Part shown: piece after piece, positions 1 to 57,409 of the stretch
Layout of the letters: each line of letters opens with the position of its first letter
Position numbering within the stretch: the stretch's first letter is position 1
DNA from: Octopus sinensis
Taxonomy: Eukaryota
Assembly: GCF_006345805.1 (NCBI RefSeq)
Contig: NW_021833617.1
Coordinates: 1 to 57,409, forward strand
Reading direction: 5' to 3'
Length of the DNA stretch: 57,409 nt
Notes under the pieces: model-generated
What the model saw: only the letters and a program-made list of their open reading frames with translations
The model's database searches: none
Told to the model about the DNA's origin: nothing
Made by a program: the position numbers and the translations under genes

Positions 1-62
1 AATATATATATATATATAAAAGTTTAGTGTTCCTGAAGCATTGTCTGACGCGTATGTGTTAT

Positions 63-220
63 GAGAAATAAAACAAGTCGATGGTTTGTACATTTTACCT
101 TGTATTTCAGAGAAATGGTTTTGACAACACAAATTTCCCGAAGATTTCCTGAAGAGGTCCTAACCCCGAAATATCGAAATATCAAGTAAAAGTACAAACC
201 ATCAACTCGTAGTATTTCTT
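63..220 (+). mobile_element. Probable Penelope-like element terminal (pLTR) fragment with inverted repeat
   Basis: Imperfect ~28-bp inverted repeat: 80-108 gatggtttgtacattttaccttgtatttc versus 176-203 gaaatatcaagtaaaagtacaaaccatc. It encloses a hammerhead-like core. Confidence 0.45.
144..180 (+). ncRNA. Minimal type I hammerhead ribozyme-like motif
   Basis: ATTTC-CTGAAGA(149-155)-GG..CC-GAAA(168-171)-TA-TC^-GAAAT. Stem I is 5 bp, stem II 2 bp, and stem III is only the palindrome ATAT. Confidence 0.5.
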
Positions 221-366
221 ATAACTTGCATTGGTTTGGCTTTAGAAAACGAATTTTAAACATATAATCATGTCTATGAATGTGTGCGTGTTCGAATACA
301 TTTGTGTGTACGTGTGTGTATATACACATATACATATATAAAATGTGTGGGTGGTATCTACACACA

Positions 367-428
<62 letters not shown>

Positions 429-559
429 AAATATGCATGTCTGTCTGTATATGTAAATCTTATATATACATGTATACAGATGCCCATACACGCGCATCGG
501 TGTGTCACGTAGGCCACACTTAATATTCCTTTTTCTTTTTCCCTTGTGTTCTTGCTGAA

Positions 560-802
560 TCTGGACAAGGGAGCAGTTCTTTGCACACCTGAGACTGGTG
601 TGATTGAAACCGTTAATACTCTGTCTGCAGTGTCGCATACCAGCATCTGCAAGAAAGCTCTGACGAGAGAAATGATTTCAGAGCACCGAATATCTGGCGA
701 TGAAGGGTTGTGCACAGGACTGAATGCAGCAATCAGCGAGTTAGATCCACGGAGACGAATGGCTCGATGTTGTTTGAATGATGGGGTACCGTCCGACCAG
801 CT
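560..802 (-). mobile_element. Degenerate LINE ORF2 C-terminal fragment (CR1/Jockey-group-like)
   Basis: Translation QHRAIRLRGSNSL...CSEIISLV resembles the post-RT 'Q.RAIRL...CS.EL' segment also seen at 36167-36400. Confidence 0.4.
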
Positions 803-808
803 AGTGTG

Positions 809-874
<66 letters not shown>

Positions 875-917
875 TGTGTATGTGTGTGTGTACACACACA
901 CACACAAACACATCTAT

Positions 918-1108
918 ATCATCATCATCATCATTTAGTGTCTGTTTTCCATGGTAGCATAGGTTAGACGTTTGTCTGGGACTGGTAAACCAGAGAGCTG
1001 CACCAGGCTCCAGTCTGATTTGACTTGGTTTCTACAGCTGGATGCCCTCCCTAATAGCAACCACTCCACGAGTGCAGTGAGTGTCTTTCACGTGTCACCG
1101 GCACCGGT
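918..1108 (-). mobile_element. SINE with (GAT)n tail (family B)
   Basis: Reverse complement matches 44090-44259 and 50690-50846 (gtggttg..ttaggaagggcatccagctgtagaaac...gatgatgat). Confidence 0.85.
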
Positions 1109-2948
1109 GCCTCTCACGTGTCACACAAACACACACGCAGAGAGAACAGGGGAGAAAGATGTGCAGAAGAAAAGAACCACGAACAGCTGCAGTGGTTTGC
1201 TTTATACACTTTGCAAACTGGATGATATTAGTTGACCGAGGGAAGTCGCTAAAATGTCCACGACATTTTACTGCAGACTTTGTCGAGACAAGATTTCTAA
1301 GGCAACAAAGCAGCTGACCCTATTGGAGTTCACTGTGACTTAGGGGAGGTACTGGAGGACTGACTAAAAAAAGGGGGGAGGGGTAAAGAACCAGATGCTT
1401 GCCGAAAGAAGTAGGCAATCGAGGGTTCGAAGGTTTTTACCTTAAGTAAGGCCTACGAAACCCTAGGTATTACGGAAATAAGAAGAATAGCCATCAAAAT
1501 ACCTCAATGGGTTTGGCTGACAACAGGTGATAAGAATATTACTTAGATATGTCGACAGAGTTCGAGTTACCCAGACGAAGGTGTATGTTGTGGGACCTGA
1601 AACACTCAATGGCTCCTGGATACAACACCGACGAAGGGTTCAAATACTACATCCGTAGATGTATGTGAATATGAGTGTGTGTGCGCGTATAAATGTGCTT
1701 GTGTACATGGATATAAACTCGTGCATGCTTCTAAGTTTGTGTGTGTATACATTTACATACATATATGCATTGTATAAAACTGTACATAGTCACACATACA
1801 CAAAATCTTAGGTACATATATAGACTTCACACATATAAAACCACACACACAAAGCCACCATACAACATATATATATATACACACAAAAAAAATTATGAAC
1901 ACACAAAAACATAAATATACGTTTGTATGTGTGCGTATGTATACACAGACACACACACATACATACACAGGTGTGTATATTTATACATGTACTATGTGAC
2001 CGTGTGTATATGCATTTGCATGTATATATAATCGTATATATGTAAACACACACACATGTATAGTTTTTTTTTATACTTGTGTGTTTCAATGTGTAATACA
2101 ATGTTGGTCGTTTCTACGTGAAACCTTTGTACAACTCCCACCCCCCTCCACACACACCAAACAACACAGACAGACACTGCAACATCGTTCACAGAGAGAG
2201 TTCGTGCTATTATACAGATTCTTGGGGGTCGAACCAGAGATAAAAGTCTCTCAACCCTGTAAACACAACTATCATTTCAATTTCCACTTCTTATCCGTTC
2301 TCTCCATTTACTCCAAATAACATCGTTGGGAGATGCATAAATACCACGCAATCTGATCCACCTTGAAACAAATTATCAAGCAATTACACCATCTTGTTAT
2401 GGGATTGTTACTAGGCCAAAGCCAGGATGCCAAGACTGCTTTAAGAAAAAGGAGTGTTTGCACAATACGTTGACCTTTCACAAATAGCAGTCAAATAACT
2501 GTGAAATCATTCTTTGCCACTTTAACAAGGAGGTACTTATTATATATCATATGCATCTATACATACGTAAATACACACACACACACACACACATATATAC
2601 TCACAAGGAGTACTGTTCCTTCCTCCATACAATACTTCTACAATACCTGCCTCGGGTCCCCAGACTTTGTCCAAGAAAGACTTCAACTCCTCATCAATAC
2701 ACTTGTTCCAAAGATTTTTTTTTTTTAAATTCCAGCGAAACTTAAACTTTTTGGCGGCTTGTCTGTTGGTTTAATACTGAAACCGAAAAGACAGGAAAAA
2801 TACCGTCTCCTCGAGGTGTTGGCCATTACGGGCGGAGACAATGTAAGGGTGTTCAGACAGGGTTAGGATAGCATAGGCGTGATAGACATGGAATTGTCAT
2901 CATATCAAATCAACCACTTAGGCGCGCACGCGCTTTTCCGAAACATCA

Positions 2949-3036
<88 letters not shown>

Positions 3037-3539
3037 GGTGTTCATAATGAAAGCTAAGAAAGAAACATTAAGAGAAAATTTGGTTTAAAAACCAAAGAGT
3101 GCCATGAAATTGAATATTTTCCCGCCTTCTCTTCTAAGTTAAAGTTATGTAAAATGTGTGACATGGACAGGGCAGCCTTGGCCAAGTGACGGCGGTCGCG
3201 ATGTGGCATTTACTGGCCATAGACAAAAGGGGGAAATATAAACAGTTGTAAAGCCAAGCGAAAGGATGGGAGCGGTGGAGTTGGAGAAAATTACGGGGAA
3301 CTGGAAAACATAAAGATTTGTGTGTGCGCGTGCGCGCAACCAAGCCAACATTAACACAAATTTAAAATGAAAAAGAAAGTAAAAAATGTAATTTCAAAAA
3401 CTTAGAAAGAAATATATTAAACAATCTCTGCAGAGTGTATTTCATTGTTGAGAATAGACACACACACACACGTGCCTGCCTGTGTATAGCGAAATTTGTG
3501 TGTAGTAAATGTATGTGTACCATACACATACATATATAT

Positions 3540-3585
<46 letters not shown>

Positions 3586-3860
3586 GACACACACACATTT
3601 TGTTGCGTCATTAGAGACAGTCGCGAGATTCATAGTAACTGAGAGTAATATCAACACAATTATATTCTATTTTTCTCCTATGCACACACACACACACTCG
3701 TGTCTGTGTGTGTGTGTGTACAAATACGTACGCACACGTAAATAAGCCGATGCATCACTCTATTGTTCTTTGATTCAAAAAGTATAAACTCTATACCAGA
3801 TATTGAGTACTCTTTTCTTTCGTTTGTAAACAAAAATCGTGTGTGTGTGTGTGTGTGTGT

Positions 3861-3923
<63 letters not shown>

Positions 3924-4319
3924 CGAAAGAGAGAGATGTAGATGTAGAAATGTGCAGGTACGATGATGCAGGCAAGAGAATAAAAAGTGAAAATCAACCA
4001 GCAAAAAGCTGTCTCCAAGCCTGATAATTACAGTTCGGTGGAATCGGTATAGTTCAAGTCCATTGGCTCCGTCCAAAAATCTGTCTGGAAGAGTAAGTAG
4101 GAAGAGAGGAAGAGGTGAGCTGGAGAAAGGAGGTGTTGTCTGGTGGCAGCGGAAGGAAAGTATAGTGAATATATTAGACAAAAAAGGTGACAGACATTAC
4201 GACATCACTTGTTTTGTATTGTTGCTGAGACGTCTTTAGATTATTGCTACCGTGTTTAATATTACTCCACCTCCTCTCTCTCTCTCTCTTTCTCATACAT
4301 ACATATATGTGTGTGTGTA

Positions 4320-4380
<61 letters not shown>

Positions 4381-5614
4381 TCCTACCACCTCCATCAATG
4401 TTAGGTACTTAATAATGCACACACACGCACACAGCCTTACCTTTGTTTTATTCTAACATACAACAAAACAGCAAAGTACGCTAGACTTGAGATGGCGAAA
4501 TGCGCGCGCGCGCGTCTGTGTATGTGAATCCCATGGTTAAGCTCGAGAAGTTTGTAGAAAGAATAATTTTAAGGACTATTTGTGTTAGTGCTCAGTTTCG
4601 GCTCGGAACCTCTGACTACACAATCATTTTAGTTTGAGACGGCCGCCAAAGAGAAGAGGCCGAGTTGAAGGAATGTTTGTAGACGATTGTTAGGGAGCAA
4701 AAGGTTGGCCGCTAAGCATGTGGCAAACTGTTTGACTGCTACTGCACTATCTAGCAGAGTAGCAGCGGCTGCATAAAAGGGTTGCATGGGACTTGAAATA
4801 CTGATAACGAAAGACTGGCGCAATAAGGCAAAGAAAGATTACGGATGTGTCCTAGCTGCGCTGGCCAACATATCCGTTTGTCTTATATCTCGTGACCAAT
4901 GACCATTCCTTTAAGACACGGACACGTTCTGTCCTGCAGTATAATAATCTTGTAGCAAACTGTGGTGGTGTGGGGTGAAGAGCCATGTAGTGTTGTGGTG
5001 TGGGGTATATCAAGTGGTGTGCTGTAGAGTTGCTGCCTAGTGTAGGATGTGGCAAAGAGTGGTGTGTTGTAGTATTATGGGTGGTATAATGTGACGTAGA
5101 TACCGCGATGTTATGTGCTTTGAGGAGGTGGGGGTAATATTGTGCAGTGTGTATACTTATGGTATTCTACACCTATTACTAACCAGTTTCAGAGACAAGA
5201 CATACAAATAACAAAACGTAGACACACACACAGAAAAGCGGTTAAATTACATACAACATCCTATGAAATGTGGCTTAGGGTTAATGACTGAAAATAAGGA
5301 ACAAGGAGAAAGTCACGGGCGTATTTTGCCAATCAACTAACTGAACGTTGCATAATAATTATACACACATAGGAATATAATACATATTAGGCCAAGGGGT
5401 GTAAATTACACGCGCACGCGCAAAGTACACATACGTACGCGCGCGCGGAATGTGTGTGTGAGACGATACAGTTGTTACTAATTGGTCATCTTTAATAAAA
5501 AAAATTAATGTGTCTGAAAGTGATTTCGTCAACGATCTTACAACTCCCCCTCCGCCCACCTCTTTCTTCTTCTCTCAGGAATACACTATACTGAGACGCA
5601 TTACGGAAGCGAAG

Positions 5615-5790
5615 GTGGAGCATCTTGGTGGTCAGAGATCAGTCAGATATGACAGCTAAATCGCCCTCAAATTATACTCGATCGTCTAATAAGAAAGAAA
5701 CTATATTCGATAAAATGACGGCATGGCCACAATTGGAACGTCCTTTCATCATAAATCTATTCCATCAAGGATGACCTGGGGTTACAACAC
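5615..5790 (+). mobile_element. Degenerate interspersed repeat fragment (SINE-like)
   Basis: The motif cagctaaatcgccctcaaatta recurs as tagccaaatcgccctctaatta at ~22200. Confidence 0.4.
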
Positions 5791-5860
5791 TGACGTTGCA
5801 TTATTATCAAATGTCTGATCCACTGGAACGGCTTTCTGACACAACTTCACTCTAAGCTAA

Positions 5861-5906
<46 letters not shown>

Positions 5907-6829
5907 ACACACTTCTCTGATGATGTATAACAATTTGGACGGCTGCCTACCTTTTTAACGTTTGCTTTCAGAGAGAGAGAGAGAATGCGCGTGTGTATGT
6001 GTGTGTGTTGCTAGGGGTTGGGTGTCAGTGTAAACTATCCCGTCACAGACAGAAACTAATCGATATGTCTGAAGGAGAGAAATATTACAAAGAGAGACAG
6101 CAGACAAAGACAACCGTAGCCAGCCGACGACGACGACGACGACTATTACATGCCTGCCGTCGCCCTCCTCCTCCTCCTCATTTCTATGTGATAATTATTT
6201 ATAGACTCGCAGTTATACGTTTATCATAGCAGAACCACATAACTGCACAGAGACAGTCTGCGGATTGAACACAGAGGCACACAGTTTCACAATGTCATTT
6301 TTACACTTCTATTTGCACTTCAAATGATGGACAATGTACAACTTCGTCTGAAGTTTTATTACAAATATAGAATTTTAGAGAGGGGGGAGACGCATGCATG
6401 CATGTATGTGTGTGTGTGTGTGTGTGTGTTGTGTGTGTGTGTGTGTGTGTGTCGTGAATGTATTACCTGCGTATACGTAGCGCGCGCGCACTGTTCTTTG
6501 GTTTTCTTTAGCAAAAACTAAGGCCATGCTAACATTTTCTTGTCTTTTGTGTGGTATCCGTATCTATCCAGATATCATGAGTATTACTCAGTGTTTTTCT
6601 TTTCTTTTTTTTTTGCTGTTGTTTTTCCCCCAGCCTGTAGGGGACCATCTGTCTGGACTGAAAGTGCAACGTATGATATTCTTTTAGATTGATTTCATGA
6701 CCCCATCGACACCTTAATATTTGGCATACATTAAAACCCACATTAACAAAGCCTTGCTGCGGAGGAGCACAATAGGAATCCGGGACCACTCGGCAGACAA
6801 AAACAGGCAATGCTCTCTAACACTTGAGA

Positions 6830-7730
6830 AACTACTAACCATTTTTTTTTACTTATTTACTTGCTGAGTCTGGAGGAAGGTGGTGCCCACAGCCTTTGAA
6901 AACCCTTCAAGACCAATGAGATTGATGCTATTAATGATCTTCTTGAACAAGAAAGGTATGAGAAGGTAGGGAATTCGAGAGGCTAAATATTCTGGGAAGA
7001 AAGTCTACAAGGTGTACTGATTAGTGGTGGACCTGAGAAGGTTGGACACAACAAGAATGGTAAGAGGAGAAAATACAAGTGGGTCGGGAATCCCTAAGCA
7101 TCTTTAGATAAAAGATTGCACACCTGAAGGCCAGAAGTCAGAGCATGTCTGTGAATGACTTTATGCCACTCGCTCTGATGGCCCTTTTCTTGATGTGGTA
7201 CAGGATGTGTCTGTGTCTGTAGCAACAACACCATTCTAGATGTGAGAGCAACACTCCAGTGTGGGCCTCATTTCAGCTTAGTGAAGTGTCACTACTTACT
7301 ATGGGAAGAAGTATCTTCTGTCCCTGAAGTGAGAGACCAGCCATTGGAATTTGATCTTAGCTATGTTTATAGATAGGCTTTCAACAGGAGAGATCCTCAC
7401 AGACAGAGACGTTTAACATTTGAAGTGATTGTAATGATTCTACTTACATACTGCTCATCATTGAGTGGGACATGGTTTGATGATGTTGTCTTGGTATGAG
7501 TAATGTTTGTGTTTTGTTGCCGTTGAAAGACACTAGACTGACATATCCCCCGTTTGAAGATGCTTTTGAGAACTTTGTTAACAGAATTAGTGTGAGTTTG
7601 GTGGGTGGTGTCTAGGTTGCATGTAGATGGTGCATAGTTGGGGACGGTTAGGCGGGAATGAAAGCTCTAGTGTCATCTGCCTAAGAATGAATGATGCTGG
7701 TTGCTGCAGTAAGTCATTGATACAAAGAGA
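6830..7730 (-). mobile_element. Degenerate LINE RT/3' fragment (CR1/Jockey-group-like)
   Basis: The minus strand retains a decayed (Y)ADDT motif (~7670-7685) and downstream RP.LE.CSHI and HI.KRAIR segments, with many stops and frameshifts. Confidence 0.6.
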
Positions 7731-7768
7731 GTTGTCCTAATCTTGTGCATTTGCAAACGCCTGTTTTA

Positions 7769-7812
<44 letters not shown>

Positions 7813-8570
7813 CGCTTGTGTGTATCTATACACACACATACAGATTTACAGGAACAGATACAAATAAATTTTGCCTTTTTAAATATCTAAACTGACTGTT
7901 CCATGATGTAGCGCGCGCACACTACATCGTTGGAGAGTCACTTTAGCTATTTAAGAACATATAAAATCTGTTGTATTCGATTCCCATAAAGTACCATTAA
8001 CTTTAAGCATACCACTTTACTATAAAATAAATAATACTTTTAGAGGTTTGTTAAAGTTTGTATGTGAGGGTCTGTTGTACTGTTGCTAGTTGAACATTAC
8101 ACACACCAGTCTTTTACTTTCACATTCAACTCCTGTTTTCATTCTCTACCTGTATTGCACAGTTATTAACATTACTAATTTTTACTCCAAATGGTACTTA
8201 ATACTCCGCGTCCGTGCGTGTGTGTGCGCTTTCTTTAGTTGTTTGCGTTTATTGTCACGCTATAAGGATGAGGAAAGAGAAAAGAGTGACTGTGCTGAAA
8301 GAGGAGAAAGAGAGAGAAAGTATAATAAAGACAGGAGGAATAGACAGATACATAGGTAGGTGAAATACTGAAGACTGGAAGAGAGATAGGGAAATAGCCA
8401 ATGACAAGATACCCAGCGAAACAAACAGCGAAGCGTGTTAAACATGGGGGTGGGGAAGACTGCAGTCGTGAGAGTAGAGAAATAGAAGGAAAACAGATGG
8501 AAGATTAGAGTAGAAAGAGTGAGTGGGAACAGCGTGATAATAAGATATCAAAGACTGAGCTAAGTGATGC

Positions 8571-8608
<38 letters not shown>

Positions 8609-8839
8609 CAGACAGACAGAAAGTTGAATCAGACAGCACAAAAAAAATAAGGAGGAAAAGAGAGGAATAGCTATCAGTCAGCCAGACAGACAAAATAAAA
8701 CACAAAATGGAACAAATCTGAAAGAATTACTGTAAGACAAATAAACAACATTATTTTTAACGGGTACTACGATTGTGTAGGTATAGGTGTGTGCGTGTGT
8801 GTGTGTACACGCGCACACACACATATATATACATACATA

Positions 8840-9665
8840 ATGAAGAGAACAATATCCTACGTGTCAATATTTAGCTCTTCAAGAAGCACTCTCTTCATGA
8901 CGACCTCCCATACAACTTCAAAACAGCCCAACTTACACATACCTGGAAGAAGACCTAGATGTGAAACATTCAGCAAAGACCCCCCATACACACATAAAAA
9001 AAAACATGCATGGATATGTTCCCCAAAACTTGAAGAGGGCTGTGAAGCCGTTGGAGCTCCAAGGTGAAACAGAAAATGTAAATTATGTCATAATTAGCAG
9101 CTGCCCCAAAAATTCATCCAGGTACTCCTCCTCGCTATGCGACGCAGCATTGACGCAAAAATATATATATACAATGCCATTCGGAAAAAAGACTGTCCTG
9201 GAATAAATACAGAGACCCCCCCCCCCGCTGTTATTGAATATTATAGAGAAACAGCTACACAAGAAATACTGGTGGGTCATTCCCATCAAAACATCCATCA
9301 AGTGTAAACATGATAGGCTGAATATTGTCGTTTGGGAAAGAGACGAAAAAGTATGTGCCATCACAAAAGTCAGCTGTCCTTCTAATGTGAATATTTCTTT
9401 AATTTTCAAAGAGAGAGAGAGAGAGAGAGAGAATAACTAGGGACAACTCCTTCAAAATCTCCAGCTTCTGCACCCAGATTATAAATTCATATTTATATCA
9501 ATGGCAACTGGAGCGCTTGGTTTTGAGAGGAAATGCCTAAGTGACGATTTGGATAAGCTAGGGTTTTCAGGAAAAGAAATCAACCCCCTTACACATTAAT
9601 AAATACAATCTGCATGCGGAACAATATGAATATGCAAGACTTTCCTCAAGTTTAAAATGTGATAT
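8840..9665 (+). mobile_element. R4/Dong-like non-LTR retrotransposon 3' remnant (restriction-like endonuclease)
   Basis: VIISSCPK (decayed zinc knuckle) followed by YWWVIPIKTSIKCKHDRLNIVVWERDEKVCAITKVSCP, a decayed RPD..D/E RLE motif. Confidence 0.75.
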
Positions 9666-10044
9666 TGTTTGTATTATCAACATTCCAGCGATAGAGTTTT
9701 GTACTTTTGTTAGAAACCAGTTCCTTCTTCAGAGGAAGAATTTAAATAATTAAAAACAGAAGAGAACATAGATACATGCATAGTTAGAAGTGGCTGCAAC
9801 TAAACAAGTTGAAGACTGCTTTTCGAAAACTCGCTTTGTTGATCAAACTTTATGTAAGTGTATGTGAAGGCTGTTCTCTGAATTCAAGAATGAAACCAAC
9901 TGTGAGTATGAACTGTAAAGATCCACAGTCCACGTAGCTGACAAGGACATACACAGCCACTCTAGAATGACCAAGACTTTAAACACTAGAAGTATTTAGT
10001 GAATACTTATTCTGCCAAAGCAACAGAGATTTATATATATATAT

Positions 10045-10500
10045 ATCTAATATAGGATAAAATTTTTCGAAAAAAATTTTATCAATTGCCAGCATATTAA
10101 AAAATACCTTCAAAGGTTAAATTTATAAATTTAACCTATATTTTATCCTATATTAGATGTAAATTTAATAGTGTTCACTTTCGGACTCTCTCACTCTCTG
10201 AGAGTTTTCAGTTGGAATCGCACGTGTCTCGAGGTGTGCTGAAGAATTTCTATTTTGGATATATTTGGGGTACTTAGGTCTGCTCATGACTTAGTGCTTG
10301 CTTCTTGCATGGGTATGAGTAATTATTTCATTTATGTCTTACGTATTTATCGCTGAGGAGGGGAAAATTCTTATGAATTAACTCTGAAATTGGGACCAAT
10401 ACGGTAATAACGGAATTTTTTAGAAATTTCTGTCAGCTTGCTTCGAGACACGTATTTATAGTGATAAATTATATAGTTATTGACAATTTGTCTTTTTTCG
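10045..10500 (+). mobile_element. Penelope-like terminal repeat fragment with nested inverted repeats
   Basis: Perfect 19-bp inverted repeat (10045-10063/10140-10158), perfect 24-bp palindrome (10114-10137), and a ~30-bp imperfect inverted repeat (10222-10252/10421-10454) around a hammerhead. Confidence 0.55.
10342..10412 (+). ncRNA. Type I hammerhead ribozyme
   Basis: Stem I cgtatttatcg/cggtaataacg (6 bp, 2x2 loop, 3 bp); CTGAGGA 10353-10359; stem II GGGG/CTCT plus AATTC/GAATT; GAAA 10386-10389; stem III ATTG/CAAT; AUA cleavage triplet ending at 10401. Confidence 0.7.
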
Positions 10501-10538
10501 GCATATTTGGCATTAGAATGTTTATATATATATATGAA

Positions 10539-10586
<48 letters not shown>

Positions 10587-11050
10587 ATATATACGCGTAC
10601 GCACACGATGTATAAGTGTGTGCACAAACACACACATACTACATAGGTATGCACGTATTATATGTAACTATTTACTGTGAGTCATAAACACGAATTTGCG
10701 ACAGAGCTACAGAACCTGATTCGCGCATACTGTCTCAAATTGGTACTTGAATCACACATACACTTACATATAGATATACACACACACACGGCTGCGAGAA
10801 AGCATGTGTACTAAAACCAAACTTCCGTCTTCTTTCTGTGAAACTTGTAAGTAATGCGATTTTTAGTCTTTCGGTGAATACAAATACATACAAAGGCTAT
10901 GAAACGCATTTCACACCGACCTACCGACCGAGCTACCAGCCTATCTATCCATCCAATTATCTATACACACACACACACATTCAAAGCTAATTAGCAGCTC
11001 CCTCATATACAGCCCTGAACATTATTACTGAAATTATTATTAATTTCTGA

Positions 11051-11184
11051 TTTTGACTCAAGACCAGCAATTTTGGGAGAGGGGAACTTGATTATATTGA
11101 TCCCAGTGTTCAGCTGGTACTTATTTTATCGATGCCGAAAGGATGAAAGATAAAGGCGACCTCAGCGGAACTTGAACTCAGAAC
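11051..11184 (-). mobile_element. SINE family A fragment
   Basis: Reverse complement of the ttctgagttcaa..ttccg..gaggtcg.cttt..ctttcatcctttcgg..tcgataaaataagtaccag core. Confidence 0.85.
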
Positions 11185-11249
11185 CTTTTTCAGTGTTGCT
11201 TTCTTTAACCAGTCCATTATTATTATTATTATTATTATCATCATCATTA

Positions 11250-11635
11250 AGACGGTACGCTGGCAGAATCGTTAGCACACCGGGCAAAATGCTTAGCGGT
11301 ATTTCGTCTGCCGTTACGTTCTGAGTTCAAATTCCACCGAGGTCGACTTTGCCTTTCATCCTTTCGGGGTCGATTAAATAAGTACCAGTTACGCACTGGG
11401 GTCGATATAATTGACTTAATCCGTTTGTCTGTCCTTGTTTGTTCTCTCTGTTTAGCCCCTTGTGGGTAGTAAAGAAATAGGTATTTCGTCTGAGTTCAAA
11501 TTCTGCCGAGGTCGACTTTGCCTTTCATCCTTTCGGGGTTGATAAATTAAGTACCAGTGAAACAGTGGGGGATCAATGAATCAACTAGACCTCTTCCCAC
11601 AAATTTCAGGCCTTATGCCTCCAGTAGAAAGGATT
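11250..11635 (+). mobile_element. tRNA-derived SINE family A, full copy plus partial tandem copy
   Basis: A-box-like tggcagaatcg and B-box gagttcaaattcc; the core gtcgactttgcctttcatcctttcgggg occurs twice (~11342 and ~11511). Confidence 0.9.
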
Positions 11636-11654
11636 GTTGTTGTTGTTGTTGTAA

Positions 11655-12275
11655 CAGATATCACAGTATACTCTATCGTGAGGTTGTTGATTGAAGATAT
11701 TGTGTCTGTCGGGGGTTTGTACAGTTTGTCAAGTCACAACAAGGACCCCAAACAGACAGTACTTTACACAATATGTGTGCAGTTCCAAGTAATGCCGATT
11801 TTTCCAATACATCTAGATTGTAGAGTATTTCTAAGGTCTTTATATGTTTGTTTTTTTTCAGATTGGGTGGTATCGAACCCAATGCTCTGATGACAATAGG
11901 GAAAACCCTTTTGTTTCACTCCCATAGCTGCCACATCTTGGTAATCTCAATTCTCACCTCTCCCTATTCATCAACTTTTCCTCTTTCATGCATGATGTTA
12001 TGTTGATCTCCTGGCACTGCCACATCGATTATTGGGCCCTTTTGTTTGTCCCTCCTAAAGGTTACTATGTCCGGCTCTAACACTTTGTCTGTCTGGAAGT
12101 CAAAGTCCCAGAAGATCTTTGCCTTCCCCTTTTCACCCATTACCTTTTCCAGTGTATGTTGGTACCAAGCACCCGTAACCTCATATCCATACTTCCGGCA
12201 TTGCAACCAGTGGAGGTTTGGGGCTACTCTGACGTGTCTACGCTTGTACTCTTTCTGCGCAAGATTTTCACAAGC
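11655..12275 (-). mobile_element. R4/Dong-like LINE 3' remnant (RLE domain)
   Basis: KIFWDFDFQTDKVLEPDIVTFRRDKQKGPIIDVAVPGD (PD..D RLE motif) and C-terminal KSALLGTAHILCKVLSV. Confidence 0.85.
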
Positions 12276-12276
12276 A

Positions 12277-12277
<1 letters not shown>

Positions 12278-12310
<33 letters not shown>

Positions 12311-12815
12311 GAGTGAGAGAGCAGTGCATGCCATCAAAGTGACACTGGGGTAAAATATACGAAGCCCAATATACCCATCATGACTACCCGTCTGATAAGG
12401 GTACACCAGGAACATGCATCACAACCATATGTGCGCAACATGGTGATCTCATATCAAGATAAACAGCACATGTCCTTGCAGGTGGGGCCCAGTTAGAATT
12501 TTCTTCTTGTCGAGTAACCCATCCCGTTCAAAAGGTCCCTGAATAAGGATTGTTTAAGGAAGTTGAACGAAACACCCATGTTTCCAGAGGTGAATTATCC
12601 AAACCCCAAAGAATTCCTCTCAACACATGGCTATAATGCCCATATCGTCAGCCATTAAGGGACACTCAACTGGTTATGGTCAAACAACTGACAAGCAAAT
12701 TTGTGGTGTTGAGCAGAATATCTGCTGTAGCCCATTTTTTTTATACCAAGACAAAACAATGTACATGATAACAGTTCCAATCAGTTAAGATCAGAAGCCA
12801 TGAGAGCCACTGTCT
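12278..12815 (-). mobile_element. Retroelement 3' UTR-like repeat with (AAT)n tail
   Basis: The minus strand ends in gcatgcactgctctctcactc(aat)n. It resembles a repeat I recall from octopus DNA; family unverified. Confidence 0.5.
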
Positions 12816-12840
12816 GTATTATTATTATTAATATTATTAA

Positions 12841-13058
12841 GGCGGCGAGCTGGCAGGATTGTTTGTACGCCGGGCGAAATGCTTAGTGGTATTTCGCCCG
12901 TCGCTGCGTTCTGAGTTGAAGTTCTGCCGAGGTTATCTTTACCTTTAATCCTTCCGGGGTCGATAAATTAAGTACCAGTTGTATACTGAGGTTGATGTAA
13001 TCGACTAGTCCCCTCCCACCAAATTTCAGACCTTTTGCCTATAGTAGAAAAGGGTTAT
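12841..13058 (+). mobile_element. SINE family A, full-length
   Basis: ggcggcgagctggcag head, conserved core, and the tail ttttgcctatagtagaaaagggttattatt. Confidence 0.9.
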
Positions 13059-13061
13059 TAT

Positions 13062-13292
13062 TATTCCATCCCAAATCACTGCTGTGACAACTTTTCCGAT
13101 TGACCTCTGTTTCATAAAACTCATTACAGAGAAATACAAGGAGTTAAAACTAAGATTTCTACGCCGTCCACCCCGTTGAAGGTTTTGCTTTAAACATTTT
13201 TCACTGAACGAACACCGACAAATGAGGTGTTCATTCCCGATGCTGCTGTTATGATTACTTCGCCCAATGTTAGCAAACTGGACACAATGCAT
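13062..13292 (-). mobile_element. Mariner transposase fossil
   Basis: KQRSIGKVVTAVIWDG corresponds to SAGKVMLTVFWD in the mariner at 55 kb. Confidence 0.5.
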
Positions 13293-13293
13293 A

Positions 13294-13441
13294 GCGGCAT
13301 TTCTTCTGGCTTTATGTTCAAATTCCGCCGAGGTTGACTTTGCCTTAAAATGAGTCCCAGTCGAGCACTGGGATCGATGTAATCAACTAAACCACTCTGC
13401 CCAAAATTTCAGGCTTCGAGCCCATAGCAGAAAGAATTATT
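13294..13441 (+). mobile_element. SINE family A, partial
   Basis: gttcaaattccgccgaggttgactttgcc core and family tail. Confidence 0.8.
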
Positions 13442-13599
13442 ACTATCAAATCTAGTCTACTACATATATACATATTCACCCTATGGGCAGTAATAATATC
13501 CAGGAACAAATAAAAGGACAGCTAATTTTTTAGGGGTAATTAAATGGTTAGAATGACTCCACAAAATACTGCGCGCGCGAGCACAAAATGTTTATTAAG

Positions 13600-13772
13600 T
13601 AGGGACAAGTCATTACATCCACCCCAATACATGACTGGTACTTATTTTATTAACCTCGAAAGTAAGATCGGTAAAGTCGACTTCGGAGGAATTTGAACTC
13701 AGAACGAAAAGACATGAAATACCGCTAAGCATTTTGTCCGGCGTGCAAACAATCCTGTCAGCTTGCTGCCTA
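13600..13772 (-). mobile_element. SINE family A
   Basis: Reverse complement of the family A head and core. Confidence 0.85.
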
Positions 13773-13799
13773 AGCCCCTAAGCCTTAAATAGTATATAA

Positions 13800-13838
<39 letters not shown>

Positions 13839-14852
13839 GGGATGCATCGTTTACTGCAAAAGAATATTTATACGAGATGGAGAACGGGTTATATTATAAA
13901 TCACTAAGGAGCTTTGGAAAAGCAGGCCATAAGCTTATTACCCAGATAAAATTATATTATATTTGAGTGTCTATATATGTGCATGAATATATATGTGTGT
14001 ATACATATATAGAGAGGGGAAGAGGAAGAGAGAGGCAGAGACATGTAAGCGCATACACACACAAATGGATTCCGTGCAGAATGTGCAACTCAACACCGTC
14101 TCCGGTGCCTCCTTTGCGCTCCAAGGCGCGATGCTGGCCAAGACAAACGACTGGCAATGACCCCACTCATGGTTGACTCCTCTTTGTGTCAAGTTTCTCC
14201 ATAGATCGATACGTAATAGATAGGGTGGCGAAATGAACTCCTGTACAACTAAACTACAAGTCTCCAATCCTGATGCAATGATGTACATCAGAGGACCCGA
14301 ATTTTAAAATAAATATCAATATGTGTGTGAGTGTCATACACACACAAACGTACGCACCCTAGCCTTCTCCCACAGGTGAGTATGACCTGGCAACGTGTAT
14401 CATACTTTCACCAATTTACTAATTATGTGTCAATGTATCACAAGCAAAAATACAGCCACCCCCACCCCCACCACCACCACTTGGCACTCCCATCCTTAAC
14501 CTAGGTAGAAAAAAGAAGACTGTACCGACACTCGACTGGAATTCATCTTCAGCTAAGCAGACAGGAATAACGTGAAAACAAGTGTCTTGCTCAAGGCCAC
14601 AGTGAGCCACCGGGTCCAAGAGACGAACGCATAAACTCATGATCGAGATCCTCGCCGCTACATCATCCTACACATATGAAGCCAGACATTTAATGTGCCC
14701 TCTCACAAATTCAAATTGCAAGCACGATCTGCTTAAACTGGAGTTTCTAAACAGCTCCTTACCTATGCACGTTGATATGCGTGCGAGCAAGTATGTATGT
14801 TCATGCACACATGAACACATATACAAACTATTATATATCATTCGATATACAC

Positions 14853-14990
14853 GGAATTTCCGCCGAGGTCGACTTTGCCTTCCATCCTTTCGGGACCGAT
14901 AAAATAAGTACCAGTCGAGCACTGGAGTAGACACAATCAAATTGCCCCGTTTCCTAAAAATGGTGGCCTTGCGCCAAAATTTGAAATCAA
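14853..14990 (+). mobile_element. SINE family A, partial
   Basis: aatttccgccgaggtcgactttgccttccatcctttcgggaccgataaaataagtaccag. Confidence 0.85.
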
Positions 14991-15094
14991 TATAGAATTT
15001 AAACCCTGTGTATATTAATTGATATCATATCAATATTCATCTCTAACGGGATGGGGGTACTTTTTATGCTGATCCTACCTATAACGGAACAGTA

Positions 15095-15173
<79 letters not shown>

Positions 15174-15304
15174 ATTAATCCCACCCCAAACAAAAAAAAA
15201 GAGAAAAAACAAAAATACAACACGAGGACGAAGTACATGCAAGGTATTAATGAGACGCTCGGGGAAGGGGACACGGACACACACACACACATATATATAT
15301 ATAT

Positions 15305-15670
15305 AATCTTTTACTTCCTTTAGTCATTAGACTACGGCCAAGCAGGAGCACTGCCTTGCAGAATTTAAGTAGAACGAATCAAACCCAGTACTTATTTGTT
15401 TTACTGGAACTTATTCTATCGATCTCTTTTGCTAAAGCGCATAGTTACGGGGACACAAACACACCAATACCGGTTGCCAAGCGGTAGTGGGGGACAGACA
15501 CAAAGACACACGCATACACGACAAGTTTCTTTCCGTTTCTGACTACCAAATCCACTCATAAGACTTTGGTCAGCCCTGAGTAGAAAACACCTGTCCAGGG
15601 TGCCACGCTGTGGGATTGAACCCGTATCTATGTGCTTTTGGAAGCAAACTACTTACCACATACGCCTGCG
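15305..15670 (-). mobile_element. tRNA-derived SINE with CR1-group-like tail (family C)
   Basis: Head with gggttcaatcccac B box. The tail gcagtgctcctgcttggccgtagtctaatgactaaag resembles the LINE 3' end at 53494-53535. Confidence 0.8.
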
Positions 15671-16167
15671 ACTATATACATGAAACCATCATCTTTTGTC
15701 ATCTTCCTCGTTATTTTAATGTCCACACTTCTAAGAATGTGTGAGTCAGGCAAAATTCACGGAGGCAGGGTTTCTACAGCCGGATGCCCTTCTTGTCATC
15801 AGCCCTTACCTTCTTCTTTCCAACTAAACTAATAATCCCTCAAGTTTTCGGACAGAGACAGCACAACTGGTGGCTATGATTTCATGGTAGATTGTATATA
15901 AACGACATCGCTTTATGGAGGTGGCATTCGTTTACAGCTGCTTCATAATCGCGAGGACATACATAGTGTGCATGTGCTGCCGTGTATGATAATAGGGATT
16001 AATAATATATTTTGTTTTGATCAAGTCAGTCTCTTCTGTTTCACCAGTGGAGGCAGAGGCTCCTCTTCAGGTAAGTTGTAACTCATCATAACTTACCTGA
16101 TCACCCTCGGCTTCTACACGTGAAACTCAAAGTAACAAGAGATTTGACTAAACTAATGTGTGTGTGT

Positions 16168-16205
<38 letters not shown>

Positions 16206-16265
16206 TGTGTGTGTGTATGTGTGTGTATGTGTGTGTGTGTGTGTATGTGTGTGTGTGTGTGTGTA

Positions 16266-16297
<32 letters not shown>

Positions 16298-16417
16298 CAC
16301 ACACACGCACACTGAGGAAGGAAATTCGTATCAGTGTAACCCCAGAGTTGTGTATAATGAAGTTTCAGTTTCGTGTGTGTATGTGTGGTGTGTGTATGTG
16401 TGTGTGTATGTGTGTGT

Positions 16418-16456
<39 letters not shown>

Positions 16457-16887
16457 CACACACGCGCGCGCTTTTGATGTCCCGTGGTTTCATTATATAT
16501 TGGAGGTAATAAGATTGTCATGTGGGAGGGGTATATATGTATGTATAAATGTGTGTGTGTATATACACACACACAATATACATATATACACACACGCACA
16601 CGGTATATACATATATATACACACGCACACGGTATATACATATATATATATTTACACACACACACACACATATATATATACACACGCATATATACACACA
16701 CACAAACGCGCACGCATATATATCCGCATTCTACCTTAGAGAAGAGATCTATTAAGCAACATCAACGGCCAACGACGAAGTCTGTTGTGTCCTAGTAATT
16801 GGGGACACTGGATTAGATAGGCTAACAAGACCTATTCAAACAATAGGCATTATCATTATTATTATTTCAAGTCACTCCCCCCAAACA

Positions 16888-16942
<55 letters not shown>

Positions 16943-18078
16943 CGATTGTTTTGTTTCTAATTACAATTGCTAATAATACGCTAGTTCCTTTATTTCTTTT
17001 TTTTTATTTCAGGGATTCGTTGTCTGATCATAAAATTAATAATAATAAAAACAATGATGACGGCGATTGTGATGATGATGATGATGATGATGCCAGTGGA
17101 GATGGTGTTCATGTATATTTCTTTAATATATAAATAATAAATCAACCAAACACAAAACCGTTCTAAAGAATGAACCAAGACAAACGTGTGTGTGTGTGTG
17201 TGTTTATACACACATTGCGTATATTACGTATCTATCTATCGGTGTGTGCGTGCGCGCGCGCATTACATATATATATTTAAATAATTTAATTATATACTAA
17301 ATAATATACAAGCATATAATATATATGTATACATACAATTTACACACACACACATATATATATATATACATACATATAATACATAATATATATACAAACA
17401 CAATATATACATACTCATTATATGATAGATAGACAAACAGAAGTATTGTATACATATTGTATAAATAAACACATATATAAATGGATAGTAAATACGTTAC
17501 ATATATAACTTATTACATATAACGTATATGATACGGTATAAAACATCCATACATTAGAATGTCTATATAATGCATCATAAACACACACACACCGTCTGCA
17601 TGTTGTGTGAGAGAAGTAGCCAGGTTTTGGCGAGGAGACAATTTCTCTCCTCTATTGTCGTTATTAACTGTGAAAGAGAAGTTAATTTTGGCGAGGCCCT
17701 TATTAAAATATTTCCTCGGGAAATGTGGCTGGACCCTTATTATCCCCTCAATGCCGATCTTTTGACCCATCACCCAAAATACTTTCAACTCGCTTACGCA
17801 ATATAACAACGCTTGTGAGACTGAGGGAAGCATTGCAAACAGTTGCTAAAATGTCGAGTTAGCAACGACCAACACACACAAACTACGGAGTAGTGTGTGA
17901 TTCAAGGAACAATACGCTCTCAGCATTTCAAAAGACTGGCCTTGCACACACTAAATATACACACGCACACAGATATATATACGCCTTTATAAACATTAAA
18001 CGGGGGTAACGTTACTGTTCATAATGACTTCGTTATTCAGTTGAGTCGAAAATAAATATTTTTTAAACTTACGTTCGT

Positions 18079-18112
<34 letters not shown>

Positions 18113-18327
18113 CGGCGAACGGCAGATATGCATGCATCGTATATGCACTTTGCTAACTATTAGACATCCTACTATTATAAAGAGCCGTGTGTGGTTTCTA
18201 TCTACACACGAGCGAAAGGAGGTGTATAGAGAATAAGCTACATCGGCTCAGTAATAAATCACGTTCACTATCCAAGTAAACATGGATGAGACTTTATTGA
18301 TACAAATACATCGATGGGATGTGGGTG

Positions 18328-18358
<31 letters not shown>

Positions 18359-18421
18359 GTGTATGTATATTTATTTCTTTTAGTTTCAGCTCACAAACTG
18401 TGGCCATGCTGGGGCACCGCC

Positions 18422-18490
<69 letters not shown>

Positions 18491-19454
18491 ATGCATAACG
18501 CATGTGTATATTGGATAGATAGATATATGAGAGAATGTGTCCGTGTACAGCATACACCAAGTCCAGTTAAACTAATAAACTAGTGAAGTATTGCCAGATC
18601 AATTAGTGAGGTGGTGGTGATTATGATTATTACGAAGAGATTAAATAGTAGGGATGGTGCCACACTGTTCTTTCACTACGAAATGGTGGCCCACCTAGTA
18701 AAGAGCCTAGTATGTGACTCGTAGCAGGCACGAACCCCAGTTTTCACACCGTTTCCCTTCCAATGGTGATGAAAATGATTCAAGTCCTGGATTTTAAAAC
18801 AGGAGTATTTCGACTGTAATAACGATCCCAGTACTTCATTGGTACTTCATCAATCGCAAAGTTATTTACACAAGAACGACCCCAGCGGGATTTTGAAGAG
18901 AATTTGAAGAGAACAAAACTATAGACACAAATAAATCTTGTCGGTGCTCAACCGATTCTCTGATGACGAAAATAACAACAACAACAACAGTAATGGTGAT
19001 GTGATTTATGACTGTGACCAGCGATTAATGAAACAGCAACAGTAAAAAGAGAAGAAGTGCGCTGGGCGTATATAAATAGCTGTTATCTCCAAGAGGAGTT
19101 GTGAGGTGGTGGTGGGCGAGGAGGGAAGGGTTTTGACATCAGATGGATGTTTGAATTCTATCGGTAAAAATGTAAAAAGATAATTTCGAGTTGTAACAGT
19201 GAAGTGCTGCAAAAACTGTCTCTTGTTTCTGACATATGTCAACAGAAGGTGGGGGGGAAGGAGGTGCAAGAGATAACCTACAACAACCTTGTTTCAAATA
19301 AGGGAAACCACCACCACCACCACCACCACCACCTCCCCTATTAGCCAGTGTCTGTCTTACATAAACAGATGTAAACCAGTTTCCCAATTAACAATTCTCG
19401 TTTTCTTCTATCGGAACTATTTGAAAACATTCACATTTAACAGATACAATCATA

Positions 19455-19495
<41 letters not shown>

Positions 19496-19686
19496 TCTGG
19501 TTGTGTGTGCATCATAGCAGCAACTCGTACAAAAATCTTTATCTCTTCGTCTGTCAGTCTTTGATATTTTCTCTCTTTCGAAATCAATTTACAGATCAGA
19601 CAAGCTTCAGATAACGCACACACACACAAACGATAATCGGTGTTCTGGAGGTTAATCTTGGCGAAATATCTGTTACTAAGACCTAC

Positions 19687-19794
19687 CTGAGGCTGTTGGA
19701 AGCAGGTAAATTTATCCTGAAGATGACGGGCTGACGTTAGACATGGAGCAAGCCCCAACACAACCTGCAACTGCAAGCGCATGTTTCTGGGCAT
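19687..19794 (-). CDS. Candidate (alternative) first coding exon, MPRNMRLQLQVVLGLAPCLTSARHLQDKFTCFQQPQ
   Basis: ATG in accgccATG context, 36 open codons, and a phase-0 donor CAG|gtaggt (19686-19681), in non-repetitive, relatively GC-rich sequence. Protein not recognised. Confidence 0.5.
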
Positions 19795-20619
19795 GGCGGT
19801 TGGTGGATGTTTTGCCTAGCCACGGCCTCATGCATATATAACATTTGCTTGAGAGCGCAGCAAACACACAGACAGCTACAACTTAACACACTAAGCAAGC
19901 AGATTTCCATGCACCGCCACCGCCGCCGCCGCCACTACCACCATCATCATCCTCCTTATTATAAAACAGTGGTGTGTATGTGAGTGTGTGTTATTGTAGC
20001 TATGGTGGACCACAACAGTCACAACACCGTCTAAACAGGACTACAGATTATATTATGAGAAATTTTTAACTAAGCAGGGAAATCGTTTTATCATTGTCAT
20101 TATTTTTTTTTCTCCACATACTGAACGATTTGTTTGTCGGCAGACGTTGTAAACAACGCTAGTTACAGCCAATAGCACCAATAGCCTTCCATATAGGATA
20201 GAGAAAACTAGAAACGGAACAGAATATTTACCGAAAGAGTGATGGAGATTGTAAAAGAAAGATTAAAATATGTCGAGAAAGAAAAAGAAGAGAAGAAAGG
20301 AAGAATATGTCAGTATGAAAGGTGAACATCAATGAAAACGAATAGCAAATATCTTTGTTCTTTTTCTAGCCGCAATTTCTAACCTGCAAGAAATGGTCAC
20401 CCCCTGCGACACAGATTTTCAAATAATTCCTTCTCACTGCTTTTATGCTCGACTGATTTTCTTTAATGTAGATTTTAAGAATAGTAACGTTAGAGCTTGT
20501 TACGGTTATGTAATCGTGTTGTATTCAAGATTAGTTTGTTGTTATATAATACAGGGGAGGTGGATACCAGAATGGTGAAGTAGTAAAGGGGCTGGATGAT
20601 AAGAAGGTGAAAAAAACAA

Positions 20620-21221
20620 AGACATCACCCAGCCCAACCTCCATCAATTAGCCTGCTGCAGTTAGGGTAAAAATCGATAATAGTTATAGCTATCATTGCC
20701 TAATAACGATGGGAAGACAGTGCTTGTTACTAAGAGTCTAGTTGAAGCAGACGGTCCGAGGAGGGCACCACACAAATGTGAACCACTACCCGTTTCATTA
20801 ATGAGTTCCATACAAATAACGAAGGCCTAATCACTGCAAAATATACAGCACAGTTAAAATAACACCTCTGTTATGTCGGCATAAATTATTTCATAAATGA
20901 AGCTTGCAACTTCTCCACTGTCGGCCCATCATACATCTTACATGTCTGCTGTCAAGGCCGTCATATTCAGGATAAATATACCTGCTTCCAACAGACTTTC
21001 CTTTTCCTTTTCAGGGATCATCGTGCTTTAGCCCACAACGGTACAAACCCTATACAAAGCAAGAATGTACAACCTAGACTGAGTGATCACACATCTGTTA
21101 CCTATACATATATTCACTTATACCACCAGCAACTTGATAAGCGAAGCTTTGAAAATAATGGCCCAAGTTGTTTCTAGAGGTTCTGCTACCATATTACAAT
21201 AGTTTCTACTTCTCTAAACAG

Positions 21222-21275
<54 letters not shown>

Positions 21276-21800
21276 ACACACACACACACACACACACCAT
21301 TCTTTTTACAATCCATGCTAATGTCTTTAATCTTACCTCTCTATAATTAACATCCCTTCAGTTTCTTTCTCTTCCTATCTTGTTGATATATTTCCTAACC
21401 TTTTGGTCTGAAAGGATGTGCCATACTCGCAGGCTATCCTTCGCAAAATGGGGAAGCTACACTGCAATCACCCACCTGAATCAATATCAATTGAGCCTCA
21501 CCTAATTAGCCAGTGTAAGATTATCTCTAATGGAAATATTAACAATCAACTGTCACAACAGCAACAGAGAATCACCCTGCAGGGCAGCAGCGGTAACAGC
21601 TGGCCAGTTATTTAATGCACTTACTGAAGACAACACTGGACATAAACACCACCATCTGGCCCCTATAGACGTGTCGACTACATTGTAAATATTGCGGTTA
21701 GGTCTCCGAAGAGAACTTCCTCTCACCAACGTCAGAGGCCCTGAAACGAACTGGAAGATAGAGCTACCATTCTTCTAATGAAGCCGCTAAAACAAAATAT
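20620..21800 (+). mobile_element. Highly decayed Penelope-like element
   Basis: CNHPPESISIEPHLISQ resembles the Penelope RT C-terminal S.HP motif, and decayed hammerhead-like cores follow at 21706-21792. The 5' boundary is uncertain. Confidence 0.4.
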
Positions 21801-23029
21801 TTCACAGTAATCAATCAACATTATATCCGTCCCCCAAACCCTAAATCTTTCTTAACTTATTCAATTACATTTACAAAACAACAACATTAATCCTTCCATA
21901 TTGTTTCACTGTTGTTGATTATGTCATTCTCCCAGTATAAATCGATATTGTGTTTATATTGATCCTGATATTGAGAAATCACTTCAACTTGCAAGGACAG
22001 TGCAAAGAACTCTCATAGAAAATGACAGTTGCAACATCTCTGTCTGATTCTCAACTGCAAGTGTGCAACTGATGTGCAGCGATGCCATTATCATTAAACT
22101 CGACTTGTACCATTGCTCAGATATTTCTCAAATTACTATTGAATCATTGACTCGACAAAGCAGCCAGCCTGTTAGAGGTCACTGGATCCAATAGAAATAA
22201 TAGCCAAATCGCCCTCTAATTAAACACCTATTTCCTCGTAAAGAGGAAAACCTTAACAAATGCTCTTCCTTAAAAACACAAAATGGTCAGACTAAGTCTA
22301 TTTGACCAGACAAGCCTGGTACTTCACAACTAAACGGCTAGAAGCATTCTTCTTTAGTTATCCTAAAACAATAAAATCAATTATTCTTTCCCTCTCGGCA
22401 TGTAGTCTAACTAGCTCTGTTCCACAGACACACCACCAAATTATTACTTTCATCTACTTGAGATCCATATTTCCTCACAACCTACCACAGCAGTTCTGTT
22501 TGTTCTCAATTCCCTCAGATTACCTTTCAGTTCCAATATATCTTTTTAACCACTTTTTCAGCAGCCATCACATTCCCTCTTTCCCTACTACAACATGTAA
22601 ACTTCAGTTTCGTCTAAATTGTCCCACCATTACAAGAGCCAAGTCCCATCTTTGTCAGGGTCGTTATATTCTGACCTCATGGTGTGTGCGTTTGTACACA
22701 AACATGCACGCGTCTATTTCACTTACTTTTATACATGCACGCACACGTACATACACACCAAAAATATTGCTGTCTTCTTCTTCTTTTCTTCTTCTTTCAA
22801 TCAGGACTCACGCCATTAGCCACAAAGAATAATCTCTAATTCGAGCCTTTGCGTGTGGCAATTTGAAGATCCACCCACCACACGCGATAGACTGGCGGTT
22901 GCACGGGCGCGAAAGCTACGTTGTTATAAACGGTGGCTTTTAACGGGTGGAGAGCTGAACCATCCTGGGGTACAGAGGATTCGCAATCTAGACTAGGGTC
23001 TGAAAGTTTACCACACCATAGTGGATTAC

Positions 23030-23243
23030 ACCATGGTTCCTCTGTTTTGTGACAGAAGTAGGAAGAAAGTGTGAGAGAAAGTCGTGGTGAAAGAGTACAG
23101 CGGGGTTCACCACTACCCCCCGCCGGAGCCTCGTGGAGCTTAGGTGCTTTTGCTCAATAAACTCTCACAATACCCGGTCTGGGAATCGAAACTGCGTTCT
23201 TACGACCGCGAGTCCGCTGCCTCAACCACTGGACCATTGCGCC
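23030..23243 (-). mobile_element. tRNA-derived SINE (family D)
   Basis: Minus strand ggcgcaaTGGTCCAGTGGttgaggcagcggactcgcggtcgtaagaacgcaGTTTCGATTCccagaccggg has A and B boxes followed by a non-tRNA body. Confidence 0.8.
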
Positions 23244-24098
23244 TAACTGTCGCTGTTGTTGCCATCGCTCTTTAGAGTGTTTCTGTTTTGTTTTATTTGT
23301 TTACATAAGACATTTTGGTCTACACACACACACACACACACTTCAAAGCTTGTGACAGTGTTTATAATAAGAGATATGTACGCGAGCTGCATGACATTGC
23401 TTCAGTAAAAGGTTTGTTGTGACTCTGTCAACTCGCTCTGTAAATGATATCCATATGCTGCCCAAGCATCACTACAGAAGGTCCTGGCATTGGTGCACTG
23501 TGATAGTGTATGGTCAAGAAAACACAAGGGACCGCCTCACTGAGATGCAAGAAGCTACTTACGAAAGAAGTAAAATAAGGAGAAACCATGTCTATCTTCA
23601 AAGCTGCTTCCAGTTTAGGATGGTGTTATATTAAACCAGAACTTAGAAATAAGGGTGAGCCCTAACCTCAAACACATCTTGGAGAATGGAAAGTACTATA
23701 ATCTCTAGACATCATCATCATCATCATCGTCGTCATCGTCTTCGTTGTTTTAAATCTATCTTCTCATGCTGGTTGTACAATGTTGTATTTCTAATGATTG
23801 CATACCGAACCATCAGCCATGGCCATGTGTTCAAATCATTGTCTCAAAGTTTGAGAGGATTTAGATAGTATACACAACTGTTTTATTATTGGAACTAATT
23901 TGCGTTTGAAACGTGCCAACAAATTGAACTGAAATATCGAATCAGAAAGCAGACTGAAATAAAACTGTCAGAAGTAATGTCTACATATTAAACTGTCTTT
24001 TTCAAGTCATGTTTATGGCAGTGTAAATAGACAGTGTTAAGCAAGAGTAAGTGTTAAGAGACAGTCAGTAAAAAAAAGTGTTGCGGGGAGACTAAGTG

Positions 24099-24135
<37 letters not shown>

Positions 24136-24489
24136 TGTGATGAGAGACAAAATGTTAAGAGAAAGTGGAAACAGAGAGTTTAAGATACCAAAGTTTGTTT
24201 TTTTTTCCTAATTAATAAGTCTTTTACCTAACCCCAAATTCTATAACAAGAACTCTCTAATCAATTCCTACAATGGCTGTCGTAAGAGAAATGCCTAATG
24301 TTGAAGAAATCTCTCTCCCATACAATGAACATCAAGAAATACCTGAGAGGTTCTCCTTCATAATAATACTCTCAGACCAATTGTTACCTTATTGTAGGTG
24401 AGATCACGGTGTTATATCAGTGTTCATCTACACTAATATTTTCCCAGTTGTTAATATAGGGAAAGGGGTTCACAGAGATGAATATTGAA

Positions 24490-24678
24490 ATTGGTGTCAA
24501 ATGTTGGCACAAGGCCAGCAATTTTCAGAGGAAGGGGAAATCCATTACATCGACCCCCGTACTCAACAGGTATTTATTTTATCGACCCTGAAACATCGAC
24601 CATGGTAGAATTTGAATTCAAAACGTGAAGACATACAAAATGCCAGCATGCCAACAATTCTGCCAGCCGACCGTCTTA
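24490..24678 (-). mobile_element. SINE family A, decayed
   Basis: Reverse complement of the family A head, core and tail. Confidence 0.75.
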
Positions 24679-25389
24679 GGCGATTATTAATATTAACAAC
24701 TTTATCTTGGAGCTTTTTCTTTTGTTGTCCAATTTTTATAGGGGTCTACTTTCTTAGAAAATGTTAAGTGTATAAATGTCATTTCATTTGTTATCAGGAG
24801 CCCTCAGCCCTATTCTAACATGCTATCCCATTTCATGTTGGCACAGATCAGCAGTTAATTGAATTAAACACCAGTACTTAACTTGTAATTATTATATCAG
24901 ATTGATCATCACTATTTGAACTTGGAATGTAAAGAGCAAATATTCGAATGTATTTGGTCACATGCTGGAAATGTTCTACGAATCCATAGGAGCCTGGCTC
25001 CTCCTCCTCCTCCATCGACACTAAAACATTTCACTGGGAACCGATGAATGAAGCAGACTTTCAAAGTGATGCCAACGAGTGGCAAATGTTGCTCTGTACA
25101 GCTACGAAATCACTAACAATGTACCAAATCATATTTAGAACCAAATTTATCATTGCTAATATATTTTAACACGTGAACCAGTCTAATCACTTCTTTCTGC
25201 TTCATCCACCAGTTAACTATTTACAGCCAGCCATATTCCCCTCTGATTGCAATCTCTCACTCCCATCACACCAATAAACATCATTTCATTACTCCTTATT
25301 CTCAACAACATATTGTCCGACCTTACAACACAATCAACTGTTAACAATACAGACTACAAAGTCATATAGAAAGGATTACAACCGATTTT

Positions 25390-25391
<2 letters not shown>

Positions 25392-25440
<49 letters not shown>

Positions 25441-25479
25441 AGGAAGAAGAAGAAGTAGTAGTAGTAGTAGTAGTAGAAG

Positions 25480-25539
<60 letters not shown>

Positions 25540-25549
25540 CAGCAGCAGT
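25392..25549. repeat. Compound trinucleotide microsatellite (GTA/GAA/GCA blocks)
   Basis: Directly visible alternating triplet blocks. Confidence 0.95.
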
Positions 25550-28426
25550 CATACCAACTTTAAAATTAGATCATTTCTCCTTGAATATTTCTGAAATAAA
25601 GACTTCTACAGGCACATGATAGGTTTATTAGATTAGTATGTACACTCGCCAGACAGTCAAGACAACTAAAACTTTATAAACACATTGGAAATTCACGGTA
25701 TAAATCTCAAAATAGTCTTCTTTTGTTTACTAGATTCAAAAAGTAACTCGGAAAAAATAACTGATAAATATCGACAATTTTTTTAACAGTTTCAATCACA
25801 TGCCAAAGTATTTTGATAACATTTCTCTCCACCCAGTAAACAGAAAACCGGCGAAAAAGATGCGAGAGAATTGTAAAAGCATTTATCATATTCTAGATGT
25901 GAAATGGAAGATATAGAAAATGATTTACAAGTGAAAAAGTAGTGATGTAGCAATGGCAGATGATAGATACTTCAATCATTAGATTTTTACAACAATGTTG
26001 ACAGGAACTAAAGTCAAGGAGAGTCAAGAAACAATATTTTAATTCCGTTCTAGTTTCTGGGTTTAGAGTGACAGTATTCAACATCATCATAAAAGACACA
26101 AATACTGATTGGTTGTCCATAACAGTTGAAAAGACAATAAAAGAGGAAAATACCTAAACTGGGTAAAGCTGTAGTATGTGGTTGAGTTTCAATATTAGAG
26201 TCTTCTCTTATATTTTCTGATGTTCTGCTTTCTACATTGTTACATAGAAACTTATATTCAAGTGTAAAAAGCTTTGTCTGGCATCAGAGCTATTCACCCA
26301 GCAGCTCACACACCTCTGCCATCAACTTTACTGTTTCTTATTCCCAGCTCAGTAAATCTGTCCTCTTCAGAAGCATCCGTCCTTGTTTCTATTTTCCTTT
26401 CTACAACTGCCCAGTTTTAAAATCTCCCAAAAACACCCAAAATACAGCGCCTCCTCCCCCACACCTACCCACTTATCTTTCTTCAGATTGAACTAAACTA
26501 TTAAGAAATCCTCAGCAGACAAATCAATACAATATTTAGTTTAAATAAATTTAAGAACACTGAAACTTTGAATACTGAATAAAATTGGTCATTTACACCA
26601 CCACCAGCATCGTTGTTGTTGTTGTTGTTGTAGGTGGTGGTGGTGGTAGAAAGCAGTTGTGATTTTAATTTAATCGACCATTGATAATTTGATAGACTTA
26701 TTTAACATCAGGGTCATTATTCTGCAGTATACTATAGCAGGGATGCAACGAGCCTCTTACAAAAAATAGGACACAATATCAATATATTATCTTCAATTTT
26801 AAACAATTTGATAAAACACAAATTCCCAAGAAATAAAAATTTTTAATTTTACTTTGAAAATGATAGGACACATCACTGTCACAGTGTGTGTGTGTGAGAG
26901 AGAGAGAGAGTGTGTGTAAACATGATTAGTCCGCCAGGCTTTATACAAGTGGTAGCCTGAAACTGTTATATAATGTTGACTTGTATAATGTATAAAATAT
27001 AAGGAAATCAATAGTTAATAGTATTTCTAAATTTCTGAGATGTGTCATTATTGGAATAGTTATTTAATCATGGAAACCAGCATGGCTATGCCCATGCCTG
27101 AGCAACACCAGCAAAGATTACTGCAATCAAGACTGGTAAATTTAAATATACTAATATACAAAAATACTAATAATGTAAAGACCCTTAAAACAATGTGGAA
27201 CTGTAGGAATAAAAAAAAAGTCCATCAATATTTAGTAACTATTAATTATTATAGTTCTATGTAACATCTATAATATTATATTTATTAATCAATATTTAGT
27301 GTCATTATTATAGTTGCATGTAATAAATCCAATATGACAGCTAAAACAAACCATGGTGTTTTTCTGCACAGATTGTTACCTGCTAATCACATCAATTATT
27401 GATTAAGTTTATGTCCCTGATTCCAAGAGTTTAATAGAAGCTGTATTTACACATCATCATCATCCCCCTGATCAGGAGTAAAAGTGACAGTTCCAATGAA
27501 GTAGTTGAAATTGAGCAGGAAAGGTCAATGAAACAGATACCAGGGACACAGATGTTCTATCAAGGGAACATGGTGGAAAAGCTGAAACACGAGTACCAGA
27601 AATGTTTTGAAACTATTACAATCAATAGTAACAAATATGAAGTAGGTGTAATAGAAGAAAGCTAAGGTGATAGTTAGGAAGGAGAGAGATAGTGTGTGTG
27701 TGTGTGTGCACGTGTGTGTAAATAAGGTGTTGGTGGAGCAATTTATCTGCCATAAATTTCTGCTATGACTGACTAACCTTGTGGTCAGAGTCATCTTATG
27801 TCACTTATTTGTCACTGACCACTACCTTAGCTTAGTGTATTTAGCTGTAAATAGATACCATGTAGCGTGTTTCAGTATTTTGTAATGACCATTTCCACTA
27901 TTCTTGCACATTTTGACCAGTACTTTTACATTGTTTCTATTCAACAGCAACAACAATATCCCATAGTTATATTGTTGCAAATAAAGTTCTTTCTATTCCT
28001 AAACACTCTTGTGGTCCTGCGTTATTAAATGTTAGTTCTTTTAACTGAGAGTTGCTACAACAAAATCAAAAAACCATCAAGGTTTATTAACTACACAATA
28101 AGATATCTTACTCCTGAGTATACACATTATTCCAGGTTAGATTCCAGCTATGAACTTTGATTTCTAAATGAAGGGTTGTACGCCACCAGTGGCTTTACTC
28201 AATAAGGATGTTGTGACAAGCTTTCATTTAGAAATATCATGTCTCATGTAGATATTAAGGGAAACGTACCTATACTCTAAATATGAAGTGTTGTAAAAAT
28301 TATCTAAGCAACAATGACTCATCTCAGAAGTTTAGATATCTAATTTAAACAAAAATCATTAGTAGAAACAAGAAAGATCAAAGTTAGTTTCTACGTGGTG
28401 AGAAACTATCAATTTAACTAACTCAC

Positions 28427-28450
28427 CCTCTCGCCAATGGTTTCTTCCAC
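28427..28450 (-). CDS. Candidate 24-nt frame-preserving microexon (VEETIGER if phase 0)
   Basis: Minus strand: tatttttattcttttcag|GTGGAAGAAACCATTGGCGAGAGG|gtgagt. Consensus acceptor and donor, length a multiple of 3, no stop in any frame. Confidence 0.65.
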
Positions 28451-28739
28451 CTGAAAAGAATAAAAATACATATTCAACAAAAATTATATTACAATAAAAA
28501 GAAATGTAATAAAAGTGATTTCACAACAATCTGTTAGTGTTTACCCATAATTATTAAACTCTAACAAAAGACTAAGTCTTTTGTGTTCATTCTGTAAAGT
28601 TATTAAAGATGGTGAGATTTATTAAATTATCTGAAATACATTATTATATTTAGAGTATATAAATTACCCCGGACTAAATAAATATATATTTCCTTTCATT
28701 AATTAGCTGGTGGAGGGGAGTGGATCCGTGCCAGACAGC

Positions 28740-29370
28740 TGAAATCAATATGGTGAGCTAATATTCAATGGGAACTTTAGTAAGTTGACATATGTAGGGA
28801 AACTGGTAAGGAAGCGAATTCCAGAGTGTTCAAGTTGTGGCAATGACTGGAAATAAAGAATTTAGTGTGGGTGCAAGAGAATGGAACAGGGTATGAATGG
28901 GGGGAGGAGGAGGAGAAGGCTGCATGGGATTGGTCGTAGTGTATTAGTTGCTAGTTCAGAGAATGAGAGATGGTTGTAGAAGAGACAAATAGATCTGTGT
29001 GAATTAGTTGTTCTTGTGGTGGTGGTGGTGGTGGTGGCAGTGGTGGTGGTGGCGGTGGTGGTGGTGGCGGTGGCGGTGGTGGTGGCGGTGGTGTGTTGAT
29101 CTGACCAATTTGTGCGTGGAAAGCAACTCTAATTTTGGGGTGTTGAAGAGAATCAAAGATGAACTATGCTTTGCTCTTGAATATTCTGGATCCAGTTTCA
29201 ATGACATTATTAAGAAGCCTTCATCAGATGTAACGATGAAGCAGAATTTAGTTTTTAGTTGGGTGATGTTCATTGTTGGTCTGCTGGTTATGTGCAGCAA
29301 TTGACACTTTGGTGTTGTTTGATGGGGTCTGAATGAACATGTCCTCATTGCAAGATCTTTCTCAGGCCAT
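28740..29370 (-). mobile_element. Decayed LINE 3' fragment interrupted by (GGT)n
   Basis: The minus strand shows a decayed 'WNSL..FP..Y' terminal segment (ctggaattcgcttccttaccagtttccctacatatg). Confidence 0.45.
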
Positions 29371-30679
29371 TATTTATGAAAGCAGTGCATGTTTTGTGTT
29401 TCTTGTGTCTTTTCCCTCCACCCACCCCCAGCCAAATTAAATAATGACATTGCTGAAATATGAGTAATTGGATTTCTGGCAATAGTTAAAGAATATCTCT
29501 ATAACAATTATCAATGTAAAATACAACAATGTTTACTTGTTTATTTTTCCAAATAGTTGTGGCTAATGAATAAGGACATCCAGTGTCATAGATTGCAAGC
29601 AGAGATTTCTAGCACTCTTCATGTAGCAGTTCAGAGCTACTGAAATTGCAGTCTTTTGGATGTTTAGTTGTAGCCTCAAAGTTGAATAACTGTCTTAAAT
29701 TTATTGTATTAATGCTATCTCGATATTTTTAAGGTAAACTTGATGTGACAAAATATAAAACTCAATGAGACTCCATACTTCATTGTTAATTCTTACAACC
29801 GTTTCAAGTCTATTCCAACAAACATACAAAGCAACAGTGAAGAAACATCATGCAGAAAGGGAGATATGTCAAATATTTATCAACATGAAATAGAAAAGAA
29901 ATAGCAAAACAGAAGAATATTTTTTAACAATTAAAAAACAATAAGGACATAAAATCAAGACATAATATTAAGATTGTTCATTTAGCAAACTTTGTATAGT
30001 ATATATTATGCTTTAAACACAAACATTTGACAAATTTGCAGGGGTTACCGTTTTCTACAATCCAAACACATAACCATGTAATATACCTCAATATTGAACT
30101 TCTGAACTTTATAAACTGTGAAAGCAAACAGAAAGATCTATTTTTATGTTATACAAAACAGATATTTGTATTGAAGTTTTGTAAATATTAATGTGTAATG
30201 GATCATGTAGAAGTATTGGTAGAACCATTTAACAAAGCTATATATCTAAGCTACTGCACTGCACTACACGCATACATACAAGGATGGATGTCTGAGTAGA
30301 CAGACAGGCAGATCTATGGACAGACACACAGAAGATAATAGAACTGCTGGTAGGACCATTTAACACAGCTATAGCTCTTAGTTACTCACTCAAATATAAA
30401 CGGCTCCTTAAACATCAACTATACAAACTTTCACAGGGATATTTCACATGGAAACATGCTGCTGTTATCACTTAAGTTGCCCCTATCCCTAAACTCTCCC
30501 TACCTGTAACAAGGTACTCAGGCAAATGAGATAAAAGTATTAAAAAACAGAAACATATAATTTCAGTCACTGAACTGCAGTCATACTGGAGCACTACCTT
30601 GTAAGATTTAGCTGACTTCAGAATGGCTAACTTATGACCTATGGTTGTAATATAAAGCAATACAGCTAAAGACACACAG

Positions 30680-31115
30680 ACGCAGACATGAATGGATGGT
30701 TAAAAAGTTTGCTTCCTAACCACAGGTTTTCAAGTTCAGTTCTACTGCATGTCACATTTGGCAAGAGTCTTCTAGTATTGCCCTGGGCCAATGAAAACCA
30801 TCTCATAGAGTTTGGTACAGGGAAACTAAAAGAAGTGCATTGTGTGTGTGTGTTGTGTGTGTGTGTGTGTGTGCATGAGAGAGAAAGCATGTGTGCATGG
30901 GTGTGGGTGGGTGTGTTTGTCTCTCCTTGTCTTCACATTGTACAGTAGTTGTAAACTAACATTTGTGTCATTTGTTTCCAAACTTTCTGGCAAAATATGA
31001 CAGACCATGGAGAAGTATTACCTTACTTGGAAACAGGTGAAGACAGCTGACATGAAAAGCATCTGGCCATTGAAAATCACCTTCAATGAATTCTATTGAA
31101 CCCACACAAGCATGT
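30680..31115 (+). mobile_element. Decayed tRNA-derived SINE (family C head, family B-like tail)
   Basis: Head aagtttgcttcctaaccacaggttttcaagttcagttctactgcatg, a (TG)n middle, and a tail aaagcatctggccattgaaaatc...cccacacaagcatg. Confidence 0.65.
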
Positions 31116-31224
31116 GTATGTGTGTCAAAAGAACCAAACACCTCAAATATCTCTTTTTCCAGTTGACCTAACAGAGTAGCAGCCAGGCTCCTTCATTCAC
31201 TGTACGCATTATGTATATAACACA

Positions 31225-31400
31225 TCATCCTCCTCATTTAACATCCATCTCCTATACTAGCCCGAGTTGCATAGTCTGACATGATCCAACAAGCCAGCAA
31301 ACAATGTCATGCTCCAATGTCTGTTTTGGCAAGGTTTCTATGGCTGGAGGCCTTTCATAAAACTAAACACTTTACAGAGTGTACTGGGTGATTGTTTTCC
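31225..31400 (-). mobile_element. SINE family B / retroelement tail, decayed
   Basis: catcatcctcctcatttaacatcc...aggtttctatggctggaggcc is the reverse complement of the family B tail. Confidence 0.7.
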
Positions 31401-32780
31401 TTCTTTCCATACACCAGTAGTCCAGTTGGCAAGTAACTCACAAGTCAAAGTAGAAGACTCCCCCTACTGACTGGGATCACAGTAAAGAGGGATTTGAATT
31501 TGTCTCAGTCAGAGGATAATGTATGACAGAAGGACAAGCAAAAGTGTCTTCCCATGGAGAAGCTACATAGCTGCACTGCCTTGTGTATGGGGGAGAGGGA
31601 ATCGTTGGAAGGGAGTTGAAAATGGTGATGGTGAAGTATCAGGATGTACACTCAAGGTACAAGTAAGTGAATATAAGGGAGATATAGGCAGAGGGTCAGA
31701 AAGGGTGGGTGGACAAGATCATAAGCGCTGGGGTAGGGAATCACAGATGGTTAGAGATGGGGGTAGAGGTGAATGTAGTGTATGATGAACAAGAGTTGGG
31801 GGGGTATGGTGGATGGTAACTATCAGTGGAGTGGCAAAGTGAAGGAAATAGCAGTAGCTTGGGAAGAAGGAGGTGATAAGTGGCAGTAGAAGAAGGACAG
31901 AGAGCAGCAGTATAATAAACCTGTAGATAGGGGGGTGCAGAGTGGAAGAGTTGTGGTGGGAGGAAAGCATACAGTGACAAAGATGAATGTCAGAGGTTTG
32001 TAGGGTTGGCTATAGGGAACACCGGTAAGGAGGTGACTATCAACATATAAACAGGGGGGGAAGAGCAAACACACACACACACACACACATTTTGCTTAAC
32101 TGCATGGTCTCCGATTCAGACCAACCGTTTAGCACTTCCAATAAGTATCTTTGACTAGAACCTCAGGCTTGTCTGTGCAAGTGTGCACAAGGCTGCACAC
32201 ATCTTACCCATATAATTTAGCCTATAATACTTAAGTAGAGAAATATTTGCACTTCTAAGATACTAAAACAACCAAGTTGTTCAATAAAATTCTTACAACA
32301 AATCCCAGCTTAATCTTCTGTGTGACAAGCTGATTATACCAAGTTCACTAAAATAAGAAGCCATGTCTTTAATACAAATTCATCTATAATCAAGTAAATA
32401 TTTAAAGCTCCAAACAATTAAATAATATTAAAATGTCTGTGTCAGATTCATCAAAATCTAACAAATATTTGTGTTCCTCTATTCTATGTTCAAATCCTGT
32501 CAAAGCAGAATTTTTCCATAGGTTGAAAGTTTCTATTTGTTATACAAACTTATTAAGACATTTGTTAAGAGAAACTAAAATATATAATAAGCCATACTAA
32601 ATACACTCTTCAGCAACACAATAGTCATAATTAATTAATTAATTAATTAAGGCTAATTAATTTTGCATCAATAATCTATTTGTTGGTGTTTTTTCAAACA
32701 TTAAGAAGTTCCCACAAGATGCAGTTCTCTAAATATGCACACACACACACACACACACACATGTGCACTCACACACGTAT

Positions 32781-32830
<50 letters not shown>

Positions 32831-34079
32831 CAACTGACTCAACAGAATGTTCATTTCACATTTGTGCTCATCCTGGATGGAGTTAACAGATAAAAAAACA
32901 TCCATGTGAAGTGACACACAGACAGACATCAAGAAAGCCTTTAATTGAGAAAAAAACAAGCAAAATAGAGAAAAGAACTAAAAAATGGTTAAAACGTCAT
33001 CATTTTCATCAATCACCTCAAATAGTCCTCGTTAGCTACTTTTTCATCAACAGACAGGCAGGCAGACAGACTGATGGACAATGGACAGGCAGAGCAGAGT
33101 AACTGAGTCCTCTTCATTATTTGTTGTGTCAATCAGTTAAAAATCAACAATGAGATATATTCTGATGATGATGATGATGATGACACAGTAAGCAGCAGCA
33201 GCCAAAATAATAAATGAGGAGTGAAGGCCGTTGAAGTGGCAGAACTGGCAGAGTCGGGAGCTAAGTTTTAACCAAAAGACATTTTTCAAATGAAAAGGAA
33301 CAAGAAAACAAGAAAAAGAAACAAGAATCTAATTTCATAGAGAGGTGGAGGTGGGAGGAGGCTGCATGCAAAGAAAAGAAATGTTTTCAGTGGAGTCGAG
33401 ATAGAGTTTGAAATGTGTGATCTGGGGAGAAACAGCAATAAATCAATAATAAAGTATTATCTGGGGAGAAACAACAGAAATAATAATCGTATTTTGGATT
33501 TGTTGTTATTGTTTTATGAGAGAAGAATTTTGTTATTTTTGTCAATAATTAGGTCCTTAAATTTCTACTAAGGACCCAGAAGAAACTAAACTCTAAACTG
33601 AAAGTAACATTCTGTCTCGAAAGTTGAGGGAAGAACAAAATAAATACAATTCTTATCTTGAGGTGTACATGTGATGAAAAACAATGTCCTCCATGTGAAA
33701 ACTGTTTGTCTCAGCCATGGTAGGTAGAGTCGTTAGCTTATAAGTAGGAAAATGAGGATTCTGTAAAGTCTAACTAAGAACCATTAATATGGTGCAGTGT
33801 TAGCTGTTGGTGAGCAGCTAGTTACTAGCAAGCTGTATTCAATGAATGGAAAGAGAGGGGCAAGGAAGGGCTGCCACCAAAGGCTATTAAAGGTGCAGAA
33901 TGCATGGAAAGAACAGGGCCTTCCCAATATAGACCAAACAAAGGGATTGACCATTCTTATACACAGCAGCATGATAACAGTTAAGGCAAATGAAAGCAGA
34001 GAAACCTCCTGGTTATTAGGAATTACTGTTGAAAATGTTGAAAATATACGAGTGGATACTGAGGAAACCAGGGGTAGAT

Positions 34080-35160
34080 AAACAGCTTGTGAGTTTCATG
34101 CAAACCATGTACATAGGAGCAGTCAGCAAGACGGAAATTAGCAATGAATACAGCATATGATCCACCAGTACACAATTCTCAGTCCCTTTCTATCGATCAT
34201 AGTCCTCTAGAAAGACTATGATCAATTGATTAGAGGAGTTTTATGCTGGAAGGCCCAAGGGAAGTCCAAAATGCTGAAAAGCTTTTTCTTGTAGCTGAGT
34301 CTGCAGCAGAATTAGAGTAGAAATTCCAAACACTGAAGAAAAATCTGGAATCACAAGGTCTCGACATTAATTTAGCAAAGAGCAAAGTCCTAGTAAGTAG
34401 GAATACAGATGCTGGTGGCTTCAGGAAAATTATCTTATTTGATATGTAAGGAAGAATTAAGTGGAAATTCTATACAGCGTAACCAGTGAAAAACATAAGA
34501 TGCAGTGGACTCACAAAAAGATTAACAGAGGAATTAGGCTTTGTATGTGCAAGAAACACTAAGAACACACAGGAAACAGACTCACTCAAATACCCAGGAA
34601 ATTACCTAGAAGTAGTAGAAAGTTTCTGCTCCTGAGGTGAGCTAATTAGCAGTGGAGGAGGTTGTTCTCTAAGTATAATCTCTAGAATAAAAACAGGATA
34701 GGCTAAGTTCAGAGAACTTTTAGCTTAGTTGGAAACAGATGGTTTCTCATTCAGAATGAAAAGCAGACCAGCTGATGCTTTTGTACTTCAGGGTAGTGAG
34801 ACTTGGACCCTGAATAAAAAGGACCTGCAAAAACTAGAAGAAAATTAAGCAAGCATGCTTCACTAATGTGCAATATCAGCATACATAAATGATGGAGTAC
34901 AAATGCATTGATGAAGACTGGACATAAGAGGAGTCAGTTGTAGTGTGCAAGCAAGATGAATGTATTGGTCGGGGCTTAGAGATGAGGACAGCTGCATAAA
35001 TGCCATTTGCTAACAGTACATGGAAGCTGCAAGAAAGGGAAGACCAGGAAGATGTGAAATGAAGGGATGAAGGCTTATCTTAAGATGTGGAGATATAAAG
35101 GACTGAAATGACTGGTGATATGCAGGACTTGAGAGGACTTGGCCAGCAATGCTGGTAGAG
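34080..35160 (+). mobile_element. Decayed RTE-like LINE (RT and downstream region)
   Basis: Remnant LESQGLDINLAKSKVLVS, LEVVESFC, ISSGGGCS and GSETWTL motifs, with many stops. Confidence 0.7.
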
Positions 35161-36039
35161 CAAAACTGAGGTTCTGGAAGCATAATAGACACTATGCCCT
35201 TGTCAGTCCTACAATCTTATCTTGATGGTTCTTATATCTGCTGCATTATTCTGCTACTGTAATTAATGAAAGAAGAACCTATTATTACATCCAGTATCAT
35301 CACCCTTTCTGTATTAACAGTCATCACTCCCTGTTCCTTCTTAGCGACATCTATCCCTCATGCTTACAACCATCACCTCCTACTCATATTTACCACCTCT
35401 CCACCCTGTTCACCAGTCACCCCTTCCACTCTTATTTCAATCCATCTTTCACTCCTTCCCCGACACTCTGCTACCTTTACTCACCCTTCCCAATTCTTCA
35501 GTCTCCGCACTCTCTTCTCTTCATCTTTCTAGCCATTTTAGCACCCTTAACACCACCATTAAGACAAACCTTAGACAGTTTAGTGTCTCCCTCTGCAGTT
35601 ATGCTGTATTAGGTGCAATCCCCTCACTGCTCCACTAAAGATTACAATACCAACTACTCACCTATCAATCTCATTTCTAACATCATAAACAGGATAAAAA
35701 ATAATCAACATCTGACTACTTCATCACTTTCTCCACCATAACCTTCGGCACAATTTCAACAGAATCCCACCAACCAGATATTTCATCTTCTACACCATAC
35801 ACTTGTGGTTTCTCGACCCTTGACAATTTTAACAATACAATGTTCTTCACATCATAACATTCAGTGATTGCTGTTGTAAGAATCTCCAATAAGTAAGCCA
35901 CCTATAGATTCCATTACATTTCTCACTCTTTTAGATTACAATTTCCCTGGTACACAATCCATCACAGCAAGCATTAACAGAGTTATCACAACCCCACAGT
36001 CTTTTTTTATAATAGTTTAATCTGGAAGAAGGGGCTGTG

Positions 36040-36410
36040 GTTATGGCTTTTGCAGAGAGTAGTGAGACTAATGCTGGTAACATTCAGCTTAAACTGTAGC
36101 AAGCCAAAGACTGCAGGAAAAACATGAGCAGGGAGGGAATTGAGAAGGGCCAACATTGTAGGGAGGCTAGTGGTTAGGGCAGAGCTGAAAAGAGGAAAGT
36201 AAGAAGCAAGACTGCTTAAGTGGAGATGGCAGGGGGACAGCTAATTTTGGGGAGCAAAGGCCAGTATAGTAGTGGTAGAAAAGACAGAGAGAGGACACAG
36301 CACATCTGTAGGCCAGAGGTTGGAAGGATGTTGTATAAATCACTTGGGTGGCTTCTCTTTGAATGTGCTCAAGGACATCAAGCAATTCACCGACCAACTC
36401 ACTGTTATTT
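36040..36410 (-). mobile_element. LINE ORF2 C-terminal remnant (CR1/Jockey-group-like)
   Basis: LDVLEHIQREATQVI...FQPLAYRCAVSSLCLFYHYYTGLCSPKL. Confidence 0.7.
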
Positions 36411-36412
36411 TT

Positions 36413-36453
<41 letters not shown>

Positions 36454-36789
36454 ACACACACACACAGATGACACTACTCTTTCTTCCTTCTTAATCTTCA
36501 ACACACAGAATGTATCCATAGCTGTACTTCTTTTTTATGAATAAAGAAGCCCAACACAGTAATGGCAACCTGATATTTAATCTCCATCAACAATTCCACA
36601 GAATCTTTGTACACAGCAAAAAGGCAGTCTTACAACACAATAACTAAAACTCTCAAAATCAATTTTAAAAACTCGGTTCCATAATCTTTAGTAACTTGTA
36701 ATAAAACCTCACACATAGAACATTGCCAAACAAAGTTTCTTTTCTCCCAGCAGCGGCAGCAACGCAACAAGTATATCCACATGAACAGG

Positions 36790-38693
36790 GATGAGTAGGA
36801 GAAGAAGCACGTCCATGTGGATGGGCATGAGCAGGAGAAGGAGCACGTCCATGTGGATGGGCATGAGCAGGAGAAGAAGCACGTCCATGTGGATGGGCAT
36901 GAGCAGGAGAATAAGCACATCCATGTGGATGGGCATGAGCAGGAGAAGAAGCACGTCCATGTGGATGGGCATGAGCAGGAGAAGAAGCACGTCCATGTGG
37001 ATGGGCATGAGCAGGAGAAGAAGCACGTCCATGTGGATGGGCATGAGCAGGAGAAGAAGCACGTCCATGTGGATGGGCATGAGCAGAGAAGAAGCACGTC
37101 CATGTGGATGGGCATGAGCAGGAGAAGAAGCACGTCCATGTGGATGGGCATGTGCAGGAGAAGGAGCACGTCCATGTGGATGGGCATGAGCAGGAGAAAA
37201 AGCACGTCCATGTGGATGGGCATGTGCAGGAGAAGAAGCACGTCCATGTGGATGGGCATGAGCAGGAGAAGAAGCACGTCCATGTGGATGGGCATGAGCA
37301 GGAGAAGAAGCACGTCCATGTGGATGGGCATGAGCAGGAGAAGAAGCACGTCCATGTGGATGGGCATGAGCAGGAGAAGAAGCACGTCCATGTGGATGGG
37401 CATGAGCAGGAGAAGAAGCACGTCCATGTGGATGGGCATGAGCAGGAGAAGAAGCACGTCCATGTGGATGGGCATGAGCAGGAGAAGGAGCACGTCCATG
37501 TGGATGGGCATGAGCAGGAGAATAAGCACGTCCATGTGGATGGGCATGAGCAGGAGAAGAAGCACGTCCATGTGGATGGGCATGAGCAGGAGAAGAAGCA
37601 CGTCCATGTGGATGGGCATGAGCAGGAGAAGAAGCACGTCCATGTGGATGGGCATGAGCAGGAGAAGAAGCACGTCCATGTGATGGGCATGAGCAGGAGA
37701 AGAAGCACGTCCATGTGGATGGCCATGAGCAGGAGAAGAAGCACGTCCATGTGGATGGGCATGAGCAGGAGAAGAAGCACGTCCATGTGGATGGGCATGT
37801 GCAGGAGAAGAGCACGTCCATGTGGATGGGCATGAGCAGGAGAAGAGCACGTCCATGTGGATGGGCATGAGCAGGAGAAGAAGCACGTCCATGTGGATGG
37901 GCATGAGCAGGAGAAGAAGCACGTCCATGTGGATGGGCATGAGCAGGAGAAGAAGCACGTCCATGTGGATGGCATGAGCAGGAGAAGAAGCACGTCCATG
38001 TGGATGGGCATGAGCAGGAGAAGAAGCACTTCCATGTGGATGGGCATGAGCAGGAGAAGAAGCACGTCCATGTGGATGGGCATGAGCAGGAGAAGAAGCA
38101 CGTCCATGTGGATGGCATGAGCAGGAGAAGAAGCACGTCCATGTGGATGGGCATGAGCAGGAGAAGAAGCACGTCCATGTGGATGGGCATGAGCAGGAGA
38201 AGGAGCACGTCCATGTGGATGGGCATGAGCAGGAGAAGAAGCACGTCCATGTGGATGGCATGAGCAGGAGAATAAGCACATCCATGTGGATGGGCATGAG
38301 CAGGAGAAGAAGCACGTCCATGTGGATGGCATGAGCAGGAGAAGAAGCACGTCCATGTGGATGGGCATGAGCAGGAGAAGAAGCACGTCCATGTGGATGG
38401 GCATGAGCAGGAGAAGAAGCACGTCCATGTGGATGGGCATGAGCAGGAGAAGAAGCACGTCCATGTGGATGGGCATGAGCAGGAGAAGAAGCACGTCCAT
38501 GTGGATGGGCATGAGCAGGAGAAGAAGCACGTCCATGTGGATGGGCATGTGCAGGAGAAGAAGCACGTCCATGTGGATGGGCATGAGCAGGAGAAGAAGC
38601 ACGTCCATGTGGATGGGCATGAGCAGGAGAAGAAGCACGTCCATGTGGATGGGCATGAGCAGGAGAAGAAGCACGTCCATGTGGATGGGCATG
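36790..38693. repeat. 36-bp minisatellite, ~53 copies (GCATGAGCAGGAGAAGAAGCACGTCCATGTGGATGG)
   Basis: Near-identical head-to-tail units over ~1.9 kb, with a degenerate extra unit at ~36760-36800. Confidence 0.98.
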
Positions 38694-38849
38694 AAAATAT
38701 ATATAAAAATATATAATGAGTTAGTTCACTGACTGAATAACGAAACTCAATATTTCAAAGTAAATCATTTTATTTTCTCAATACTAATTCTTTATTATTA
38801 ATTAGAGACAGAGTTCAAGTTCTTCGTGGAATCTGAGTTACATTTCTGT

Positions 38850-39420
38850 TCACCATTATCAATATCCATTGTTTATCATATACTATTTCATCATGCTTCA
38901 GCCAAACCCAGTTTATATTCAGTTATCTCTATCAGTCATCCACATCTACCAATATTGAATAAAGGATGTCTCTATTAATGTATTACATGAACTTTCACAA
39001 AACAAAAGGCTCCAAAAGTCCCATGTTAAGTAAAGTTGTTCTAATGTCCACAAACCATCTCTGTAAATCTCCTTTAACAAAACAGTTAGGGATCAACCTG
39101 ATTATTTTATATTTAATTAAAATAACAACTAATGGTATTTTTTCTACCACTAACTCTCCTTTTAAGCAATCTTTTCCTATCAACATTCATAGAGATACTT
39201 CAATAACATTACCAAAGCTGTTCGATTTCTTTAGGATTAAATTCTACTTCTGCCATAGTTTATTGGTTCTGCGTCACCCTCATGAGAGGAGAATCTGAGA
39301 AGTGAATGAACACTCGATTCACAATCAAACAACCTGTATTTCACCGTAAATACTCTCAAACAACTTCAAACCTTATCTTCTAGTCATTTCTCTAATTGTG
39401 AGTTGAAGAAGACTTTGCAA
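38850..39420 (-). mobile_element. Possible very decayed Penelope-like RT remnant
   Basis: Only a vague resemblance to the 'Q..G..MG..L...L.N' RT segment. Confidence 0.25.
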
Positions 39421-40734
39421 TAGAAGCGATGGGATAGTTGTCTAACAAAGCAGAGTGTTATGTGGTGTCAACCAGTATAACAATATTATCAAAAGAAGTA
39501 ACAACAGGTAGAAGATGAGTGATGGAAACATAATTACAGGTAGTCCACTTCAGAATAAAACAACAACACCAAAAACAAGTCACTAATATTGACAATGGAA
39601 CTGATTAAGTCACCATTGGCTATATTGTCATGAACGAATATGATCAGTAAAATGCAGAAAATACCCGTTGCAATAGTCAACAAACAATAAAACACATCAG
39701 CATCATGATGACCATCCAACCTCTAACAAAGAAGGCACCATATTGTCTTGGACCATATATAAAGATGTTTTAACAGCAGACATGAGAGACAGAGAGCTAA
39801 CTACTCAAGACTATGTCTATTCAGGAATGCATTAAAGATCTTTACAAATATTTAGATCATTGTTGAAAGTCACTGATAATATTGTTGTACATTAAACTAA
39901 AATATATGAAGTTTTTTTCTACAATAAACCTAATGAATGTGACATAGTAAATATCAGCTAACCAAACATACACACACACACACACGTCTATATGAATATA
40001 TATAAATACATATACACATGTGTATATGTATATACATACACAAGTGAATGAGTGAGTGAGTGAGTGAGTGGTGGGTGGGTGGGTTTGTGGGTGGAGGGGC
40101 AGACATATTACGCTCCACAATAGCATAATATTGAGATAGGTAAAGATATTTGTAAGAAAGAATAGAATCACTGGCCAGCTTCTCTCATTGCCAGACAAAC
40201 ATTGTCTACAGTGATCATACAACTTACTAACAATAGTTTTAAAGCACAACAAACTAATCAATACACAGTCCGTATTTATTATTATAATAATAGTAATTTT
40301 TACAGTTCAGATAAAACTGTCTGGTTTACATCTGATCTCTGTTCTGTCTACAAATGATATAAAAGATAGAGTTTTTCTTTCAAAACAGAAAATAATGGAA
40401 TTTCACAAGGTCACAAGGTCTTCAGTTGACAACTATTCTTAGATTAACTGGAAAAAACATATGCAATATTGTTTTAGATTTACAAAACTCATCTGCAATT
40501 TTACAAAATCCCAAAATGATTTCTTTCTTTGTTGTACAAATTTTCACTTATGACAATATACTTCTCTGAAAGAGTAGTGTGTGTGTGTGTGTGTGTGTGG
40601 TGTGTGTGTGTTTGTTTGTTTGTTTGTTTGAGAATTTCATTGTTGATGTACTCCTTCCATGAACATGCACACATGCACAGACACAGCATGTTTGAACAAA
40701 ATGTGATGATTATGTACTGGTCAACAGCCAACAG

Positions 40735-41540
40735 CATTGGAGAGCATAAAGATTAAAGTTGAGAAAATGTTAGCCGACATGGGAGGCTGGAAGCCAACTG
40801 AACACTGGGAAAGAGTTACCTGTATCATGATGATTCATGGTGGGTATCAAAATGCCAACATCATGACTGTTGTTGTTCAATGCTCTGGAAACACTGTTAA
40901 GGTTGTAAGACATGGTGCAGACAGATGCAACAGGGGCTATGAAGTTGTGACCAGGAAGGAGCACAGCAGGCATTCTGACAGCATCCACACACCAGAATTC
41001 ACCCCCAAATCTTTGAACAGGGCTTCAGGCAGCTCAATTCTGACAGTTGTGAAGCTGCTGAAGATGTGGTCATATTCCCAGATGGAGAGGATAGTGTTGG
41101 AAGGCCATATGCGTGGCAGCAGGATTCTGCTTTTTGTCATCCCTCCAGAAAGAGTCAGAATGGTTGACAGGGAATTCCTACAACTTCACCAGCCCTAATT
41201 TCTGGCCCCCTAATTCCCCCAAATGTTATCCAATGATTTACTATGTACGGGATGTGATTGAGAAAGACACCAACCACTCTCTGCCTGCAACACCAAGATT
41301 GAGCTGGCAGCCAAGATCAAAGTGTTCAAAGATCTTCCCAAGAACACACTGAGGAACACATGCACCAGATTCTGGTGTCATTCTAAGGCCGTGGTGGAAG
41401 CTGAGGAAGGATAGTTTGAAAGAACTGTGATTTCCCAACCATAATCTCATTGATATCCTTTTGATCTTTAAAATAATTTAAATTCTGGATGGGATAGTGT
41501 TTTCTTTTCCTTTTATGCAAACTAACAAATTTAGTCCAAA
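40735..41540 (+). mobile_element. Tc1/mariner fossil, maT (DD37D)-like
   Basis: WQQDSAFCH and WLTGNSYNFTSPNFWPPNSPKCYPMIYYV..VIEKDTN correspond to a decayed QD..P.H ... WPP.SPDLNP.DY.VW motif. Confidence 0.7.
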
Positions 41541-41559
41541 CACTCTGTGTACACACACA

Positions 41560-41720
41560 CACTGTAAAGTGATTGGTGTTAGGAAGGGCATCCAACCATA
41601 GAAACCATGCCAAAACAAACATTAGACAATGATGCAGTCCTTGGCCCCATCAGATCCTGTCGAACAGTCCAACCCATGTCAGCATGGAAAGCTGGATGTT
41701 AAATGACTATGATGATGATA
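41560..41720 (+). mobile_element. SINE family B tail, CpG-decayed
   Basis: ttggtgttaggaagggcatccaaccatagaaac...ggatgttaaatgactatgatgatga. Confidence 0.8.
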
Positions 41721-41784
41721 CATATTATGCACACACACACACACACACACAAATACATGCACAGATACAGATATGCATATATTA

Positions 41785-42228
41785 TAGGTTTCATTCGATG
41801 CACTTGGACATGCTGGGGCAGCACCTTCAAAACTTTGTCAATCATTGTGACTCCGCTATTCACTGCCATCTGCTCCTTATTTTAATAGTATTTGTTGAAC
41901 TGTTAAGTCACAGAACACAGAGGACATCATATAAACCATATCAAATTTTAATTGGAAACAAAAACAAACACAAACAAGGATACACGGATGAACAGACACT
42001 CATCTATATGCCCATACATACAGAACGCATACACCCACACACATGCACATGCACATATACATGTATAACAATATATGAGCTTAGGACCAATTTGTCTCCC
42101 AAATTCTACACACAAGACACTGATCAACCCAAGGCCTACAGTAGAAAATACTTGTCCGAGTGGGATTAAATCCAAGGCCACACAGCTGACAAGTGAACTT
42201 CTCAACTACACAGCCAAGCCTGCACCCT
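41785..42228 (-). mobile_element. SINE family C, decayed
   Basis: Head near 42225 (ggtgcaggcttggctgtgtagttgagaag on the minus strand) and tail gctgccccagcatg. Confidence 0.65.
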
Positions 42229-42483
42229 CCTACTCACACACACACACACGTGTATAGAGAGAGACAAGAAGAGAAAGGTGCAAAGCAAAGCTAAAAAGTA
42301 TAGTGTATCCCAACAGACGATGTTGTTGCAACATATAAATAAATAAATAACTGTTTTATTTCCACTAAAATATTAAGTAACTAATTAAATCGAGAGTATA
42401 TTACAGTGTTGGTATAAAGTCTCAACATATAGAAGCAGAGAACATATAGCAACACTGTCATCATCGTCATCATCACCACCACC

Positions 42484-42529
<46 letters not shown>

Positions 42530-43134
42530 CTGCAACTTTCTATTTCCGAAACCTTTCTCCTATTCAGAACAATTGTTCTGGCTGCCACATAGCCATGTTA
42601 TAATCAAAGCTCTAAAGGTCTCCATTAGGCAAAGCCTCGTCTATCTAGCAGCAATCCGACCAATGTTTTCAACATTCTACAGTATGACGTTCAGTGTGTG
42701 CAGGTGTGTAAGATTGGATGGATGAAGATAAACAGAGGGAAAGATACAGAGATACATATATCTATACATACATCTGTGTGTGTGCGTATATATAATGTTT
42801 TGTTTTAAGAGCTAGTGTGAACAGTGTGGTATCTACCCATGTAAATATAATACCCAAGACTTTAAAAGGCAATGACCACTGCATTCAAGCACATTCCTTT
42901 CAAACTAATTGCAATGTTAATCGACTTAACGAAGGTAGTTTCATTAAGTATGAAAGACTCTGCTGTGTAATTATAACTTCATCCTTAAAGTTATAATAAA
43001 TTTCTTTTTCTGGCTGTTAACTGCAATTACCCTCACCTGAATAGTCAGCCTTCTTCACAGATATCTTTGTATTCCATTATAGTGAAAGAAGTGGATGATG
43101 ATTATTTGTAACAGTAATAAATTATATCTTGTAT

Positions 43135-45058
43135 AATAAATAGTTGGCAAAATAAAATGTTGTGCTCCATTTCTTTCAAGGAAATTTTATTGACCTTAGC
43201 TGGACAATGTGTTGCTCACATACTTCAGTACATTATGCAAAAGTCTATGACAAACATTGAAAAATTCATTGAATTGTGAATGAAGTTAGTGGGTGTACTT
43301 TCTGAGCCATGCCCAACACATGATGAGTGCCAAACAAAGGACATATTATTGACATTGGGGAAACATTCAGTGCTAGGACAATTTACTGTTGGTTAATTGA
43401 CCCCTGGTCAATTTGCTGCTCTTCAGTTTATCATGCAGCCAAAATTTTCACCAGTCAACTCATCACCAGATCAATAATGCATCGTGTTTTGACAACATGT
43501 ATTAGAACAACATACTGTGCAGAGATGGCTTGCAAAATTTGTTTCTGAGGATCAACCCTTTCAAGTTGGACAATATAAAGGAAGACCATTATCCATTATT
43601 GATAGTATAAAATTGTTGAATATAATTGAAGTCGATATAGAACCTCATCCGACGACAGGCACCCATGCCAACCCCCTTTGCTTGCGAAGACATGTTGGGG
43701 CAAGCGAAATCGAAATCGAATTGAACCAGCCAGGATTCCTGGTCTGGTGGTACGTAAAAAGCACTATCCGACTCGTGGCCGATGCCAGCGCCGCCTCCAC
43801 TGGCTTCCGTGCCGGTGGTACGTAAAATACACCAATCCGACCGTACGACAGGCACCCATGCCAACCCCCCTTTGCTTGCGAAGACATGTTGGGGCAAGTG
43901 AAAGCGAAATCGAATTGAACCAGCCAGAATCCCTGGTCTGGTGGTACGTAAAAGCACTATCCGACTTGTGGCTGATGCCAGCGCCGCCTCGACTGGCTTC
44001 CGTGCCGGTGGCACATAAAATACACCAATCCGACTGTGGCCGTTGCCAGCCTCGCCTGGCACCTGTGCAGGTGGCACGTAAAAAGCACCCACTACACTCA
44101 CGGAGTGGTTGGCGTTAGGAAGGGCATCCAGCTGTAGAAACATTGCCAGATAAGACTGGAGCCTGGTGCAGCCTTCTGGCTTCCCAGAACCCCGGTCGAA
44201 CCGTCCAACCCATGCTAGCATGGAGAACGGACGTTAAACGATGATGATGATGATGATGAATTCTCAAGTAAGACAACAGGAACTTTCATGGATGTTCAAC
44301 ATGAAACTATAATTGTATCAGCAAAGAAAATCCTGGAAGATAAACAGATGGCAATAAACTTCATTGACTGTCAATTTGTTCTTCATTTCTTTCACTTCAC
44401 AAAACAAACAAAAAATCCTAGACACTTTTTAATTATTTGCTCACTTGCAATGGAAAGTGGTTGTTACACTCAAACAAGAAGAGAAATTATCGCTGGCTGC
44501 CACCAAATGATTCAGGATCACACACATCAAATGCACTGCTTCACCTCCAGGAAAGTGCATTTAGTATGTGATGGAGACTGCAGCTAGAATTCTCCACAGT
44601 AAGTTTCTCATTACAAGTCAAACAATTATGGCTGAAACCTATTCAATGCAAATAGAGTAGGTACAGGATGGTTTACTTCAGAAGTAGTTCATCAACAGAA
44701 AGTGATATTTCTACAAGACAATGCAACATCTCATATGGCAAAGATTTACCCATGACAAGTTTTGCTTAGGTTGGTAGGTACTTCTACACCCACCACATTC
44801 TCCTGATATTTCAGCAAGCGATTATCACTGGGTCTTTTGTTTGTTTTTTTTCCCACTAAACATTCATATGCAAGACAATTCCACAAGAAAACAGAGATTA
44901 AAGAGACTGTCTTTTAAAGACAACAGATTTTTTTGAAAGTGGGATTGACATGTTTTCCATAGGGAAAGAACCAAGAGATTAAATAAACATTTTTGCAATT
45001 TTTATATGAAAAAAATTTTATTATAAAAAATCACATGGACTTAGCTGCCTACCTCATA
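43135..45058 (+). mobile_element. Decayed mariner element interrupted by a SINE
   Basis: HTH region VQRWLAKFVSEDQ...GRP...IIEVD (43517-43635), then IFLQDNATSH and LLHPPHSPDISASDYH (~44700-44830). TIRs are only weakly recognisable. Confidence 0.7.
43645..44259 (+). mobile_element. Young SINE family B copy with ~195-bp internal tandem duplication
   Basis: cgacaggcacccatgccaaccccctttgcttgcgaagacatgttgggg occurs at ~43653 and ~43846. CpGs are intact and there is a (GAT)n tail. Confidence 0.9.
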
Positions 45059-45096
45059 TATGTGTGTGCATGTATGACATGAATATACATACATCC

Positions 45097-45130
<34 letters not shown>

Positions 45131-45349
45131 GCACACACTCACACACACACACACCACATATATATGAACAAATATAAACACACACAAACATTTCAAGTGG
45201 TTATAAAAATAACTCAAGATCCAAGACCCACCAGTATATTAGAATAAACATATAAATATAAAATATGTAAAGTAAATGTATATTATATGTGAAATTATAT
45301 ATGCAAGAGTGTGTGCATCTTGTGCATGGTATATGTATAATTTACATAT

Positions 45350-45690
45350 ATATGGGCAAGTGCCTTCTGCTACGCCCTTGGGTTGACCACAGCCTTGAGT
45401 AGTTTGGCAGACAGAAATTGAAAGAAGTCCATCTTATAAATATATACATATATATTTATGGGTTTGTGTCGTTCTGTCTCTGTTTGTACCCTTTGTACCC
45501 TACCACTGCTTGACCATTAGTGTTGGTGAGTTAATGTCCCTGTAACTTAGCAGGTCATCAAAAGAAGGCAATACAATACATAATAAGCTTTACAAAGTAT
45601 AAGTCCTGCAGGCAATTCATTCAACTAAAACCCCTCAATGCAGTGCTCCAACAAGGCTACAGTCAAATGATAGAAACAAACGATACAGGA
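45350..45690 (+). mobile_element. SINE family C, 5'-truncated and decayed
   Basis: gggcaagtgccttctgctac...gcagtgctccaacaaggctacagtcaaatgatagaaac. Confidence 0.75.
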
Positions 45691-45792
45691 TATATATATG
45701 TGTGTGTGTGTGTATGTATATATGAATATATACATGTGTGTGTGTGTATGTATATATGAATATATACATGTGTGTGTGTGTGTATGCAGATA

Positions 45793-46447
45793 CTAGTTGA
45801 CATACCCGGTAATTCCTGGGAAAGCGGGACTTATCCCTTGGTTCCATTCTCATAATTGTTTCACTAATCCAATAACATAAATACAAAGTATGTAGCCCTT
45901 AAAACGGTTTTTATGCATTTACAGAGAATACCGAACTGTCCTTCACAGGATCTTGTTTTTAGGAATTCCGAATAAGTTATGAATACAGAAATTGTGAAGT
46001 CAGTTATGTAATAACATGGAATTTGTTACCCGATAGTGAGAATTCAAATAAAGTAGCCCTGAAAAGGGCATTAATGCATTCCCAGAGTATATAGAACATA
46101 GGTGGAAATACTAATAAGGTATTATACTACAATCATGAAGCATGTTATGTAATAACAGGCTAATCAGATACGAGATATTAACAATTCAAAGTAAATAACT
46201 GTGAAAAGGATTTTTGTGTGTTCCCAAACAATATTACCCTCTGTGGTGCTAGTATTGCTATATTCATGAATAAGTCACTAACCAAAATAACTGGATCAAT
46301 TGTTTGGGAAAAGACTATTTACTTGTTTAAAGGCTGTACTGAATACATTGCGAAAATAACTAAAATAGTTCAAATACTAAGAAATGAGCATATACAATTT
46401 GATATATACCAAATAATTTAGGAAAATGAACAAGTTATTTCTCTTGA
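45793..46447 (-). mobile_element. Non-autonomous Helitron 3' part
   Basis: The minus strand ends cccaggaattaccggg (hairpin)-tatgtcaa-CTAG|T, and there are degenerate ~150-bp internal repeats. Confidence 0.7.
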
Positions 46448-46454
46448 CTATATA

Positions 46455-49400
46455 TCAGGATCCCCTCCAGGAGCCCCATTATCGACTTTTTCAAAAATGT
46501 GAGTATACCATGAGGTTTCCTCCTCTGGGCTTAAAAAACAAAGATGGCACCAAAGTGGGAGAAGAAAGAATTGAATCTTCTGTTGTGAGCATAGATGATT
46601 GCTAGTGGCGATCTGCCAAACAACATCATCACTGTTGCACTGAAAAACAATGGCTTTCACAGAACCACTGATCAGATAGAGCGGAAGAAGAATGAGTTCA
46701 TTCGATCCTATATGCTTATCAGACCACACATTGACACACTGGATGTCATAATCGAAAACTATTCTAGCTAGGATGATAAGAATGGAGAAGATGAAAAGGA
46801 AAAAAAACCTGGAAGTCTCTTTGATCCAGTGGTTCCTCAAAAGAATGGATCTCCCACCCCTGTGAACAACCAGGCAGAAAAGGATAGGGGAACCAAGGAA
46901 GCAGCAACTAGAAGCCCCTCTGTGCCAGTGGTCCTACAAAGGAACGGAGCCCTCACCCAGAGGAAAAAAGTTCCCACCACAAAAAAAGGCAGGACAGAAC
47001 ACAAACACAAACATAAAGAAGGAAAGGAAGAAAAAAGAAAAGGCAAAAATGAAACAACCGAAACCGAAACCCGAACCCACCAAACAAAAACCAGAAAACC
47101 CCATGGAGGATCCAATGCCATCCAAAACCCTACAGGAAAGAAGAAATTTGGAAGGCACTCAAGAACCTGCAAATTTTACATGCAAAGCATATGTTGGCAT
47201 GGGGAAAACAGCAAAAACTGTTGGTTTGCCCACCCAACACCCTGCCAATACTACAGGGGCCTTAAGGAGAAAAACTTCCCTGAGGAAAGACAACAAATGT
47301 CTCCAAGGAAACAAATTTATGAAAGAAGTGTCCTCTTCAGAGGTTATGTGCAATGCAGCAGCTGAGCAAGAGTCTTTTTTGTGCATGGCGCAAAGGATTG
47401 TACAACAGCTGACCTGGCTACACCAAGCACAAACAAGGAACATTGCACACCACTGAACAAGACCACCTCAGTCAACAGACATGGGATGGCCTCCCCTATT
47501 GCCTGTACAGTCGTCATGCCAATATTTTTACTAAATATTGGGGGCCTCTTGCATCATAATAAAAGCAAAATTTCTTTCCTGAGAGACCTTGCTGCATGCA
47601 ATCAAGGGAAAGGAACCATGGTGGAGTTGCTGTATACATCCAAGATGACCTCACACCCCAGGTCTTACTGCCATACTCAAATTCAGCATGTGACACACTA
47701 ATTGTGTACATAAGACAATATAATATAGTCATATGTAATACATATTGCCCACTGGATGCTACAAACCACATTGGCAAGTTTGAAGATTGCCTCACAAGGA
47801 GTAAAGAAATCCTCATGAATCTGGAACACCACGTGACCATATTTCTTATGGGTGATTTCAACTTCCCCAACGTCAAATGGCCTGAAGGTTTCATACTCTC
47901 AGGAATGACTCATTGCAAGCAAGCACAAGTGGAGTCCCTGCTCAACCTCACCAATGCCCTATTCATGGAGCAAGTTGTACTCAGACCAACTAGGGCAAAT
48001 AACATTCTGGATCTCTGCTTCACGAACAATATGGACATCATTCATGTGAAAGTGATGCCAACATTAGTCTCGGATCACAACATAATAGAGCTGTCTATGT
48101 TTGGGCCAAAAGTAACCAGGGACATACAGCCTAAAGGAAGCATCCGAAATCTCTCCAATCTCAACTTCCACAAAGCAGACTAGAAATTGATCCAAAAAGA
48201 GATCCTCAGACAGGACTGACCAAAATGTCTCTCCACACCAGACATTGACATGAAACTAGAATATTTCAAGTCTTCTGTGCAAGCCGTATGCCAGAAATAT
48301 GTCCCAGAGCACAAGGCCCAAATAATTAGGAGCAAGATTCCAGGAGAGAGGAAGATCCTCATGAGATGACAGACAAAGGCTGCAAATCAACTCAACCAAC
48401 ATCCCAAAAGCAGTGAAACGTCCCGCTTAAAAACAACACTGATGGAGATTGAAAAAAGGCTGCAACAATCTATGTGAGGGAGAAAGCAGACAAACAAGCC
48501 TGGGTATAAAAAACATTAAGTCAAACCCAAAGGCCTTCTGTCATTACCCGAAAGAAACAGCCTCAGTACGCTGCAAGGTAGGACCCCACCTCCAAAAAGA
48601 TGGCGCCCTCACAGACAGTCCAACTAGGATCAGTGAGATAGTGAATGACCAGTTCAAAAGTGTATTTACCGCCCCGTTGGAACACAGACAAGTGAATGAA
48701 CCAGTGGACTTCTTTGCCACCTCACCTATAACCAGCGAGACAGTTACGATGGAATACTTTGACATTAGCAAAGAAGATATACTACTAGCCATAGATGAAG
48801 TGGACACAAACTCAACTGCTGGTCCTGATGGTTTCCCAGCAATCCTCCTCAAATCGTGTAAGCATGCCCTGGTAAAACCCCTCCAGATTCTCTTCCAGAG
48901 CTTTCTTGCAAATGGCAAACTGGCAAGCAAGCTGAAGGAGGGAATAATATGCCCAATCCATAAAGGGGGAAGCAGAGCAGATGCCAAAAACTATAGGCCT
49001 ATCTCTCTGACTTCACACATCAGCAAAGTCATGGAACGGATCGTCAGAAAGAAACTAATCGCATTCCTTGAGGAAAATAACTTGCTGAGTGATACCCAGC
49101 ATGGTTTTCGACCAGGTATGAGCTGCCTGACCCAGCTCTTACAACATTATGACTGGGTGTTGAGGCAGTTACTCAACAACTCAAATGTGGATGTAACATA
49201 CCTTGATTTTGCAAAAGCTTTTGACAAGGTGGATCATACCATGATCATGGTATGATATGCCACAAACTGCATGATCTCGGCATAGCTGGAAAACTTAGAG
49301 AGTGGTTACATGACTTTCTGAAAGATAGGAGTCAGGCAGTAGTGGCTAATGGAACCACCTCTATGAAAACACAAATAGTGAGCAGTGTTCTGCAGGGCAC

Positions 49401-49810
49401 TGTCTTGGGATGACTGCTTTTTATAGTGGCCCTCAAGTGCCCAGATAGCCACCCTTACAAGCTACGCAGATGATATGGAAGTCTTGCAGAAAATACAGAA
49501 CCCCAGCGATGTTGCACATCTGCAGCATAAGTTGGACTCAATTTTCAGATGGGCTGAGGATAATAATATGCAATTCAATGCTGAAAAATTCCAAGCCCTG
49601 TGCTACAAACATCCAAAACAGAATATGAAACTTACAGGGTCCACTGGTCCACAGGGAATTTCAATCCCAGAGCCTAAATCAGTGAATGACCTGGGTATAA
49701 ACATGAGTAATGATACCTCTTTCCAAGTGCACATTACCAGGATGACGACAAAGTGCAGACGACTGGCTAGATGGATCCTAAGAACATTCAGAACAAGAGA
49801 TAAGGAAAAC
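46455..49810 (+). mobile_element. CR1/L2-group LINE copy 1 (ORF1, APE, RT; 3' end missing), inactivated
   Basis: APE motifs GGVAVYI, GDFNFP, LDLCF, SDH. RT motifs GPDG, PIHKGG, YRPISL, QHGFR, LDFAKAFDKVDH, YADD. Multiple stops and frameshifts. Confidence 0.92.
46829..47365 (+). pseudogene. LINE ORF1 fragment with CCCH-type zinc finger
   Basis: Lys-rich region followed by CKFYMQSICWHGENSKNCWFAH (C-x7-C-x8-C-x3-H) at 47168-47233. Confidence 0.6.
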
Positions 49811-51195
49811 CAAGATCCTAGAAGACACACACACAGACAGAACGGATTTTATATAATAGACAAAACGCCCCCCCCCCCCGGTCCAATGGACGGTGCTGAG
49901 TTGTCAAAGATTTAAACCAAATTTTCTTAAAACAACTTGTCTGACCGTCCCATAGGCCTCCCCTATGAGAATCACTGATTTAACCTAAATTTGAGACACC
50001 AGCAAAAGAATAAATAAAGATAGAAAGTTAAGGCAAAAAAAAAATTCTTGAGAAACCAAATAGTCTTTCCTTCCTTCATGCCAAGTTTGAAGAAAATATC
50101 TCTTTTGCACCTTACTTTTGTGGTCTCTTAAATATACTGCATTTTGTGGCATTATTTCAAGCCAGCTGGCTTTTCTTGTGCAAACTGCACATGCATTTTT
50201 CTCGTGTATGTGTAGTATCAATCGGAACAGCTGAGGTACTTGCGTGTACAAATGCACATTCCCACAGCTTTATAGATCGCATTCTCACCTGGAATCGATT
50301 TTTGTAATTTTTTCAAGACCTATATAGGCCCTGATACTGCCGCTATCTACAAATCAAATTTGAGTGCAATCGGATGGAGGATGCCCAAGATCCTACAAGA
50401 CACACACACACACAAACAGAACAGATTTTATATAATAGCCGTTTGCCAGCTTGGCCGTTTGCCAGCTCTGTCTGGCCCCGTGTCGGTGGCACGTAAAAGC
50501 ACCATCCGTTCGTGTTCGTTGTCAGACTCGGCTGGCCCCCGTGCCGGTGACACGTAAAAGCACCGTCCATTCGTGGCCGTTTGCCAGCTCTGTCTGGCCC
50601 CGTGCCGGTGACATGTAAAAGCACCATCCGTTCGTGGCCGTTCGCCAGCTCTGTCTGGCACCTGTGCAGGTGGAACGTAAAAAACACCCACTACACTCGC
50701 GGAGTGGTTGGCGTTAGGAAGGGCATCCAGCCGTAGAAACACTGCCAGATCTGACTGGGCCTGACGAAGCCTTCCAGCTTCACAGACCCCAGTTGACCCG
50801 TCCAACCCATGCTCTAGCATGGAACGCGGACGCTAAATGATGATGAGACAACTTGTGCGACTGTGGCATAGGCCTCCCCTTTGAGAAACACTGATTTAAC
50901 CTAAATTTGAGACACCAAACAGGCCAGCTTTTTTGCGCAAACTGCACGTGCAATTTTCTCGGGTACGTGTAGTATCGATTGGAACAGCTGAGGTACTTGC
51001 GCATACAAATGCACATTCCCACGGCTTTATCGATTGCATTCTCATCTGGAATCGATTTTTGTAATTTTTTCAAGACTTCTACATGCCCTGATACTGTTGG
51101 TATCTACAAATCAAATTTGAGCACAATCGGATGGAGGATGCCCGAGATCCTAGAAGACACACACACAGGAAGACAGAACAGATTTTATATAATAG
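49810..51195 (-). mobile_element. Tandem Helitron-like 5' ends (three copies)
   Basis: agatccta.aagacacacacac...agaac.gattttatataatag occurs three times, ending at ~49860, ~50438 and ~51195. The minus strand begins A|TCTATTATATAAAA. Confidence 0.7.
50439..50846 (+). mobile_element. SINE family B with ~60-bp internal repeats
   Basis: Repeated ccgtgccggtg.cacgtaaaagcacc.tcc units followed by the family B tail ending atgatgatga. Confidence 0.9.
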
Positions 51196-51238
<43 letters not shown>

Positions 51239-51274
51239 TATGAATATATACATATATATATATATATATATAAT

Positions 51275-53550
51275 ACAGCTCTACACAACATGGTAGAGCT
51301 GACCATGTATGGACTAAAGGAAACCATGGACATGTAGCCTACAAGAATCTCTCCAGCTTGAACTTCCATAAGGCAAACTAGAAACAAACTGAGAAAAAGA
51401 TCCTCAAACAAAACTGGCCAAAATGTCTCTCCTCACTGGATATTGACATGAAACTTCAACAATTCATGTCTGTAATGCAAGCCATATGCTACAAATGCAT
51501 CCTGGAAAGAAAGGCCAATGTACACAAGAACAAAATACCCAGGGAGAGGAAAATTCTTATGACACGGCGGTACAAAAGTTTCAAATCGCCTAAACAAACA
51601 AATCTAAAGCAGTGAAAAGTCCCGCCTGAAAATAAAACTATTGGAAATTGAAAAATGTCTGCAACTCTCCCATGAAAAAGAAAGAGCAGACAAAGAAACC
51701 TGGGCTATAGACAATATAAAATCTAACTGCAGAGCTTTCTACAAGTTTGCCAAAGAAACAGCATCGGTGCACTGCAGGATAGGGCAGATGGTACACTCAC
51801 AGGAAACCCAATGAGGATAAGTGAAATACTAAATGAGCAATTCAAAAGTATTTTCACTCCACCCCTAGGACACTTGCAAGTCAGGAATCCAACTGACTTT
51901 TTTACCACTGCAGATATAAAAACAGAGGCAATGATGATCGATTACATCAATATAAAGGAAGACGATGTAATAAGGGCTATATATGAAATGAAAACAAACT
52001 CAGTTACTGGCCCTGATGGATTCCCAGCAATATTTCTAAAAGTATGTAAGCAAGTCCTAGCAAGACCACTGCAGTCCCCCTTTCAGAGCTCCCTTGCAAC
52101 TGGCAAACTTCCAAGAAAACTGAAGGAAGGTAAAATATTCCCTATTCATAAAGGAGGTGGCAGAGCGGAGGCCAAGAACTACAGACCTATCTCTCTCACC
52201 TCACACATCAGCAAGGTCATGGAATGAATAGTCAGAAGGAAACTAATCACCTTCCTTGAAGAAAATTACTTGCTGCCTGACACCCAACATGGTTTCCGAC
52301 CAGGAAGAAGCTGCCTAACTCAGCTCTTACAACACTATGACTGGGTGCTGAAACAGCTGCTCAACCACTCAAATGTGGAAGTCATATATCTCGACTTTGC
52401 AAAGTCGATCATGGAATGATATGTCACAAACTGCGTGATCTTGGCATAGTTGGAAAACTGGGAGAATGGCTTCATGACTTTCTGAAGGATAGAAGTCAGG
52501 TGGTAGTAGCCAATGGGGCCACTTCCACTAACATGCAAATAGTGAGCGGTGTTCCGCAAGGCACAGTTTTGGGACCACTACTGTTCATAATGGCCCTCTC
52601 AGATATGCCCTCAGCCACACAGAGAGCCACGATCACAAGTTATGCAGATGATACAAAAGTTTCACAGGTAATACAGAACCCTGAAGACACTATGCATCTG
52701 CAATGTGAGCTGGATGAAATATACAAGTGGGCTGAAAAGAATAGCATGCTTTTTAATACTGAAAAGTTTCAAGTCTTGTGCTATCAGCATGCAAAACTAA
52801 ATGCAATACCCATTAAATACACTGGACCTGGAAGGATTGCAATTCCAGAAGCACGGTCAGTGCAAGACCTCAGCATTTACATGAGTAATGATGCATCCTT
52901 TCACGAGCATGTTGCTAAATTGGCAATGAAATGCAGGTGGCAACCAGATGGATTCTTAGAACTTTTAGAGCAAGCGACCAAGAAACCATGATGGTCCTCT
53001 GGAGGACATTTGCCCCAAGCCACTTTCACTATTGCTCTCAGTTATGGTCACCATCCAGTGTCAAATTAGTCTCAGAACTTCAGGCAATCCAACAAAGCTA
53101 CATGAAGAAGATAGCCTCTATGCAGCATATAAGCTACTGGGAAAGACTCAAGAGAGAGCATAGGTGAGAAAGATATGCCATAATATACATCTGGAAGATC
53201 CTGGAAGGACTTGTCCCAAACTTTGGCATTGAGAGTAACACAAATACTAGAACTGGGCACCACTGCTTAGTGCCAAGGATTCCAAATTTGCCATCAAGAT
53301 GTAGGACAAGATACTGCAATAGCCTGGGCTTCAGAGGTCCACAGCTCTTCAATATCCTCCTGTCAGGTGTCCCAGATGAACCAACTTTGCGGCTGGAGGT
53401 GCATATGAGGGCAGCTGCATCAAACTCTCTCATGCACCGAATGTCAATTCCTAAAGAGCATTCGTGAAGTAAAAATACATAGCAACACCAATTGGCGGTG
53501 CCCCAGCATGGTCACAGCTCATGAACTGAAACTAGATAAAATAAGAAAAA
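51275..53550 (+). mobile_element. CR1/L2-group LINE copy 2 (end of APE to 3' tail), inactivated
   Basis: GPDGFP, YRPISL, GVPQGTVLGPLLF, SYADD and YCSQLWSP motifs; 3' tail ggcggtgccccagcatggtcacagctcatgaactgaaactagataaaataag. Confidence 0.92.
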
Positions 53551-53567
53551 TCAGAAATATATATACA

Positions 53568-55000
53568 CTAGCAGTATCGCCCGGCGTTGCTCGGGTTTGT
53601 TTCGACCCGCTGGAATTGTAATTTTGAAAAGTAAAAATTTTGTGAACATTTTTCTGGTCGAAATACACCGAAAAGTGGCGACACAGCAGTGAAAAAATCG
53701 TAAAAAGTAGGGATTTTCATAGAAAAAAGCATCTTTTTGCTGTAAATAATTTTTGGTGTTAACATGGTCCGATTTGAATTTTATGTTCTACGGAAAGAAG
53801 AGCAACCCTTCTTCTACCATACTCTCAATTTTGGTCAACTTGCGCCGCAGGGTCTCGGAGGAGATAGTGTTAGTTGAAGGTTACCATTCTGGGTGCCTGA
53901 GTAACAACCTCGCGGATTTACAGATAAATGAATTAATTACTATTTTACAGAATAAAATTAAATAATTCTTGAAAATTAAATAATATTAATATTTTTTGAA
54001 CAAAGTAAATAATTTTTAAAACTTAAATAATAATTTTTTTTACACAAACGCGAACGGGGAAAAGGGGGTGGCGAATTCGATTTACATACCTAAATTTTTT
54101 CTTTTTCATGACATTGTAGCAAAATAGTAGTGAATTATATAAATACCAGCAGTACATTTTTTTTCTGGGGTATTTTTTTTCAACCTCGTCACATATTTGC
54201 CCCTTTCAATTAAAAAAAGTCTTAATTAAGCAATTACGGCAGCTTAGCAATGGTTTCAATACAGGCGTGACATCTGTATCTCAATTGTTCAAAACCCTTC
54301 GAATTTTTTCGCACGTGATGATATCATAGTGAAAACTTCAGTTATTTCTGTCTTTCACTCTGTCTGTCTCTTTACACACACTAACAAAAGCACTTCACTT
54401 ACACACCGCACTTTCTGTGTCGCACAACCCATCAAACACACACACACACACACACTCACGCAGGCACACATGTACATCAATGCTTTCGGAGTGAAATGTT
54501 AAAATATTGAGTTTTCTCGAATTTTGTCTTAATTGGGGGTGAAATTGAAAGAAATATATTATGGCATGAGCAAATGGAGTACTTTGAAAAATCTTAGGTA
54601 AATTCTAATTGAAGAAATTGTGTGAGGAGTAAATCGTTATGTATTTATTTGTTTCTGTTTGCTGTGTTTTTTTATTTTTTGAGTAGTGGTTTAAATACTT
54701 TCAGTTTAGTCTTCCTCAAATCACTCTGTCGCTATTTACTTTCATTTTATTCGTTGCACACTGTGTGTGTGCGTTTGCTGTAAACCAGACTAAGAAAAGC
54801 ATTTGACATACACACCAGAATGTGAGTTTTCTGTAAATTTTGCTTAATTGGAGTTTAAATTTTAAAAACTGGACCTGGCATGACCCGATGCATTCTACTC
54901 TTAAAAATGCTAGGTAAATTGTAATTGAAGAAATCCTATATTGTAGATTTCTATAACTCCTAAAGGGAGGCAGATAAAATCTGCCTTTTATAATAAGAGA
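53568..55000 (-). mobile_element. Complete non-autonomous Helitron (~1.43 kb)
   Basis: 5' A|TC at 55000; 3' hairpin cccgagcaacgccggg (53580-53595) followed by CTAG|T at 53568; no TSD; subterminal palindrome aggcagataaaatctgcct near the 5' end. Confidence 0.85.
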
Positions 55001-55038
55001 TATATATTTGAATATATACATATATATATATATGAATA

Positions 55039-55070
<32 letters not shown>

Positions 55071-55073
<3 letters not shown>

Positions 55074-56362
55074 GGAGCATTCAATAAGTAATGCCCCTGA
55101 CCCACTTCCCATAGCAGTAGAGCAACGAAACTTGGTACAGTTATTAGTCTGTTTCTACATAGGAACCACCCAGAGTTACGTATTTCTCCCATCGTTTGAT
55201 GCAGCTCTGGAGACCGTTTTTGTAGAAGACCCCAGCTTGGTATTCCGACCACGATGTGACTTCAGAAATCAAGGCTGCATCATCTGGGAAACGCTTTCCT
55301 TTCAAAAAACAACTTCATGGGTAGGAAGAGGTGAAAATCAGAGGGTGCAAGGTCAGGAGAGTAGGGGGGATGGGGGAGGAGTTCATAGCCGCACGCCTGT
55401 GCTTCTGATCTGGCGACACACGAGTTGTGGACCGGAGCATTGTCCTGCAGGAGGAGGATGCCTTTGCTGATCTTGCCCCGCCTCTTGATTTTGATAGCTT
55501 CTCTTAATTTCCTCAAAAGTGAAGCATAATAGGCTCCTGTAATTGTGGTACCCTTTGCCAGGAAATCTGTCATCACTACTCCATCCTGGTCCCAGAAGAC
55601 TGTGAGCATGACCTTGCCAGCAGAGGGCTGCACCCTTGCCTTCTTTGGAGGAGGTGAGTCACGGTGCTTCCACTGCATTGACTGGGCTTTGGTCTCTGGA
55701 TCATAGTGATGGACCCAGGTTTCATCCTGTGTTATCAGTCTTTTGAAAAATTTTGACTCATCTTCTTGGCACATCTCCAAATTCATCCTCAAGCACTCGA
55801 TGCATTCTTGCTTCTGGAAAGGTGTGAGCAACCTGGGAATCCATCAGGCAGACACCTTTTGTATATGCAAATGGTCATGAATGCTAGTTTCCACAGACCC
55901 GGTACTAATCTTGACCTCATGGGCTATTTGGCGAATAGTTATGCGTCGATCTTCCAAAATAGCAGCCTCAACTTGACGGACAGATGCCTCATCAATGGCA
56001 GAAGGGGGCGACCAGATCTGGGAGCTGTTTCCACAGAGTTCCGACCATGTTTGAAATCACGATGCCAGCGTTTTACAAGGTCATATGATGGGGCATCATC
56101 ACCATAAGTTACTTTCATTTCATCAAAAGTCTCCCGTGGTGTGCGTCATTTCAAATACAAAAACCGGATCACTACTCGACACTCAACAGGCTCCATTTCA
56201 CACTTGACTCAGTTCAAACACCTGTAAATCAGAAACCACAATTAGTTCAGAGCTGTAATTTGCCACTTAATCTATAGAGATACAAATAATTGAACATGCA
56301 AAATTTCGGCTGGATCAAGCAAATGCAATGGGTCAGAGGCATTACTTATTGAACGTCCCTCG
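55071..56362 (-). mobile_element. Full-length mariner (DD34D) transposon, 1292 bp
   Basis: 34-bp imperfect TIRs (55071-55104 and 56329-56362) flanked by TA within a (TA)n tract. Confidence 0.95.
55144..56196 (-). pseudogene. Mariner transposase pseudogene (irritans-like)
   Basis: MEPVECRVVIRFLYLK*, *WIPRLLT, QDETW, QDNAPVH-34 aa-YSPDLAPSD. At least two in-frame TGA stops and a frameshift near 55305. Confidence 0.92.
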
Positions 56363-56383
56363 TATATATGAATATATATATAT

Positions 56384-56416
<33 letters not shown>

Positions 56417-56421
56417 GAATT

Positions 56422-56804
56422 TCCTTTTTTTTTCTTCTTTCAGCTCAGCGCTGCGGCCATGCTGATGCACCGCTGTTTTGTGCTACACTGTTATTGCGAA
56501 GAACCTCGTCTAATATGTGACACTTGATGAAGAATGGAGTTTGATATAGCTACCCTCATTTGCACCTCTTGCCGTGAGGTAAGTTCATCTGGGACTCTCG
56601 ACAAGAAGATGTCCAGCTTTGATTTAAAAACCGCTACATCTACTTTGTGCAAGTTCCTCAGACTCTTTGGGAGAATATTAAAAAGCTGTGGGCCCTTGAA
56701 ACCCAGGCTGTTGCAGAAGCTGGTCCTGAAGGGTGATGGCATTGCTGGGATCTTTGGCACTATGCAGTGTCATCCCGTTCTAGCATTGGTGTAGCTTACA
56801 ATGT

Positions 56805-56805
<1 letters not shown>
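56422..56805 (-). mobile_element. CR1/L2-group LINE 3' fragment
   Basis: MPKIPAMPSPFRTSFCNSLGFKGPQLFNILP is homologous to 53270-53467; tail gcggtgcatcagcatggccgcag plus an A-rich end. Confidence 0.9.
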
Positions 56806-56842
<37 letters not shown>

Positions 56843-56844
56843 CG

Positions 56845-57100
56845 TATAAACTATGATAAACTTAGATATGTTTTGACCAAAGATTGGTCCAGGCCATGTC
56901 TAACTTAATAGCACCACCTGATAGGATTATTCGAATCCTGTTTAAGTCAAGTTTTGTTTATGGTCCATTCAAGTTGTGAGTTCTTGTTAGGTGAGTTGTA
57001 TCCAATTATGGGTGGCTTATCTAGTATTCTTTGAAGGAATCTATCCAGATTCCGTTTAAAGTTGATGGGATCCTTTTCCTCTTTGATCTCTTTCGGGACA
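56845..57100 (-). mobile_element. 3' fragment of another CR1-group LINE family
   Basis: Translation VPKEIKEEKDPINFKRNLDRFLQRILDKPP matches the FK..LD.FL..IPD.P terminal motif. Confidence 0.7.
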
Positions 57101-57127
57101 ATATATATATATATGTATCAATGAATT

Positions 57128-57409
57128 TCCTTTTTTTTTTCTTGTTTCGGCGCAGACCTGCGGCCATGCTGATGCACCGCTGTTTTGTGCTACACTGTTA
57201 TTGCGAAGAACCTCGTTTGATATGTGACACTTGGTGAAGAATAGAGTTTGATATAGCTACTCTCATTTGCACGTCTTGCCGTGAGGTAAGTTCATCTGGG
57301 ACTCTCGACAAGAAGATGTCCAGCTTGATTTAAAAACCGCTACATCTACTTTGTGCAAGTTCCTCAGACTCTTTGGGGGAATATTAAAAAGCTGTGGGCC
57401 CTTGAAACC
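57128..57409 (-). mobile_element. Second copy of the 56422-56703 LINE 3' fragment (cut by window edge)
   Basis: Near-identical to 56422-56703, including the flank atgaatttccttttttttt. Confidence 0.9.

What the first reader, a model, noticed from the sequence alone, without database searches (positions are those of the whole stretch)
10342..10412. Complete-looking type I hammerhead ribozyme inside nested inverted repeats
Seen: all core elements are in order (CUGAGGA, GAAA, AUA^ cleavage site after 10401). All three helices can form, and stem I has an internal loop that could make tertiary contacts with the extended stem II. A ~30-bp inverted repeat (10222-10252/10421-10454) encloses it. Established: Penelope-like elements and retrozymes carry type I hammerheads in their terminal repeats, usually minimal forms with a weak palindromic stem III. 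Inference: this copy has a self-closing stem III and might cleave as a monomer, marking a cephalopod Penelope or retrozyme family. Caveats: pair 10.1-11.1 is G-U, and the motif is antisense to the inferred host gene.
Basis: partly seen in the sequence, partly recalled or inferred. Interest (0 to 1): 0.75.

Follow-up and report, generated by a model that had tools for sequence, protein, structure and literature searches.

The report
Hammerhead retrozyme copy, Penelope-style insertion
This is one worn copy of a very abundant, protein-free repeat in an octopus-like genome that carries a conserved hammerhead ribozyme motif, predicted to cut its own RNA, and was likely pasted into TA repeats by a Penelope-type retrotransposon enzyme; it is a likely new member of a known class (animal retrozymes).

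Summary
The motif is real: a type I hammerhead at 10342-10412 (+) with a predicted cut after 10401. It lies in one copy of a non-coding, about 480-nt repeat with at least 1,935 exact 24-mer matches genome-wide. Three subfamilies keep all 11 core bases, while 25 of 60 other motif positions differ, with compensatory changes in all three helices. The G-U at 10.1-11.1 is a subfamily trait (others have G-C or A-U), not decay. Insertions look like those of Penelope-like elements: partial tandems, an inverted second arm, (TA)n flanks. 57 of 61 classifiable two-armed insertions end at two different fixed sites. No ORF is linked, and the genome's abundant Neptune-like element has an unrelated terminal repeat, so the mobiliser is unidentified. 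Stem III (4 bp) is marginal as a hairpin and self-complementary, so monomer cleavage is possible but not shown. This copy has one hammerhead and cannot release a unit. Cleavage and circular RNA are untested. Verdict: new member of the animal non-LTR retrozymes. This scan has noted the class and the two-armed pattern many times before on other octopus DNA.

The parts
10032..10046 (.). (TA)n tract at the left end of the insertion (likely target)
   Evidence: sequence; 112 of 134 outer flanks of two-armed insertions carry (TA)4 or more
10047..10129 (-). short inverted left arm, about 85 nt of the unit, ending at fixed end E2
   Evidence: blastn to natural units, 91-93% identical; inverted repeat I15 is its overlap with the right arm
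10130..10140 (.). junction between the arms, at an AT-rich local palindrome
   Evidence: sequence
10141..10523 (+). right arm, about 0.8 of a 482-nt unit of subfamily A, ending near fixed end E1 (about 17 nt missing just before it compared with L004)
   Evidence: differs from the subfamily A majority at 16 of 346 compared sites
10222..10252 (+). 5' strand of the enclosing stem (pairs with 10421-10453); internal feature of the unit
   Evidence: fold; most pairs kept in all three subfamilies, few double changes
10257..10339 (+). long imperfect hairpin beside the hammerhead inside the enclosing stem
   Evidence: fold; pairing largely kept across subfamilies
10342..10412 (+). type I hammerhead motif; core 10353-10359, 10386-10389, 10400-10401; predicted cut 10401/10402
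   Evidence: sequence; covariation; core conservation; descriptor against shuffles
10389..10400 (+). stem III: 4-bp hairpin with GGAC loop, near-perfect palindrome able to pair with a second copy
10421..10453 (+). 3' strand of the enclosing stem
10523..10535 (.). (TA)n tract at the right end, followed by a (CA)n microsatellite
   Evidence: sequence

Best explanation
This is one copy of a high-copy, non-coding repeat of about 480 nt with a conserved type I hammerhead motif, likely a non-autonomous retroelement of the animal non-LTR retrozyme class that was likely mobilised by a Penelope-like element. Inferred cycle: a tandem source copy is transcribed. Successive hammerheads would cut out one unit (454-498 nt), either as monomers or by pairing their self-complementary stems III, and a host ligase would close it into a circle. 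A Penelope-type endonuclease/reverse transcriptase would cut a (TA)n tract and prime cDNA from both broken ends at two fixed AU-rich sites, about 150 and 235 nt after the cut site. This leaves two arms joined head to head, as seen here. Shown: the motif, the copy number, covariation, non-coding units, insertion shape. Inferred or untested: cleavage, circle, enzyme. This copy has a single hammerhead and 0.8 unit, so it is a dead end that could at most cut a read-through transcript once.
For: Copy number: exact matches of 1,935 and 1,103 for two 3' motifs, and 129, 315 and 421 for subfamily-specific core motifs; all reversed-pattern controls gave 0. Selection on the ribozyme: 0 of 11 core positions differ between subfamilies against 25 of 60 other motif positions (Fisher p=0.006). 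In 64 sequences 91.8% of cells pair, 9 of 21 pairs show double changes, spread over all three stems; 0 of 500 shuffles reach the paired share, and slid controls pair 26-42%. Core intact in 57 of 74 segments from loci chosen without regard to the core. Four natural cut-to-cut monomers are 454-498 nt, GC 0.32-0.35, and fold better as circles than shuffles. Penelope-type footprint: 66 distinct two-armed insertions among 107; 57 of 61 classifiable ones have one E1 and one E2 end, none E1/E1 (p=5e-13 against one half); 112 of 134 outer flanks are (TA)n. These match the partial tandem, inverted 5' copy and one-sided tail described for PLEs (PMC8557442, passages). Template longer than a cut linear monomer: 92 of 184 arms run back across the cut site and 35 of 184 exceed one unit, up to 2.2 units. 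Sister arms are closer to each other than to any other sampled copy in 17 of 19 cases with 150 nt or more of overlap. An abundant Neptune-like PLE (RT, CX4CxxC linker, GIY-YIG) is present and its 3' ends also abut (TA)n.
Against: No cleavage or RNA data of any strength. The covariation rests on three subfamilies, so on about seven subfamily-level double changes, not 177 independent cells; the count of doubly changed pairs is reached by 30 of 500 shuffles. Core against all other positions is only p=0.075. RNAalifold recovers stems I and II but not stem III. The active fold is 2.6-6.8 kcal/mol above the minimum in five copies. No homology to the terminal region of the one autonomous PLE examined (scores 22-31, shuffled maxima 33-35), and 0 of 30 of its copies end at the shared-looking short motif. 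Over all overlaps, sister arms beat the best other copy in only 20 of 41, and repeated laps in 8 of 18. Arms longer than one unit fit an uncleaved tandem transcript as well as a circle. In a recent test only 1 of 9 predicted frog retrozyme dimers cleaved in vitro (bioRxiv 10.64898/2026.07.22.740005).
Confidence: 0.82

Rival explanations
1. The unit is the terminal repeat (pLTR) of an autonomous Penelope-like element that was not sampled; most copies are 5'-truncated remnants.
For: Insertion shape and (TA)n targeting are those of PLEs (PMC8557442). PLE pLTRs carry hammerheads (PMC4209133, passages). Frog retrozymes are homologous to pLTRs (bioRxiv 10.64898/2026.07.22.740005). Only about 107 insertions from one chromosome were mapped.
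Against: Arms of up to 2.2 units repeat the unit directly with no ORF between. PLE protein fragments lie in 7 of 180 loci; the two looked at are separate insertions (L027 after the TA tract; L047 interrupted in its 3' region by the unit's inverted arm). Three subfamilies have each spread as unit-only insertions.
Confidence: 0.08
2. The family spreads from linear, uncleaved tandem transcripts. The hammerhead trims ends or works only as a dimer, and no circle is involved.
For: Long arms need only a template longer than one unit. Stem III is unstable alone (0.0 to +1.8 kcal/mol) and an alternative helix hides the cut site. The longest arm seen is 2.2 units, with no long arrays in this sample.
Against: Core conservation argues that cutting matters. 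In three young insertions the repeated laps are 99.3-100% identical over 335-448 nt while the best other copy is 95%, as expected if one template is read twice. Circles are the main form in mussel (PMC7229834, section 14).
Confidence: 0.25
3. A DNA-level element (MITE-like, or satellite-derived) with terminal inverted repeats that happens to contain a hammerhead-like sequence.
For: Insertions are flanked by inverted repeats and sit in TA sequence.
Against: The inverted arms vary in length, join at variable points and end at two different sites (57 of 61 E1/E2), unlike fixed terminal inverted repeats. Strand-specific G-U pairs and the core are conserved.
Confidence: 0.03

Closest known systems
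Metazoan non-LTR retrozymes (Cervera and de la Pena 2020, PMC7229834; seen: abstract text, passages, sections 14 and 17)
   Same: Type I hammerhead in a short, non-coding, low-GC repeat; thousands of copies; tandem copies; a mollusc example exists (Mytilus, about 5000 hammerheads, 350-390 bp units).
   Different: Units here are 454-498 nt, above the 150-450 bp range quoted. Copies are mostly 0.2-2.2 units in two-armed insertions. Stem III is 4 bp and stem II is extended by an internal loop. Cephalopods are not mentioned in the main text (0 hits for octopus or cephalopod); supplements not seen.
Retrozymes as non-autonomous PLE derivatives (Li, Clavereau, Pollet, bioRxiv 10.64898/2026.07.22.740005; seen: parts 1-3 of 5, abstract to discussion; supplements closed)
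   Same: Same class, same proposed mobiliser; monomer and dimer copies dispersed over chromosomes.
   Different: Their link is co-occurrence and pLTR homology in frogs; no cephalopod among the 35 species by the classes listed. Here pLTR homology was not found, and the link is the insertion footprint.
EN+ Penelope-like elements, Neptune/Naiad/Hydra type insertions (Craig et al. 2021, PMC8557442; seen: passages)
   Same: 5' truncation, partial tandem, inverted copy at the 5' end, tail at only one end, (TA)n bias. Non-autonomous Chlamys derivatives with head-to-tail copies are described.
   Different: No ORF here; the tail is about 85-100 nt rather than 30-40 bp; no 3' homology to the autonomous element examined.
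Canonical and minimal type I hammerheads of metazoans and PLEs (Cervera and de la Pena 2014, PMC4209133; seen: passages)
   Same: Six-bp proximal helix I, four-bp proximal helix II, self-complementary loop 3.
   Different: Helix III is 4 bp rather than 1-2 bp; 10.1-11.1 is A-U, G-C or G-U rather than the highly conserved G-C; no extra base between 9 and 10.1.

Membership tests
Type I hammerhead ribozyme | Conserved core CUGAnGA / GAAA / UH in order | tested here: met
   0 of 11 core positions differ between subfamilies
Type I hammerhead ribozyme | Three helices, helix I open, supported by covariation | tested here: met
   (double changes in each helix); stem III not recovered by RNAalifold
Type I hammerhead ribozyme | Match to an Rfam hammerhead model | tested here: not met
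   none; likely because of the extended stem II and the non-G-C 10.1-11.1 pair (inference)
Type I hammerhead ribozyme | Loop I-loop II tertiary contact | tested here: inconclusive
   internal loops in stems I and II are kept and the 3' AA of the stem II loop is 90% or more conserved; no contact was modelled
Type I hammerhead ribozyme | Self-cleavage at the predicted site | not testable with these tools
   needs in vitro transcription
Animal non-LTR retrozyme | Short non-coding low-GC unit carrying a type I hammerhead | tested here: met
   454-498 nt, GC 0.32-0.35; period 482; no stop-to-stop frame of 100 aa over the window copy
Animal non-LTR retrozyme | Tandem copies with two consecutive hammerheads | tested here: met
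   four natural cut-to-cut monomers recovered from 180 loci; family-level only, the window copy has one hammerhead
Animal non-LTR retrozyme | High copy number, dispersed | tested here: met
Animal non-LTR retrozyme | Expressed as unit-length circular RNA | not testable with these tools
   no holder on record as RNA; contigs only
Autonomous Penelope-like element (pLTR of) | RT plus GIY-YIG ORF flanked by this repeat | tested here: not met
   sample-limited
PLE-mobilised element | Partial tandem, inverted 5' arm, one-sided tail, (TA)n target | tested here: met
PLE-mobilised element | Shared 3' end with an autonomous PLE of the same genome | tested here: inconclusive
   not met for the one Neptune-like family examined; other PLE families not surveyed

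The most novel reading that the evidence does not exclude
The paired E1/E2 ends are a fossil record of a Penelope-type reverse transcriptase priming from both ends of a cut (TA)n tract at two fixed sites on one small RNA circle and running past the ribozyme junction. This would be direct genomic evidence for the proposed but unshown way in which animal retrozymes are copied, with a 4-bp, self-complementary stem III letting the ribozyme switch between monomer and dimer cutting.
Probability: 0.35. Interest if true: 0.6.

Novelty: new member of a known kind. Interest (0 to 1): 0.38.

Why it matters
It extends hammerhead retrozymes to a large three-subfamily repeat in an octopus-like genome and supplies a natural covariation set in which the usually fixed G10.1-C11.1 pair is G-C, A-U or G-U. 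The fixed, paired insertion ends give a concrete test of the suggestion in PMC7229834 that Penelope-like elements copy retrozyme circles: an in vitro or cell assay should reproduce E1/E2 arms in (TA)n. The single copy in the window matters little; it is truncated and cannot excise a unit. The class is in print, and this scan has already noted the same pattern on many other families, which limits the surprise.

Tried and rejected
Rfam: no hammerhead match. Linkage to the Neptune-like PLE found beside L027: its terminal repeat carries its own minimal hammerhead-like motif and has no homology to the unit; a shared short motif at E2 looked promising, but 0 of 30 PLE copies end there. Clustering of 5' truncations at the cut site: none evident, 13 of 184 arms start within 20 nt after it. 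Fold-back origin of the second arm: 16 of 60 arm pairs join within 25 nt of the same unit position against 9.3 expected (p=0.013), a weak effect, not pursued. Selection for the dimer-only inner G-C pair of stem III: kept in the three subfamilies but never covarying, so uninformative. Expression: no RNA holder listed. Contigs of runs guessed to be RNA cover the unit, but they cannot show ends, strand or level; two contigs starting at 10402 in one run may be graph breaks. Host gene: 101 of 180 filtered frames (581 in all) scanned against Pfam gave only transposon domains, so no host strand could be set; short exons would be missed. Copy-number extrapolation (7 exact of 53 sites, about 15,000 arms) is too rough to rely on. 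One search used core coordinates off by one and a too-narrow pattern; it is superseded. One search used too-narrow end bins; superseded. Seven of 70 segments with indels in the motif were left out of alignment A1. A genome-wide search with the covariance model was not available. Literature searches listed no paper on an octopus retrozyme; the giant squid genome paper counts 235 Rfam hammerhead-1 loci without analysis (PMC6962438, passage). Repbase and unseen supplements may already hold this repeat.

Full report
Observation. The core is CUGAGGA (10353-10359), GAAA (10386-10389) and AUA (10399-10401). Stem I is six pairs, a 2x2 loop and three pairs; stem II is four pairs, an AA/AA loop and five pairs; stem III is four pairs with a GGAC loop. 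A structural descriptor finds this one site in the window and none in 300 dinucleotide shuffles. Rfam does not recognise it. The predicted minimum-energy fold pairs 10342-10347 with 10398-10403 across the cut site; the hammerhead fold is 3.5 kcal/mol higher, alone and in context. Nearest-neighbour energies leave out the core and tertiary contacts (established knowledge), so this does not exclude activity.

A repeat family. The window is a whole 57-kb contig of a 2.72-Gb genome. I call it octopus-like from its size, a SINE recalled from memory and earlier scan notes; no tool named it. A DNA search gave 3,170 candidates; 40 were scored and each gave a match of 252-291 nt at 90-94% identity apart from the window itself. 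Exact motifs occur 1,935 and 1,103 times in the 3' part and 129, 315 and 421 times in the cores of subfamilies A, B and C, with reversed controls at 0. The period is 482 nt in L027, and four natural cut-to-cut monomers are 454-498 nt with GC 0.32-0.35. The window copy belongs to subfamily A and differs from its majority at 16 of 346 sites. Among 107 insertions picked by 3' motifs, 20 are A, 41 B and 46 C.

The ribozyme is under selection. In 71 long segments none of 11 core positions differs between subfamily majorities, while 25 of 60 other motif positions and 55 of 275 outside positions do (p=0.006 against the rest of the motif, 0.075 against everything). The core is intact in 57 of 74 segments chosen without regard to it. 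On the window copy plus 63 of 70 distinct segments (7 with indels dropped), 91.8% of cells pair and 9 of 21 pairs have double changes. These include 1.1-2.1 (G-C/A-U), 10.1-11.1 (A-U 33, G-C 23, G-U 7), three more stem II pairs and the third pair of stem III. Slid controls pair 26-42%. These are about seven subfamily-level events, not independent cells. The G-U at 10.1-11.1 is in all 129 exact copies of the A motif, so it is inherited. N7 is C, A, U or G. RNAalifold finds stems I and II but not III.

Stem III. It is longer than the 1-2 bp typical of metazoan type I motifs (PMC4209133), but it remains a near-palindrome in all subfamilies. As a hairpin it scores 0.0 to +1.8 kcal/mol, as a homodimer -8.9 to -13.9. 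Both modes are open. Efficient cleavage by invertebrate retrozyme hammerheads is already in print (PMC7229834), so monomer cleavage would not be a novelty.

The inverted repeats. The stem 10222-10252/10421-10453 is part of the unit and is mostly kept in all subfamilies with few double changes; it encloses a long hairpin and the hammerhead. The outer repeat (I15) is an insertion product: a short inverted arm (10047-10129) joined head to head to the main arm (10141-10523), each facing a (TA)n tract.

Insertion footprint. Of 107 insertions, 66 distinct ones are two-armed. Arms end at two fixed sites, E1 about 150 nt and E2 about 235-265 nt after the cut site. Of 61 classifiable pairs, 57 are E1/E2, 4 are E2/E2 and none is E1/E1. 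The window copy follows the rule. (TA)n lies at 112 of 134 outer flanks (one duplicated insertion counted twice). Craig et al. describe the same set of features for Penelope-like elements: partial tandem, inverted 5' copy, a tail often at only one end, (TA)n bias (PMC8557442). 92 of 184 arms extend back across the cut site and 35 exceed one unit, so the template was not a cut linear monomer; it was a circle or an uncut tandem. Sister arms average 96.1% identity against a median of 88.6% to other copies, and are each other's best match in 17 of 19 long overlaps but 20 of 41 overall. Repeated laps are 99.3-100% identical in three young insertions and beat the best other copy in 8 of 18.

The partner. 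A PLE fragment beside L027 led to an abundant family (12,963 candidates, 150 scored) with RT, a CX4CxxC linker and GIY-YIG, hence Neptune-like by the linker criterion in PMC8557442. Its 3' ends abut (TA)n and its terminal repeat has a different, minimal hammerhead-like motif. It shows no homology to the unit, and a look-alike end motif failed its test in 30 of 30 copies. PLE fragments lie in 7 of 180 loci; the two inspected are separate insertions. The mobiliser is therefore inferred from the footprint, not identified.

Expression and host gene. No run on record as RNA holds the stretch, and contigs cannot show ends or circles. No host exon was found, so the 'antisense' caveat is unverified. 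The model built from A1 finds no second motif in the window, so this copy cannot excise a unit.

Comparison and verdict. It meets the testable marks of animal non-LTR retrozymes (PMC7229834) and fits their proposed origin and mobilisation by PLEs (PMC7229834 discussion; bioRxiv 10.64898/2026.07.22.740005). Seven literature searches listed no octopus retrozyme paper. Earlier notes of this scan report the class and the two-armed ends repeatedly (17 findings hold all search words; 212 notes in this genome fit 'hammerhead retrozyme'), though no look-alike of this sequence was returned. Those notes are leads, not support. New member of a known kind; interest 0.38.

Noticed in passing
L211-L214 (e.g. 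L212:845-5400); G000-wide: Very abundant, young Neptune-like Penelope family (12,963 candidates) with open frames of 800-950 aa; its terminal repeat has a minimal hammerhead-like motif whose first core box departs from CUGAnGA (CUGUnGA-like), and its 3' ends abut (TA)n.
   Followed up: partly
L237, L238; also G000 C5:121298334-121299378, C8:39642773-39644231, C15:1450365-1451528: The same PLE's terminal region appears in ORF-less-looking tandem repeats with periods of about 340-570 nt, possibly retrozyme-like derivatives of that PLE.
   Followed up: no
window 36630-38754: Tandem array of about 36-nt units with long open frames on both strands (His/Glu/Lys-rich on the plus strand); probably a minisatellite.
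   Followed up: no
window 46772-49915 and 51727-53464: Two broken LINE copies with endonuclease and reverse transcriptase domains (Pfam).
   Followed up: partly
window 55283-56145 (-): Broken mariner-type transposase (Transposase_1, HTH_48).
   Followed up: partly
window 11091-11570 and 12817-13000: Several copies of one SINE-like repeat in both orientations close to the element.
   Followed up: no
L070-L073 (G000 C1:12994800-12996100): A whole two-armed insertion is duplicated in tandem with its flanks, about 917 nt apart.
   Followed up: no
run X11: In a run from a second organism a few contigs of one diverged variant cover most of the unit at high depth (about 290-870), a possible hint of a dominant expressed copy; the run type is only guessed.
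   Followed up: partly

What the first reader, a model, noticed from the sequence alone, without database searches (positions are those of the whole stretch)
36709..38716. 36-bp x ~53 array with five open frames: hidden repeat protein or expanded triplet-derived minisatellite
Seen: the unit reads HEQEKKHVHVDG or MSRRRSTSMWMG on +, and MPIHMDVLLLLL, AHAHPHGRASSP or CSCPSTWTCFFS on -. Every frame break I saw is a 1-nt loss in a short G or A run, as expected from long-read error, so the true array may be one uninterrupted frame. On +, a good acceptor (tttcttttctcccag, 36750) leads in frame toward the His/Glu/Lys-rich repeat and a stop at 38716, but one TAG at 36796 blocks it. On -, ATG 38692 to TGA 36709 would give ~660 aa of hydrophobic repeat. 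In that frame many variants, including that TAG and the degenerate end unit IPVHVDILVALL, are silent or conservative. Counter-view: 9 of 12 triplets are NAN, so a non-coding origin from decayed triplet repeats could mimic this.
Basis: partly seen in the sequence, partly recalled or inferred. Interest (0 to 1): 0.7.

Follow-up and report, generated by a model that had tools for sequence, protein, structure and literature searches.

The report
Hexamer-born octopus minisatellite, no gene shown
This is a real, single-location run of about 53 copies of a 36-base unit made of six similar 6-base words, and its stop-free reading frames are no more than chance gives, so it is most likely an ordinary non-coding repeat rather than a hidden protein gene.

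Summary
The array is real: 36 bp x 53 at 36791-38694, one locus in the genome, at least ~30 copies by depth in a DNA? run. Five open frames are ordinary: 28-34% of shuffled or matched 36-mers give as many. The unit is six degenerate copies of the hexamer GCATGA (26/36 matches; P=0.008 even with triplets kept). That hexamer alone gives the same five open frames and the same closed one, which accounts for the peptide flavours and the NAN pattern. All 8 frame breaks are 1-nt losses in runs, probably assembly errors (not tested directly). TAG 36796 is real in a read-derived contig, and all three + frames stop within 48 nt of the acceptor. Variants show no synonymous excess in any frame. No homolog was found for the His or Leu frame; confident AlphaFold models for both frames are uninformative. 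Expression and sister-species frames remain untested. The scan noted error-like frameshifts and non-coding minisatellites elsewhere in this genome. Verdict: likely non-coding minisatellite (0.8); hidden coding about 0.1.

The parts
36791..38694 (.). 36-bp minisatellite, 53 copies; unit is six degenerate hexamers (GCATGA GCAGGA GAAGAA GCACGT CCATGT GGATGG)
   Evidence: single locus in G000
36768..36812 (.). degenerate left-end unit, 11 differences from the consensus, two of them at the unit's CpG
37065..38352 (.). stretch holding the eight 35-nt units (1-nt losses in G or A runs); none within 296 bp of the left end or 364 bp of the right end; probably assembly errors
36736..36753 (+). acceptor-like site (pyrimidine tract + CAG, tandem CAGCAG); other AGs at 36717 and 36734, so the AG-free zone is short
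36782..36800 (+). stops in all three + frames (TGA 36782, TGA 36792, TAG 36796) and a possible donor TGA|GTAGGA at 36795 that overlaps the TAG
   Evidence: the bases are confirmed by the X1 contig 36470-36826 with 0 differences
36709..38692 (-). candidate frame (MPIHMDVLLLLL)n, 663 aa if the losses are errors; weak start context; unsupported
38695..38720 (.). abrupt right junction into AT-rich DNA; the same junction letters appear as a loose end of an X1 contig

Best explanation
This is a single-locus 36-bp x 53 minisatellite whose unit is six similar hexamers, likely non-coding, likely formed when a short (GCATGA)n-like run decayed and a six-hexamer block was then copied head to tail. Shown: the array, its single locus, the hexamer substructure, the chance level of the open frames, and the real TAG. 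Inferred: growth by slippage or unequal exchange (the same variants recur in separate units), possibly helped by a near-palindrome in each unit; the eight 1-nt losses are consensus errors in a part that short reads cannot polish; and the array is intergenic or intronic with no protein product. The five peptide repeats are decayed translations of the hexamer (HE, MS, ML, HA, SC; the A* frame is the closed one).
For: Lag-6 self-match 22/36, reached by 0 of 50,000 mononucleotide shuffles; period-6 consensus 26/36, P=0.008 when triplets are kept. The pure hexamer has the same five open frames and the same closed frame. Five or more open frames occur in 28-34% of controls; no single substitution can create a stop in the minus Leu frame (0 of 108), so its openness is automatic. 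No synonymous excess in any of six frames among 7 variant types (best 3/7) or 11 end-unit changes (best P=0.11). TAG present in an X1 contig with 0 differences; all + frames stop within 48 nt of the acceptor. No hit at E<=0.001 for the His frame (1655 and 3268 candidates) or the Leu frame (7998 scored); 0 of 9 exact ORF look-ups; no paralog above 43% identity for the His frame and none for the Arg/Ser or Leu frame at E<=1e-5. Pfam found only LINE and transposase domains in the parts of the window scanned. 8 of 8 losses in runs (P=3e-4) and away from the ends (P about 0.05). Sub-repeat origin of tandem units is described in PMC5615363 (passages).
Against: No perfect (GCATGA)4 exists in G000 (0 matches), so the proposed ancestor is not a current microsatellite here. 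A six-base period also fits a coding His-X dipeptide repeat, and hexamer repeats are frequent in coding DNA (PMC3899988 passages). A hexamer origin does not raise the odds of five open frames (0.22). An acceptor-like site this close to the array has P about 0.025. The protein searches are weak evidence by the tools' own wording, and the Arg/Ser frame was not searched in the large collections. The apparent 18-21-unit block spacing of variants is not significant (P=0.27).
Confidence: 0.8

Rival explanations
1. The array is a hidden + strand coding exon: spliced in at 36750 and read either from ATG 36791 as a ~649-aa Arg/Ser/Met/Trp repeat, or in the His/Glu/Lys frame if UAG 36796 is edited to UGG.
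For: Acceptor-like site (P about 0.025), ATG with G at -3 at the array start, stop at 38730 and AATAAA at 38958. In the Arg/Ser frame 3 of 7 variant types and the TAG change are silent. The indels look like errors. UAG-to-UGG editing is allowed for in coleoid ORF calling (PMC8382921, two passages).
Against: The silent changes share codon positions with the minus Leu frame, two are at a CpG, and the excess is not significant over the frames tried. The UAG is unpaired in the local RNA fold. Upstream AGs at 36717 and 36734 and an upstream ATG at 36781 weaken the model. The end unit has a nonsense change in both + frames. No His-frame homolog; no Arg/Ser paralog in G000.
Confidence: 0.08
2. A minus-strand single-exon gene, ATG 38692 to TGA 36709, makes a ~663-aa hydrophobic (MPIHMDVLLLLL)n protein.
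For: The frame is open, ends in a non-repeat tail, and has 6 of 11 silent changes in the end unit.
Against: No single substitution can put a stop in this frame; its 'conservative' changes follow from NTN codons opposite the invariant A of the hexamer (and the genetic code). 6/11 against 3.55 expected has P=0.11. The ATG is simply the last unit's Met, with T at -3. No homolog; atlas score 0.83 with recognition 861, lead level only.
Confidence: 0.03
3. The array is non-coding but sits at a real exon: either a 41/44-nt micro-exon (36751/36754-36794) closed by the donor TGA|GTAGGA, with the array opening the intron, or a last exon ending at TGA 36792 with the array in the 3' UTR. This is compatible with the best explanation.
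For: It would account for the acceptor (P about 0.025) and for the TAG, whose T is the +2 base of the donor.
Against: The donor is weak by consensus (recalled knowledge), and no host-gene domain was found in the parts of the window scanned.
Confidence: 0.1
4. The array grew inside a decayed Penelope-like retrotransposon, and the minus frame is the dead element's reverse-transcriptase frame.
For: By-eye likeness of both flanks to recalled motifs; a 15-residue match (47% identity, E=0.13) of the left flank to a Penelope-like ORF from this genome, in the expected order.
Against: A profile of 21 such ORFs gave best E=0.13 and nothing for the right flank in the predicted frame; 0 hits among 1.84 billion proteins; no Pfam hit; no other copy in G000 (only E=0.98).
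Confidence: 0.05
5. The array is an assembly artefact.
For: It lies on an unplaced 57-kb contig and carries error-like indels.
Against: X1 contigs hold both junctions, and their summed depth implies at least ~30 copies; the unit is also in contigs of X10 and X17.
Confidence: 0.02

Closest known systems
Single-locus GC-rich minisatellite (VNTR), as defined in PMC3899988 and PMC5615363 (passages read)
   Same: Unit of 10-100 bp, head-to-tail, one locus, high purity, recurrent variant units, degenerate end unit, purine-rich strand.
   Different: Length polymorphism was not measured. The likeness to the human core GGGCAGGANG (PMC2408603, passage) is 7 of 9 and at chance level (P=0.27).
Tandem units built from shorter sub-repeats by duplication and divergence (PMC5615363, sections 3.1 and 3.4, passages)
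   Same: The unit keeps six direct sub-repeats of a short word.
   Different: Here the sub-repeat is a hexamer in a 1.9-kb single array, not a centromeric satellite, and the pure hexamer run is absent from the assembly.
Coding minisatellites such as yeast FLO1/FLO11 repeats (PMC3899988, passages)
   Same: Unit length is a multiple of three and a frame stays open through the array if the losses are errors.
   Different: No host gene, no conserved flanking domain, no synonymous bias and no homolog were found.

Membership tests
Minisatellite (VNTR) | Head-to-tail unit of 10-100 bp | tested here: met
   36 bp x 53.1, 97% matches
Minisatellite (VNTR) | Locus-specific array, not a dispersed or megabase satellite | tested here: met
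   48 of 48 pattern matches (up to 2 mismatches) lie in this array; flanks match only themselves
Minisatellite (VNTR) | Variant units recurring within the array (turnover) | tested here: met
   29A>G, 18A>T, 28G>T and the pair 28G>T+35G>A recur in separate units; their spacing is not significant
Minisatellite (VNTR) | Copy number varies between alleles | not testable with these tools
   Only collapsed contigs were available
Sub-repeat-derived tandem unit | Significant shorter period inside the unit | tested here: met
   Period 6: 26/36, 0 of 20,000 mononucleotide shuffles, P=0.008 against triplet shuffles
Sub-repeat-derived tandem unit | Ancestral short repeat still found in the genome | tested here: not met
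   0 perfect (GCATGA)4 in G000
Coding tandem repeat (repeat protein) | One frame open more than chance gives | tested here: not met
   28-34% of controls have five or more open frames
Coding tandem repeat (repeat protein) | Synonymous-biased variation in one frame | tested here: inconclusive
   No excess, but only 7 variant types and 11 end-unit changes
Coding tandem repeat (repeat protein) | Homologs or an annotated protein | tested here: not met
   the Arg/Ser frame was searched only in G000, Pfam and by exact look-up
Coding tandem repeat (repeat protein) | Exonic transcription and translation | tested here: inconclusive
   Only contigs of runs guessed to be RNA were available; they cannot show strand, level or splicing
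Coding tandem repeat (repeat protein) | Frame kept in sister species | not tested
Penelope-like element | Reverse-transcriptase and GIY-YIG homology in the flanks | tested here: not met
   Best E=0.13; none

The most novel reading that the evidence does not exclude
The array is a young gene born from a hexamer repeat: a + strand exon spliced in at 36750 that makes a ~650-aa Arg/Ser-rich repeat protein from ATG 36791, or a His/Glu/Lys beta-meander unlocked by A-to-I editing of UAG 36796, hidden from annotation by long-read frameshift errors.
Probability: 0.08. Interest if true: 0.7.

Novelty: new member of a known kind. Interest (0 to 1): 0.13.

Why it matters
As read here it matters little: one more minisatellite in a repeat-rich genome. 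It is a useful worked warning: open frames in a 3n-period GC-rich repeat, 'conservative' changes in an NTN-rich antisense frame, and confident AlphaFold2 models all arise without a gene. If the novel case held, it would show de novo gene birth from a microsatellite, possibly gated by RNA editing, and a class of octopus repeat proteins lost to assembly errors.

Tried and rejected
Expression: no RNA holder listed (no listed holder is on record as RNA); this is not evidence either way. In one search the three RNA? runs gave no cover of 36665-36790 and no joint was listed; X20 laid nothing; contigs cannot show absence. The small word shares of X13-X20 (0.06-0.19) were not all laid and are not used. 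No reads were laid on the right flank, so what the RNA? runs hold there is open. Direct indel test: one search listed no loss inside the array, but it listed none of the known substitutions either (variants fall under the 1% depth threshold), so it has no power. X1 holds 0.75 of the sampled words and about 10% of distinct words depend on the losses; compatible with errors, not proof. Penelope origin: not supported. Block duplication of 18-21 units: P=0.27. Human minisatellite core: P=0.27. AlphaFold2: His frame beta-meander, pLDDT 89.8 in 1 of 5 models (others 34-54), no PDB match at E<=0.001; Leu frame one long helix, pLDDT 90.5; rejected as evidence because both strands score high and AF2 is reported to give confident models for random perfect repeats (PMC11795689, abstract). 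Atlas: best 0.81 and 0.83, recognition 673 and 861. Pfam on the repeat frames: nothing at the curated cut-off. DNA hairpin z=-1.77 and 0.25, not significant. Control arrays were picked through a His-repeat query, so their open frames are biased and not used as a background rate. Six repeat peptides were in 0 papers of the searched library; supplements were not searched.

Full report
Setting. The window is a whole unplaced contig (G000:C10088, 57,409 bp) of a 2.72-Gb animal assembly. Earlier notes of this scan call the genome an octopus (unchecked); a SINE-like repeat in the window fits that (recalled, from no call). The window is rich in microsatellites. Pfam found only LINE endonuclease/RT and transposase domains: 0 families in six read-through frames of 23801-36792, and hits in 5 of 91 ORFs scanned elsewhere (91 of the 150 listed). 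Short exons would be missed by this scan.

Observation. The array spans 36791-38694: period 36, 53.1 copies, 97% matches. 33 of 52 full units equal the consensus; 8 are 35 nt; none has an insertion. The array is single-locus: 48 of 48 matches to a 24-nt core with up to 2 mismatches lie in it, and both flanks match only themselves. Run X1 (DNA by guess; possibly the source sample, so a check on the assembly, not independent support) gives a contig over 36470-36826 with 0 differences, which includes the TAG, and a loose end with the right-junction letters. Its summed depth implies at least ~30 copies and fits 53 (arithmetic). Eight runs hold half or more of the sampled words, under four organism labels. 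The 66-nt unit contig is present in X10 (organism B) and X17 (organism A), and X10 also has a 207-nt contig matching 36470-36661 without differences. Both runs are RNA only by guess.

Are five open frames surprising? No. Five or more open frames occur in 28% of 100,000 mononucleotide shuffles, 34% of 20,000 dinucleotide shuffles and 32% of 2401 GC-matched 36-mers from the window. In the minus Leu frame none of 108 single substitutions makes a stop, so its openness carries no information.

What the unit is. It has a six-base period: GCATGA GCAGGA GAAGAA GCACGT CCATGT GGATGG, 26 of 36 bases matching GCATGA. Lag-6 self-match is 22/36, reached by 0 of 50,000 shuffles, and the period survives a shuffle that keeps triplets (P=0.008); lag 3 alone is weak (P=0.07). 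The pure hexamer translates as HE, MS and A* on + and SC, HA, ML on -: the same five open frames, the same closed frame and the flavour of each peptide. The NAN count is six invariant As at hexamer position 3 plus three at position 6. Against this: a perfect (GCATGA)4 is absent from G000, a hexamer start does not make five open frames likelier (0.22), and a coding His-X repeat would also give period 6. Units built from shorter sub-repeats are a described route (PMC5615363, passages).

Selection. Seven substitution types occur in the array. Silent shares are 2/7 in the His frame (0.17-0.21 expected), 3/7 in the Arg/Ser frame (0.16-0.17) and 2/7 in the Leu frame (0.24-0.26). In the degenerate end the counts are 3, 4 and 6 of 11 against 4.5, 3.0 and 3.55 expected; best P=0.11; both + frames take a nonsense change there. 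The Arg/Ser and Leu frames share wobble positions, and two of the silent types hit the unit's CpG. The sample is small, so this is absence of signal, not proof of neutrality.

Indels. All 8 are single-base losses in runs (P=3e-4 for 8 of 8 in runs), none within 296 and 364 bp of the ends (P about 0.05). Unit 41 has the loss while its twin, unit 3, does not. One other long GC-rich array among 19 fetched shows 4 G-run losses and 1 single insertion, while four short arrays show none. It was not tested directly.

Gene models. On +, all three frames stop within 48 nt of the acceptor: TGA 36782, TGA 36792, TAG 36796. The TAG overlaps a possible donor, TGA|GTAGGA, so an exon here could be a 41/44-nt micro-exon with the array in the intron. 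The His frame has no Met in the consensus unit and needs read-through. UAG-to-UGG editing is allowed for in coleoid ORF calling (PMC8382921, two passages), but this UAG is unpaired in the local fold; a distant partner is not excluded. On -, ATG 38692 has T at -3. The acceptor is the one residual oddity: P about 0.025 at its score, 0.087 at one pyrimidine less, with AGs at 36717 and 36734 upstream.

Homology. His frame: 0 of 1655 and 0 of 3268 candidates at E<=0.001. Leu frame with its tail: 0 of 7998 scored. Exact look-up: 0 of 9 ORFs. In G000 the His query finds other loci at no more than 43% identity, those fetched being unrelated tandem arrays (19 of 20); the Arg/Ser and Leu queries find only this array. 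Atlas scores are 0.81 and 0.83, lead level only. AlphaFold2 gives confident models for both strands, which is uninformative for perfect repeats (PMC11795689, abstract).

Flanks. I suspected a decayed Penelope-like element from recalled motifs. The best tool result was a 15-residue match at E=0.13, with nothing. It is kept only as a minor rival.

Mechanism. Most likely a short hexamer run decayed, one six-hexamer block was duplicated, and slippage or unequal exchange (models reviewed in PMC3899988, passages) expanded and homogenised it, leaving an older unit at the left end. A near-palindrome in each unit pairs with the next unit in the RNA fold (z=-3.4 against shuffles that also destroy the tandem structure; DNA z=-1.77) and may assist; this is inferred. 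Verdict: new member of a known kind; non-coding 0.8, hidden coding about 0.1; interest 0.13.

Papers seen: PMC5615363, PMC3899988, PMC2408603, PMC8382921 and PMC13282606 as passages; PMC11795689 as abstract and outline; others as search listings only. No supplements were read.

Noticed in passing
window 46770-49915 (+) and about 51400-53500 (+): Two broken LINE copies with endonuclease and RVT_1 domains; the first has a basic ORF1-like stretch with a Cys/His motif at 46772-47362.
   Followed up: partly
window 55283-55843 (-): Mariner-type transposase fragment, Transposase_1 E=8e-26; more decayed look-alikes by eye near 40700-41400 and 43300-44950.
   Followed up: partly
window 34200-35100 (+): Decayed LINE-like RT tail left of the array; RVT_1 only at E=0.23.
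   Followed up: partly
window 43652-44034 and 50452-50682: Tandem 193-bp (x2) and 61-bp (x3.8) duplications inside SINE-like repeats.
   Followed up: no
L046-L052 (G000 C10, C6, C8, C1, C13, C3): Near-intact Penelope-like ORFs up to about 780-880 aa, in at least two families about 45% identical; many copies 88-98% alike, suggesting recent activity.
   Followed up: partly
L068 (G000:C17:19232500-19238500): A 36-bp array of at least 167 copies, 76% matches, all six frames open in the consensus; one strand would read as a Thr-rich, mucin-like repeat. A better coding candidate than this finding.
   Followed up: no
L073 (G000:C9:251500-259500) and L022 (C9:91036-94311): An 18-bp array of at least 424 copies, with a look-alike array about 160 kb away on the same contig.
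   Followed up: no
window 36754-36770 (+): A short CAG/CAA-like triplet run lies between the acceptor and the degenerate unit, so the left end has a triplet flavour while the unit has a hexamer one.
   Followed up: no
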